This document shows positions 1-64,000 of a DNA stretch of 64,000 nucleotides, piece by piece (within the stretch, counting starts at the first letter, position 1; the number at the start of each line of letters is the position of its first letter). The notes beneath the pieces were generated by a model. That model did no database searches, had not been told where the DNA came from, and saw only the letters and a program-made list of their open reading frames with translations. Source of the stretch: Malacoraja senta (lineage: Eukaryota); the NCBI GenBank assembly GCA_038087875.1, contig CM075995.1:11224001-11288000 (forward strand), read 5' to 3'. A program made the position numbers and the translations under genes.

Positions 1-58
1 GTGCAGCACTCCCTTCCACAGTGCAGTGTTCCCTCTGTAGCACTCCTCCCATAGAGCT

Positions 59-545
59 GGAACATACCCTTTGACCCAACTTGTCCATGCTGACCAAGAT
101 GCCCCATCTAAGCTACCACCTATTTGCCCACGTTCCATATCCCTCTCAAAATTGTATTAGTTTTTACCTCCTCTGGCAGTTCGTTCCATATACCCACCAC
201 CCTGTGTGAAAAAGTTGCCCCTCAGTTTCCTATGAAATCTTTCCCCTCTCACCTTAAAACTAGGCTGTCTAAGTTCATAAGTCTAGTTCCTGATTTCCCC
301 AACCCTGGGTGACTGCAGTCCTTTACCCAATCTACTCCCTTCATGATTTTATACACTTCTGTAAGATCACCTCTCGTCCTCATGATCAGAGGAGTGAAGT
401 CCCAGCCTGCCTAACTTCTCCCTATAACAGGCTCTCGAGTCCTGGCAACATCATTGTCAATCTTTTTTGTACTCTTTCTAGCTTAATGATGTCATTCCTA
501 TAGCAGGATGACCAAAACTGAACATAGTAATCCAAGTGCAGCAAG
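59..545 (-). mobile_element. Degenerate CR1 LINE 3' fragment
   Basis: Resembles the 3' RT end and 3'UTR of CR1 copies elsewhere in the window (caccaccctgtgtgaaaaagttgcccctcag; gaccaaaactg); many indels. Confidence 0.7.
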
Positions 546-884
546 TGCAACATCTTGTGATGGAGGCAGAGATCCTCTCAGCATTGCGGAATTGAGGTGA
601 ACACTCTGGTCGAGGCAGGGGAAGGGAACAGACCAAGTACTGGTCAGTGGGATTAGAGTGGATGGTCAGCAGACACAATAGTGGGCCGAAGGTCCTGCTT
701 CTGTGCTGTTCTGATCTTTGACCACTCCCCTCTCCATGAGCCCATCCCATTCACAGGACAGTTCCATAACCATGGGACAGACAGACAGACAGACTCCAAC
801 CCCACCCAGTGACCTGTGCGGCTGACAGAGAGAAGGCTGTGTGTCTCTCCACCCTGCTTCATACCTCCATCCATCCCTGACCAA

Positions 885-1350
885 ATATTTTCCCTGGAGC
901 GTCGGAGGCTGAGGGAATAGGAGTTTATAAAGTTATGAGAAGCGTGGATAGGGTAGACAGACAAAACTTATGATGGAAATGTCAAAGACTAAAAGGCATA
1001 GCTTTAAGGTGTGACAGGGGGAAGGGGGGGAAGCTAAAAGAGACTTGTGGACCAAATTGTTTTTTATTTACTCAGAGGATGGTGGGTGCCTGGTGGTGGT
1101 GGTGGAGATAGATACGATAGCGGTGTTTAAGAGGCTTTATGCATTCATCCTATCTATTTTGCTTATAATGTTATACTCCTCCAAAATCAGTGGACAGAGA
1201 GGCTTTAAGATAGACACATGGATATGCAGGGAATGGAGGAATATGGGTCACGTGCAGGCAGAGGAGATTAATTTAACTTAATGCAATTTAAGATGATGCA
1301 TGGCACAGGCATCATGACCTGAGGGCCTATTCCTGGCTGTGCTGTATTAT
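885..1350 (+). mobile_element. Degenerate CR1 LINE 3' fragment
   Basis: ctggagcgtcggaggctgaggg (LERRRLR motif) followed by CR1-type 3'UTR. Confidence 0.65.
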
Positions 1351-1365
1351 TCCTACATTTTACTT

Positions 1366-1815
1366 GTGTAGGAAGGAACACCAATGATAGACACAAAATG
1401 CTGTCGTAACTCGGCGGGACAGGCAGCATCTTTGGAGAGAAGGGATGGCTGGTGTTTCAGGTCAAGACCCTTCCTCAGACTGAGCGTCAGGGGAGATGGA
1501 AACTGCAGGTATGGATCGGTAGAAAGAGTGTAGAGCAGGAGGAATCACAGAGGGGGAGCAGCAAGAGAGGGTGTAACAGAACTCTCGTCAGAGAGGAGGA
1601 GAACCTCTTCAAAGTAGGCATACCTAAAGAGCATTTTGTAGTGCACCAGATGAAATGTATAGGAAGGAACCGCAGATGTTGGTTTACACCAAAGATGGTC
1701 ACGAAATGCTGGAGTAACTCAGCAGGACAAGGCAGCATCTCTGGAGAGAAGGAACGGATGGTGTTTCAGGTCAAGTCCCTTCCTCAGACTCAGGGAAACT
1801 GGAGATATGAATGGG
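1366..1815 (-). mobile_element. Two short Penelope-terminal-repeat-derived fragments
   Basis: aaggaa..cagatg..aaaatgctggagtaactcagc..cttcctcagact matches the terminal region of the Penelope copy at 21003-21140. Confidence 0.55.
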
Positions 1816-2242
1816 TACAAAGGGCACAGAGCTTTCCTCCGGCAGCCCACCACCCTCTGCGTGAAAAAGTTGCCCCTCAGCTTCCTATTAAATCTTCCCC
1901 CTCTCACCCTAAAACTAGGCCATCTAAGTTCATAAATTCAGGCCCAGTTCCTGATTCCCTGGGTAAAAGATGCATTTACTCTCCGTACGACCCTCGTAAC
2001 TGTAAACACCTCTTAAAGATCAGTGGATTAAACAGACGTGGATTTGCAGGGAATGGAGGGATACGGATCACGAGCAGGCAGAGATGAGTTTAGCTTGGCA
2101 TCGGGTATGGACAGGTGATGTACTGCTCCTGTCTGACGTAATAGGCCGCAGGCTGGGGACGCTGTCAGTACGGCACCAGCAGTCTCCACTGGACTGTCCC
2201 ACCGGCCCCAGTCTCACCCACAAACGTCCCCGTCGCTCGGAG

Positions 2243-2313
2243 TCACAGGCGGAGCTCGCGGAGATACCAGCGCATCGTCCCCTCCTTAGAGTCCTGCTGA
2301 TTGACGGAGCACC
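2243..2313 (-). CDS. TONSL: TONSL-like gene, last LRR exon (G|CSVNQQDSKEGTMRWYLRELRL*)
   Basis: Acceptor tgtgttgcag at 2314; phase-1 join with exon 3659-3792 gives LDLSG-CSV..LRELRL, like the TONSL C-terminal GCAV..LRELQL; TGA at 2245-2243. Confidence 0.65.
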
Positions 2314-2454
2314 CTGCAACACACACGGCCAGGCTCAGCCCCGTTCCACTCCACCCCTGCCCCTTTTCCCCACTCCCCTCTGCCCAACCCGCCTCTGATC
2401 CCTGATCTCGGGTGACCACTTGGGCTATCCCGGGGCCGACTAAAGCAACAGCCG

Positions 2455-2600
2455 TGGCCTGCGGGACATCGACGGAGACGCAGCGGGTAGTGCAGCTGCG
2501 GAGACCCCGGGTTTGATCCCAACCTCTGGCGCTCTATGTGTGGAGTTTGCACCTTCTCCCTGCACCCCCCCCCCCCTGGATTTCCCCCAGGAGCTTCAGA
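2455..2600 (+). mobile_element. V-SINE (HE1-like) 5' fragment
   Basis: gaccccgggtttgatccc B-box-like motif then tgtgtggagtttgcaccttctccctg V-domain motif. Confidence 0.55.
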
Positions 2601-2689
2601 TCCCCTCCACGTCACAACGACACAGCGGCCGGCAGCAACACAATCAGCCGCTGAGAATGACTCCTCTCCCCATTCACTCAGTTACCCTC

Positions 2690-3625
2690 TCCACTCACAC
2701 CCCTCTCCCCCCACACCCCCTCTCCCCACACACCCCCTCTCCCCCCACACCCCTCTCCCCACACACCCCCTCTCCCCACACACACCCCTCTCCCCACACA
2801 TCCCCTCCTCCCCACACACCCCCTCTCCCCCACACCTCTCCCCCCACACCCCCTCTCCCCCCACACCCCCTCTCCCCCCACACCCCCTCTCCCCACACAC
2901 CCCTCTCCCCACACATCCCCTCTCCCCACACATCCCCTCTCCCCCCACACCCCCTCTCCCCACACACCCCCTCTCCCCACACATCCCCTCTCCCCACACA
3001 CCCCCTCTCCCCACACATCCCCTCTCCCCCCACACCCCCTCTCCCCCCACACCCCCTCTCCCCACACCCCCTCCCCCCACACCCCCTCTCCCCCCACACC
3101 CCCTCTCCCCACACATCCCCTCTCCCCCCACACCCCCTCTCCCCCCACACCCCCTCTCCCCCCACACCCCCTCTCCCCACACCCCCTCCCCCCACACATC
3201 CCCTCTCCCCCCATAACCCCTCTCCCCCCACACCCCCTCTCCCCACACCCCCTCTCCCCACACATCCCCTCCCCCATATCCCCTCTCCCCCCATATCCCC
3301 TCTCCCCCCACACCCCCTCTCCCCCCACACCCCCTTCCGCCCACACTCCCTCTCCCCACATCCCCTCTCCACTCACACCCCTCTCCCCCCACACCCCCTC
3401 TCCCCACACTCCCCACACCCCCTCTCCCCACACATCCCCTCTCCCCACACCCTCTCCCCCCCATACCCCCTCTCCCCCCACACCCCCTTCCGCCCACACT
3501 CCCTCTCCACACACCCCCTCTCCCCCCACACCCCCTCTCCCCCCACACCCCCTCCCCCCACACCCCTCTCCCCCCACACCCCCTTCCCCCCACACTCCCT
3601 CCTTCCACACCCCCTCTCCCCACAT
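2690..3625. repeat. C-rich minisatellite (~17-18 bp, ccccctctccccacaca)
   Basis: Directly visible tandem array; G-runs on the minus strand. Confidence 0.95.
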
Positions 3626-3658
3626 CCAGGTCCCCCTAACCTCCACCAGCTGGCTCAC

Positions 3659-3792
3659 CTGACAGATCCAGGACTTGCAGGCAGGAATCCCGCTTCTCCA
3701 AAGCCTCCAGGAGCAGCTGCAGTCCCGGCGAGGCGATGCCGGGATTTTGGGAAAGGTCCAGGAAAGCCAGAGATGAGAGGGAGGGGATGCAG
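3659..3792 (-). CDS. TONSL: TONSL-like gene, LRR exon (CIPSLSSLAFLDLSQNPGIASPGLQLLLEALEKRDSCLQVLDLSG)
   Basis: Pyrimidine tract plus AAG acceptor at 3793, donor GTGAGC at 3658; peptide resembles the TONSL final LRRs (LDLSANP..LLSTLQKR..L.LSG). Confidence 0.8.
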
Positions 3793-3894
3793 CTTGAGGG
3801 GGGGGAGAGGGCAACACCATCAGGCCGATCCAACCCGCCCTTGGTCACCTCCCAAATTTACCCGTCACCGAAAACATCCCAACACAGCCAGAGA

Positions 3895-3981
3895 AGGGGG
3901 GGGGGGGGGGTGGGAGAGAGGGAGAGAGAGGGAGAAGGGGGTGGGTGGGAGAGCGAGACAGAGAAAGAGATAGACAGAGAA

Positions 3982-4014
<33 letters not shown>

Positions 4015-4033
4015 TTGAGACACACACACACAG
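3895..4033. repeat. G-run, (GA)n and (CA)n microsatellites at contig end
   Basis: Directly visible. Confidence 0.9.
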
Positions 4034-4233
4034 NNNNNNNNNNNNNNNNNNNNNNNNNNNNNNNNNNNNNNNNNNNNNNNNNNNNNNNNNNNNNNNNNNN
4101 NNNNNNNNNNNNNNNNNNNNNNNNNNNNNNNNNNNNNNNNNNNNNNNNNNNNNNNNNNNNNNNNNNNNNNNNNNNNNNNNNNNNNNNNNNNNNNNNNNNN
4201 NNNNNNNNNNNNNNNNNNNNNNNNNNNNNNNNN
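4034..4233. other. Assembly gap (200 N, true size probably unknown)
   Basis: Run of exactly 200 N. Confidence 0.99.
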
Positions 4234-4946
4234 GAGTGCAGCAAGGCTCGGTACTGGGGCCGTAACTATTTACAATATATATTAATGATTTAGACGATGG
4301 GATTAAAAGTAACACTAGCAAATTTGCTGATGACACAAAGCTGGGCGGCAGTGTGAACAGCAAAGAGGATGCTGGGAGGTTGCAGGGTGACTTGGACAGG
4401 TTGAGTGAGTGGGCAGATGCAGTATAATGTACAGTAGATAAATGTGAGGTTATCCAATTTGTTGGACTTCATAACAAGAAGATTTGTGTACAGGAGGTTA
4501 ATCCTCGGGATGGCGGACTGTCATACCAGGAAAGAGTGGGCTTGTATTCATTGGAATTTAGAAGGATGAGAGGGTATCATATAGAAACGTATACAATTAT
4601 AAAAGGACTGGACAAGCTGGATGCTGGAAAAATGTTCCCAATGATGGGGGAATCCAGAACCAGGGGCCACAGTCAAAGAATAAAAGGGAGGCCATTTAAA
4701 ACTGAGACAAGAAAAAAAGTTTTCACCCAGAGAATAGTGAATTTGTGGAATTCTCTGCCAAAGAAGGCAGTGGAGGCCAATTTACTGGATGAATTAAAAA
4801 TATTTAGTTAGAACTCTAGGGGCTAGCAGAATCAAGGGATATGGGGAGAAGGCAGGCACGGGTTACTGATTGTGGATGATCAGCCATTATCACAATGAAT
4901 GGCGGTGCTGGCTCGAAGGGCCAAATGGCCTCCTTATTTTCTACGT
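4234..4946 (+). mobile_element. CR1 LINE 3' part, internally deleted; tail resumes after the solo LTR (5807-5818)
   Basis: QGSVLGP, KFADDTKL and FTQRIVNLWNSLP motifs; CR1 3'UTR. Confidence 0.9.
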
Positions 4947-5806
4947 TGATGAAGCCGAATAAAGTTATAAAAATAAGAAGAAATTAAAATAGGTTTCTGG
5001 GCTAGCTTACAGCTTATATTTAGTGTCAAATTAGGCTTGCCTCAGGTTGCAGTGTGTGGGATAATAAGTACCATAACATTGTCTCCCAAGTGAGGAAGTG
5101 ATGAGAGAGAAACAGCTAGTCACATCTTTGAAGTAAGATACCGTAAACCAAATGACCAATGTTTATGGGGGAGGAGGCAATAAAGGAAGAGAGAAACAGC
5201 TAGTCACATCTTTGAAGTAAGATGCTGTAAACCAAATGACCAATGTTTATGGGGGAGGAGGCAATAAAGGAAGAGAGAAACAGCTAGTCACATCTTTGAA
5301 GTAAGATGCCGTAAACCAAATGACCAATGTTTAGGAGGGGCGAAGTGATGAGAGAGGATCCAGGGAAGTGGAAAGATAAGATGCCATAAAACAAATGGCC
5401 TATGTTTATGAAGGACCAAGTGACAGAGAGGAAACAGCGAAAGAGCTAGGGTGATCTCTTTGAAGATAAAATGACCTAAAACAAATGGCCAATGTTTTAG
5501 TATATCATAACCTGTAAACAAAAGGCCTTTGATGTGATGCCTTTTCCTGTACCTCTGACCATGACTAATGTCTGTGGAATGTGCTAATGTGACAAAGAAA
5601 CACTATATAATGCGATGTAATTCTGTTGTTCAGAGAAGGGGACCGAGGACAGTCGAGTGTCTACATTGGTCACTTAGCTGGAATTCTCGCTCCCTTCCAT
5701 CGGCCGATGTTAAGTAAAGTTTTGAACTGGTCTACCAAACAGTTTGTGTGGTGTCTGTTTATTGAGAAGCGAACCTGGTTTAGTAGTTATAAAAGTAACT
5801 TTTTCA
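4947..5806 (+). mobile_element. Solo LTR (860 bp) of a class I-type ERV
   Basis: TG..CA ends, 4-bp TSD ACGT (4943-4946 / 5807-5810), 84-bp tandem repeats (cagctagt at 5113, 5197, 5281), TATATAA near 5604, AGTAAA near 5713. Confidence 0.85.
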
Positions 5807-5866
5807 ACGTTTCTATGACCTGTGGTTTGTAAACTGCCAATATAGGCAGTCTTTGAATGTGATACT

Positions 5867-5872
5867 TTTATT
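5867..5872 (-). terminator. Candidate polyadenylation signal for a short TONSL-like transcript
   Basis: AATAAA on minus strand in AT-rich sequence 1.5 kb after the stop at 7348. Confidence 0.3.
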
Positions 5873-6321
5873 CAAGAAAACAAACAAACATACATAGTAT
5901 GTTGTATATAAAAATATATATTAAAAAATTAAATTAAAAAAGGGTCAGACAGGAGTGCAGCTGTTCTGATGGCTTTTCGGAAGGGACCGTTTTGGAAGGG
6001 GGACAAATGTGGGGAGACTTTGGAGCACTGATCATCATTGGAATCATAATTTAGAGGCTTTCTTTCAAAAAAGATTTCTTCAATTTGTGATGAATTTGAC
6101 TCTCTTTGAGAGTCGTATGAGCAGCAGGTATGGCAGAATGTACACTTGAAAACAGGGGAGCTGAGATTTAGATCGATGTTGCAGTTGTTTACATCGAATA
6201 CCTCCCTCCCATCCCGATTGACTTAGCTGAAGTCTGCTTTGTAAAGAGGGAACATGGGCATGGACATTCCTTGTTCATCTGGTGAACACTACTTTTGCTT
6301 TGCTTTCAGTTTCGTTTATTT

Positions 6322-7035
6322 TGTTTAGAGATACAGCGTGGAAACAGGCCCTTCGGCCCATCGAGACCAGTGATCTCCGCATACTAACACTAATCTACAC
6401 ACACTGGGGACAATTTACAATTATAACCAAGCCAATTACCCTACAAAATCGCTAGAATTTAGGAGATTGAGAGGGGATCTTATAGAAACGTACAAAATTC
6501 TTATGGGGTTGGACAGGCTAGATGCAGGAAGATTGTTCCCGATGTTGGGGAAGTCCAGGACAAGGGTTACAGCTTAAAGATAAGGGGGAAATCCTTTAAG
6601 ACCGAGATGAGGAAAAACTTTTTCACACAGAGAGTGGTGAATCTCTGGAACTCTCTGCCACAGAGGGTAGTTGAGGCCAGTTCATTGGCTATATTTAAGA
6701 GGGAGTTAGATGTGGCCCTTGTGGCTAAGGGGATCAGGGGGTATGGAGAGAAGGCCGGTACGGGATACTGAGTTGGATGATCAGCCATGATCATATTGAA
6801 TGGCGGTGCAGGCTCGAAGGGCCGAATGGCCTACTCCTGCACCTATTTTCTATGTATCTATGTATCTAAAATGTCTTTGGCATGTGTTGAGGAAACTGAA
6901 GATCTCGGAGAAAACCCACGCGGTCACAGGGAGAACGTACAAAGTCCGTACATTCAGCACCCATAGTCAAAATAGAACCCGAGTCTCCGGTGCTGTAAGG
7001 CATCAACTCTACCGTTGCACCACCATGCCGCCCTG
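6322..7035 (-). mobile_element. V-SINE (HE1-like) split by a plus-strand CR1 3' fragment (about 6446-6868)
   Basis: Both halves match the intact SINE at 17935-18243; the insert ends in a (ctatgtat)n tail. Confidence 0.85.
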
Positions 7036-7347
7036 TTGGACACCGTCCATATTTTCTGGACACTCCTTAATTTGACCATTCATTCAATGTTGAAATGCAC
7101 TGTTTACAGCAGCAACAGCAGTCAGATTTTGATTTATTAAGTACCGGCAGTGGCTATAGGGGAACTGCTCAAATTTTGGCTGCATTCCAGCCTGACACTT
7201 CTGAATGTTTACAAATTGAGTTATGATCTTTCCAGTACTTGGAACATTGATTGGTTTAAACTGGGATTGCGTTATTTACAGTAACAGCGTTAAGATTTTG
7301 GATTTTAACAATTTGAAAAGCTTTGTTGAGTCATTTTTGATACTTGA

Positions 7348-7500
7348 TCACCCAGAACAGAGGGGGGAGGGTTGGTTGCTGGTGGGATCTCCCTGTTGCT
7401 TTACAGGTCCATTCACAGGTCCAGGCAGCGGGCAGTCGAGGGTCCTGCCCAAGCCGACTGCCTGTCCCTCTTGCGGATCTAATTCCATGCCCGCGGGTCC
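7348..7500 (-). CDS. Candidate terminal exon of short TONSL-like isoform (GPAGMELDPQEG..SPLCSG*)
   Basis: Acceptor tgtgttccctctccag at 7501, phase 0 matching exon 8358-8521, 50 open codons then TGA; no recognisable homology. Confidence 0.35.
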   Translation of the reverse strand, partial: GPAGMELDPQEGQAVGLGRTLDCPLPGPVNGPVKQQGDPTSNQPSPLCSG

Positions 7501-7708
7501 CTGGAGAGGGAACACATGGTGCCCACAGGGACTCCAGAGGCCTTCTGTGAACACTACTTGGTACATCCTGCCTACAGATGATTCTTCTTCTTATCGAGTC
7601 CACACACAAGATTAGAAGTTGTTCAGCCAGAGCTGAACACACTTCTCGGCATCTACATACAATGGTGCCTGTCTTGTGCTTCCTCTGCGTGGTGGTGGAA
7701 AGATTGGT

Positions 7709-8057
7709 GAAACATAGAAAATAGGTGCAGGAGGAAGCCATTCGGCCCTTCGAGCCAGCACGCCATTCATTGTGCTCATGGCTGATCGGCCCCAATCAAT
7801 AACCCGTGCCTGCCTTCTCCCCATATCCCTTGACTCCACTAGCCCCTAGAGCTCTATCTAACTCTCTCATAAATCCATCCAGTGATTTGGCCTCCACTGC
7901 CCTCTGTGGCAGGGAATCCCACAAATTCACACCCTCTCTGGGTGAAAAACTTTTTTCTCACCTTTTTCTCACCCCTTTATTCTAAGACTGTGGCCCCTGG
8001 TTCTGGACTTGCCAACATTGGGAACATTATTCCTGCATCTAGCTTGTCCAGTCCTTT
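7709..8057 (-). mobile_element. CR1 LINE 3' fragment
   Basis: aaacatagaaaataggtgcagg tail and C-terminal RT sequence. Confidence 0.9.
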
Positions 8058-8357
8058 TATGAAAACAGGGCCGCGACATGAACGCTCTTTCCTTGATACC
8101 ATTGTCATTTGATAATTGATTTAAGTTTGTAAACTGCTCTTTGGCAGTATTGATCCTTCCAGTACGTACTGTTATTATGAAGTAAAGTAAAATAAAGTCT
8201 CTTTCTACATTAAAAAAAAGGTTCAGACACAGTGAAGCTCCCTCTACACCCTCCCATCACACTCCTGCGGGTCAGACAGAGTGGCGCTCCCTCCAGCCAC
8301 TCCTTGATGCCTGTGTGGTGGTTTTGGTTAGCGGGGTGCATCACCGCGGGTACTGAC

Positions 8358-8521
8358 CTCACTGTCCCGGGCTGTGAGGCTGGCGCCATTGTCGATGAGC
8401 AGTTGTGCGACACTCAGACATCCGTTGGCGAGGGCATCGTGTAGAACCGTGGTGCCCCCGCACTGACTGTCCTCCTCGTTGTTGGGTGACACTCCCTTGT
8501 TCAGCAGCAAGCTGACGATCT
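8358..8521 (-). CDS. TONSL: TONSL-like ankyrin exon, 164 bp (EIVSLLLNKG..QCGGTTVLHDALANGCLSVAQLLIDNGASLTARDSE)
   Basis: Acceptor ggttacag at 8522, donor GTCAGT at 8357; phase 1 to 0; TONSL-type CxGxTxLHDAL repeat. Confidence 0.9.
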
Positions 8522-8689
8522 CTGTAACCAGAACTCCGTTACTGTCACCACCTCCCGCACGCAGCAACAGGGCCTTCTGCCCATCCAACCCCTCGCTCCC
8601 ATCTCCAGCCCTGTGAACGACAATCCCACCCTTTGCTGAAACCCTGGAGTGACCCTGCTTCCGACTGCCCCATGTGTGGGAGGGGCAAC

Positions 8690-9900
8690 GGTTCAAGGAG
8701 ATGTGCGAGGCATTACACAGAGGGTGGTGGGTGCCTGGAACATGCTGCTACGGCTGGCGGTGGGGAAGATACAACAGTGATGATTACAAGGGCTTTAGAT
8801 AGGCACGTGCATATGCAGGGAATGGAGGGATTTGGATCACGTGCAGGCAGAGGAGGTTAGTTTAACTTGGCATCGTGTTCAACACTGACATTGTGGATTA
8901 AGGGCCAGTTCTGCACTGTACTGTTCTCTTATCTGCCTCCACCACCACTCATGGCAGCTCATTCCAGGCATCCACCACACATTATGTAAACAAAAAGTGC
9001 TCCACCTACTCCCTTTAAATCTCCGCCACCTCCAGTTTAAATTCCATTTGGAATATTTTTGGAGCACGACCACGAACCAAGAACCCTTTCACTCTAAAAT
9101 GATGCCCTTTAGTACTTGGCATTTCCACCCGGGCAAAAAGTTCTGACTGTCTACCCTATCGCTGCATCTCACAACGTTACAAACCTCGATCAGGTCACCT
9201 CTCAACTTCTGACGTTCCAGAGAAAACAATCCAAGTCTGTCCAACAAATTCACAACTCTCAGTGTGAAAACGTTTTTTCTAAAAACTGAGATGAGAAAAA
9301 ACCTTTTCACCCAGAGAGTTGTGAATTTGTGGAATTTTCTGCCACAGAAGGCAGTGGAGGCCAAATCACTGGATGCATTTAAGAGAGAGTTAGATAGAGC
9401 TCTGGGGGCTAGTGGAGTCAAGGGATATGGGGAGAAGGCAGGTACGGGTTACCGATTGTGGATGATCAGCCATGATCACAATGAATGGAGGTGCTGGCTC
9501 GAAGAGCCGAATGGCCTCCTCCTGCACGTATTTTCTATGTTTCAACAACTCTCTGTAGTTAATACCCCTCTTCCAAACAACACTCTGGTAAACCATCTCT
9601 GCACCCTATCCAAAGCACCCACATCCTTCCTGTAATGGGGCGACCAGAACTGCATGCATTACACAAAATGCAGTTTAAAGTCTTTTAAAGCTGCATCATA
9701 GCTTCCTGACTCTTATAGTCAATGCCCGACTGATGAAGGCAAGCAGACTTTACGCCGTTTGTACCACTCTATCTGCTTGCATTGCCACTTTCAGGGAGCT
9801 GTGAATGTGGAGCCCAAGATCCCTCTGTACATCAATGCTGTTAAGGGCCCTGCTCGGCTTAAACTGCATCTGTCATTTCTCTGCCCATGCCTGCATCCGC
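8690..9900. mobile_element. Cluster of CR1 fragments on both strands
   Basis: CR1 3' motifs; younger plus-strand piece at about 9277-9543 inside an older minus-strand copy. Confidence 0.75.
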
Positions 9901-9960
9901 TCTGAACCCAGCTGTACACCTTGACAGTCTTCCCCACAGATAAGTGGGAAGGGCACTCAC

Positions 9961-10033
9961 CCAGCCAGCCGTGGTTACAAGCCTCATGGAGGGGGGTCCA
10001 GCCCGCATTTTCTCGCTCACACAGAGGGTGACC
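9961..10033 (-). CDS. TONSL: TONSL-like ankyrin exon, 73 bp (GHPLCERENAGWTPLHEACNHGWL)
   Basis: Acceptor cctcccccag at 10034, donor GTGAGT at 9960; GWTPLHEACN ankyrin motif. Confidence 0.92.
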
Positions 10034-11120
10034 CTGGGGGAGGGGGGGGGGGGGCAACAAGTCAGCTCACAGCATCTGTACATGACGCCCGACCCCCCCC
10101 ATACCCCTCCCCACACTCACTCCCCCAAACCACTCCCACCCATGCCCACACCCACCCCTTCCACCATAACCGTCCCCACTCACCCTCCCTTGTGAGGGAG
10201 GTGCCCTGTGAGAAAAGTGTGAGTGTTTGGCTCGAGAGCCTTCGGCGAGGAGAGGAGGCTACGCAAAACGCTGGAGAGGGAGAGACGAAAGAAGGAGATG
10301 TCAGGCAAGCTGATTCAGTGCGACGCTTGCAGTATGTGGGAGGTCAAGGACACTGCTGGTGCCTCTGGCTGCTACTTATGTTAGAAGTGCATCCAGGTAC
10401 AGCTCCTGAAGGACCGTGTTGGGGAACTGGAGAAGCAAGTGGATGACCTCAGGTTCGTCCGAGAAACTGAGTCGTTCCTCGACAAGTCCTACAGGTACTG
10501 GAAGAGGGAAGGTGGGTGACGGTGAGAAAGGGAGGGAAACATGGAATGCAAACGTCCCTGTCTTGTGAACAGGTTCACCCACCTAGAAGCTGTCGGGACA
10601 GAAGACAGCTGAGCGGCGGACTGGCTTGCGAAGCAAAAAGGGCTGTTGAGCCAAAACCAAAGAGGCTAACGTCAGGCAACGCCATTGTGGTTGGAGATCC
10701 ATTGTGAGAGGTACGGACAGGGGTTTCTGCGGCAACAGACGGGATTCGAGGATGGTGTGCTGCCTTCCTGGTGCCAGGATCCAGGATGTCACGGACAGAG
10801 TGCAGAAAATCCTCAAGAGCGAAGGTGAACAGCCGGAAGTGGTAGTGCATGTCGGCACAAATGATGTCGGAAAGAAGGGGATGAATATTCTGCAGCGTGC
10901 CTTTAGAGAGCTCGGAAAAATGCTGGAAAGCAGGACCTCCAGGGCTGTTATCTCCAGTTTGCTTCCAGTTCCTCGTGCTGGCGAGAGCAGGAACAGGGAG
11001 ATACGGAACCTGAATGTGTGGCTGAGGAACTGGTGCAGGGGGCAGGGATTTAGATTCTTAGATCACTGGGATCTGTTTTGGAGTAAGGGGGAACTGTACA
11101 AAAGGGACGGATTGCATCTT

Positions 11121-11327
11121 ATTATTATTAATTTATTTTTATTGGAAGCAATTGTACAAGGATAAATCGCTCGGCATCTACCATTATACAATTATTGTAC
11201 AGCTTCATTTTTTTCTTCAAATTTTATCATAACGAACACACAATAGACAGAAAACAAAAAACACCAATTAAAGAAACAAAAACAATAAATAAATAAATAA
11301 ATAAATAAATACATAAGATTTTTTTTT
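11121..11327 (-). mobile_element. Short LINE-like 3' end inserted in CR1 ORF1
   Basis: Interrupts GLHL-NRWGT; minus-strand AATAAA and (TAA)n tail. Confidence 0.5.
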
Positions 11328-11793
11328 AAAGGTGGGGGACCAGCATTCTGGCAGGCAGGTTTGCCACTGCTACACGGGTGGTTTTAAACTGAATAAGGTG
11401 GGGTGGGGTGTCAAATGGGATAGTCGAGGATGGAGTTAAAGGGAAAGAGAGTAAAGGGATAGTTAATGACCCCAGAATTAACGGGAAAGGAAGCTCACAA
11501 AGGGATAAGAGTATATGGCCAAGTGTAATAGGGATCGATGTGAAAGGTGAGATGCGTAAGGAATTAAAAGTATTATATATGAATGTGCGAAGTATAAGAA
11601 GTAAAGTAGATGATCTTGAGGCTCAGTTAGAGGTTGGTAGATAAGACATTGTGGGGATTACTGAGACGTGGCTGCAGGAGGATCGGGCCTGGGAACTTAA
11701 TATTCAGGGTTATACATCCTATAGAAAGGACAGGCTGCTGGTGAGGGATGGAATTCAGTCCCTTGTGAGGGAAGACATAGGGACTGACGAGGT

Positions 11794-14700
11794 AACATAG
11801 AAACATAGAAAATAGGTGCAGGAGTAGGCCATTCGGCCCTTCGAGCCTGCACTGCCATTCAATATGATCATAGCTGATCATCCAACTCAGTATCCTGTAC
11901 CTGCTTTCTCTCCATACCCCCTGATCCCTTTAGCCACAAGGGCCACATCTAATTCCCTCTTAGATATAGCCAATGAACTGGTCTCAACTACATTCTGTCG
12001 CAGAGAATTCCAGAGATTCACCACTCTCTGTGTAAAAAATGTTTTTCTCATCTCAGTCCTAAAAGATTTCCCCTTTATCTTTAAACTGTGACCCCTTGTT
12101 CTGGACTTCCCCAACATCGGGAACAATCTTCCTGCATCTAGCCTGTCCAACCCCTTAAGAATTTTGTAAGTTTCTATAAGATCCCCCCTCAATCTTCTAA
12201 ATTCTAGCGAGTACAAGCCAAGTCTATCCAGTCTTTCTTCATATGAAAGTCCTGACATCCCAGGAATCAGTCTGGTGAACCTTCTCTGTACTCCCTCCAT
12301 GGCAAGAATATCCTTCCTCAGATTAGGAGACCAAAACTGTACGCAATACTCCAGGTGTGGTCTCACCAAGACCCTGTACAACTGCAGTAGAACCTCCCTG
12401 CTCCTATACTCAAATCCTTTTGCTATGAATGCTAACATACCATTCGCTTTCTTCACTGCCTGCTGCACCTGAATGCCTACTTTCAATGACTGGTGTACCA
12501 TGACACCCAGGTCTCGTTGCATCTCCCCTTTTCCTAATCGGCCACCATTCAGGTAATAATCTACTTTCCTGTTTTTCCCACCAAAGTGGATAACCTCACA
12601 TTTATCCACATTAGACTGCACCTGCCATGCATTTGCCCACTCACCCAGCCTATCCAAGTCATCTTGCAGCCTCCTAGCATCCTCCTCACAGCTAACACTG
12701 CCCCCCAGCTTCGTGTCATCCGCAAACTTGGAGATGTTGCATTCAATTCCCTCATCCAAATCAGTAATATATATTGTAAATAGCTGGGGTCCCAGCACTG
12801 AGCCTTGCGGTACCCCACTAGTCACTGCCTGCCATTCTGAAAAGGACCCGTTTACTCTTACTCTTTGCTTCCTGTCTGCCAGCCAGTTCTCTATCCACAT
12901 CAATACTGAACCCCCAATACTGTGTGCTTTAAGTTTGTATATTAATCTCTTATGTGGGACCTTGTCGAAAGCCTTCTGAAAGTCCAGATATAACACATCC
13001 ACTGGTTCTCCCTTATCCACTCTACTAATTACATCCTCGAAAAATTCTATAAGATTCGTCAGACATGATTTACCTTTCATAAATCCATGCTGACTTTGTC
13101 CAATGATTTCACCATTTTCCAAATGTGCTGCTATCCCATCTTTAATAACTGACTCTGGCAGTTTCCCCACTACCGATGTTAGACTAACTGGTCTGTAATT
13201 CCCCGTTTTCTCTCTCCCTCCCTTTTTAAAAAGTGTGGATACATTAGCTATCTTCCAATCCTCATGAACTACTCCAGAATCTAAGGAGTTTTGAAAAATT
13301 ATCACTAATGCATCCACTATTTCTGGGGTTACTTCCTTAAGTACTCTGGGATGCAACCTATCTGGCCCTGGGGATTTATCGGCCTTTAATCCATTCAATT
13401 TATCTAACACCACTTCCCGGCTAACCTGGATTTCACTCAGTTCCACCATCTCATTTGACCCCCGGTCCCCTGCTATTTCCGGCAGATTAATTAAGTCTTC
13501 CTTAGTGAAGACAGAACAAAAGTAGTTATTCAATTGGCTGCCATGTCCTTGTTCCCCATGATCAATTCACCTGTTTCTGACTGCAAGGGACCTACATTTG
13601 TTTTAACTAATCTTTTTCTCTTCACATATCTATAAACAATTTTGCAGTCAGTTTTTATGTTCCCTGCCAGTTTTCTTTCATAATCTATTTTCCCTTTCCT
13701 AATTAAACCCTTTGTCCTCCTCTGCTGGACTCTGAATTTCTCCCAGTCCTCTGGTAGGCTGCTTTTTCTGGCTAATTTGAATGCTTCATCTTTTGTTTTG
13801 ATACTATCCCTGATTTCCCTTGTTATCCACGGATGCACTACCTTAACTGATTTATTCTTTTGCCAAACTGGGATGAACAATTGTTGTACTTCATCCATGC
13901 AGCCTTTAAATGCTTTCCATTGCATATCCACCGTCAACCTTTTATACATAGATACATAGATACATAGAAAATAGGTGCAGGAGTAGGCCATTCGGCCCTT
14001 CGAGCCTGCACCGCCATTCAATATGATCATGGCTGATCATCCAACTCAGTATCCCGTACCTGCCTTCTCTCCATACCCCCTGATCCCTTTAGCCACAAGG
14101 GCCACATCTAACTCCCTCTTAAATATAGCCAATGAACTGGCGTCAACTACCCTCTGTGGCAGAGAGTTCCAGAGATTCACCACTCTCTGTGTGAAAAAGT
14201 TTTTCCTCATCTCGGTCTTAAAGGATTTCCCCCTTATCCTTAAGCTGTGACCCCTTGTCCTGGACTTCCCCAACATCGGGAACAATCTTCCTGCATCTAG
14301 CCTGTCCAACCCCATAAGAATTTTGTACGTTTCTATAAGATCCCCTCTCAATCTCCTAAATTCTAGCGAGTATAAGCCAAGTCTATCCAGTCTTTCTTCA
14401 TATAAAAGTCCTGACATCCCAGGAATCAGTCTGGTGAACCTTCTCTGCACTCCCTCTATGGCTATAATGTCCTTCCTCAGATTTGGAGACCAAAACTGTA
14501 CGCAATACTCCAGGTGTGGTCTCACCAAGACCCTGTACAACTGCAGTAGAACCTCCCTGCTCCTATACTCAAATCCTCTTGCTATGAAGGCCAACATACC
14601 ATTCGCTTTCTTCACTGCCTGCTGCACCTGCATGCCTACTTTCAATGACTGGTGTACCATGACACCCAGGTCTCGCTGCACCTCCCCATTTCCTAATCGG

Positions 14701-16037
14701 CCACCATTTAGATAATAGTCTGCCTTCCCGTTTTTGCCACCAAAGTGGATAACCTCACATTTATCCACATTATACTGCATCTGCCAAACATTTGCCCACT
14801 CACCCAGCCTATCCAAGTCACCTTGCAGTCTCCTAGCATCCTCCTCACAGCTAACACTGCCCCCCAGCTTAGTGTCATCCGCAAACTTGGAGATGTTGCT
14901 TTCAATTCCCTCGTCATCATTAATATAAATTGTAAATAGCTGGGGTCCCAGCACTGAGCCTTGCGGTACCCCACTAGTCACTGCCTGCCATTGTGAAAAG
15001 GACCCGTTTACTCCTACTCTTTGCTTCCTGTTTGCCAGCCAGTTCTCTATCCACATCAATACTGAACCCCCAATACCGTGTGATTTAAGTTTGTATCCTA
15101 ATCTCTTATGTGGTACCTTGTCGAAAGCCTTCTGAAAGTCCAGATACAACACATCCACTGGTTCTCCCCTATCCACTCTACTAGTTACATCCTCGAAAAA
15201 TTCTATAAGATTCGTCAGAGACGATTTACCTTTCGTAAATCCATGCTGACTGTGTCCAATGATTTCACCACTTTCCAAATGTGCTGCTATCCCATCTTTA
15301 ATAACTGACTCTAGCAGTTTCCCCACTACCGATGTTAGACTAACTGGTCTGTAATTCCCCGTTTTCTCTCTCCCTCCCTTCTTAAAAAGTGGGGTTACGT
15401 TTGCTACCCTCCAATCCTCAGGAACTACTCCAGAATCTAAAGAATTTTGAAAAATTATCACTAATGCATCCACTATTTCTGGAGCTACTTCCTTAAGTAC
15501 TCTGGGATGCAGCCTATCTGGCCCTGGTGATTTATCGGCCTTTAATCCATTCAATTTACCCAACACCACTTCCCGACTAACCTGGATTTCACTCGGGAAG
15601 TGGTGTTGGGTAAATTGAATGGATTAAAGGCCGATAAATCACCAGGGCCAGATAGGCTGCATCCCATTTTAAGAATCAATTGCCAGTCTATCTTGGCCAA
15701 TTCACTTCTCATACCCTCAAAGTTACCCTTCTTTAAGTTCAGAACCCTTGTTTCTGAATCACTTATGTCACTCTCCATCCTAATGAAGAACTCAACCATA
15801 TTATGGTCACTCTTGCCCAAGGGGCCACGCACAACAAGACTGCTAACTAACCCTTCCTCATTACTCAATACCCAATCTAGAATAGCCTGCTCTCTCGTTG
15901 GTTCCTCTACATGTTGATTTAGAAAACTATCCCACATACATTCCAAGAAATTCTCTTCCTCAGCACCCTTGCCAATTTGATTCACCCAATCTATATGTAG
16001 ATTAAAGTCACCCATTATACCTGTTTTACCTTTGTTG
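11794..16037 (-). mobile_element. CR1 LINE, 5'-truncated, split by a younger CR1 (13945-15666)
   Basis: 548-aa RT ORF 11887-13533 (QGSVLGP, FADD); endonuclease part at 15667-16037. Confidence 0.95.
13945..15666 (-). mobile_element. Young 5'-truncated CR1 with fold-back 5' end
   Basis: 507-aa RT ORF 14046-15569; TSD TTTTA at 13940-13944 / 15667-15671; 74-bp inverted repeat at its 5' junction. Confidence 0.95.
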
Positions 16038-17075
16038 TAGAGTCACTGTGGATTGAGTTGAGGAATTGTAAAGGCAAGAAGACACTAATTGGTGTTATTT
16101 ACAGACCCCCAAATAGTAGCCGGGATGCAGGGTGTAAGTTGCAGCAGGAGTTAAAACTGGCATGTAACAAAGGTAATGCCACTGTGGTGATGGGGGATTT
16201 CAATATGCAGGTAGACTGGGACAATCAGGTTGGTTGAGGACCCTAAGAAAGAGAGTTTGTAGAATGCCTCCGAGATGGATTCTTAGAGCAGCTTGTAATG
16301 GAGCCGACCAGAGAAAAGGCAATTCTGCATTTAGTGTTGTCCAATGAACCAGATATGATAAGAGAACTCGAGGTAAAGGAACCGCTTGGAGGTAGTGATC
16401 ATAATATGATTAGTTTTAATCTGCAATTTGAGAAGGAGAACGTTAAATCGGAAGTGGCAGTGATGCAGTTGAACAAAGGGGACTATGAAGCATGAGAGGG
16501 GAGCTGGCCAAGGTAGACTGGAAAGGGATCCTAGCAGGAATGACGGTGGAACAGCAATAGCGGGAATTTCTGGGCATAATCCGGAAGACGCGGAATCATT
16601 TCATTCCAAAAAGGAAGAAAGAATCTAAGGGTAGTAGGAGGCAACCGTGGCTGACAAGAGAAGTTAGGGATAGAATAAAACTAAAAGAAAAGATGTATAA
16701 CATTTATGGAATTCCCTGCCACAGAGAGCAGTGGAGGCCAAATCACTGGATGGATTTAAGAGAGAGTTAGATAGAGCTCTAGGGGCTAGTGGAGTCAAGG
16801 GATATGGGGAGAAGGCAGGCACGGGTTATTGATAGGAGACGATCAGCCATGATCATAATGAATGGCGGTGCTGGCTCGAAGGGCCGAATGGCCTCCTCCT
16901 GCACCTATTTTCTATGTTTCTATGAACTGCCCACCCATTCCTCCCCCACACACACTTCCAGCCCCGCTCCCCCATCCTCTCCACCATACACCCATCCCCC
17001 AGCCTCGCACCCCCACCCACACACAAATAGCCCCCCTCCCCCACCGATGGCTCCGCTCAGCCCCCCCCCCCCCAC

Positions 17076-17165
17076 CTGCTGGATGAGGGTGAATGCCTGC
17101 TGTGCGTCGCCGCGGATACAGGCCCGGTGCAGGGGGGTCTCCCCCTTCATGTTCCGCTTCCACTT
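17076..17165 (-). CDS. TONSL: TONSL-like ankyrin exon, 90 bp (KWKRNMKGETPLHRACIRGDAQQAFTLIQQ)
   Basis: Acceptor atatttcag at 17166, donor GTGGGG at 17075; phase 0/0; GETxLHRACI motif of the TONSL first ankyrin repeat. Confidence 0.92.
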
Positions 17166-17219
17166 CTGAAATATCAAAGGGGGTGAGGTTAGCAGGGTCG
17201 CCCTATGACCCCTGCCCCC

Positions 17220-17532
17220 TCCCTCAGTACCGCCCTCCCTCACTGACTCTACCTCAGTTCCACCCCTCCCTTACCGCCCAACTTCAGTACCGCAATCCAT
17301 CACTGCCCATCCCACAATACCCTCAGTACCGCCCCTCCGTCTGTACCCCACCCCCCCAGTACCCCACTCTCCCATTACCCCTCTCCCATTACCTCACTCC
17401 CCCAGTACCCCCGCCCCTCAGTACCCCACTCCCCCAGTACCCCAGTACCCCTCCCTCAGTACCCCACTCCCCCAGTACCCCACTCCCTCAGTACCCCACT
17501 CCCTCAGTACCCCACTCCCCCAGTACCCCACT
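17220..17532. repeat. Minisatellite (cagtaccccactccc-like)
   Basis: Directly visible. Confidence 0.85.
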
Positions 17533-17934
17533 ACATGTCTCGGAGCTCCGAAAAATTGCACAATTTTGTGGATTGTCTTTTTGGAGCAGGTACAACTCTG
17601 TGTGTTTTGGGCTGTGAGCTGTGTCATAATCGAACTACATAGCTCCCACAACAGTGGCTGGCAGCCTGCCAACAAACAGTGTTGCACCAAAAGGGGGAAA
17701 ACAACGCTTCTAGACTTTATGCTTAAGAAGGAACTGCAGATGCTGGAAAATCAAAGGTAGACAAAAATGCTGGAGAAACTCAGCGGTCTCATCTGTGTCT
17801 GGAACAACCCCCTGCTGCCTCATCGTAACTGACCGGGCTGGTCCGGTTTTGTGTGGTGTGGGAGGATTTCTACACCGTCTCGACTTTCTGAATGCGGCCT
17901 TGGAAGCTGGAACTGACCCATTCTTAATATTTTT

Positions 17935-18243
17935 TTAGTTTCGAGATACAGCGCGGAAACAGGCCCTTCGACCCATCGAGCCTGCACCGACAAGCAATCC
18001 CCGCACATTAACACACACACAATCGGCACAATTTTGCATCTATACCAAGCCAATTAACCTACAAACCTGAACGTCTTTGGAGTGTGGGAGGAAACCGAAG
18101 ATCTCTGAGAAAATCCACGCGGTCACGAGGAAAACGTACAAACTCTGTAGTGACAGCACCCGTAGTCGGGATGGAACCCGGGTCTCCGGCGCTGCAAGCG
18201 CTGTAAGGCAGCAACTCTACCACTGCGCCACCGTGGCCGCCCT
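17935..18243 (-). mobile_element. Full-length V-SINE (HE1-like)
   Basis: tRNA-like head with A/B boxes at the right end, V-domain (gtgtgggaggaaaccgaag), CR1-derived 3' end. Confidence 0.85.
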
Positions 18244-18534
18244 CGGCAAGACCAGCCGAGGGCGGTCACGCAACAGACAGCAGAAATCCCCTTTGTTGCT
18301 GCAGGAACAGTGAAGACCAGCTGGGGTTATCTGCGAGAATCCGCAGCTCCCCGAGGAACAGGTTTGGGAGCCGCCATTACCGGACACTTTCATCCTCCGA
18401 GCCAACACCACTCGTCTCCCTCCCTCGAACTGTCCCTAGTTTGTGTGTGGGCACTGGCTTCATGCCATTTGGACAATTTGTTATTTGTAACTGTACTTTA
18501 GTATAGTAATTGTCATCATGCCGGGTCAGCGTTC

Positions 18535-20290
18535 TGGGGAACCAGCGCCTTGCCAGAGCTATGCCCAGGCAGCCCCTCTGCCACTGGCCCCAGGGTTGAC
18601 ACTGAGGTAAGGGAGAGACCAGCGGGTAGGGAAGAGGCAACCGCTGCACAGGGTGAGGCCGGTGTATCAGGCACCAAGGTTGTGTCCAAAGATGGGGATG
18701 GGGATGGGGACTCCATCCACAGTGGGTGGGTGGAAGGGGACTCCTCGGATAGTGAGTCCATGGAGTTTCTCGCTCCCCCCGACGCCACTCCACTCATCCC
18801 AGTGGAGGAAATCCGCGAGTTCATCGCGGCCACCGAAGCAGCCACACATCGGCCCAATCTGGCCCCCCTCTGATGGCCAAACATTGCACGGGCTCACCAG
18901 CTCGCTGAACCTCGTCCTCGCAAAGGAAAGGGGCAAAGTGATGAAGGGGAACGACCGGCGTCAGCTCAGGATCTTCTAGTACGACCTGGAAAAGGGACGC
19001 TGAGGTCCAGAGCAGCGTCGTTCCTGCTGAGGGTAGAGGGACCAGTAACGTGTCCCTTGGAGCCTGGACCCAGAAGCAAAAGGCAACTCCGCTCCACCTT
19101 GGGTCCGTAGGGGGAGGAGCAGCTCTGGTGTCAGCGACCAGGGGACAGGTGAGGGGATCTACTGTACTCATGACATGGCGATCACCATAGCCAGTTATAA
19201 CGTGAATGGCAGCAGGGGGTCTCTCCGCAGGTTTAACCATCTCTCAATCCTGAGAGATGGGAGATATGTGGTGAGCTTCCAGCAGGAAACCCACACCAAC
19301 GCAGCAGATGAGTCCACCTGGCCCGGATCCATTCGGATCGCACTTTGTGGCCCGGATCCATCTTTTATACGCCACCGTGGAGTGCCTCGTTAAAGGAACC
19401 TTGACAGCCCCCATTCCCTTTGGCAGAGGAGTACGTCAGGGCTGCCAACTATACGCCATCTGTGTGGAGCCGTTCCTTAGTCTGCTTCAGTGGAGGTTGA
19501 GGGGCATGGTTCTACGCGAGCCAGACATGGAGGTGGTCCTCTCAGCCTATGCCGATAAACATCCTCATGATCACTGACCCCTTCGACCTGCAGAAGATGC
19601 GCGAGTGCCAACGGGTCTTCTCGGCCAGGACAAACATGGGGAAATGTTCCGGACTCTTGGTGGTCGCTAACAGGTGGACTCCCTCTGGAGGAGATGTGGC
19701 CTTTCACTTGGAGCACCACACACTTCCTCTACTTGGGAGTCTACCTGGCTGGCGAACTGGCAGGAGCTGGAGATGAAAGTCGTCGCCGGGTTGGGGCGTT
19801 GGTAAGGTCTCCTCAGAGTGCTTTCACTCCTCAGAGTGCTTTCGGAGTGCCGGGTTGGGGTGTTGGTCATTAACCAACTGGTGGCCTCCATGCTCTGGTA
19901 CCGGTAGACAACCGTGGTCCCATCGGCCACCTTTGCCGGGATCATCCGAAGGAAGTTGGTGGACGTTTTCTGGGGCAACGGAAAGCACTGGGTCTCTGCA
20001 GCGGTCCTGATTCTCCTGATCGAGGAGGGCGGTCAGTCGCTGGTGTGCATTCTCACCCAGATGGCAGCTGTCCGCCTCAGGACCCTGCGGAGATACTAGA
20101 AAGGGACTACGCGCTGTCCATGTCCGCCCTGGGGAATTCACAGGACCGCTGGGCACCGCGGGGATGGAATGCATCTTTGACAAGAGAGTAAAAGTGTAGC
20201 ATTTAAGAATATTTGTTTAGTTAGTTGGGGGGTTTTGTATTACAGTGGTGGATTTGTTTGGCATTGTTTTGTATTGTATATATTATTGCC
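18535..20290 (+). mobile_element. Tx1-clade LINE, heavily deleted
   Basis: ORF2 start MAITIASYNVNGSR..QQETH (APE endonuclease); RT remnants FGRGVRQGC and LSAYAD. Confidence 0.75.
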
Positions 20291-21002
20291 ATAACTGATC
20301 TTCATCTTTGGACACCCTGTGGCGCCCCTCCCTCACTACCGCCCCTCCCACAGTGAGCTTGCGAGGGACTGCCCTTCCTCCCTTCCCCACCACATGCTGC
20401 TGCACGCTGATTTCCCGGAAGGGAGGATGTGGTCTCGCCAGCATCTATAGTTCGGAAACAGCACAGACTCGAAGACTGAAGCAGCCAGTGTGAAGGTCAG
20501 TGGGGGAAAGTTGCCCTCGTGAGTCACGACATTGCGTAAGCATCAGGAAGTCACGATGCAGCTTCATAATACTTTGGCCTGGCAGCATTTGGAGAGTTGC
20601 GTGCACATCTGCTCGCCTCATCACAGGAAAGATGTGCCACTTTGGACAGGGTGCAGAGGATGCTGCCTAGATTAGAGGGTTTCAGCTAGGGACGGACTTG
20701 GATTGTTTTCTCTGGAATGCCAGTTGAGGGGACACCTGGTAGACATATATTCAATTACAAGAGCAATAGACAGGGTAGACAGCCAGAACCTTTCATCCCA
20801 GGATGGCCATTTGCAAGACTAGACTATCTTTAATAGACAGAAAATGCTGGAGTAATTCAGTGGCTCAGGCAGCAGCTTTGGAGAAAAGGAACAGGTGACA
20901 TTTCGGGTCGAGACCCTACATCAGGCTTAGTCTGAGTTACTCCAGCATTTTGTGTCTATCTTCAGTGTAAACCAGTATCTGCAGTTACTTAGGTATATCA
21001 GG

Positions 21003-22610
21003 TTGTTTAAAAAAGAACTGCAGATGCTGGAAAAATCGAAGGTAGACAAAAATGCTGGAGAAACTCAGCGGGTGAGGCAGTATCTATGGAGCGAAGGAAT
21101 AGGTGATGTTTCGGGTCGAGACCTTTCTTCAGACTGATGTGGGGATGACGCGGTGGGAGGGCGGGAAGAAGAATGGAAGAGGCGGAGACATTGGGCTGTG
21201 GGAGAGCTGGGAAGGGAAAGAGGAAGAAAGCAAGGACTACCTGAAATTGGAGGTCAATGTTCATACCGCTGGGGTGTAAACTGGAGGTCAATGTTCATAC
21301 CGCTGGGGTGTAAACTGGAGGTCAATGTTCACACCGCTGGGGTGTAAACTGGAGGTCAATGTTCATACCGCTGGGGTGTAAACTGGAGGTCAATGTTCCT
21401 ACCGCTGGGGTGTAAACTGGAGGTCAATGTCCATACCGCTGGGGTGTAAACTGGAGGTCAATGTTCATACCGCTGGGGTGTAAACTACCCAAGCAAAATA
21501 TGAGGTGCTGCTCCTCCAATTTGCGGTGGGCCTCACTCTGGCCATGGAGGAGGCCCAGGACAGAAAAGTCGCATTCGGAATGGGAGGGGGAGTTGAAGTG
21601 CTGAGCCAATGGGAGATCAGGTTGGTTATTGCGAACTGAGCGGAGGTGTTGGGCAAAGCAATTGCCTACGCTTGGTCTCACCGATGCAGAGCAGCTGACA
21701 CCCAGAGCAGCGGATGCAATAGATAAGGTTGGAGTCGGTGCAGGTGAACCTCTGCCGCACCTGGAAAGACTGCTTAGGTCCTTGGTTGGAGTCAAGGGGG
21801 GAGGTAAAGTGACATGTGTAGCATTTCCTGCGGTTGCAAGGGAAAGTACCAGGGGAGGGGGTGGTTTGAGTGGGAAGGGACGAATTGACCAGGGAGTTAC
21901 GGAGGGAGCGGTCTCTGCAGAAAGCCGAAAGGGAAGGAGATGGGAAGATGTGGCCAGTGGTGGGTTCCCGTTGGAGGTGGTGAAAATGTCGGAGGATTAT
22001 TTGTTGTATGTGATGGCTGGTAGGGTGGAAGGTGAGGACAAGGGGGACTCTGCCCTTGTTATGAGTGGGGGGATGGGGAGTGAGAGCAGAGCAGCGGGAT
22101 ATGGAGGAGACCCTGGTGAGAGCCTCATCTATAGTCGAAGAGGGGAACCCCCGTTCCATAAAGAATGAGAACCTCATCCTGGGAGCAGATGTGGCGTAGA
22201 CGGAGGAATTGTGAGTAGGGGATAGAGTCCTTACAGTAAGCAGGGTGGGAATAAGTGTAGTCCAGGTAGCCATGGGAGTCAGTGTGTTTGTAGTAGATGT
22301 CAGTCAGTAGTCTGTTACCTGTGGTGGAGATAGCGAGGTCCAGAAACAGTAGGGAGATGTCGGAAATGGTCCAGGTGTATTTGAGTGCCGGATGCAAGTT
22401 AGTGGTGAAATGGATGAAGTCAGTGAGTTCTGCCTGGGTGCAGGAGGTAGCACCAATGCAGTCGTCAATGTAGCGGAGGTAGACTTCAGTAATAGGGCCA
22501 CGGTACGCCTCGAACAAGGATTGTTCGATGTACCCTACAAAGAGGCAGGCATAGCTGGGGCCCATGCGAGTGCCCATAGCTACGCCTTGGATTTGGAGGA
22601 AACGGGAGTC
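21003..22610 (-). mobile_element. Penelope-like element, 5'-truncated
   Basis: RT MGTRMGPSYACLFVG..YLRYIDD; GIY-YIG-like NLIYCIRC..CIGETKR; terminal hammerhead-like core. Confidence 0.9.
21249..21486. repeat. 7 x 34-bp tandem repeat inside Penelope
   Basis: ggaggtcaatgttcataccgctggggtgtaaact starting at 21249, 21283, 21317, 21351, 21385, 21419, 21453; no spacers. Confidence 0.95.
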
Positions 22611-22629
22611 AATAGTGATGGTGATAGTG

Positions 22630-23325
22630 GAGAAGTTTAAAGGATATGCTCAGGACAAGTTTTGTTTTTAACACAGAGGGTGGTGATGAGGGCCTGGAAT
22701 GTGTTGCCAGGTGTGGTGGTGGATAGATTCCTAGTGCCATTTAAGGAACATGGAAGTGACATATGGTTTAGAGGTATATGGGCCAAACATGGGCAGGTGG
22801 GATTAGTGTAGTGGCGGCATCTTGGACGGCATGAGGACGTTGGACCGAAGGGTCTATTTTCGTTGCTGTTTGACCATAACACAACTCACTCTGTAACTCA
22901 AGCTCAGGTTAACATATGATGGCCATTTGTCGGCACTGGACCTGTACTCGCTGGAGTTTGGAAGGATGAGGGGGACCTCATTGAAACATACAGAATAGTG
23001 ACAGGCCTGGAGAGAGGGGATGTGGAGAGGGTGTTTCCACTAGTGGGAGAGTCTAGGACTAGAGGTCATAACCTCAGAATTAAAGGATGAATGAGGAGGG
23101 ATTTCTTTAGTCAGGTAGTAGTGAATCTGTGGAATTCAATGCCACAGACAGCTGCGCAGGCCATCAATGCATATTTTTTAAGGCAGAGATTGATAGGTTC
23201 TTGATTACTAAGGGGTTATGGAGCGAAGGCAGCAGAATGAGGTTGAGAGGGAAAGATAGAGCAGCCATTGAATGGAGTAGACTTGATGGGTTGAATAGCT
23301 TAATTCTACTTCTAGAACACATGAA
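22630..23325 (+). mobile_element. Old CR1 3' fragments
   Basis: ctgtactcgctggagttt and gtgaatctgtggaattc motifs with 3'UTRs. Confidence 0.7.
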
Positions 23326-23541
23326 CAGATGAAGCCCAGGTAACAATCCTGGGGACTCTCTTCGGCACACGCTGCAATGAATGGCATCCTTCCCGTAGCT
23401 GGGTGAGCAGAGCCCACACAGTGTGCAATACTTCAACCCCTCAAGGGGCTGGTAGGGATGGGCATGGCCTCTGACCACCAGGGTGCTGGCGACAGGAGGG
23501 TCGATGGTGAGGATGTGGGCAGTGTCGGAGTCCTCACTCAC

Positions 23542-23597
23542 CTTCCTGTTCTGTGCCGTGTACATGGTGCTCTCTGGCAGCCTGCCGTGCCCTCGCC
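23542..23597 (-). CDS. TONSL: TONSL-like gene exon 2, 56 bp (GRGHGRLPESTMYTAQNRK)
   Basis: Acceptor tgtgttgcag at 23598, consensus donor AAG|GTGAGT at 23541; phase 0 join gives NRK-KWKRN. Confidence 0.7.
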
Positions 23598-23919
23598 CTG
23601 CAACACAGCACGTCAACATCACCGCTGCAACCCAGTAGCACGACAATGGGCCGAAGGGCCTGTTTACCCCTCCCCCACCACCCCCACATCCTCAGGGGAG
23701 GAGAGAGAAGGGGGGAGGAGAGAGAGAGAGAGGAGGGGAGAGAGAGAGGGGGGAGAGAAGGGAAAGGGGAAGAGAAAGGAAAGGGGGGGTAGAGGGGGAA
23801 GGGGGAAGACGGGGGGGGGGGGGGGGGGGGGAGAGGGGGGATGGGGAGAAGAGGGGGGAGGAGGAGAGGCAGAAGATGATGCGGATGGGGACAGTGAAAG
23901 TGAAAGTGAAAGTGAAAGT

Positions 23920-24370
23920 GAGTCGGCAGGTCCGGCCGAGTGACCGGTGCCCTGGACGACTGGGGGATTGTCCGGCGAGTCGCTCCTGCCCGGACCCCTC
24001 TCCTCCCGCCCCCCCAGCACTCACCCTCACCCTCTCCCTCTCCCTCTCCCTCTCCAAGACCCGACCCACCCACACAGACGGCCGGTCTGCCCTGTCCTGC
24101 ACTCACCCCAGTCGCCGGGCGCCGGGCTGGAGCGGGACCGCATCTGCATGGCTCTCTCTCTCTCTCCTCACCGCCCGCGCAGGGCTCTCAGTTGCCGGGG
24201 AGGGCGTGGACGGCGCCGGATAGGGGCGGAGGATTGCGATGACTGTCCTCCGGGAAGGAGCTAGCTGGGAGAGGGGGCGTGGGGTTAAGGAAGAGGGCGT
24301 TAGACGGACGCATTTGCAGCAGGGAAGACAGCTCCTTTCGGCCCGACCCAAAATGCAAACATCGACGCAA
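23920..24370 (-). promoter_or_regulatory. CpG-island promoter / first exon region
   Basis: Dense CpG outside any recognisable repeat; GC boxes ggggcggag (~24223) and gggggcgtgg (~24273). Confidence 0.65.
24107..24149 (-). CDS. TONSL: TONSL-like gene coding exon 1 (MQMRSRSSPAPGDW-G)
   Basis: GCC-ATG at 24149, in-frame TGA 21 nt upstream, donor GTGAGT at 24106; 43 nt gives phase 1 matching exon 2. Confidence 0.6.
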
Positions 24371-24454
24371 GTCACTTTTACAACATAGAAACAGTGAACT
24401 AGATGCCAAATCTAAACGCTGATCTCAGTCTCCATCACAGGAGGTAGACTATCG

Positions 24455-25670
24455 ATTGACGACTGTTACAAAGCCACTGCCTCCCACAACTAACTACACG
24501 TTTACCCACACTGCTTCCTGCAAAGACTCTATATTCCCAATTCCTCCGTCTACGCCGCATCTGCGTCCAAGATTAGATGTTCCATACCTGGACATCCGAG
24601 ATGTCCTCATTCTTTAGGGAATGGGCGTTCCTTTATTCTGATTATTCTGATTATATGTTAACCATAAATCTCTGTAAGGTGTCCTTGAGACCTCGGTATA
24701 AGGCGCCCATAAATAAAATTCATTATTATTATTATTATCATAGATCAGGCCCTCACATGTGTCTCCTCAGTACCCCTCAGCTCCACCCTTGCTCCCCTCC
24801 CCCATAGTCGCAACAGGGACAGAGTTCCCCTCACCCTTACCTTTCACCCCATCAGCCGTCGCATACAAAACATAATCCTCCAACATTTTCTCCACCTCCG
24901 ATGGGATCCTACCACTAGTCTCATCTTCCCATCTCCACATCTTTCCGCCTTTTGCAGAGACCATTTCCTCTGCAACTCTCTGGTTAACTCATCCCATCCC
25001 ACACAAAGCACCCCCTCCCCAGGTACCTTCCCCTGCAACTGCAACACCTGTCCCTATAGCTCCGCCCTCGACTCTGTCCACGACCACAAGGTTCACTTGC
25101 ACCTCCTCCTCTACTGTATCCATTGTTGAAGATGTGGACTAAATATCGGCGAGACTAAATGTAGACTGGGCGATCGTTTCGTTGAACACCTTCACTCAGT
25201 CTGCCTACCTGATTTCCCAGTTGCTAAATACTTTAATTCCCCTTCCCATTCCCGCACTGACCTTTCTGTCCTAGGCCTCCTCTATTGTCAGAGTGAGGCC
25301 AAAAACAAATTGGAGGAACAGCATCTCATATTTTGCTTGGGCAGCTTATAACACAGGGGCATTAAGATTTATTTCTCTAACTTCAACTAACCCCTGCACT
25401 CCCTCTCTCTCCATTTCTCCCGCACCCAAGTCACACCAGCTTCTCGTTCTCACCAAGAAAACAGCTATCAATGGCCTGTTTCCTTTATCATTGTTACTTT
25501 TTTGTTTCATTCATTTGTTCTATATCTCTTTACATCATCGTCTATATCTCTCGTTTCCCTTTCCCGTAACTTTCAGTCTGAAGAAGGGTATCGACCGAAC
25601 ATCACCCATTCCTTCTCTCCAGCGATGCTGGCTGTCCCGCTGAGATACTCCAGCATGTTGTGTCTGTCCA
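24455..25670 (+). mobile_element. Degenerate Penelope-like element
   Basis: Homologous to 21003-22300 (caattcctccgtctacgccgcatctg; atcggcgagactaaa). Confidence 0.8.
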
Positions 25671-26074
25671 TATCCCTACATTCCCTGCATATCCCATATC
25701 CATGTGCCTATACAAAGTCTCTTAAACACCATGATATCTGCCTCCACCACCACGTACCAGGCATTCACCACCCTCACTTATATTTCCCCCCCTCACCTTA
25801 ATGCTATGTCCTCTAGCATTTGATTTATCATTCCTGAGAAAAAGATTTTGTCTCCCTAATCTATTTTATAATTTTGTTTAATTCTATCAGGTCTCCCAGC
25901 AATCTCCAGTGTGCCAGAGAAAACAATCTAAAACTGACCAGCCTCTCCCTAAAGCAAATTTCCTCTAATCTAGGCATCATTCTGGTAAACCTTCTCTACA
26001 CCCTTTCCAAACCCTCCACATCCTCCCTGTAATGGGCCGATCAGAATTGCACCCATTACTCCAATACTTTCAAA

Positions 26075-26660
26075 TGCTGTTGATAATATCAGGCATTTTG
26101 GGTGCTTGACAAAATTGAGAATTTTTGCTTCTCGGAGCTTTTGCCAAGGAGCTTTTTCGTTTAGTTTCGTGACACAACTCACAGAACTACCTGAAGTTTT
26201 AACATATTGTGTAAAAATATTATATAAATCATACCTGAAACTCGTCAAGTACAAAACCTGCACATTTTTAAGAAATATGAGAAAAACCTCACATTTTCGT
26301 AGTAGTAATTGCCCAATCAATGCATGTTTGACATTGAGGTCAGATGCAAATTGACCAATCCCGCGCTTTGTTTTACGGTCGCTAGGCAGCGAGGAGGGGG
26401 GGGTGTGGAGGGGGGGAGGTGTGGGAGGAGGGTGGCCCCCCTCCCATTGGTACGGGGCTTTTGCATTTTTCAGCTTGAAATTGTGCAAAATGGTGCATAC
26501 TGTAGCGAGTTTTTTAACTTACATTTGAATGCAATATTTATGCTTTAAATTGGATTTGCTATGAATAAGGTTAGACGAAATTACATTCCTAATTACATTC
26601 CACAGTAGAGCCCAGGCTCTGATCAACACGTGCAGCACATGAATGATCTCAGTAATAGTA
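26075..26660. mobile_element. Possible non-autonomous DNA transposon fragment
   Basis: gggtggccccctccca-type motif shared with 34745-34975; no TIR pair found. Confidence 0.3.
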
Positions 26661-26704
26661 GCGAATTGAGGAATGCAGTTGAACAGAGGGATCCAGGAAT
26701 AACT

Positions 26705-29036
26705 TTTGTTAGTTAGCAGGGTTAGTTAGCAGGCTTGTTGTGCGTGGCCCCTTGGGCAAGAGTGACTATAATATGGTTGAGTTCTTCATTAGGATGGAGA
26801 GTGACATTGTTAATTCAGAAACAAGGGTTCTGAACATAAAGAAAGGTAACTTTGAGGGTATGAGACGTGAATTGGCCAAGATAGACTGGCAATTGATTCT
26901 TAAAGGGTTGACGGTGGATATGCAATGGAAGGCATTTAAAGGCTGCATGGGTGAACTACAACAATTGTTCATCCCAGTTTGGCAAAAGAATAAATCAGGG
27001 AAGGTAGTGCATCCGTGGATAACAAGGGAAATCAGGGATAGTATCAAAACAAAAGATGAAGCATACAAATTAGCCAGAAAAAGCAGCCTACCAGAGGACT
27101 GGGAGAAATTCAGAGTCCAGCAGATGAGGACAAAGGGTTTAATTAGGAAAGGGAAAATAGATTATCAAAGAAAACTGGCAGGGAACATAAAAACTGACTG
27201 CAAAAGTTTTTATAGATATGTCAAGAGAAAAAGATTAGTTAAAACAAATGTAGGTCCCTTGCAGTTAGAAACAGGTGAACTGATCATGGGGAACAAGGAC
27301 ATGGCAGACCAATTGAATAACTACTTTGGTTCTGTCTTCACTAAGGAAGACTTAATTAAACTGCCGGAAATAGCAGGGGACCGGGGGCCAAATGAGATGG
27401 AGGAACTGAGGGAAATCCAGGTTAGCCGGGAAGTGGTGTTAGGTAAATTGAATGGATTGGAGGCCGATAAATTCCCAGGGCCAGATAGGCTGCATCCCAG
27501 AGTATTTAAGGAAGTAGCCCCAGAAATAGTGGATGCATTAGTGATAATTTTTCAAAACTCTTTAGATTCTGGAGTAGTTCCTGATGATTGGAGGGTAGCT
27601 AATGTAACCCCACTTTTTAAAAAGGGAGGGTGAGAGAAAACGGGGAATTACAGACCAGTTAGTCTAACATCGGTAGTGGGGAAACTGCTAGAGTCAGTTA
27701 TTAAAGATGGGATAGCAATACATTTGGAAAATGGTGAAATCATTGGACAAAGTCAGCATGGATTTATGAAAGGTAAATCATCTGACGAATCTTATAGAAT
27801 TTTTCGAGGATGTAACTAGTAGAGTGGATAAGGGAGAACCAGTGGATGTGTTATATCTGGACTTTCAGAAGGTTTTCAACAAGGTCCCACATAAGAGATT
27901 AATATACAAACTTAAAGCACACGGTATTGGGGGTTCAGTATTGATGTGGATAGAGAACTGGCTGGCAGACAGGAACCAAAGAGTGGTAGTAAACGGGTCC
28001 TTTTCAGAATGGCAGGCAGTGACTAGTGGGGTACTGCAAGGCTCAGTGCTGGGACCTCAGCTATTTACAATATATATTAATGATCTGGACGAGGGAATTG
28101 AATGCAACATCTCCAAGTTTGCGGATGACATGAAGCTGGGGGGCAGTGTTAGCTGTGAGAAGGGTGCTAGGAGGCTGCAAGATGACTTGGATAGGCTGGG
28201 TGAGTGGGAAAATGCATGGCAGATGCAGTATAATGTGGATAAATGTGAGGTTATCCACTTTGGTGGCAAAAACAGGAAAGTAGACTATTACCTGTATGGT
28301 GGCCGATTAGGAAAAGGGGAGATGCAATGAGACCTGGGTGTCATGGTACACCAGTCATTGAAAGTGGGCATGCAGGTGCAGCAGGCAGTGAGGAAAGCGA
28401 ATGGTATGTTAGCATTCATAGCAAAAGGATTTGAGTATAGGAGCAGGGAGGTTCTATTGCAGTTGTACAGGGTCTTGGTGAGACCACACCTGGAGTATTG
28501 CGTACAGTTTTGGTCTCCTAATCTGAGGAAGGACATACTTGCCATAGAGGGAGTATAGAGAAGGTTCACCAGACTGATTCCTGGGATGTCAGGACTTTCA
28601 TATGAGGAAATACTGGATAGACTCAGCTTGTACTCGCTGGAATTTAGAAGACTGAGGGGGTATCTTATAGAAACTTACAAAATTCTTAAGGGGTTGGACA
28701 GGCTAGATGCAGGAAGATTGTTCCCGATGTTGGGGAAGTCCAGAACAAGGGGTCACAGTTTAAGGATAAAGGGGAAATCTTTTAGGACTGAGATGAGAAA
28801 AACATTTTTTACACAATTCTGGAATTCTCTGCCACAGAATGTAGTTGAGGCCAGTTCATTGGCTATATTTAACAGGGAGTTAGATGTGGCCCTTGTGGCT
28901 AAAGGGATCCGGGGGTATGGAGAGAAAGTAGGTACAGGATACTGAGTTGGATGATCAGCCATGATCCTATTGAATGGCGGTGCAGGCTCGAAGGGCCGAA
29001 TGGCCTACTCCTGCACCTATTTTCTATGTTTCTATG
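26705..29036 (+). mobile_element. CR1 LINE, 5'-truncated, inserted in another CR1 subfamily
   Basis: Broken ORF2 (26740-28945); TSD TAACT at 26700-26704 / 29037-29041. Confidence 0.93.
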
Positions 29037-29730
29037 TAACTGTGCATAGTTCCCTGAAGGTGGAATCTCATGTAGATAGGGTGGTAAAGAAAGCTTTTGG
29101 TGTGCTGGCCTTTATAAATCAGAGCATTGAGTATAGAAGTTGGGATGTAATGTTAAAATTGTACAAGGCATTGGTGAGGCCGATTCTGGAGTATGGTGTA
29201 CAATTTTGGTCGCCAAATTATAGGAAAGATGTCAACAAAATAGAGAGAGTACCGAGGAGATTTACTAGAATGTTGCCTGGGTTTCAGCACCTCTGTTACA
29301 GAGAAAGATTGAACAAGATAGGTCTTTATTCTTTGGAGCGCAGAAGGTTAAGGGGGGACGATAGAGGTCTTTAAAATGACGAGAGGGATAGACAGAGTTG
29401 ACGTGGATAAGCTTTTTCCATTGAGAGTAGGGAAGATTCAAACAAGAGGACATGATTTGAGAATTAAGGGACAAAAGTTTAAGGGTAACATGAGGGGGAA
29501 CTTCTTTACTCAGAGAGTGGTAGCTGTGTGGAATGAGCTTCCAGTGGAAGTGGTGGAGCCAGGTTCGATTTTATCATTTAAAAATAAATTGGATAGGTAT
29601 ATGGATGGGCTAGGAATGGAGGGTTATGGTCTGAGTGCAGGTAGATGGGACTCGGTGAGAATAAGAGTTCGGCATGGACTAGAAGGGCCGAGATGGCCTG
29701 TTTCCGTGCTGTAATTGTTATATGGTTATA
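29037..29730 (+). mobile_element. CR1 second subfamily 3' part (5' stub at about 26660-26704)
   Basis: VHSSLKVESHVDRVVKKAFG motif; (atatggtt)n tail. Confidence 0.9.
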
Positions 29731-31048
29731 TAGTATATTCAGTATATGGAAATCAGATTATAATCAAACACTTGGCCCATGTTGACCAACCTGGGTCTCA
29801 CTGCACACCTGTTACTACTCCTGACCCTGACTCCAGTTGCATACCTTCTCTCATTCCTGACCCTGAGTCCAGCCTTACACCTGGCCCCCTATTCTATCCT
29901 GATCATAGCTGCTTACCTGCTTAGATTCCCAATGCTGAACACTCCCATTGTCCCAGCTTTGAATGCACACCTGGTACTATTCCAGACCTTGACTCTGGAG
30001 GCACATTTGCCCTTGCTCCTAGCCCCTCTGCACTGACAATATATCTGGCCCACACATAAAGCCCCATATCTGACCCCCTGGACTTAACCCATTATGTTCA
30101 AGTCCACAGGTGCTTATCTAATGCGGTAATATTTTATGGGGCACTTCACGGACCAAATTATGTATAACAAAAGTTGCTACATCTATTGGCTTCCTTGTTA
30201 TCTAACATGCTAGTTACTTTGTCAAAGAAGTCATCAATTGGTTGAACACAATTTCTCATCCATAAAATTATACTCACTCAGCTGTATAAGTATTCTGTTA
30301 CCATTTCTTTCATTCTCCTAACAAACTGTCGTGAAGTCATTTTCACCCCCAATAATTTCAGTATTTTGCTGTCTTCCTCTCAGCTGGGACTTTTCCGAAA
30401 TACAAAATCCAATAACTATATATTTAAGCAATATTATTCTATTAAATGTGATCTTGAGAGTACATAATGTTTTCTGTGGTATTCATAACAATGATAAAAA
30501 AGATCTTTGTTTTGATTGCACCTAGCAACATGCATACATTATTATATTACAGTTAATAAGTACCGAGGGCAAATTTTTGTTCCAATGCTCCCCATTCCCA
30601 ATTACTTTTACAGTGAAGTGATTGAAATGCAAGTGAAGTTTAAATGGCATCAAAAGTAAAACCTCCAGAATGGATGATATTCATTACATGGTTGGTTGGG
30701 GTCAGTATCACCACAATTACTATATTAAACTTTGAATCTTCAGATGTCCTGGTTCAAGCTAAAACTAAAGATAAATAATAATCTCCTCACACATTCCCCT
30801 GCAAGTATCTCTGTCACTCCTTTAAAAGATGCCCCTTCTTTGAACAAGCTCTTAAATATCGCATCTGAATCAGTTTCCATCTGATTACACTCCTTGAGGA
30901 TGTTCATCTATGTGTTCAATTAATAAAACAACGAGATTGGTGACATTTCTATTCAACCTGTCAAAGGAATTGGGGGGGGGGTTAGAAATAGTCAGTGAGG
31001 TAAACATAATAGTTGAGTGGCAAATGACAATAGTGCTACCTTCCCAAT

Positions 31049-31995
31049 ATCAATATCAATCAATATCAATCAATATCAGTTTTATTCGTCATTTGCACAT
31101 AAAGTGCAAGTGAAATGAATTTGCCAGCAGCGGTACAATGAAAAAAGAACACACAAAAACACAATAAAAATTTAACACAAAATATCCACCGCAGCATTCA
31201 TCACTGTGGTGGAAGGCACAAAATTTGGTCAGTCCTCCTCCATTTTCCCACATGGTCGGGAGCTCAACCCTCCGCAACCGCCGCTGCGGGTGTCCAGATG
31301 TTCAGACAAGGTAAAGTCCAGATAAATTCCAGGTAAGTCCTGAAGCGGTGCTTCCCCACCAGAGACCGCGGCTTCAGGTTGGTGTAGGCCGCAGGTCAAA
31401 GATTTAAAGTTCCCGCCGGGCCGCAGCCAGAAGCACTGCACACCGCAGGGCCGGTGGTCAGAGCTCCTCTCCAGGGGTCCCCAGCGAGGGACCCCGCTCC
31501 TGATGGTAAGTCCCCGCTGCGCCCGCGGTTGAAGTAGGCCGCGGGCCGGTGGTCTGAGTTTCTTCTCCTCCCGGGTCCCCAACGAGGGATCCCAGGCTGC
31601 GGACGCCGTGCCAACTTCAGGCTGCTGCGAGCCAGTGAACGGAGCACTCCCCTCCGGCAAGCTCTGGCGAGCTCCGGCGAGCCCCGGCGAGGGCTCGCCC
31701 GCTCCACGACGAGAGTCCACGGTGCGCCTGCCGCTGAAGCCCCGGGCACGTCTCCGGGAAAGGCCGCACCAATCCTCGATGTTAGGCCATGGGGGAGGCG
31801 ACATGGAAAAAGTCACCTCTCCGTGGAGGAGGCGACTGAAACGCTTTCCCCCTTACCCCCCCACCCCCCCCCCCACCACACAAGACACACAGAGAGACAC
31901 CAAAAACACACAATAGGACACACTAAAAAAAATTAAAAAGTTGAAAAAACAAACACGCTACTGGAAGGACTGCCGGCTTGCAGCGCCCCCACCGA
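31049..31995 (-). mobile_element. CpG-rich non-coding retroposon-like element
   Basis: (atcaat)n tail and minus-strand AATAAA at the left end, GC-rich body; family not identified. Confidence 0.45.
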
Positions 31996-32077
31996 CCCCC
32001 ACTTTGAAGGAAATAATGGGTTATCGGGGCTGTATGTTGTGACAGACGCCTGACACCTTGCATGTGATTTTAATATT

Positions 32078-34558
32078 ACACCATATAATCATATAACCAT
32101 ATAACAATTACAGCACGGAAACAGGCCATCTCGACCCTTCTAGTCCATGCCGAATACGTATTCTCCCCTAGTCCCATATACCTGCGCTCAGACCATAACC
32201 CTCCATTCCTTTCCCGTCCATAGAACTATCCAATTTATTTTTAAATGATAAAAACGAACCTGCCTCCACCACCTTCACTGGAAGCTCATTCCACACAGCC
32301 ACCACTCTCTGAGTAAAGAAGTTCCCCCTCATGTTACCGCTAAATTCTGTCCCTTAATTCTCAAGTCATGTCCCCTTGTTTGAATCTTCCCTACTCTCAG
32401 TGGGAAAAGCTTATCCACGTCAACTCTGTCTATCCCTCTCATCATTTTAAAGACCTCTATCAAGTCCCCCCTTAACCTTCAGCGCTCCAAAGAATAAAGC
32501 CCTAACTTGTTCAACCTTTCTCTGTAACTTAGTTGCTGAAACCCAGGCAACATTCTAGTAAATCTCCTCTGTACTCTCTCTATTGTGTTGACATCCTTCC
32601 TATAATTAGGCGACCAAAATTGTACACCATACTCCAGAATTGGCCTCACCAATGCCTTGTACAATTTTAACATTACATCCCAACTTTACATACTCAATGC
32701 TCTGATTTATAAAAGCCAGCACACCAAACGCTTTCTTTACCACCCTATCTACATGAGATTCCACTTTCAGGGAACTGTGCACAGTTATTCCAAGATCCCT
32801 CTGTTCACCTGCATTCTTCAATTCCCTACCATTTACCATGTACGTCCTATTTTGATTTGTCCTGCCAAGATGTAGCACCTCACACTTATCAGCATTAAAC
32901 TCCATCTGCCATCTTTCAGCCCACTCTTCCAACCGGCATAAATCTCTCTGTAGACTTTGAAAATCTACTTCATTATCCACAGCCCCACCTATCTTAGTAT
33001 CATCTGCATACTTACTAATCCAATTTACCACACCATCATCCAGATCATTGATGTACATGACAAACAACAGTGGACCCAACACAGATCCCTGTGGCACCCC
33101 ACTAGTCACTGGCCTCCAACCTGACAAACAACCATCCACCATTACTCTCTGGCATCTCCCATTCAGCCACTGTTGAATCCATCTTGCTACTCCACCATTA
33201 ATACCCAACCATTGAACCTTCTTAACCAACCTTCCATGAGGAACCTTGTCAAAGGCCTTACTGAAGTCCATATATACAACATCCACGGCTTTACCCTCAT
33301 CAATTTCCCGAGTAACCTCTTCAAAAAATTCAAGAAGATTAGTCAAACATGACCTCCCAGGCACAAATCCATCTTGACTGTTCCTAATCAGCCCCTGTTT
33401 ATCCAGATGCTTACATATATTATCTCTAAGTATCCTTTCCATTAATTTGCCCACCACTGACGTCAAACTAACAGGTCTATAATTGCTAGGTTTACTCTTG
33501 ACCCCTTTTTAAACAATGGAACAACATGCGCAGTACGCAATCCTCCGGCACTATTGCCGTTTCCAATGACATTTGAAATATTTCTGTCATAGCCCCTGCT
33601 ATTTCTACACTAACTTCCCTCAATGTCCTAGGGAATATCCTGTCTGGACCTGGAGACTTATCCACTTTTATATTTCTCAAAAGTGTCAGTACTTCCTCTT
33701 CTTTGAATCTCATAGTTTCCATAGCTACTCTACTTGTTTCCCTTACCTCACATAATTCAATATCCTTCTCCTTGGTGAATACCGAAGAAAAGAAATTGTT
33801 CAATATCTCCCCCATCTCTTTTGGCTCTGCAGATAGCTGTCCACTCTGACTCTCTAATGGACCAATTTTATCCCTCGTTATCCTTTTTGCTATTAATATA
33901 GCTGTAGAAACCCTTTGGATTTACTTTCACCTTACTTGCCAAAGCAACCTCATATCTTCTTTTAGCTTTTCTAATTTCTTTCTTAAGACACTTTTTACAT
34001 TTTTTATACTCCTCAAGCACCTCATTTACTCCATGCTGCCTATAAATATTGATCTCTCTCTCTTTTTCCGAACTGTGTCCAATTTCCCTTGAAAACCATG
34101 GCTCTTTCCAATTTTTACTATTTCCTTTCAACCGAACAGGGACATAAAGATTCTGTACTCTTAAAATTTCACCTTTAAATGTCCTCCATTTCTCTTCCAC
34201 ATCTTTCCCATAAAACAAACTGTCCCAATTTACTCCTTTTAAATCCTTTCGCATCTCCTCAAAGTTAGCCTTTCTCCAATCAAAAATCTCAACCCTAGGT
34301 CTAGTTCTGACCCTCTCCATAATTATATTGAAACTAATGATATTTTGATCACTGGTCCCGAACTGTTCCCCAACGCATACCTCTGCCACCTGACCCGTCT
34401 CATTTCCTAACAGGAGGTCCAGCACCGCCCCTTCTCTAGTAGGTACTTCTATGTATTGCTGCAAAAAACTATCCTGCACACATTTTACAAACTACAACCC
34501 ATCCAGCCCATTTACAGAATGTGTTTCCCAGTCTATGTGTGGAAAATTGAAATCTCCC
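32078..34558 (-). mobile_element. CR1 second subfamily, 5'-truncated
   Basis: Frameshifted ORF2 pieces (32606-33466 with QGSVLGP and YADD; 33868-34479). Confidence 0.93.
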
Positions 34559-35232
34559 TTTCCCTTCCCCCTGGATATTCCGGATTAATAAATTAAGGTT
34601 TTGTCAACTAATTACAAATCAGGCTAATTACAAATCAATACCATTAGCCAACTCCGAAACATGAAGCGCTGAGCATTGGGATCCAGACATCACGGACAAC
34701 TGCCTCAGATCCCCGCTCACATCTGGCAGTGTTCTCCGTCTGAACCAGGGGCCGCGGAGCGTTTTTGAAAGTGGGGAGGTTGAGCGATCACTGATCACTG
34801 GCCTTGGGGGCACCCGGTGAGGGAGTGGAGCAACCGAGTGGGGAGAGGGTGTGGAAGGGGGGTGTCCCCCCTCCCAGGGTAGGGACTTTTTGAAATTTGG
34901 TGTACTAAAATCATGTATTAGTGCATTGTAGAAGTATGATTTCCATTTTTTGTATAAAGTATTTTTTAGAGGTAAATTTTTAAGGGGTAACTTTTTCCAC
35001 ACAAAGGGTGATGGGTGTATGGAACAAGCTGCCAGAGGAGGTAGTTGAGGCAGGGACCATCCCAACATTTAAGAAACAGTTAGACTGAGACATGGAAAGG
35101 ACAGGTTTGGAGATATGGACCAAAAGCAGGTAGCGTAGCTGGGACATGTTGACGGTTGTGGGCAAGTTGCGCCAAAGGGCCTATTTTCACACTGTATCAC
35201 TCTATGACTACATTATACTTCCACTATGCATA

Positions 35233-35801
35233 CAGTTGATATGAGTTTTGACATTTTCATTGATCACAGAATTTCTCACGACAGAGCGTGAGAAAATTTG
35301 TGATCAGCGTGAGAATTTGGCGAAATGCGTGATTCTTACGCTCAATGCATGAGAGTTGGCAGCCCTGCCTCTCTATCCTCCTCTCCCTCCCCTCACTCTC
35401 TCCCCCTCTCTCTCCTCTCTCTGTCCAACTCTCTCTCTCCTCTCTCTCTCCCCCTCTCTTTCTCTCCCCTCTCTCTCCCTCCCACCTCACTCTCCCCTCT
35501 CTCCCTCCGACTCTTGCACTGCTCCATGGCCGGAGCTGCAGCGAGCAACTCGCCAGCCCCGCAAACACTCGCCAGCCCGCAAACACCCGCCAGCCCCGGC
35601 TCCCCGCATCTGTCCCCGCCGCTGGTTCTGCTTCCATCACTCCCTCAGCCCCGGCTCTCCAACACCCGTAGCCCATGCAGTTTATATGAGTTTTGAAATT
35701 TTCGTTGATCAGAGCGTGAGAAATTTGTGATCAGCGCGAGAGCGTGAGAATTTGGCCAAATGAGTGATTCTCACGCTCAAAGCATGAGAGTTGGCAGCCC
35801 T
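35233..35801. mobile_element. Two same-orientation hAT-like transposon ends
   Basis: ~125-bp direct repeats ending gagttggcagccct(g) at 35367 and 35801 (reverse complement CAGGGCTGCCAAC, Ac-type TIR) with gcgtgaga subterminal repeats. Confidence 0.55.
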
Positions 35802-36385
35802 CTAGTCTATCACCCTCTATTTTGCCACCCTTATCTCCCAGCTGCAACTCTAACTCATCTATCACCCTCTATTTCGCTACCCTTATCTCCCAGCTGTAAC
35901 TTGTGACAGCCACATGGTTACAAAGGTTACATACCAGTTTATAGTTTGACTCACTAAGAATACAAAGGTACAAATGAATTACTAAGAATACAAAGATACT
36001 AAAGTAGAAATATGTAACTTGTTTACTTGGTAAATGATTTAATTAAATGACTAATAATAACATGAGTGTGCTGCAAAATGACTAACAATCACGTGAGTAT
36101 TAAGTAAAATAGCTGACGTCTGATTAAGTAACATAACTGATGTCTGCTACTATGTGTGTACTTCCATATAATTCCCCCATTTGAGACCTATTTGGTCTCA
36201 TAGAAAAATAAAACTACACACACATTTCCCCAGGTCGAATCACACATAGAGCCCTAAAATGCAGGGTCTTTAACTATATTAGCGCAATGCTGTGCGTTGT
36301 TCTATCTCTAGCTACCTGGGAGACTGGGCCAAAAACCCAGTTCGTGGGGCAGGAAAAAAGACCCAGCATCCCTTACAGACTTTGT

Positions 36386-37800
36386 TTAGTAGCCTTCTAC
36401 AATATCTTCCCCGTTGTAGTAGTATTCCATCAGCGAGGTCCGTTTTTCTTGAGGGCCGGATTCGTCTTCTCCCGGTAGCAATGGGAGCTGCTTTACAGTA
36501 GCTTTCACTAGGAGAGACTTAATGCAGGGGAAAACACAGCACAACACAATCGCAGCCATCAACATTGTGATCCCAATAGTCAATCCAATCTTAATCAGCC
36601 ATGCTCCCCAACCTCCCAACATGCTTTCCAGCCAACCGAAAAGTTGATGTCCGAACCCTGCATTTTCTTTGACCTCGCTCCTTAGGTTTCTTAATTTATT
36701 CAGTGCTTTAGTAAAGGATCCCTCTGGGCTGGTGTTGTTGGGGATAAAGGTATAGCAGTGCTCCCCAAAGAGGACACAGACACCCCCTTTCTCAGCCAAC
36801 AACCAATCCAGGGCCTGCCTATTCTGCCATGCCATCTTACTAGTGGCATCAAGTTGGTCCCCTAAGGCCAACAGTGCATCCTCGGTATAATTAATAAACC
36901 TCTGTTGGTTATAATAAATATAGTTGATCCATTCCGTGTGTTTTGCCGGCGTAATCCAAAGAAGTATTGACTCCAGCCCTGCAGTAATTTCATTCCTGGC
37001 TTTAAATTCATTAGGGATTCCTCTTGGTTGTCCTATTGCATCCAGATAAACTCCTTCAGGTAATGATTCAAACACTTTCTTCCTACGGGTCTTTGCGAAC
37101 ACCTTCATTGGACTTATTACAAGAACGGATTGTGCCAGCATTACCCTGGCACACAATCCAGTCCAATGGAGCAGCAGTGTGTTTCTGGGCTTACCCCCGC
37201 ACATCCAAAACCTATCAGCTACAGCCACATCTGCCGTCAAAATAGCCGTGCACCGTGGTAGTATAATAGTAGTATTGGCCCTGGGCACGTCTTCAGCCAA
37301 TTGGTATGGGTCCTTGTGATTACATATCCACACCCTGCTACAGCGGCCTGGAAAAGTTCCTACTGGATGTGTGCCATTTGCCGCATGGTAGCATTCATAC
37401 TGTGCTGTAGTTGTAACTTCAATCCCTAGTGATGGCTCTGGGTAGGGTTTTCTTACCTGTGTGATGTTCTATAGAGTGCATTGGACTGCCGCAAGCATCA
37501 CTTGTGTCGATCCCGCTGCATTTAAACACTGTATTGAGCAATGAGACACGTCTGTTCAGCTTGTTATATTTCGCAAGAATTCTGCACAATGTATACAATT
37601 ATGGGTTGAATATTAGCAATAATATAATTATAGCTAATATTCTTTCTTTAGCTTTGGCACATATTATACATTGTGGCAACCTCAAAGACTTTGCCGTATA
37701 TCGCGCCCACTTGTACCAATCGTTCGTGGCAGCGTTGAGCCAGGTGACTGAGCTAGCACCATGTTCAACCTTCGGTTTCGCACCTGCTTTCCTGACCCAT
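36386..37800 (-). pseudogene. env: ERV-A env (5' part disrupted; 315-aa open 3' part)
   Basis: RRKK cleavage site, GIPNEFKARNEITAG, WQNRQALDWLLAEKGGVC immunosuppressive domain, TM helix; CX6CC mutated to CVLFGEHCY. Confidence 0.9.
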
Positions 37801-37999
37801 GTGAAGTAATGGTGTTATCAGTCCCAGGCTAGGTCTGCAAAGTCAATGGTCTCGAAGTCTGAGTAGGGAGTATCAGTATTAGGTTCCCCTGGCCATCCTT
37901 CAACCATGTCGCCAGTAGAAGGACAACTACCAGGAGAAGGGCAATCACCCACAACCTCATCCTCACCAGTGTCGGAACCCCCACTTTCTCCGAATATGT

Positions 38000-39411
38000 C
38001 ATTCACAGTCTGGTCAACGCCCCGTTCTTCCCCTGCGTCCTCGCCCTCTTGTTCACTTACCTCGGGGTTATTCTCGAGCCGTGCCGGCGGAATAACCCTT
38101 GTGCAATGATTAAGGTGGTATCATATGGATCAGCCCTCTACCTGAACTGCTGTAGGCGAGGCCTTAGTTACTGTGAATGGCCCTTCCCTTCTTGGTTCAT
38201 TCCATTTTCTTCGAAATGCTCGTACATAAACTTGGTCTCCGGGCTTAATTGGTCCTTCCTCCTGGTCTGCCGCTGGCTCCTTTTGCTTTTCCTGTGCATA
38301 AATAGACTTATGTATCATAGTTAGCTGTTGCATATATTGTTTACGTTCTACTTCTAATTGCTCCAAACTTGGTCCCTTATATGTACCTCTTCGTTTGGGT
38401 ACCGGCATGGGTCTGCCGGTCAGCATTTTGTGTGGTGTGAGGTGAGTCGTTCGATTAGTTTGCATACGGCAGCTCTTCAATGCCAATGGCAGGGCATCAA
38501 TCCAATTCAATTTTGTAGTGGCACAAATCTTGTTTAGTTTGGCTTTTAATGTCCCATTGAATCGATCAATTATTACCAAGAGGTATCGTTTGCCTTGTAC
38601 TGTTTTCAACATGTTCACATAGTCAATTACCAAGTGGGTAAATGGCCCCTTGTGATCGATAGGTGTTGTTATGCCCTTTCTGACATTGTTTTGTGCACAT
38701 ACCTCACACCGGGACAAAACGTGATCTACTGAAGCCTGTAGATAAGGTGACCAGAACCCATCTTTATTACCTTTCATATGACTTCCCCCCTTGCGCAATG
38801 GTCTAACCCATGTGCTTCTGAAATGAGAATGGTCAACAGGGGTGTAGGTGCCACTAACTGGCCTTCGTCGGTGGTCCACAAGCCGTCCGTGTTTGGCTTG
38901 GCTCCCCTCTGCCTCCACACCGTTTGTTCAGCCAGCATAGCCTGGCTCTGCATTTCAATGATATCCTCCTTTGTGGGTTCTAGGTCCAGGTTTACCTGAG
39001 GTGCAATTATGGCCGATTGGAATCCAGATGCTGTTTTAGCTGCTTCATCCGCTGCATGATTTCCCTTCGTAACTATGTCGTTGCCCTTTTTGTGCGCCTG
39101 ACATTTAACAATGGCTAATGCCCTAGGCTTTGTTAAGGCCTTTATCAGGTCGGAAATGTGTTGAAAATGTTGTATGGGATCCCCATTGCTTTTCTTGAAG
39201 CCAATTTGCTTCCATACTGCACCAAATAGATGGCAGACCCCATGTGCATAAGCCGCATCTGTGTAGATATCAACTTTTTCACCTTCCATCATTTCACATG
39301 CTGCTGCTAAAGCCTTAAGCTCTGCCAGTTGGGCTGAACAAGGTTGCTGACAAGCTTCCAATCTGATGGTCTGAAACCCTGTTTGGTCCTATTGCACCAC
39401 TGCAAATCCTG
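38000..39411 (-). pseudogene. pol: ERV-A pol 3' part (RNase H, integrase)
   Basis: SAQLAELKAL, IYTD, GNHAAD; zinc-finger C-EV-C; integrase core with deletion; stops and frameshifts. Confidence 0.9.
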
Positions 39412-42400
39412 CATAGAAACATAGAAACATAGAAAATAGGTGCAGGAGTAGGCCATTCGGCCCTTCGAGCCTGCACCGCCATTCAATATGATCATGGCTG
39501 ATCATCCAACTCAGTATCCCGTACCTGCCTTCTCTCCATACCCCCTGATCCCCTTAGCCACAAGGGCCACATCTAACTCCCTCTTAAATATAGCCAATGA
39601 ACTGGCCTCAACTACCCTCTGTGGCAGAGAGTTCCAGAGATTCACCACTCTCTGTGTGAAAAAGTTTTTCCTCATCTCGGTCTTAAAGGATTTCCCCCTT
39701 ATCCTTAAGCTGTGACCCCTTGTCCTGGACTTCCCCAACATCGGGAACAATCTTCCTGCATCTAGCCTGTCCAACCCCATAAGAATTTTGTACGTTTCTA
39801 TAAGATCCCCTCTCAATCTCCTAAATTCTAGCGAGTATAAGCCAAGTCTATCCAGTCTTTCTTCATATGAAAGTCCTGACATCCCAGGAATCAGTCTGGT
39901 GAACCTTCTCTGCACTCCCTCTATGGCTATAATGTCCTTCCTCAGATTTGGAGACCAAAACTGTACGCAATGCTCCAGGTGTGGTCTCACCAAGACCCTG
40001 TACAACTGCAGTAGAACCTCCCTGCTCCTATACTCAAATCCTCTTGCTATGAAGGCCAACATACCATTCGCTTTCTTCACTGCCTGCTGCACCTGCATGC
40101 CTACTTTCAATGACTGGTGTACCATGACACCCAGGTCTCGCTGCATCTCCCCATTTCCTAATCGGCCACCATTTAGATAATAGTCTGCCTTCCCGTTTTT
40201 GCCACCAAAGTGGATAACCTCACATTTATCCACATTATACTGCATCTGCCAAACATTTGCCCACTCACCCAGCCTATCCAAGTCACCTTGCAGTCTCCTA
40301 GCATCCTCCTCACAGCCAACACTGCCCCCCAGATTAGTGCCATCCGCAAACTTGGAGATGTTGCTTTCAATTCCCTCGTCCAGATCATTAATATAAATTG
40401 TAAATAGCTGGGGTCCCAGCACTGAGCCTTGCGGTACCCCACTAGTCACTGCCTGCCATTGTGAAAAGGACCCGTTTACTCCTACTCTTTGCTTCCTGTT
40501 TGCCAGCCAGGTCTCTATCCACATCAATACTGAACCCCCAATACCGTGTGATTTAAGTTTGTAGCCTAATCTCTTATGTGGTACCTTGTCGAAAGCCTTC
40601 TGAAAGTCCAGATACAACACATCCACTATCCACTCTACTAGTTACATCCTCGAAAAATTCTATAAGATTCGTCAGACACGATTTACCTTTCGTAAATCCA
40701 TGCTGACTTTGTCCAATGATTTCACCACTTTCCAAATGTGCTGCTATCCCATCTTTAATAACTGACTCTAGCAGTTTCCCCACTACCGATGTTAGACTAA
40801 CTGGTCTGTAATTCCCCGTTTTCTCGCTCCCTCCCTTCTTAAAAAGTGGGATTACGTTTGCTACCCTCCAATCCTCAGGAACTACTCCAGAATCTAAGGA
40901 GTTTTGAAAAATTATCATTAATGCATCCACTATTTCTGGAGCTACTTCCTTAAGTACTCTGGGATGCAGCCTATCTGGCCCTGGTGATTTATCGGCCTTT
41001 AATCCATTCAATTTACCCAACACCACTTCCCGACTAACCTGGATTTCACTCAGTTCCTCCATCTCCTTTGACCCACGGCCCCCTGCTATTTCCGGCAGAT
41101 TATTTATGTCTTCCTTAGTGAAGACGGAACCAAAGTAGTTATTCAATTGGTCCGCCATATCCTTGTTCCCCATGATCAATTCACCCGATTCTGACTGCAA
41201 GGGACCTACATTTGTTTTAACTAATCTCTTTCTCTTCACATATCTATAAAAACTCTTGCAGTCAGTTTTTATGTTCCCTGCCAGTTTCCTTTCAGAATCT
41301 ATTTTCCCGTTCCTAATTAAGCCCTTTGTCCTCCTCTGTTGGTCTCTGAATTTCTCCCATGCTGCTTTTTCTGGCTAATTTGTACGCATCATCTTTTGCT
41401 TTGATACTATCCCTGATTTCCCTTGTTATCCACGGATGCACTACCTTCCCTGATTTATTCTATTGCCAAACTGGGATGAACAATTTTTGTAGTTTATCCA
41501 TGCAGTCTTGAAATGCCTTCCATTGCATATCCACCGTCAACCCTTTTAGAACTAATTGCCAGTCAATCTTGGCCAATTCATGTCTCATACCCTCAAAGTT
41601 ACCTTTCTTTAAGTTCAGAACCGTTCTGAATAAATCTAAAGTATTGGGGGGTCTAGCACTACCTAATTTTATGTATTATTATTGGTCAGTAAATATTAAA
41701 AACATGATTCAACTGATGGATAACTCCGCCCAGCAAGTAGACTGGATTGTAATGGAGAAAGAGGATTGCTCCTCTAGAAACATTGGAGCGATCCTCCTCT
41801 CTCCAATGAAATTGAATAACATAAACTATAATAAGAACCCAATTATTCATAGTACAATCCGTATTTGGAAACAAATAAAACAAAATTTAAAATTAAGAAA
41901 CTTATCACTTTTATTACCTATAGTCAATAACCCTTCGTTTAGTCCTTCTATTATAGATAAAGTTTATACACAATGGGATAGACTAGGAATTAAAACGCTT
42001 GGTGACTTGTATGAAACTGGAAAATTACTTTCATTTCAACAATTACAAATAAAATATAAACTCGGAAATAATCAATATTTTAAATACTTTCAAATATGCG
42101 ACTATTTGAAAAAATATATAAAAGATCATCATAATAACCCAGCAGATGTACTGGACGAGGCAATGCAGATAAAAGCGGAATCAGCAAACTTAATATCATA
42201 TTTGTACAATATTATCTTAAATGCACAAATACCATCTACGGAGGGTATCAGAAGAGACTGGGAACAAGAGTTAGCTATTAAAATTTCAAAGGAAAGTTGG
42301 AATGAATACTTATTAAAAGTGCATAAATGCTCGATTAATGTAAGACACACTTTAATACAATTTAAAATTTTACATAGATTATATTATTCGAAAACTAAAA

Positions 42401-43915
42401 TTCATAAAATTTTCCCAAACGTATCATCTATTTGTGATAAATGTCAATCCCAAGAAGCAACTATAGCGCACTCATTTGTCTTCTGTACAAAAATTCAAAA
42501 ATTTTGGAATGAAATTTTTGAAATCTTTACAAAGTTATTTAAAACAAGACTGATACCCAAAGCAGAATGGATTATCTTCGGAATAACGGAAGATGATCCA
42601 GAACTAAATGTGTTTCAAAAGAAATTAATGGATTATGGGTTAATAACTGGAAAAAAGCTCATTCTAAAATTTTGGAAGAAGGCTCCAATACCAACTATAA
42701 ATATGTGGATTTCAAATATGTTTGAAACATTACACCTTGAAGAGATAAGACTCCTCCTAGCAGGTAAACCAGATCACTTCCACCTGACGTGGTCTGCATT
42801 TATAGAATTATTACAAACATAGGGTGCAAAAGTACTTTAAAAAAATAAAAAATGAGGTCGGGTAAGGGGGGATGATAGTTGAAGAGTTGGTATGTCCTAT
42901 TTACGTGATGCTCAAAAAAAAAAACATTTGTTTCTCTTTTTTTCTCTTTCTCTTTTCTTTTCTTAGGGCCTATTTCTTAACTCTTTTTCTTTTTGTTTTT
43001 AATTTCGCTCTTATAGGGTCTTCGTCCTTTTTTGTTGTTACATTTTCTACACTTTTCTACACTTGCACTTTTTCCTTCACTTTCTTCTCTCTTTCAATCT
43101 TTTCTTTCTCTAGTGTAAAAAAATAAATAAAGGGAGTACATTAATTGTAAGAAGATATAAATGACGAGTATTAATGTATGTGGTTGTAATGTAATGTACT
43201 TCTAATAAATAAAAATTAAAAAAAAAAAAAAAAAACTCTTGCCCAAGGGGGCACGCACAACAAGACTGCTAACTAACCCGTCCTCATTACTCAATACCCA
43301 GTCTAGAATACCCTGCTCTCTCATTGGTTCCTCTACATGTTGGTTCAGAAAGCTATCCCGCATACATTCCAAGAAATCCTCTTCCTCAGCACCCCTGCCA
43401 ATTTGATTCACCCAATCTATATGTAGATTGAAGTCACCCATTATAACTGTTTTGCCTTTGTTGCACGCATTTCTAATTTCGTGTTTGATGCCATCCCCAA
43501 CTTCACTACTACTGCTAGGTGGCCTGTACACAACACCCACCAGCGTTTTCTGCCCCTTAGTGTTTCGCAGCTCTACCCATACCGATTCCACATCCTCCAA
43601 GCTAATGTCCTTCCTTTCCACTGCGTTAATCTCCTCTCTAACCAGCAACGCTACCCCACCTCCTTTTCCTTTCTCTCTATCCCTCCTGAATATTGAATAT
43701 CCCTGGATGTTCAGCTCCCAGCCTTGGTCACCCTGGAGCCATGTCACCGTGATCCCAACTATATCATAATCATTAATTGCTATCTGCACGTTCAACTCAT
43801 CCACCTTATTACGAATGCTCCTTGCATTGAGACACAAAGCCTTCAGGCTTGTTTTTACAATGCTCTTACCCCGTATACAATTATGTTGAAAAGTGGCTCT
43901 TTTTGATTTTTGCCC
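39412..43915 (-). mobile_element. CR1 LINE (all of ORF2) inserted in ERV-A RNase H, itself split by L1
   Basis: RT ORFs 39511-41239, endonuclease LCLNARSIRNK; ERV FVDGSCYRDHDG and AGFAVV flank the two ends. Confidence 0.95.
41623..43235 (+). mobile_element. L1-clade LINE 3' fragment
   Basis: ORF2 C-terminus GGLALPNF..CDKC..H..VFC, T-rich 3'UTR, AATAAA and poly(A); ~60 bp of host CR1 missing at the site. Confidence 0.9.
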
Positions 43916-46379
43916 ATCATGGTCCCGATAGCATGACCCATCTACAAACAGGACTTTTTTATCCTCATCATTCAATGGTTCGGAATGTAAATCCGCTCTT
44001 AATTTAGAAAGTACCGTAGTTTGACCTACGCAGTCATGGGGCTCCCCCTCATGACCAAGCGGGACATAGTTGCTCGTAGTACATCTTTGTATGGTGATAT
44101 CTGGGAATGTCAATAGCATCTGATACACTGTTATCCTAGCCGGTGTAAGTACAAACTTTCCTTTTTCCAACAGCTCTGCTACTTTATGGTGAGTATATAT
44201 GATCACAGGATATCCCATCGTCACAGACGATGCTTTCTCATAAGCATAGTACACCGCAGCCAGTCCCTGATAGCAGGGCGGATAACCCTGAGCCACCTCA
44301 TCCAATTTTGTATTATAATAGGCAACGGGTTGCTTTGCCTTTCCGACACCCGTTTCCTGTGTCAATACTGCTGCAGCATACCCCTCCTGCCTGTTGGAAA
44401 CATACAGATGAAATTTTTCATAATTAGGCAGGGCCAAGGCCGAAGCCAACTGTAACTCCTGCTTAATCGTGTTAAAAGCCATTTCTGCCTCATCATTCCA
44501 CTGCAGAACATTCTTTAGGCTTGTTTGTCCTGCTTCCTTCATTATCTTCCTTAATGGCATAACAATTTCAGCATACTCTCCAATCCAGTCCGAACTGTAT
44601 CCTGCCATTCCTAAAAACATCATCATCTGTCTTACTGTCCGAGGCTTGGGAGCTTTGATTATTGCCTCTAATAGGTTCGGCGCTATAGTTTTTATTCCTT
44701 TGGAGATTAATCGTCCAAAGTATTCTACCTGCTGCACACAAAACTGCAACTATTTCCTGGACACTTTATGGCCTCTGCACGCCAGCCTCTCTAGAAGAGT
44801 CATGGTATCCTGCTCACATTGCTCCTCAGTTTCAGAGCAAATCAACAAATCATCCACATACTGTATTAGCGTACTGTCTAAGGATATGCCTTCCAAATCC
44901 GCCTTTAGTACCTGATTGAAAACATGGGGCGAGTGTTTGAATCCCTGCAGCATCCTAGTGTAAGTGTATTGAGTACCCCTATAGGTAAAAGCAAACAAAT
45001 ACTGGCACTGGTCTGCTAAGGGCACACTGAAGAACGCTGAACACAGATCTATCACTGCAAAGTAAGCTGCCTCCGGTGGAACATTGGTCAGTAGTGTGTG
45101 CGGATTTGGAACCACCACTGGCCAATCCCTCACCACCTCGTTCACTGCTCGCAGATCATGTACTAGTCTCCACCTTGACTTGTCTGCCTTTAAAACTGGT
45201 AACAGTGGAGTGTTGCAGGGACTACGAGTTTTGATAAGTACTCCTGCCTCCACCAGACCCTGTATAGTTGGTGCTATGCCGTCCTCTGCCTCTGGCTTCA
45301 GAGGGTACTGCGGTCTCCGGGGTGAAACTGCTCCTTGTTTTAATCTTATCTCTACCGGACTTGCAGACTTTGCAGACTAATTTACCATTCCCACATCTGT
45401 GTCATGTTGTGACCACAAGCCAGATGGCAACTCGTTTAGCCTTTCCTCCTTTGCCTGACCTGCTGTTTTCAACACAGGGAGCTGTTGCTGGGGGTTAATT
45501 TCGACCTCTTTCATCATGCCCACCATATCTATATTGACTATTATCTTGATGTAATTATTGTCTTCAGACATCCATACTTTTGGAGCAATCCTTCTCCAGT
45601 TTCTAACAGTGCCTGCTTGTTTCACCAGGGGTCCCAATTCCCTGGACTGATATCCCTTATTTACAAGCAATGTCACGTGGTGTGCAGCCCCCACCACCCT
45701 GTACCATTTCTCCAGGAAGGTGTCCCATTCAATCTGCAAGGCTGCCCCTTGTTTTCCAATTATTATTGCTTCTGCTCTCAAGTGGTGCTGGCCACACGTC
45801 CCTGTACGCCACATTCTCTCCTGCTCTACATCCTGGGTTTTGTCAAAATGTATCATACAGTGCAGCTCAGACTTGGGCGGGGTTGCTTTGGGTAATATGG
45901 TTAGTACTCCCTTCTCCCACTTGTTCCATGTTTCCCAGATTTGATCTTCTATGTCCGCTATCCAAACTACGTTAGCTTTTCTAGCTTCCCGCATTATCTT
46001 TTGGGCACTCGACCTTTCCACACTCAGACCATTTCTGGTGCATTCCAATTTTAGTTCCAGTTTCAGCAGGGCGTCGCTACCTAACAAATTAATGGGAGTT
46101 CCTTGGCAATACTATCTCTTTGTTACTCATCTTTAAACTCACGGGGGTCGTGCATCGTGTTAGCTGTGTTTTTCCCGAGAACCCTACAGTTTAAACACAT
46201 TTTCCTGACATGGGAAGGTGGGAGGCATACCGTGGCTGCACACAAGTATATGTAGCTCCAGTGTCTATCATCATGGGTGTTAACTGTCCCCCCAAAATTA
46301 CCTGAACCATGGGTTCTTCTTCTGCCTCTCGGGTTATCATTGGGTAGTGTCCCTTCCCATCCGGGTTCTCTGGGCACCC
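43916..46379 (-). pseudogene. pol: ERV-A pol 5' part (protease, RT, connection)
   Basis: MIDTGATYTC protease; SPCNTPLLPV, IDLCSAFFS, QGFKHSP, QYVDDLL; frameshifts. Confidence 0.92.
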
Positions 46380-46789
46380 CTAATATCTAACATAGCGGTT
46401 CATGGGTCCAGCCGGGCTTCCAGTCGGGCCCGCTGCGGCCGTCCCTGGGGCGAGGTATTGTTCACCCTCCATTGGTACTTGTTGGTATGGTCTGGGCCAT
46501 GGACGGTTCGGACAGTCCCTTCTCACATGCCCTACCTGACCACATCCCCAGCACACCATATCAACTACCTGTTTCCTTACTGGCCTCCCTCGTCCCCCTC
46601 CTTGTAATCCTCCCCCTTGGGGGCCCCAGTCCTGTCTGGGCTGGTTTCCTGATTTATCTCGTCCCTGATAGGGCATTTGAGGAAACGTTCCCCCAAAGAC
46701 ATTTATTATTGGCATAGGATTTTCTGGCCCTTGTCTGGGTCTGGCATAGGACTCACTACGTGTTGGTACATCACTCATTTCAGCTGTTT

Positions 46790-47243
46790 CATAGATACAT
46801 AGATACATAGAAAATAGGTGCAGGAGTAGGCCATTCGGCCCTTCGAGCCTGCACCGCCATTCAATATGATCATGGCTGATCATCCAACTCAGTATCCCGT
46901 ACCTGCCTTCGCTCCATACCCCCTGATCCCTTTAGCTACAAGGGCCACATCTAACTCCCTCTTAAATATAGCCAATGAACTGGCCTCAACTACCCTCTGT
47001 GGCAGAGAGTTCCAGAGATTCACCACTCTCTGTGTGAAAAAGTTTTTCCTCATCTCGGTCTTAAAGGATTTCCCCCTTATCCTTAAGCTGTGACCCCTTG
47101 TCCTGGACTTCCCCAACATCGGGAACAATCTTCCTGCATCTAGCCTGTCCAACCCCATAAGAATTTTGTACGTTTCTATAAGATCCCCTCTCAATCTCCT
47201 AAATTCTAGCGAGTATAAGCCAAGAATTCTAGCGAGTATAAGC
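46790..47243 (-). mobile_element. CR1 3' fragment (CR1a) in gag
   Basis: (catagata)n tail; short tandem duplication at its 5' junction. Confidence 0.95.
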
Positions 47244-47348
47244 AAGTTTCAGCCGTCTCTGTTGTTACGGCGAGAATTTTCTTTCCTTTTCACGCTCTTT
47301 CCTTTTTAGTTCATCAAGTTGCATTTGTACCAGTTTTCTTTGCACCTT

Positions 47349-47856
47349 TGCACATCGGTGAGACCAAGCGGAGGCTTGGCGATCGTTTCGCCGAACACCT
47401 CCGGTCGGTCCGCAATAACCAACCTGAACTCCCGGTGGCTCAGCACTTCAACTCCCCCTCCCATTCCGTATCTGACCTCTCTGTCCTGGGTCTCCTCCAT
47501 GGCCACAGCGAGCAACACTGTAAATTGGAGGAAATGCACCTCATATTCCGCTTGGGCAGTCTACATCCTGGTGGCCTGAACATTGAATTCTCCCAATTCT
47601 GCTAGCCCTTGCTGTCCCCTCCCCTTCATCAGCCATCTGGTTGTCTCCTCCCCTCCCCCAGCCCTCGGGCTCCTCCTCCACCTTTTTCCTTTTTTCCTTT
47701 CTTCTCCCCACCCCCTATCAGTCTGAAGAAGGGTTTCGGCCCGAAACGTTGCCTATTTCCTTCGCTCCATAGATGCTGCTGCACCCGCTGAGTTTCTCCA
47801 GCATTTTTGTGTACCTTCGATTTTCCAGCATCTGCAGTTCCTTCTTTAACACTTAA
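47349..47856 (+). mobile_element. Penelope 3' fragment
   Basis: HIGETKRRLGDRFAEHL; 13-bp TSD ttctttgcacctt at 47336-47348 / 47857-47869; empty site in the sister copy near 50823. Confidence 0.93.
47723..47750 (+). ncRNA. Minimal hammerhead-ribozyme-like core
   Basis: CTGAAGA-a-GGG-tttcgg-CCC-GAAACGTT; stem I pairing poor. Confidence 0.45.
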
Positions 47857-50273
47857 TTCTTTGCACCTTCTCCTGCTGGTCTGTCAGTCTTTTCTTATCT
47901 TTGTGATATTTGTCGACTGCATGGACCAAGTAGTCCCTGAACTGGACGTGGGGTATAGTTGACAATCTCACCACCTCCTCCAGCCTGGACTTTACTTGAG
48001 AGGGCATGGCATCCACAACAGCAGCTCATTGCCGTCTATTCCTTGTTCGGTTTCAAGTCTCCACTTTTTCAACTGACCCTCTAGATACGCTGCTGGGTTC
48101 TCTGTGTCCCCCAGTGAGTCCCCCTTTAATGCATTGGGGTCCACTTTAAGCGGGTAACTGTACCTGAGGCCCTGCCATACCACCTGCCTGACTTGGTCAA
48201 ATGGTTGGCCGTCAACCAGTGGATTATTCGCTACGTCTTTTACACCTGCCTTTTCCAGGAGTTCCGCCAGTTTCGTGGTTCCTATTACTTTCACCAGTAG
48301 TGCCTTCAAATCTCCCATAGCCAATAGTCGTCCTGTGGTTTCCTCCTCAAAGGCCCTTATCCATTTTCCTGCCCCATCATATATGTTAGGCAGATATGTT
48401 TTTCAGCCCTTCGAGGTCCTGTGTCCCCCAAGGAACATACTGTGTCTGTCCTGCTCACAAGCAACGGCATCACTCTACTCTCCCGCACCTGTCTTGTTTC
48501 TACTTCCCACTCTGGGGATTCTATTTGTAAACTTTGCCATGCTAATCTTTCTCGGGCCGCTTCTCTTCTCTCCTTCTCTAGGCGTGCTCCCAATTTCTTT
48601 AATCTAATCTCCAACTGATCCATGGACTCCTTTATCCTTCTTCTATGCTCCCTTTCTTCCATATCTCTCTTATCGCTTTCCGATTCTGATTTTACTTCGG
48701 AGTCACGTGAGTGATTCTGTGAAGAAGCCCCGCCAGTGCGCATGCGTGTCATATCGTCGTTCGCATTGCGAAGCACCGGACTGGCAGGGCATCGCTCCTG
48801 CCGGCGGTAAGTTTAAAACTTCAGGTAAGTTTTATATCACTTACCAGGTTTTGAATTTCTTGCAGGAACCTCTTTTCACAGAGGTATCCTGCTAGAAATT
48901 GGGCGAATTCCGGCGAGTGAACCGGCTATGGGCTGTGGGGAGACGCCTAGGACAGGGCTGCTTACTGTGTGACAGTGCAGGCCTGTACGAGAGGCCGTGC
49001 CAGCAGCACCTGGGACAGGGCTGCTTAATGTCTCCCTGTTGGAGGGGGAGACCATCACGGGTCAGTGTCCTGCTGACGCCGAATCTGTCACAGCGCCGGC
49101 CTACGGGAGAGCCCACGCCAGCAGAGCCTGGGACAGGGATGCTAATGTGTGACAGCGCCGGCCTGGAGAAGAGGTCGTGCCAGCAGTGCCTGGGACAGGG
49201 CTGCTTAATGTCTCCCTCTTTGAAGAGGAGAGCATGCCGGGTCAGTGTAATTCTGACGCCGAGGCTGAGGGTATAGCCGTGGAGCATACCCCAAGGCATG
49301 AAGGGCACGTGTCAGAGGTATCATTTCCTGACAACAAAGTTTGCCATCCCAACAGAATGTTCCATCCTGGTATAGGGCCATTGGGGGCCGTATCAGCGCA
49401 GGTATCCCAGGGGCCTGTGTCAGCACCTGTTTAGGGCTGCCTATGAATCGCCCTCTCTAAGGAGGTGAGCGCGAAAGGTCAGATGTGACTTCAGATTCTA
49501 AAGATGTCCATGGAACATACTGGAGCACATGTGTGCCGGCAGTGAACAGCGCTATCAGGGGGATATAAGAGACAGCCGCCGAATCTTCTATTCAGGTAAG
49601 GTCTATTCAACAGCAAAAACCTGGGACGAAGCAAAAGCTGTCGGACCAATCAAGACCAAAGGCGGGCAAAGGTTCATCGGTTCAGAACGTACCCCATGCC
49701 TTCATCGGCAGTCAGCGGTTCACTGAAGCTGGTGGCAGCATGACAGCTGGGCAGAGGTTCCACGCACCCTACCAGTCCTACTCAACAAGGTAGGTCTGGC
49801 AATTCCGAAACATGGGTAAGTGGCTACTCACAAGTTGGTAATAGTTACACTTGTTTGTACAGCACACAAAGGATAAAGGCATTGTCATCTGCTTAGAGGC
49901 ATCTAACCATGTAAAACAGCACAATACTAGCATTCCAAGCAAGTTTGGAATTAGGGCCAGAATTGTAGTTTTCAAGACAGGCTCGGAAATCGGGCCAGAG
50001 TTATCGTGCGAAGCACCCAGAGAGTGAAAAATGGAGAATGTCGTTTAACTCGCATATGAACTTTCTTTACTGACTAACAACGGATTCATAAGGGTCTCAA
50101 AGATCCATTCTATGCAGTTCCCATTACAGGGATCATCGGAGACATTGGAAATTATCAAAAATTATCAAAAATATAACTGTACTAATAACAATAAAACATT
50201 GCAAATTGGGATAAACTATTTCCCCAGGTTATTTAACTAATTAGTAAAATCGGTGTTTGGACTCAGAGTTCAA

Positions 50274-53256
50274 AAACATAGAAACATAGAAACATAGAAA
50301 ATAGGTGCAGGAGTAGGTCATTAGGCCCTTCGAGCCTGCACCGCCATTCAATATGATCATGGCTGATCATCCAACTCAGTATCCCGTACCTGCCTTCTCT
50401 CCATACCCACTGATCCCTTTAGCCACAAGGGCCACATCTAACTCCCTCTTAAATATAGCCAATGAACTGGCCTCAACTACCCTCTGTGGCAGAGAGTTCC
50501 AGAGATTCACCACTCTCTGTGTGAAAAAGTTTTTCCTCATCTCGGTCTTAAAGGATTTCCCCCTTATCCTTAAGCTGTGACCCCTTGTCCTGGACTTCCC
50601 CAACATCGGGAACAATCTTCCTGCATCTAGCCTGTCCAACCCCATAAGAATTTTGTACGTTTCTATAAGATCCCCTCTCAATCTCCTAAATTCTAGCGAG
50701 TATAAGCCAAGAATTCTAGCGAGTATAAGCGAGTTTCAGCCGTCTCTGTTGTTACGGCGAGAATTTTCTTTCCTTTTCACGCTCTTTCCTTTTTAGTTCA
50801 TCAAGTTGCATTTGTACCAGTTTTCTTTGCACCTTCTCCTGCTGGTCTGTCAGTCTTTTCTTATCTTTGCGATATTTGTCGACTGCATGGACCAAGTAGT
50901 CCCTGAACTGGACGTGGGGTATAGTTGACAATCTCACCACCTCCTCCAGCCTGAACTTTACTTGAGAGGGCATGGCATCCACAACATCAGCTCATTGCCG
51001 TCTATTCCTTGTTCGGTTTCAAGTCTCCACTTTTTCAACTGACCCTCTAGATACGCTGCTGGGTTCTCTGTGTCCCCCAGTGAGTCCCCCTTTAATGCAT
51101 TGGGGTCCACTTTAAGCGGGTAACTGTACCTGAGGGCCTGCCATACCACCTGCCTGACTTGGTCAAATGGTTGGCCGTCAACCAGTGGATTATTCGCTAC
51201 GTCTTTTACACCTGCCTTTTCCAGGAGTTCCGCCAGTTTCGTGGTTCCTATTACTTTCACCAGTAGTGCCTTCAAATCTCCCATAGCCAATAGTCGTCCT
51301 GTGGTTTCCTCCTCAAAGGCCCTTATCCATTTTCCTGCCCCATCATATATGTTAGGCAGATATGTTTTTCAGCCCTTCGAGGTCCTGTGTCCCCCAAGGA
51401 ACATACTGTGTCTGTCCTGCTCACAAGCAACGGCATCACTCTACTCTCCCGCACCTGTCTTGTTTCTACTTCCCACTCTGGGGATTCTATTTGTAAACTC
51501 TACCATGCTGATCTTTCTCGGGCCGCTTCTCTTCTCTCCTTCTCTAGGCGTGCTCCCAATTTCTTTAATCTAATCTCCACCTGATCCATGGACTCCTTTA
51601 TCCTTCTTCTATGCTCCCTTTCTTCCATATCTCTCTTATCGCTTTCCGATTCTGATTTTACTTCGGAGTCACGTGAGTGATTCTGTGAAGAAGCCCCGCC
51701 AGTGCGCATGCGTGTCATATCGTCGTTCGCATTGCGAAGCACCGGACTGGCAGGGCATCGCTCCTGCCGGCGGTAAGTTTAAAACTTCAGGTAAGTTTTA
51801 TATCACTTACCAGGTTTTGAATTTCTTGCAGGAACCTCTTTTCACAGAGGTATCCTGCTAGAAATTGGGCGAATTCCGGCGAGTGAACCGGCTATGGGCT
51901 GTGGGGAGACGCCTAGGACAGGGCTGCTTACTGTGTGACAGTGCAGGCCTGTACGAGAGGCCGTGCCAGCAGCACCTGGGACAGGGCTGCTTAATGTCTC
52001 CCTGTTGGAGGGGGAGACCATCACGGGTCAGTGTCCTGCTGACGCCGAATCTGTCACAGCGCCAGCCTACGGGAGAGCCCACGCCAGCAGAGCCTGGGAC
52101 AGGGATGCTAAATGTGTGACAGCGCCGGCCTGGAGAAGAGGTCGTGCCAGCAGTGCCTGGGACAGGGCTGCTTAATGTCTCCCTCTTTGAAGAGGAGAGC
52201 ATGCCGGGTCAGTGTAATTCTGACGCCGAGGCTGAGGGTATAGCCGTGGAGCATACCCCAAGGGATGAAGGGCACGTGTCAGAGGTATCATTTCCTGACA
52301 ACAAAGTTTGCCATCCCAACAGAATGTTCCATCCTGGTATAGGGCCATTGGGGGCCGTATCAGCGCAGGTATCCCAGGGGCCTGTGTCAGCACCTGTTTA
52401 GGGCTGCCTACGAATCGCCCTCTCTAAGGAGGTGAGCGCGAAAGGTCAGATGTGACTTCAGATTCTAAAGATGTCCATGGAACATACTGGAGCACATGTG
52501 TGCTGGCAGTGAACAGCGCTATCAGGGGGATATGAGAGACAGCCGCCGAATCTTCTATTCAGGTAAGGTCTATTCAACAGCAAAAACCTGGGACGAAGCA
52601 AAAGCTGTCGAACCAATCAAGACCAAAGGCGGGCAAAGGTTCATCGGTTCAGAACGTACCCCATGCCTTCATCGGCAGTCAGCGGTTCACTGAAGCTGGT
52701 GGCAGCATGACAGCTGGGCAGAGGTTCCACGCACCCTACCAGTCCTACTCAACAAGGTGGGTCTGGCATTTCCGAAACATGGGTAAGTGGACCACTCACA
52801 AGTTGGTAATAGTTACACTTGTTTGTACAGCACACAAAGGATAAAGGCATTGTCATCTGCTTAGAGGCATCTAACCATGTAAAACAGCACAATACTAGCA
52901 TTCCAAGCAAGTTTGGAATTAGGGCCAGAATTGTAGTTTTCAAGACAGGCTCGGAAATCGGGCCAGAATTATCGTGCGAAGCACCCAGAGAGTGGCCTGT
53001 TCATTATGAAAAATGGAGAATGTCGTTTAACTCGCATATGAACTTTCTTTACTGACTAACAACGGATTCATAAGGGTCTCAAAGATCCATTCTATGCAGT
53101 TCCCATTACAGGGATCATCGGAGACATTGGAAATTATCAAAAATTATCAAAAAATATAACTGTACTAATAACAGTAAAACATTGCAAATTGGGATAAACT
53201 ATTTCCCCAGGTTATTTAACTAATTAGTAAAATCGGTGTTTGGACTCAGAGTTCAA
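50274..53256 (-). repeat. Tandem duplicate (~2983 bp) of CR1 fragment + gag 5' part + ERV-A leader
   Basis: Near-identical to 46790-50273 apart from the Penelope insert, a short indel near 50026/52995 and scattered substitutions. Confidence 0.95.
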
Positions 53257-54452
53257 AAACATAGAAACATAGAAACATAGAAAATAGGTGCAGGAGTAGG
53301 CCATTCGGCCCTTCGAGCCTGCACCGCCATTCAATATGATCATGGCTGATCATCCAACTCGGTATCCCGTACCTGCCTTCTCTCCATACCCCCTGATCCC
53401 TTTAGCCACAAGGGCCACATCTAACTCCCTCTTAAATATAGCCAATGAACTGGCCTCAACTACCCTCTGTGGCAGAGAGTTCCAGAGATTCACCACTCTC
53501 TGTGTGAAAAAGTTTTTCCTCATCTCGTTCTTAAAGGATTTCCCCCTTATCCTTAAGCTGTGACCCCTTGTCCTGGACTTCCCCAACATCGGGAACAATC
53601 TTCCTGCATCTAGCCTGTCCAACCCCATAAGAATTTTGTACGTTTCTATAAGATCCCCTCTCAATCTCCTAAATTCTAGCGAGTATAAGCCAAGTCTATC
53701 CAGTCTTTCTTCATATGAAAGTCCTGACATCCCAGGAATCAGTCTGGTAAACCTTCTCTGCACTCCCTCTATGGCTATAATGTCCTTCCTCAAATTTGGA
53801 GACCAGAACTGTACGCAATACTCCAGGTGTGGTCTCACCAAGACCCTGTACAACTGCAGTAGAACCTCCCTGCTCCTATACTCAAATCCTTTTGCTATGA
53901 AATTGTGAGGAATGGGTTAATAGGTATAGTTGATTGAGACAAGAACCCATTGTCTAGTAGGGAGTATAGTAGGGAGTATAGAACGGAGAATAAGGGGAGT
54001 AAAGGACAAGTACAAATGGTGACTTTTCAAGGATGAGAACAGAGAAGATAGCAACAGCCCAGCATAGAACTAGGGTAAAGGTCAGAAGAAACACTCAGTG
54101 CGCATGGGCAATGAACTTACATGAATATGTACACACACCCACTATGACAAGATGCCTCATTTAAATGCACATGCGATGCATGATATGGGAGGTGTCTTTG
54201 ACGTCGGGTGGACGTTCCAGGACGTTCTCGTGGGAATGTGGGCTTTATGTTATGATTGGAAGAAGCACAATGGGGAGGGATGAGGGTGTGACAATGATAC
54301 CCATTAAATGTATAAAGATGGAAGTCATCCCGATCCTCGGTGTGTCTTGACAGGGGAGACACCCAACTCTGCAGACTTGCTAATAAATAAACTTGTTTCT
54401 CTACATTCTCTACGCATCGTGAGTGTTCTTTCACAACTTGCGCCTGACAGCT

Positions 54453-54472
54453 TGGGGGCTCGTCCTCGGGAT
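54453..54472 (+). promoter_or_regulatory. Primer binding site, tRNA-Pro type
   Basis: TGGGGGCTCGTCC(TC)GGGAT versus canonical TGGGGGCTCGTCCGGGAT. Confidence 0.85.
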
Positions 54473-54826
54473 CCCCACTCCGGCCAGCTGGCGACAGTAT
54501 ACGGAAGAAGGGACGGTGCACCCCGTTGATTTCAACGGTCCCAGACCCCTAGATTGTCGTCAGCAGTTTGAGCGAGTGATATCCAGGACCAGAGATTAGA
54601 GAAACAAGTGGGAGTTCTGATCCGGAGGAAGATCGGGGGGAAATTCGCGAAGGAGCCAAATCGAGTGATTCTTGTGCACAAGACCCGGGTAAGAAAACTG
54701 ACAATTAAGTACTACTCGGGCGATTAAATAAGACCTTGTGGATACCGCCGTGAAGAATTCAGGGGTCTGTACGGGCAAGGCAGGAAAGGCGGGAAAATAG
54801 ATCGGGGGGAAATTCCGATCGGGAGG

Positions 54827-54967
54827 ATGGGCAATGAAAACGGAAAGCCCACAAGGGAGGGGAAGGGCGGTAAGCCCGACCCCAGCATTCTGCCTGATAG
54901 TCCGTTGGGGCGAATGCTGAGCCTCTGGGGGCAGAGAAATACCCAGGAAATTGGAAGACAAAAATGA
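54827..54967 (+). pseudogene. gag: ERV-B gag 5' stub (MGNENGK..LPDSPLGRMLSLWG, 46 aa)
   Basis: MG start and PDSPLG.ML..W matrix motif of class I gags. Confidence 0.65.
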
Positions 54968-57234
54968 TTTGATTCTGTTATATTGAGTTTTAATACATGT
55001 AAAAGATGTTGTATTTATTGAAGTAAGAATGGAACGAATGTGATTTGTGTGTAAAAACCGGTTTGGAATGAAAGAGGAAGTTTATATTTGTGATAATTAT
55101 TTTGTTTATTGTATAAGAGTAAGTAAGTAAGTTTTATTAAAATCAAAAATGTTCACTGGAGGTAGGTGTATGTTCCTTTAAATAAATCAGGTCATGGTGA
55201 AAGGCGCCGAACAGCTGTAAGATAACGATTAATGTTTGTATCCTCGTAAGAAGGGGAAGTTGTGAAACCAGCTTTTGGTTTTTCTGATACTTTTAGATTT
55301 CTAGTCAGTAAAGATAATTTGGAAAATTGTTACTAGTGCTAGGAATTGGACATTTAAAATAGTGGTGAATATGGATTGAAATAATTGGAAATAAGTTAAT
55401 TGGTAAACATTCAAGTTTAGAAAGAAAGGAGAGAGAGGCAGTTAGAAGATAACAGAAGTAGAAAAACGACAGGCGTGAAAGTAATAAAGCAGGAGGAGTC
55501 AGTGGAAGATTTTTGCAAGGAGGCTAGAATATTTGAGAAGCAAGAAATTGAGTTTAGAATTAGAAAGAAGGCATACCAGAAAGGATTAAAGTTGGAAGCA
55601 TTGGGATAAAGTGATGAGACTGCTTTAAAGAGAAAAGAGAAGGACAGACACGGATTATCCCTTGGGGCACCCATAAACTGAAAGGGCTAAAAAATACCTC
55701 ACCCTATATCCCTGATGGGGGAGGAAATGGATTAGGGCTTTGGAGGAGGAGAACGTGGGACGATTATTGATCATGGAAGATTTGAAGGCACTGTTGGTAA
55801 AAGTGATAGGAACCACTAAAGTGACAGAACTGAAGATGGATGGTATAAACTGATACGAACAATGTAACAAGCAATGGCATACTGTTTGACACAGTCAGGC
55901 AGAGGGTATGGCAGACCCTCAGACAATGTTACCCACTTAAGAGGAACCCCAAGGAACAAGGGGAGATACAGAAGGAAAGGCAAATAGCCTATCTGGAAAA
56001 CCAGCTGAAAAGGTGGAGAGTTGATTGATGAACATTATATTATGAACAGGCAGAGGGCATGGCAGGCCCTCAGACAATGTAATCCAGCAGCCTATCTGGA
56101 AAACCAGCTGAAAAGGTGGAGAGTTGATTGATGAACATTATATTATGAACTACTGTGGTGGATGTCATTCTTCTTAAAGTCAAGCAGATTCAGCGAACAG
56201 TTGGTCTCTGCGGTCGAGAAATATCGCAGAGATAGGAAAAAGACTTGCAAACCAGCAGGAGCAGTTGTTGTCAATAAACAATGGACCTAAGTGAGTCCTA
56301 TGACGGAACCAAGCAGGGCCAGAGAATTACATGCCAATAATGAATGTCTTTGGGGTACGTTTCCTCAAAAAGTCCTATCAGGAGTGAAATTAATCTGGAT
56401 ATAAGCCCTAACAGGACTGGGGTCCCCAAGAGAGAAAGGGATTTAAAGGAGGATTTGTTGATATTGTTCCATAAGTAACAAGCGATGTAAGAGAGAGAGA
56501 GATTAAAAATAAAAAAAATACTTCAGAATGTAGGACAGAGTATGATAACCTCGGGAAAAGGCAGGATATAGTTCAGACTAGATTAGGTATAAGCCCTGTA
56601 GTGTCGTTTATGATGAATAAGGTAATTAAGAGGTTTGGTAGACCTACAGAAATCAGCTTTGACAACGGATTGTTTTCATTTAGGGAGTAGCTAAGTTGGC
56701 GATAGAGACCCTTAGAGTAAAATACACATTTGGGTTTGTAACACCTGCAGTCACAGGCATGGTGGAAAGAATAAATGGAACATTGAAGGTTAATATAAAT
56801 AAGATTTGTTTAATTACAAAGTTGAATTGGATCGATGCCCTGCCATTGGCACTGAAGAGATGTTGCATGCAAACTAACCAAGCAGGTAGCACAATGGAGA
56901 GGTCCCTACAAGAGACCGAGTTTGGAACAGTTAAAGATAGAATTTTAAAAGTATATGAAACAGTTAATTATGATATACAAGTCTATTTATGAACAGGAAA
57001 AGTAAAAGCTGTTGGAGGTGGACCAGGAGGAAGGACCCTTTAAACCTGAAGACAAGGTGTATGTATGAGTTTTCTAAACTACCGACCGATGTTCAGGTAG
57101 AAGGTTGATATACCTGGTACCATTTCAATAATACCTGAGGGCTGTCCCGCAGGTATGAATAGATAATAGCCCTGAGGTAAGTGAACAGGAGGAAAAGAGA
57201 TGTGAGAAAAGAGTAGAGTTTGAACAAGAACGTT

Positions 57235-58165
57235 GTTTGACATCAGTGGTGGGCAAAATAATGGAAAGCATACTTAAGACAATATATAAGAATAGGGTAG
57301 GATTAGGAAGAATTAGCATGGATTTGTGATTGTGATGTTTGACTAATCTTGAATTTTTTGAAAAGGTTATTATGGAAATTGATGAGGGTAAAGTGATGGA
57401 TGTTGACTAGATGAACTTCAGTAAGGCCTTTGACAAGGTTCAATAAGGAAATAAGGTTGGTTAAGAAGGGTTAGTAAGGAATAGCAAGATGGATTAAAAA
57501 GTGGCTGTATGGGAGATGTCAGAGAGCAATGGTGGATGGATGTTTGTCAGGTTGGAGGTAAGTGACCAGAGGGGTACCTCGGGGATGTGTGTTGGGTCCA
57601 CTGTTGTTTGTCATGTGAATCAATAATCTGGATGTTGGTGTGGTAAAATAGATTAATAAGTATGTAGATGATACTAAGATAGGTGGTGTTGTGAATAATG
57701 AAGTAGATTTAAAAGTGTACAGAGAGATTTAGGTCATTTGGAAGAATGGGTTGAAACATGACAGATGGGTTTAATGTTGATAAGTATGAGATGATACAAA
57801 TCAAAATTGAATGTACATGGTAAATGATTGTGAATTGAGGAATGAAGTTGAATAGAGGGATCTAGGAATAACTGTGCATGGTTCCCTGAAGGTGGAATTT
57901 CATGAAGATAGGATGGTAAAGAAAGATTTTGGTGTGTTGGCCTTTATAAATCAGAGCATTGTGTATAGAAGTTGGGTTGTAATGTTAAATTGTACAAGGT
58001 ATTGGTGAGGTCAATTGTGGAGTATGGTGTATAATTTTGGTAGGCATAATTATAGGAAAAGGTCAACAAAATAGAGAGAGAGTACAGAGGAGATCAATTA
58101 GAATGTTGACTGGGTTTCAGCAACTAAGACACAGAGAAAGGTTGAACAAGTTAGGTCTTTATTAT
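57235..58165 (+). mobile_element. Diverged CR1 RT fragment carried inside ERV-B
   Basis: Collinear with the reverse complement of about 32490-33470; no CR1 tail or TSD. Confidence 0.85.
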
Positions 58166-58681
58166 TTAGGAACGATAGAAGGGGTCCCAACAAATACAAG
58201 GGAATGATGTATTCCTAAGGAACTATTTACTGGCAGTATCTCGTTCTATTACAGAATTAAGAACCAAGGGGCTGCTGGCACAGAGTCCCCATCTCGACTT
58301 CCAATCCATTCTGTGAAAGCGGGGGACTGGGATCTTGTAACATCATGGAAGGAAGAAAAGCTGCAACCTAAGTGGACTGGACCCTACCTGGTGTTACTGA
58401 CCACGGAGACAGCAGTACGAACAAAAGAAAAAGGGTGGACACACGCAAGCCGATTTAAGGGTCCTGTGGAGGCCCCACCAAACAATATCAGCCCGTGGAC
58501 TGTGCGCAAAGGAGAGGAACCATTGACTTTAATATTTAACAAGAACCCGCGGGAAAAATGAAGATTTCGTGTTGATGGGTCGTGTGTTGGGTGGTTACCC
58601 AACTATGTAAGCATACAGAGTGTTCAAATGCAGGAAAGTGGAAGGATGTGCAGATAGAACAGGGAGAATGAGCCTAAGGAT

Positions 58682-59842
58682 TTGAAGATAATGATAGTAG
58701 CAGGAGAAACAGAATTAAGGCAATTATATGAGGAGGGAATACCTACAGGAGGAAAGGGAGCCAACACCTGGCTTGCCTGGATGATGTACACGGCCAGGAG
58801 TATGCAACACACCAATTGCTACGCCTGTGCCGGAGCTAAGCCTCAGCTGGTTCCAGAACCATTTCCCTTGAATTGGGATAGGACACCTGGGGCTATGCCA
58901 TGTATACTACAGCTATTCACGAATCCCATCCTACCAAAGGATGCGACCTGCCAGAGTTATCATTACCTATTCCCGGCTAGCAACAACAATACAAAGGGCC
59001 GAAGGACAGACCCACGACCTCCTCCATTTAGAACTCCCCTTGGGGAGGAGGGATTTGAGTGCTATACCAGATATAACCCAGATGGACAGGAAATGGGGAA
59101 GGTGCTGAACTGCAATCAGACGTATAACATAACGGCTGAGGAACAGGGGCCACTGTTCAAAAGCTCCTGGCTGAGAAAGCAGATAGTCAGTAGAGCCGAT
59201 GTCTGGTGGTGGTGCGGGGAGAATACCCTGTGGCCCCGGTTACCAGGGTCATGGACGGGAACCTGTACCCTCACACAACTGATGATGCCCTTCACCATAG
59301 CAGTAGAACATGCTGTAGAACTCAATGAAGGAAGCCAACGACAAAAGAGAGGGGTGAGAGGATCATTCGACACACACATATATATAGATGCGATAGGGGT
59401 GCCAAGAGGGGTACCCGATGAATTCAAAGCCAGAAACCAGATAGCTGCGGGCTTTGAGTCCATACTCTTCTGGTGGTCCACACTTAATAAAAATGTGGAC
59501 TGGATCAACTACCTATACTACAATCAACAACGCTTTATAAATTACACTCGAGATGCGGTTGAAGGATTAGCGGAACAACTGACAGATACCAGCCTAATGG
59601 CCTGGCAAAATCGCATGGCCTTAGACATGCTACTGGCTGAGAAGGGAGGGGTGTGTGTAATGTTTGGGGAACAATGTTGCACCTTCATCCCCAACAACAC
59701 TGCTCCTGATGGGTCAGTGTCGAGAGCCCTAGCAGGTCTCACCTCCCTGTCTATCGAATTTAAAACACAGTATGACCAGCGAGAGGAAGATAAGGAGGCG
59801 AAGATTCTGCTGCTAGCATTAGAAAACGGGCAGATAGTCTAA
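58682..59842 (+). CDS. env: ERV-B env ORF lacking signal peptide and membrane anchor (386 codons)
   Basis: CYAC, RQKR, GVPDEFKARNQIAAGFES, WQNRMALDMLLAEKGG, CVMFGEQCC; no TM helix; the ATG at 58558 is followed by a stop at codon 6 and is in a different frame. Confidence 0.75.
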   Translation: MKIMIVAGETELRQLYEEGIPTGGKGANTWLAWMMYTARSMQHTNCYACAGAKPQLVPEPFPLNWDRTPGAMPCILQLFTNPILPKDATCQSYHYLFPASNNNTKGRRTDPRPPPFRTPLGEEGFECYTRYNPDGQEMGKVLNCNQTYNITAEEQGPLFKSSWLRKQIVSRADVWWWCGENTLWPRLPGSWTGTCTLTQLMMPFTIAVEHAVELNEGSQRQKRGVRGSFDTHIYIDAIGVPRGVPDEFKARNQIAAGFESILFWWSTLNKNVDWINYLYYNQQRFINYTRDAVEGLAEQLTDTSLMAWQNRMALDMLLAEKGGVCVMFGEQCCTFIPNNTAPDGSVSRALAGLTSLSIEFKTQYDQREEDKEAKILLLALENGQIV

Positions 59843-62109
59843 ATCAAAGGTTGCGTAGCAAAAGAAAAAGTGTGGATTGTGAGGAATGGGTTAATAGGTA
59901 TAGTTGATTTAGACAAGAACCCATTGTCTAGTAGGGAGTATAGTAGGGAGTATAGAACGGAGAATAAGGGGAGTAAAGGACAAGTACAAATGGTGACTTT
60001 TCAAGGATGAGAACAGAGAAGATAGCAACAGCCCAGCATAGAACTAGGGTAAAGGTCAGAAGAAACACTCAGTGCGCATGGGCAATGAACTTACATGAAT
60101 ATGTACACACACCCACTATGACAAGATGCCTCATTTAAATGCACATGCGATGCATGATATGGGAGGTGTCTTTGACGTCGGGTGGACGTTCCAGGACGTT
60201 CTCGTGGGAATGTGGGCTTTATGTTATGATTGGAAGAAGCACAATGGGGAGGGATGAGGGTGTGACAATGATACCCATTAAATGTATAAAGATGGAAGTC
60301 ATCCCGATCCTCGGTGTGTCTTGACAGGGGAGACACCCAACTCTGCAGACTTGCTAATAAATAAACTTGTTTCTCTACATTCTCTACGCATCGTGAGTGT
60401 TCTTTCACAACTTGCGCCTGACAAAAGCTAACATACCATTCGCTTTCTTCACTGCCTGCTGCACCTGCATGCCTACTTTCAATGACTGGTGTACCATGAC
60501 ACCCAGGTCTCGCTGCATCTCCCCTTTTCCTAATCGGCCACCATTTAGATAATAGTATGCTTTTCTGTTTTTGCCACCAAAGTGGATAATCTCACATTTA
60601 TCCACATGAAACTGCATCTGCCAAACATTTGCCCACTCACCCAGCCTATCCAATCACCTTGCAGTCTCCTAGCATCCTCCTCACAGCTAACACTGCCCCC
60701 CAGCTTAGTGTCATCCGCAAACTTGGAGATGTTGCCTTCAATTCCCTCATCCAGTTCATTAATATAAATTGTAAATAGCTGGGGTCACAGCACTGAGCCT
60801 TGCGGTACCCCACTAGTCACTGCCTGCCATTGTGAAAAGGACCCGCTTACTCCTACTCTTTGCTTCCTGTTTGCCAGCCAGTTCTCTATCCACATCAATA
60901 CTGAACCCCCAATACCGTGTGATTTAAGTTTGTATCCTAATCCCTTATGTGGTACCTTGTCGAAAGCCTTCTGAAAGTCCAGATACAACACATCCACTGG
61001 TTCTCCCCTATCCACTCTACTAGTTACATCCTCGAAAAATTCTATAAGATTCGTCAGACACGATTTACCTTTCGTACATCCATGCTGACTTTGTCCAATG
61101 ATTTCACCACTTTCCAAATGTGCTGCTATCCCATCTTTAATAACTGACTCTAGCAGTTTCCCCACTACCGATGTTAGACTAACTGGTCTGTAATTCCCCG
61201 TTTTCTCTCTCCCTCCCTTCTTAAAAAGTGGGGTTACGTTTGCTACCCTCCAATCCTCAGGAACTATTCCAGAATCTAAAGAGTTTTGACAAATTATCAC
61301 TAATGCATCCACTATTTCTGGAGCTACTTCATTAATACTCTGGGATGCAGCCTATCTGGCCCTGGTGATTTATCGGCCTTTAATCCATTCAATTTACCCA
61401 ACACCACTTCCCAACTAACCTGGATTTCACTCAGTTCCTCCATCTCCTTTGACCCGCGGTCCCCTGCTATTTCCGGCAGATTATTTATGTCTTCCTTAGT
61501 GAAGACGGAACCAAAGTAGTTATTCAATTGGTCCGCCATATCCTTGTTCCCCATGATCAATTCACCTGTTTCTGACTGCAAGGGACCTACATTTGTTTTA
61601 ACTAATCTCTTTCTCTTCACATATCTATAGAAACTTTTGCAGTCAGTTTTTATGTTCCCTGCCAGTTTTCTTTCATAATCTATTTTACTTTTCCTAATTA
61701 AGCCCTTTGTCCTCCTCTGCTTGTCTCTGAATTTCTCCCAGTCCTCTGGTGTGCTGCTTTTTCTGGCTAATTTGTACGCATCATCATTTGCTTTGATACT
61801 ATAATGGGGGTACTATACTCATACCCTCAAAGTTACCTTTCTTTAAGTTCAGAACCATTGTTTCTGAATTAACAATGTCACTCTCCATCCTAATGAAGAA
61901 CTCAACCATATTATGGTCACTCTTGCCCAAGGGGGCACGCACAACAAGACTGCTAACTAACCCTTCCTCATTACTCAATACCCAGTCTAGAATAGCCTGC
62001 TCTCTCGTTGGTTCCTCTACATGTTGGTTTAGATAACTATCCCGCATACATTCCAAGAAATCCTCTTCCTCAGCACCCCTGCCAATTTGATTCACCCAAT
62101 CTATATGTA

Positions 62110-62780
62110 ATAATAATAATAATAATAACTTTATTTATAAAGCACTTTATACAACTGCAGTTGCCACAAAATGCTGTATATGAGAACTCATGGACAAGAA
62201 GTTATTACAAACCATTAAAAACCGTAAAACGAAGGACTATAAAACAGTAAAAATTAAAAGACATTAAAAGCACTAAAAACAGGAGCAATGTCTCAGCCAG
62301 TGTCGAAACCCAGAGAATAAAAGTGAGTTTTTCAGGTGGATTTGAAGATGGACAGTGAGGGGGCCTGTCTGATGTGCAACGGCAAGGTGTTCCAGAGTGC
62401 CGGAGCAGCAACAGAGAAGGCTCTATCCCCTCTGAGCTTCCGCTTAGACCTCGGTACCTCCAGGAGCAGCTGATCAGCTGACCTGAGGCACCGGGCAGGA
62501 GCATATAGGTGGAGCAGCTCAGAGAGCTAAGGCAGGGCGAGCCCATTCAAAGATTTAAAAACAAATAAAAGAATTTTAAAATGAACTCGAAAGTGCACTG
62601 GGAGCCAGTGAAGGGAGGCCAAAAATTGGCGTAATGTGCTCCCTCTTTTGAGTTCCGGTTAAAAGGCGAGCGGCTGCATTTTGGTCCAGCTGGAGACGAG
62701 CCAATGAAGCTCGTGCGACTCCAGAGTAGAGTGCGTTACAGTAATCCAGCCTAGATGTAATAAAGGCATGGATTACTGTA
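62110..62780 (-). mobile_element. L2-clade LINE 3' fragment in CR1b
   Basis: IHAFITSRLDYCNAL..LQL.QNAAAR; (TTA)n tail; TSD ATGTA at 62105-62109 / 62781-62785. Confidence 0.88.
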
Positions 62781-64000
62781 ATGTAGATTGAAGTCACCCA
62801 TCATAACTGTTTTGCCTTTGTTGCACGCATTTCTAATTTCCTGTTTGATGCCATCCCCAACTTCACTACTACTGCTAGGTGGCCTGTACACAACACCCAC
62901 CAGCGTTTTCTGCCCCTTAGTGTTTCGCAGCTCTACCCATACCGATTCCACATCCTCCAAGCTAATGTCCTTCCTTTCCACTGCGTTAATCGCCTCTCTA
63001 ACCAGCAACGCTACCCCACCTCCTTTTCCTTTCTCTCTACCCCTCCTGAATATTGAATATCCCTGGATGTTCAGCTCCCAGCCTTGGTTACCCTGGAGCC
63101 ATGTCTCCGTGATCCCAACTATATCATAGTCATTAATAGCTATCAGCACATTCAACTCATCCACTTTATTACAAATGCTCCTTGCATTGAGACACAAAGC
63201 CTTCAGGCTTGTTTTTACAACACTCTTACCCCTTATACAATTATGTTGAAATGTGGCCCTTTTTGATTTTTGCCCTGGATTTGTCTGCCTGCCGCTTTTA
63301 CTTCTCACCTTGCTACCTATTGCTTCCGCCCGCATTTTACACCCCTCTGTTTCTCTGCTCACCCATTTAAGAACCCCACCACCTCTTATTCTCTGTTTAT
63401 TATTGTTTTCTTCTTTCCCCCCTACATGTTGGGTCTGAGTGCTTTCCTTCTCTGCCTCCTGCCTCACACACTGTCTAATAGCTTTCTCTATTTGAGTCCC
63501 TCCCCCCAACCATTCTAGTTTAAAGTCTCCCCAGTAGCCTTTGCAGATCTCCCCGCCAGGATATCGGTCCCCCTCAGGTTCAAGTGCAACCCATCCTTTT
63601 TGTACAGGTCGCACCTTCCACAAAAGAGGTCCCAATGATCCAGAAATTTGAATCCCTGCCCTCTGCACCAGTCCTTCAGCCACGCATTTATCCTCCACCT
63701 CGCTCCATTCCTACTCTCACTGTTGCGTGGCACAGGCAGTAATCCCGAGATTGTTAACTTTGCGGTCCTTCTCTTTAACTCCCCTCCTAACTCCCTAAAT
63801 TCTCCTTTCAGGACATCTTCTCTTTTTTTACCTATGTCATTGGTACCTATATGTACCACGACCTCGGGCTCCTCTCCCTGCCCTTTCAGGATATCTTGGA
63901 CACGTTGAGACACATCACAGACCCTGGCACCAGGGAGGCAAACTACCATCCGGGTCTCCCGACTGCGTCCACAGAATCGCCTGTCTGACCCCCTAACTAT

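Follow-up and report, generated by a model that had tools for sequence, protein, structure and literature searches.

The question raised by this locus, a 64,000-nucleotide stretch of the genome of the skate Malacoraja senta (the window), is what kind of gene lies behind a TONSL-like reading frame that seems to start directly ahead of its ankyrin domain. No published description of the M. senta gene was found. The preliminary description of the locus had spliced five minus-strand exons of 43, 56, 90, 73 and 164 nt, and this model holds up well: GT follows all five, CAG precedes the four downstream ones, and the exons join in matching phases to an uninterrupted frame (Table 1). The ankyrin part spliced in this way aligns with gecko TONSL at 57/115 identities (E 2e-33), attesting to the presence of a TONSL-type ankyrin domain, and exon 4 matches the TONSL chain of PDB 5ja4_D across all of its 24 residues (E 2.8e-09). 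A single-exon fold reached a pLDDT of 58.5 and was kept out of the argument; in four presumed-RNA runs over positions 4500-24400 the joints, among those listed, were repeat-derived.

Table 1. Features of the M. senta TONSL-like gene in window coordinates
Feature	Position	Strand	Details
CpG-rich region, likely promoter / 5' end	23900..24500		GC 0.62, CpG o/e 0.74
Predicted start-ATG exon (exon 1)	24107..24264	-	ATG 24149-24147, 43 coding nt; donor GTGAGT
Exon 2, linker before ankyrin domain	23542..23597	-	56 nt, CAG/GTGAGT
Exon 3, ankyrin repeat 1	17076..17165	-	90 nt; E530-equivalent kept; Pfam Ank
Exon 4, ankyrin repeat 2	9961..10033	-	73 nt; W563, E568, N571 equivalents kept, D559 -> E
Exon 5, ankyrin repeats 2-3	8358..8521	-	164 nt; D604-equivalent kept
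Earlier-proposed terminal exon	7348..7500	-	CAG acceptor at 7500, stop 7350-7348, AATAAA at 7138
Assembly gap	4034..4233		200 N; exon 5 ends phase 0, next visible exon starts phase 2
Penultimate exon, last LRRs	3659..3792	-	134 nt; AAG/GTGAGC; LRR_6 E 0.013
Last coding exon	2243..2313	-	22 residues; stop TGA 2245-2243

The placement of the ATG in a CpG island, with an in-frame stop 21 nt upstream (TGA 24170-24168), was likewise borne out; this CpG cluster ranks as the second densest in the window, and the Leucoraja gene model has a conserved counterpart of its 24262-24107 portion. The ankyrin reading frame is closed within the ATG exon, and relative to the Leucoraja model the frame is shifted upstream of the ATG and gapless downstream of it. 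We infer that translation starts at 24149, with 24264-24150 likely forming the 5' UTR of the ATG exon. This exon is possibly not the first of the transcript, since an acceptor-like AG lies at 24266-24265, the point where the Leucoraja gene model begins. Exons 1 and 2 are identical between the window and run X11; runs X13 and X14 do not reach the exons. In run X12, which derives from a related skate and leaves the ATG uncovered, exon 2 is open and gapless with both splice sites unchanged; it looks to change like neutral DNA, differing at 8/56 nt with a single silent change (6/19 residues) against 10/129 in its flanks (p 0.18).

Sequence affinities identify the window gene as TONSL-B, a rapidly evolving second TONSL, and not as an ortholog of canonical TONSL (TONSL-A). 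In four trees, computed with FastTree and quick IQ-TREE and in two cases without 13 and 14 of the 38 rows, it groups with shark, ray, skate and chimaera proteins in one TONSL-B clade (FastTree support 1.0; SH-aLRT 100, 100 and 99) rather than with the TONSL-A clade, its position inside TONSL-B varying with the model. Members of this clade are found in Heptranchias (XP_067825196.1), Cetorhinus (XP_078392001.1), Carcharodon (XP_041040707.1), Hemitrygon (XP_072911291.1), Hypanus (XP_059818430.1), Callorhinchus (XP_042188160.1) and Leucoraja (XP_055487672.1). Over the ankyrin domain the window gene shares 67-72/109 identities with 6 TONSL-B rows against 50-61/109 with 12 chondrichthyan TONSL-A rows, and 55/109 with gecko TONSL, which for its part matches shark TONSL-A at about 75% of positions in this domain; exon 3 is 61-70% identical to TONSL-B proteins and 48% to shark and skate TONSL-A. 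Both paralogs are annotated in five species (Leucoraja, Hypanus, Heptranchias, Carcharodon and Pristiophorus), and the bony vertebrates sampled appear to have one TONSL gene each. With these second copies ('tonsoku-like protein') the window gene shares its clade and ankyrin signature, and its short end is as in sharks. The database entries for TONSL-B are automatic annotations that leave the two paralogs unseparated.

The orthologue search across chondrichthyans thus sustains one half of the earlier view of a divergent lineage-specific paralog: divergent it is, but TONSL-B occurs in sharks, rays and skates alike, probably in chimaeras as well, and is not of recent lineage-specific origin. Only the TPR loss is recent, because the shark and ray copies still have their TPRs. 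The separate full-length TONSL sought in the same genome did not turn up: four queries (gecko, shark and skate) recovered no TONSL-A exon from the M. senta assembly, while the same search recovered the TONSL-B exons of the window at 49-73% identity. Taken at face value, this would fit a loss of canonical TONSL in M. senta that left a TPR-less TONSL-B as the sole TONSL, which we hold to be extremely unlikely in view of the TONSL-A genes annotated in six batoids, two other skates among them. VPS28, which we take to be an essential neighbour of human TONSL, also gave no match in the M. senta assembly, although the controls of that search were likewise silent, leaving it with no positive control; as a TONSL neighbour is missing too, this may point to a hole in the assembly.

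The TPR region itself is what sets the skate gene apart from its shark and ray counterparts, as shark and ray TONSL-B models cover 131-440 of its 440 columns and the skate gene none; Callorhinchus TONSL-B models likewise start 6 residues ahead of the ankyrin domain. The earlier failure to see TPR exons upstream is confirmed over a longer distance: none was found in 722 kb (best TPR-profile score E 2.6), a search whose control recovered 8/8 left-out ray-B TPR 40-mers at E<=0.012, and the 98 kb from the ATG to the scaffold end is gap-free and clear of them. A genome-wide comparison with the ray TONSL-B protein, made as a strict first look, gave no TPR match either. A second GPT-like gene (GPT-b) starts 83 kb upstream on the opposite strand, and its two halves lie 535 kb apart on the scaffold, whose contig order looks wrong; among further syntenic neighbours searched by exon heuristics, GPT-b exons alone were found. 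We take GPT to adjoin TONSL in human synteny. A tandem GPT-TONSL block, with canonical TONSL beyond GPT-b, was considered and is unsupported, because canonical TONSL is absent from the contig that holds the GPT-b 3' half.

These observations bear on the reading that the gene is a full-length TONSL-B as in Heptranchias, whose unassembled or misplaced TPR exons splice into exon 2 or 3. Shark and ray TONSL-B proteins do possess TPRs, the scaffold has gaps besides its doubtful contig order, and the Leucoraja model, which begins at the acceptor-like site, is flagged as partial. However, such TPR exons could only sit past the whole GPT-like gene, where the 367-kb contig with the GPT-b 3' half contains no TPR exon, and the closure of the ankyrin frame within the ATG exon, together with the clear and sensitive upstream search, makes this reading distinctly unlikely. 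As Leucoraja has the same 5' region, the TPR loss predates the M. senta/Leucoraja split.

At the other end, the earlier proposal that the gene stops at 7348 as a protein of 192 aa did not survive comparison. In comparisons with 7/7 TONSL-B proteins the score of the 7500-7348 peptide was reached by 146-298 of 300 shuffles; it would therefore be at most an alternative intronic end and not a homologous TONSL exon. Instead, the C-terminal LRRs are represented by the final two exons in the window, beyond the assembly gap: the 3792-3659 exon is 60% identical to Heptranchias TONSL-B (E 4e-12), and the last one equals 4/4 shark TONSL-B proteins compared in length and stop position, with 9-11 identities. 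A premature stop had been suspected in this last exon and was ruled out, since the shark TONSL-B proteins end there too. We infer that the gap hides the exons for the capping helix, the linker, the UBL and most of the LRRs; queries with the skate C-terminal part and the shark UBL-LRR region found none of these exons elsewhere in the assembly. Since the little-skate (Leucoraja) ortholog carries a UBL, and LRR and last exons lie past the gap, the M. senta product is likely an ARD-UBL-LRR protein of about 800 aa.

An ankyrin-only decoy ending at 7348, competing with TONSL, BARD1 and SLF1 for new H4, would draw on the phase-compatible acceptor, stop and AATAAA listed in Table 1 and on the absence of the middle exons from the assembly. 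We regard it as quite improbable: its terminal peptide has no homolog, constrained LRR exons follow downstream, the Leucoraja ortholog runs on through the post-ankyrin helix and UBL, and the capping ANK4 helices would be removed (PMC11551741). A pure decoy that competes for histones is less likely than a TPR-less adaptor.

In the window gene the six ankyrin-pocket positions are occupied by E, E, W, E, N and D, as the preliminary description had it, and their spacings of 0/29/33/38/41/74 fit the human numbers given there, E530, D559, W563, E568, N571 and D604. Five of the six residues are kept, the exception, D559E, being unique among the 36 rows with this column (D in 35/35 others). The two UBL positions taken to correspond to R934 and G973 are invariant in 8/8 TONSL-B rows. 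R934 and G973 have been linked to dimerisation (PMC13418528). SLF1 D838, the counterpart of D559, forms a salt bridge with K20 (PMC11551741). D559E perhaps weakens H4K20me0 binding. Across the ankyrin domain, conserved columns are kept in 45/48 cases against 33/61 for variable ones (p 3.5e-6), and in the LRRs and tail in 13/14 against 26/53 (p 0.005).

In light of this constraint we consider it rather unlikely that TONSL-B was recently disabled, with the 5' TPR loss killing the gene, the ATG being fortuitous and the other exons not yet decayed. The neutral look of exon 2 and the uniqueness of D559E would suit such a gene, as would exon 5, where 6/54 residues differ from Leucoraja beside about 8% in a nearby intron, allowing for relaxed selection. 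Yet the frame stays open through 7/7 visible exons, their splice sites are undamaged, the ancestral stop is in place and conserved columns are strongly kept; in the same exon 5, canonical TONSL diverges further between two skates (46/55 identical) than TONSL-B between the window and Leucoraja (48/54), whose shared 5' region makes the loss older than their split.

Based on these observations we propose, as on balance the probable reading, that the skate TONSL-B lacks TPR exons and encodes an ankyrin-UBL-LRR protein, a predicted H4K20me0 reader that would recruit MMS22L without reading H3.1. By analogy with human TONSL, the ankyrin pocket would bind unmethylated H4K20 on new histones, the LRRs would bind MMS22L, and the UBL would dimerise, possibly with TONSL-A; in that case TONSL-B would act alongside canonical TONSL as a version of the fork-repair adaptor that has no chaperone function. 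Because the front domain that grips H3.1 is missing, newly copied chromatin would likely be found via histone H4 alone. In human cells TPR-H3.1 binding is needed for repair, and TPR mutants losing it do not rescue (PMC13674474), wherefore a TPR-less protein is possibly unfit for the canonical job.

With vertebrate TONSL (PDB 5JA4 chain D) the gene shares a collinear ankyrin domain, including the long finger-2 loop, as well as the terminal LRR exons, the UBL of its Leucoraja ortholog and the GPT neighbour; it differs in D559E and in having neither TPR nor acidic region, and all TONSL-B proteins compared have a C-terminus about 35-40 residues shorter. BARD1 and SLF1 (PDB 3C5R, 8PEF) have the same H4K20me0-reading pocket and no TPR (PMC11551741), but the rest of their domains (RING/BRCT; BRCT/Nse5-like) are unrelated, whereas the window gene ends in the LRRs of TONSL and is nested within the TONSL tree, from which BARD1 and SLF1 were left out. 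Plant TONSOKU (TSK) is likewise a TONSL-family protein with one of the two histone-reading modules, but in mirror image, its TPR being kept and its ankyrin domain missing (PMC9409234).

The H3.1 pocket includes Xenopus E198 and D363 (PMC13674474), which are kept in all 7 non-B rows shown. In TONSL-B, E198 has given way to K in Hypanus and to S in Heptranchias, and D363 to N in both rays; Heptranchias keeps a full TPR with Q41, E52, D199, Y326 and D363. More tentatively, as a possibility that we rather doubt, the duplicate in cartilaginous fishes may have shed H3.1 reading stepwise over 400 million years, by pocket changes in rays and by separate, complete losses of the TPR in skates and chimaeras, with the H4K20me0 reader, the dimerising UBL and the MMS22L-binding LRRs preserved. 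The outcome would be a fork-repair adaptor blind to H3 variants, the mirror of plant TONSOKU, that partners canonical TONSL or modulates it.

The relative roles of the TPR (H3.1) and ankyrin (H4K20me0) modules are posed as an open question in PMC9409234. A constrained TPR-less paralog would offer a natural test of what ankyrin-UBL-LRR can do, whether it rescues in part, interferes dominantly or serves a specialised purpose, for example in the germ line, and the graded TONSL-B series, from full TPR through altered pockets to no TPR, would serve as natural alleles. The finding also corrects annotation, as shark and ray databases conflate two distinct 'tonsoku-like' genes.

Querying with the C-terminal part of the skate protein and with shark TONSL brought up 'tonsoku-like protein' entries of two sorts among cartilaginous fishes, labelled here type A (canonical; annotated in Leucoraja, Rhinoraja, Hypanus, Pristis, Mobula, Narcine and sharks) and type B (Heptranchias, Pristiophorus, Cetorhinus, Carcharodon, Hemitrygon, Hypanus, Leucoraja and Callorhinchus), both being present in five species. 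The window gene is a real gene, and its ankyrin domain shows 67-72/109 identities to six type B rows versus 50-61/109 to twelve type A rows. In trees built on 571 columns starting with the ankyrin domain, 146 of them filled by the window, type B forms a single clade with all 38 rows (FastTree 1.0, SH-aLRT 100), with 25 rows (SH-aLRT 100) and with 24 rows under a site-mixture model (SH-aLRT 99), on branches several times the length of those of type A. The window's placement within this clade is unstable (with rays in the 38-row tree, with sharks in the 24-row site-mixture tree), and Callorhinchus is a long branch. Constraining A and B as one group is not rejected (p-AU 0.58, likelihood 2.2 higher), a result that fits, without proving, a duplication in the chondrichthyan stem. 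The A and B contigs of Heptranchias and of Carcharodon are equal in size and hence likely represent one chromosome, which suggests that the pair arose by local duplication. No chimaera TONSL-A was among the matches listed (best 120 of 969); the Callorhinchus TONSL-B models P0070 and P0071 also begin shortly before the ankyrin domain, through either independent TPR loss or truncated annotation. No description of a second chondrichthyan TONSL was found among the openly accessible papers listed; database relatives share one undifferentiated name, and the skate entry is labelled 'uncharacterized'.

The five minus-strand exons of the preliminary description stand, with GT donors, CAG on the four downstream exons, fitting phases and an open frame; their ankyrin product matches gecko TONSL far above chance (57/115 identities, E 2e-33). 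The in-frame TGA 21 nt before the ATG and its CpG-rich setting (GC 0.62, o/e 0.74) were likewise recovered, and exons 1 and 2 are identical to contigs of sequencing run X11. The Leucoraja model starts at the same acceptor-like site, 24264, and matches the window in three successive frames above the ATG and without gaps below; this suggests that neither skate translates the sequence preceding the ATG, and that the TPR would have been lost before Malacoraja and Leucoraja split. Residues 17-29 of the Leucoraja TONSL-B model P0001, a 13-residue segment without a window counterpart, sit between two overlapping matches to 24221-24215 and have the appearance of an insertion accompanied by duplication of 7 nt within the Leucoraja 5' region. 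CpGs in the window are densest at 31250-31900, 7 kb upstream of the ATG, in a cluster holding two ORFs with no Pfam matches; it is probably a mobile element but could serve as an upstream promoter. LTR-retroelement or endogenous-retrovirus-like fragments lie at 37800-54000, and roughly two thirds of the 322 kb region consists of sequence that recurs within it.

No upstream TPR exons came to light in wider searches either: in the region, gecko, shark and ray proteins of both the A and B types, used as TBLASTN queries, matched ankyrin and LRR exons alone, and a TPR profile of 14 proteins reached at best E 2.6 over 722 kb cut into 24,278 six-frame pieces. As a control, the profile stripped of ray B recovered 8/8 stretches of 40 residues taken from the TPR of Hypanus B at E<=0.012. 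The sequence from the ATG to the scaffold end, 58 kb from the window (G000:C19:11,224,001-11,288,000), is gap-free. Flanking TONSL-B are two genes that we take, by eye, to be alanine-aminotransferase (GPT)-like, with a weak match to Pfam Aminotran_1_2 (E 0.095). GPT-b, divergently oriented and beginning 83 kb upstream of TONSL-B, is a diverged duplicate of GPT-a (47-62% identity across matched exons) that may stem from the same local duplication as TONSL-B. Its 3' exons lie 535 kb distant, directly after another gap; hence the contigs at this scaffold end are likely out of order, the one starting at 10,795,502 likely belonging after the present end. No TPR exon was found on the 367-kb contig holding these 3' exons, and we regard TPR exons hidden elsewhere as quite unlikely.

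Features of the TONSL-B locus (window positions; C19, scaffold of the assembly G000)
Feature	Position	Strand	Remarks
Exon 1	24149-24107	-	starts at predicted ATG; GT donor
Exon 2	23597-23542	-	CAG acceptor, GT donor
Exon 3	17165-17076	-	CAG acceptor, GT donor
Exon 4	10033-9961	-	CAG acceptor, GT donor
Exon 5	8521-8358	-	CAG acceptor, GT donor; ends in phase 0
Assembly gap, 200 N	4034-4233		between exon 5 and LRR exon
LRR exon	3792-3659	-	60% to Heptranchias, E 4e-12; starts in phase 2
Last exon	2313-2243	-	22 residues
LINE reverse-transcriptase ORFs, near-intact	11890-15623, 39514-42819, many further places		introns filled
MLV-type integrase C-terminus	38133-38927		
Zinc knuckle	46383-46931		
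Gag-like stretch, two copies	47995-48402 and 50961-51368		
GPT-a	G000:C19:11,170,600-11,198,400	+	converges on TONSL-B 3' end
GPT-b	G000:C19:11,331,400-11,340,900 and 10,795,580-10,806,110	+	split over two non-adjacent contigs
C19 gaps	10,743,368; 10,795,302; 11,162,237; 11,228,034		scaffold coordinates

The proposed gene end at 7348 was not borne out, as an LRR exon and a last exon lie further downstream, past a gap; the last exon equals its counterpart in length and stop position in 4/4 shark proteins compared (9-11 identities). The peptide at 7500-7348 scored like shuffles against 7/7 relatives, and with TONSL exons found beyond it a 192-aa ankyrin decoy ending there is very improbable. Closest in the databases is Leucoraja erinacea XP_055487672.1 (48/54 identical in exon 5), which extends beyond the ankyrin domain through a helix and linker to a TONSL-type UBL; exons for these parts were absent from 200 kb downstream, from 722 kb of scaffold and from a genome-wide search. 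Given the phases of exon 5 and the LRR exon, more exons must intervene, and these are presumably hidden in the 200-N gap. Taking the linker length from skate and the LRR length from sharks, we estimate a product of about 800 aa; the Callorhinchus TONSL-B model has the same layout (784 aa).

Conserved ankyrin columns, kept in >=90% of other vertebrate rows, are retained by the window in 45/48 cases versus 33/61 variable ones (p 3.5e-6), as are those of the LRR and tail (13/14 versus 26/53, p 0.005), which shows that selection acted along the skate branch, not necessarily at present. Counted against function are the divergence of exon 2 from run X12 of a related skate, a comparison that does not cover the ATG itself (8/56 nt differ, one silent; flanks 10/129, p 0.18), and the glutamate at the D559 position, which is aspartate in 35/35 other rows. 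On balance a recent pseudogene is unlikely.

Four queries (gecko TONSL in full, the gecko TPR alone, shark UBL-LRR and Leucoraja TONSL, the first and last under a stricter first look) found no separate full-length canonical TONSL in this assembly. VPS28 gave zero matches in a search without positive control, and a GPT exon query of the whole assembly gave no copies beyond the two on C19; possibly a GC-rich region is missing. Since TONSL-A is annotated in six batoids, such a hole is likelier than loss, and it is hardly credible that the window gene is the sole TONSL of the species.

The positions presumed to be R934 and G973 are invariant in 8/8 B rows. In published work, these residues mediate UBL dimerisation (PMC13418528), the TONSL LRR binds MMS22L and its TPR prefers H3.1 (PMC9409234), and repair is not rescued by TPR mutants that have lost H3.1 binding (PMC13674474). 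B proteins that retain a TPR carry altered pocket residues: at the Xenopus E198 position Hypanus B has K and Heptranchias B has S, and at D363 the two ray B proteins have N, both positions being unchanged in all 7 non-B rows shown; Heptranchias B keeps the remaining listed pocket positions except the variable Q173. In human numbering the TPR of P0051 (Hypanus TONSL-B) has K at E199 and N at D364, E199K being a SPONASTRIME variant in PMC13674474. The B models fill 440, 330, 204, 131, 131 and 2 of the 440 TPR-region columns; Heptranchias A itself fills only 282/440, so that a short model may simply reflect faulty annotation. SLF1 D838, the counterpart of D559, salt-bridges K20 (PMC11551741), and by analogy H4K20 binding may be altered in the window protein. 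We therefore favour, with some confidence, TONSL-B as an ankyrin-UBL-LRR adaptor, predicted to read H4K20me0 through its ankyrin domain and to recruit MMS22L, which may pair with TONSL-A and would lack both selectivity for H3.1 and the chaperone function of the TPR.

Follow-up and report, generated by a model that had tools for sequence, protein, structure and literature searches.

A skate LTR element that probably joins ERV-B ends to an older ERV-A and CR1 passenger

We describe a genuine LTR element spanning positions 53,904-60,423 of the window, the 64-kb stretch of skate DNA that was analysed. It probably belongs to a multi-copy family of non-autonomous LTR elements organised like the koala recombinant recKoRV, with ERV-B ends placed around an older passenger of ERV-A and CR1 sequence. 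Elements of this kind are already known. Its parts follow the order described in an initial annotation of the same DNA, although several limits have been refined (Table 1). The element has no intact gag, pol or env and is non-autonomous. As had been annotated, gag-pol is ruined: only eroded gag and integrase pieces persist, RT and RNase H are absent, and the longest ATG frames encode 383 aa, in the anchor-less env, and 77 aa, within the integrase piece. The env gene is ruined as well, and the 4-bp target duplication agrees in three of its four bases; the first reading had missed both. Scans returned no Rfam matches, tRNAs or phage records.

Table 1. Features of the element and its surroundings, in window coordinates
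Feature	Position	Strand	Remarks
Neighbouring decayed ERV-A provirus	36200..53259	-	gag, pol, env; interrupted by CR1; ends approximate; outside the element
Host CR1 LINE, 3' part (insertion target)	53260..53903	-	resumes at 60,424
Left target-site copy	53900..53903	+	3/4 bases as in right copy
5' LTR	53904..54449	+	546 bp, TG...CA; TATA-like at 54,311; AATAAA at 54,382
Leader	54450..54826	+	C 21%, CpG o/e 0.96; not C-depleted
Primer-binding-site-like stretch	54453..54472	+	interrupted after 13 bases
Short ATG frame, putative gag N-terminal stub	54827..54967	+	46 codons
AT-rich, C-poor filler	54965..55420	+	C 7%; variant contigs in runs X1, X4, X8
Eroded ERV-A-type gag pieces	55421..56452	+	72-79% nt identity to ERV-A
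Eroded ERV-A-type integrase, core to C-terminus	56544..57200	+	stops, frameshifts, 44- and 41-nt deletions
Sense CR1 RT fragment	57235..58165	+	no 3' tail; C-eroded; frame not under selection
ERV-B integrase C-terminal end	58151..58558	+	frameshifted in first third; Pfam PF18697 (MLVIN_C), E 9e-10
ERV-B env remnant	58559..59842	+	Pfam PF00429; 5' part largely deleted
Polypurine-tract-like stretch	59860..59875	+	sequence inspection
3' LTR	59878..60423	+	546 bp, TG...CA
Right target-site copy	60424..60427	+	host CR1 runs on (minus strand) to about 61,800

Insertion site and arms

The two LTRs differ at a single position (53,936/59,910), as first annotated. At the sole shark mutation rate found, a difference of 1/546 amounts to about 1.3 million generations (3e4-7e6). 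Given this wide range, the earlier description of the element as very young is uncertain. The host CR1 picks up in register on the far side of the insertion. Over 53,300-53,901 it is 93.7-98.7% identical to sibling copies (97-98.7% to the closest) and is itself young. It adjoins the 5' region of the ERV-A provirus.

The LTRs, primer site, leader and polypurine tract are assumed from their position to be of ERV-B origin. The primer-binding-site-like stretch resembles what we take to be a tRNA-Pro site. Folding of the leader, the presumed packaging region, was no better than that of shuffled sequences (z -0.5), and every z value for leader, filler, CR1 piece and control fell between -0.7 and 0.3. 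The 'own gag stub' of the initial annotation does exist as an ATG frame, but its identity as a gag N-terminal stub of the arm family, suggested by position and a resemblance, is unconfirmed: phmmer searches on representatives gave four matches, repeat-rich and unrelated, the top Atlas score was 0.81, with low recognition, and Pfam and PDB yielded nothing credible.

On its similarities, the 3' arm (integrase end and env remnant) is assigned to the class I-like family ERV-B. The second, different integrase end that had been noted is indeed present, beginning at about 58,151 with an MLVIN_C match, and is 66% identical over 136 aa to a Leucoraja erinacea pol protein (P0146). The env open frame (58,658-59,842, 394 codons) has a furin site and a CX6CC motif and is 90% identical in aa to P0121/P0133; the gene has lost the bulk of its 5' part and some 73 residues, among them the membrane span, and its hydropathy maximum is 0.99 vs 2.84. 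Among the 15 ERV-B pol cluster members listed, six are 882-aa L. erinacea ORFs covering RT, RNase H and integrase, and the five L. erinacea ORFs compared with P0146 share 99.5-99.8% identity with it. These sequences support ERV-B as a recently expanded family in this related skate. Of the claim that a helper was recently active, the recent expansion of the 3'-arm family is supported, by near-identical long pol ORFs in L. erinacea; a helper with these exact LTRs and PBS in the same genome stays hypothetical. ERV-B pol had no matches in metagenome or viral contigs, and env matched only one distant provirus in viral contigs (L001, 42%).

A middle of different origin

Between the arms lie 3.2 kb unrelated to the 3' arm, consisting of filler, ERV-A gag and integrase, and the CR1 piece. 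Its pieces were compared by pairwise identity rather than by segment trees, because they are short and frameshifted, and are 18-32% diverged. The filler gave no z above 1 against four in-window references. The decayed gag pieces are, as annotated, homologous to the neighbouring ERV-A: 55,637-55,952 matches at 72% nt identity, and 56,189-56,267 and 56,290-56,452 at 79% (ERV-A counterparts at 51,422-51,100, 50,907-50,830 and 46,757-46,597, respectively), while 55,400-55,660 gave a weak match only (z 2.9). The gag region also holds an internal 62-bp duplication (55,986-56,047/56,089-56,150). For the integrase piece, the annotated type and end were right but the start was not, lying at about 56,544 instead of 56,640. 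It shares 59-63% aa identity with an ERV-A-like protein of Hemitrygon (P0179), vs one 39-aa match to ERV-B pol. ERV-A and ERV-B, with 34% identity in RT and 29% in integrase, are two separate lineages, which upholds the reading of this segment as cargo from a heterologous ERV.

The tail-less sense CR1 fragment was likewise found as annotated; it is 82% identical to a CR1 at 32,476-33,468, with substitutions spread evenly over codon positions (29/39/34). It briefly overlaps the flanking retroviral sequence at both ends, by about 5 bases at the ERV-A join and, at the ERV-B join, by overlapping homology seen at the protein level only (58,151-58,167). Acquisition of this piece from CR1 RNA by template switching, as proposed in the initial annotation, is not established and not required. 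The piece is explained equally well if a 5'-truncated CR1 had inserted into the DNA of an ERV-A provirus in the ordinary way and had lost its tail afterwards, when A and B recombined; we give the two routes even chances. The 5' join lies directly past the ERV-A integrase end, and CR1 insertions into ERV-A are common within the window. Moreover, homology to ERV-B begins right at the 3' join, which allows the CR1 tail to be lost in one event. However, no intermediate (an ERV-A with a tailed CR1 at the same site) was seen, and the short overlaps at both ends would agree as well with a switch of template to CR1 RNA packaged alongside. The genomic route is a variant of, and compatible with, the recombinant family favoured here.

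Copies in public contigs and loss of cytosine

We compared the element with contigs from four public sequencing runs (X1, which may be the source sample, X3, X4 and X8), leaving out 16 of the 24 rows of the run listing, which had small shares; the 24 rows included no RNA run. The middle is present as many distinct contig variants in three of the four runs. The same variant was found at site 55,682 on 16, 24 and 21 contigs (X1, X4 and X8, respectively), at 56,229 on 11, 10 and 8, and at 56,913 on 9, 3 and 16. So many distinct contigs sharing one interior variant would not be expected from one diploid locus. The sparse run X3 (16 records) yielded LTR, gag, integrase, eroded CR1, integrase end and env pieces at depths of 2.5-4. 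Over 269 bases its CR1 piece differs at 2, and the integrase and env deletions seen in the window are spanned by two contigs. These variants in three runs, together with the deletions shared by the fourth, support a multi-copy non-autonomous family whose decay would be older than the present insertion, in agreement with the mobile lineage first proposed. The shared defects are seen on contigs only, not on whole copies, and the runs bear several organism labels.

Summed contig depth is not a copy number, and the rough depth ratio of the middle to low-depth pieces (about 50-1,200-fold) is not taken as one, though it hints at tens to hundreds of copies. No junction was bridged with 31 bases on each side among the 32 listed records of about 52,000; one record (X1, record 4) runs across the 5' CR1 junction but reaches only about 21 bases to its left. 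The junction pattern was absent from metagenome contigs. The leader region (54,446-54,849) had little or no contig cover in X3, X4 and X8. A different leader in other species would account for this, a reading that stays a lead because no contig joins across the leader.

The middle has lost cytosines from its sense strand. In the CR1 piece, 38 of 91 C were lost vs 30 of 258 G (p 6e-9), and in the integrase piece 44 of 82 C vs 16 of 99 G (p 1e-7); the gag piece showed no significant asymmetry (C 21/58, G 24/87, p 0.28). Among the controls, C losses and gains were balanced in six of six comparisons, with one C-vs-G p of 0.035 and two C>A vs G>T p values of about 0.04. The arms are not depleted (C 21-23%), vs 7-15% in the middle segments. 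CpG decay was rejected as the cause; most of the lost cytosines were non-CpG (34 of 85 non-CpG C). Proviruses hypermutated by APOBEC3-type enzymes carry an excess of plus-strand G-to-A changes (PMC3511177); such editing was also rejected, as on the plus strand both C>T (20/91) and C>A (13/91) are more frequent than G>A (19/258). Transcription-associated deamination could explain the C>T changes, but not readily the C>A changes. The sense-strand loss, unlike the pattern in ordinary CR1 copies, suggests erosion during repeated rounds of reverse transcription.

Origin of the element and its relatives

In the origin we favour, the recently expanded, class I-like ERV-B would have supplied the cis-acting ends and the 3' arm, and the middle would be an older passenger from ERV-A, a different fish ERV lineage, bearing the CR1 fragment. 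The element would be transcribed from its own LTR and, since it codes for nothing functional, would be packaged, reverse-transcribed and integrated by ERV-B proteins in trans, as established retroviral biology allows. Template switching at short overlaps is the most likely origin of the A-B joins. The middle would have decayed in earlier copying rounds, not at the present locus, and its strand-specific C loss is what one would expect changes fixed in a single-stranded or RNA-DNA phase to leave behind.

Decay in place of a single old locus, an ERV-B with nested ERV-A and CR1 debris whose LTRs were homogenised by gene conversion or assembly polishing, is already disfavoured and very unlikely. 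The mismatched base in the left target copy is the one that precedes the 3' LTR, as conversion or mis-polishing would give, and polishing readily shifts a high-copy LTR to its commonest form. However, the target CR1 is far closer to its siblings than the diverged middle is to its references, the strand-asymmetric, mostly non-CpG C loss is unlike the decay of neighbouring CR1, and the eroded pieces occur in many variants, also in runs with other organism labels. There is a slim chance that the middle became multi-copy by tandem or segmental DNA duplication rather than retrotransposition: the window does contain a 2.87-kb, 98.6%-identical tandem duplication of the ERV-A 5' region (47,857-50,711/50,823-53,694), and contig depth is blind to the mode of amplification. 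Against this, the present copy carries LTRs and a putative target duplication and interrupts CR1 cleanly, and DNA duplication leaves no strand bias in substitutions. An assembly chimera, in which noisy reads joined ERV-B arms to unrelated repeats, is highly improbable. Although the region is repeat-dense, a 200-N gap lies elsewhere in the window and no bridging contig was found among the records listed, independent contigs (X3 records 11-13) reproduce the eroded sequence at 98-99%, which read noise would not do; both flanks resume one CR1 in register, and parts of all segments occur at similar depth in X3.

The recombinant family favoured here has a counterpart in recKoRV1, a recombinant of KoRV and PhER in the koala (PMC6112702, PMC5696478). 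Both combine the 5' LTR, leader and truncated gag of a young ERV, an older degraded middle of several kb, and a young truncated env with LTR, a likeness that at the 5' end depends on the ERV-B origin assumed above and on the putative gag stub. Their lengths are similar (6.9 kb for recKoRV1, 6.5 kb here). As the skate element would be, recKoRV1 is multi-locus and relies on the young virus's integrase. It shows microhomology at some breakpoints; in the skate element, the two joins of the CR1 piece have the short overlaps given above and the 5' join of the middle was not mappable. Unlike recKoRV1, the skate middle has no LTR of its own but contains recognisable second-lineage gag and integrase and a LINE fragment, and the element occurs under several organism labels, shows strand-specific C erosion and keeps an integrase end in its 3' arm. 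Insertional polymorphism is established for recKoRV, whereas the skate element is known from one assembly and contigs.

Mouse VL30 (PMC4859993, PMC6466679) is also class I and non-autonomous, with stop-riddled gag/pol remnants, often identical LTRs, 4-bp target duplications, a primer site and a polypurine tract, and is mobilised in trans; the skate counterparts of the last three features are a 4-bp site with three matching bases, an interrupted primer-site-like stretch and a polypurine-tract-like stretch. VL30 has its own LTRs and no env, whereas the skate element has a helper-like 3' arm with an env remnant. Mouse ETn/MusD and the small ERV-beta4 group are similarly non-coding and mobilised by a related coding ERV, and ERV-beta4 has helper-like LTRs and internal ends around a middle without retroviral homology; unlike the skate element these are class II (beta), and the available part of that account describes no second retroviral lineage or LINE piece in them (PMC6466679). 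In the open literature searched, we did not find the three-source middle, the spread over organism labels or the strand-specific erosion.

A bolder reading, which we consider possible but doubtful, is that the middle is a long-lived passenger that outlasted its ERV-A host and several speciations, was re-armed with the ends of any ERV-B active at the time and, free of coding constraint and therefore recording raw mutational bias, documents that of reverse transcription in the skate germ line (sense C to T/A, as dGTP shortage in minus-strand synthesis would give). If so, segments with C contents of 7%, 13-15% and 21-23% would date successive captures. The recombinant family extends the recKoRV route, by which an invading ERV is disabled and an old element remobilised, from a marsupial to a cartilaginous fish, and suggests that such recombinants can become large, persistent families and not transient by-products. 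The element also provides a neutral gauge of mutation bias in reverse transcription, since its CR1 fragment can be set against ordinary CR1 copies from the same genome.

Boundaries and age of the insertion

The element is flanked by two LTRs of 546 bp each that differ at a single position, as the initial annotation had stated; both start with TG and end with CA. It is inserted in a minus-strand CR1 LINE that continues in register past the far end and is 93.7–98.7% (left side) and 93.7–97.0% (right side) identical to three same-strand siblings. The 4-bp target-site copies agree at three of four bases. The mismatched base adjoins the 5′ LTR (window 53,900–53,903), is identical to the base just before the 3′ LTR and could be a retained unprocessed viral end or the result of LTR conversion, polishing or point mutation. 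A polypurine-like tract and a primer-site-like stretch, broken after 13 bases and presumably of the tRNA-Pro type, lie at the expected places.

The LTR divergence (1/546, 0.18%, 95% interval up to 1.0%) corresponds to about 1.3 million generations (range 3.3e4–7.3e6) at 7e-10 per base per generation, a rate which the available text of PMC10587355 gives for the epaulette shark. Integration came long after the middle had decayed, and the insertion is also more recent than a young CR1; its description as 'very young' is uncertain when taken in years.

Features of the element and of the window
Feature	Position	Strand	Remarks
Element	53,904–60,423		LTR pair and interrupted CR1
Filler	54,965–55,420		no match among the 4 in-window references
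Gag pieces, ERV-A-type	55,637–56,452		72–79% identity to neighbouring ERV-A provirus
Integrase, ERV-A-type	56,544–57,200		59–63% aa identity to Hemitrygon protein
CR1 RT fragment	57,235–~58,165	sense	82% identical to one CR1 copy of the window; tail absent
Env remnant	58,658–59,842		394 open codons, furin site and CX6CC; without anchor
Tandem array	2,634–3,620		17-bp unit
Assembly gap	4,034–4,233		200 N
Tandem array	17,330–17,560		8-bp unit
Tandem array	21,210–21,520		34-bp unit

A composite interior and its relatives

The interior combines two retroviral lineages and a LINE, in agreement with the initial annotation. The ERV-A-type integrase piece (ERV-A being the neighbouring decayed provirus and its lineage) has many teleost relatives, and its match to ERV-B, the class I-like family of the 3′ arm, is a single 39-aa stretch. 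ERV-A and ERV-B pol are 34% identical in RT and 29% in integrase, and are thus separate lineages. About 5 bases are common to ERV-A and CR1 at the 5′ join of the CR1 fragment, while CR1 and ERV-B homology overlaps across 58,151–58,167 at its 3′ join. Searches for gag identity in sequence and structure databases gave no confirmation for the putative gag stub at 54,827.

ERV-A carries an insert of ~240 aa (45,377–46,111, minus strand) between the protease region and RT, for which Pfam gave no match at E 0.1; its two His-containing motifs are to us reminiscent of a 2H phosphoesterase. A 436-codon frame of another kind (41,512–42,822, plus strand) lies inside ERV-A pol in opposite orientation, and we take it to resemble a non-LTR element C-terminus. 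The ERV-A 5′ region and a CR1 3′ end form a tandem duplication of 2.87 kb (47,857–50,711 and 50,823–53,694, 98.6%), and a third, partial unit lies at 46,790–47,348; the duplication is either real or due to uncollapsed haplotypes.

The env search gave 674 matches. Among the 120 listed, the closest clusters were of Logan proteins, which matched part of the query at 96% and 86%, and the top cluster contains P0121, a Leucoraja erinacea env with 90% identity over 277 aa, which suggests a skate-type fish as host. Compared with its relatives, the element's env is missing most of the 5′ part and ~73 residues including the membrane span (peak hydropathy 0.99 versus 2.84). A signal peptide is not evident. 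The frame is still open probably because of recent capture and nothing more; a putative soluble product of the anchorless remnant is possible.

The second integrase end begins at about 58,151 and was closest to P0146, a Leucoraja erinacea pol (best of 19 matches, 66% over 136 aa, frameshift crossed). Among the 15 listed members of its cluster, six have an ORF of 882 aa that includes RT, RNase H and integrase domains; as these annotated proteins begin within RT, they may not be fully intact. The five compared with P0146 were 99.5–99.8% identical to it, so that ERV-B has recently expanded in this related skate. A helper with the same LTRs in this genome, as proposed in the initial annotation, is putative, and the ERV-B origin of the LTRs and leader is assumed from position.

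Recurrence in public sequencing runs

A search with 54,950–58,200 retrieved 24 runs from 12 studies with six organism labels; the share of query words was 0.64–0.65 in two, 0.20–0.25 in six and small in 16. Contigs of four of them (X1, X3, X4 and X8) were compared over 53,840–59,877 at 90% likeness. Those of X1, X4 and X8 covered the filler, gag and integrase pieces, and identical variants recurred in distinct contigs of these runs, respectively, at 55,682 (16, 24 and 21), 56,229 (11, 10 and 8) and 56,913 (9, 3 and 16). Contig depth in X1, which may be the source sample, reached 904 and 3,063 in single contigs and was 17–66 in others, values that do not equal copy number. The sparse X3 set (16 records, depth 2.5–4) still includes parts of the LTR, of gag and integrase, of the eroded CR1 and of the integrase end and env of ERV-B; records 11 and 15 span the window's integrase and env deletions, and the CR1 stretch 57,291–57,559 differs from the window at two sites. 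Both the parts of the element and their defects recur and are shared between runs, and this assembly alone shows them linked in this order. Of the 32 records displayed among about 52,000, not one bridged a junction by 31 bases on each side. Additional deletion variants in X1 contigs (59,130–59,317 and 55,601–56,755) suggest subfamilies.

Strand-specific erosion and proposed mode of mobilization

In the CR1 piece, 38/91 C were replaced versus 30/258 G (p 6e-9), with C>T at 20/91 versus G>A at 19/258, and C>A at 13/91 versus G>T at 8/258. Ten C were gained against the 38 lost, non-CpG C were lost at 34/85 and substitutions were evenly distributed over codon positions. The integrase piece showed the same pattern (C 44/82 versus G 16/99, p 1e-7), the gag piece no significant asymmetry (C 21/58 versus G 24/87, p 0.28). 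Among ordinary CR1 copies, C loss and gain were balanced in 6/6 comparisons (one pair counted both ways), although one of them had a C-versus-G p of 0.035 and two had a C>A versus G>T p of about 0.04. Over about 300 bases compared three ways, the element had 30 private changes versus 10 and 7, and had lost 12/34 shared C. C makes up 7% of the filler and the CR1 piece, 13–15% of the ERV-A pieces and 21–23% of the leader, the integrase end of ERV-B and the env frame. Ordinary CR1 sense strands (32,476–34,491 and other copies) are likewise C-poor, with 11% C and 31% G.

Genomic decay, acting on double-stranded DNA, should affect both strands almost equally; the middle was, therefore, most likely eroded during copying through RNA. 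This strand specificity, together with the repetition of eroded parts across runs, supports the view that decay is older than insertion. Candidate causes are low dGTP in minus-strand synthesis and selection for purine-rich RNA, and the bias may be common to all reverse-transcribed elements of this host. APOBEC3 editing was rejected, as the available text of PMC3511177 leads one to expect plus-strand G-to-A changes, the opposite of the pattern here.

The element has lost all coding capacity. It would be transcribed from its own LTR, and packaged and integrated in trans by ERV-B proteins, its joins having presumably formed by template switching. The initial annotation derived the cargo from a heterologous ERV, which stands, and from CR1 RNA. 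For the latter, a truncated CR1 that inserted behind the ERV-A integrase and was cut back at the A-to-B switch is no less simple and equally sufficient.

As far as the available text of PMC5696478 and PMC6112702 goes, the koala recombinant recKoRV1 has the same plan, arms of one virus around a degraded second element: KoRV contributes the 5′ LTR, the leader and a truncated gag, which are followed by 4.9 kb of degraded PhER and then by truncated env and LTR, and the recombinant is present at many loci. VL30 (PMC4859993) and the ETn/MusD or ERV-beta4 group (PMC6466679) are, in excerpts of these sources, the classic trans-mobilized elements. Among titles and listings of the open literature, we found neither the skate family nor a LINE-bearing, C-eroded ERV recombinant described; the family may already be present in Repbase/Dfam as an automatic repeat model. 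The element is real and, quite probably, largely as first described and of the recKoRV/VL30 kind, and its strand-specific erosion is the feature most worth following.
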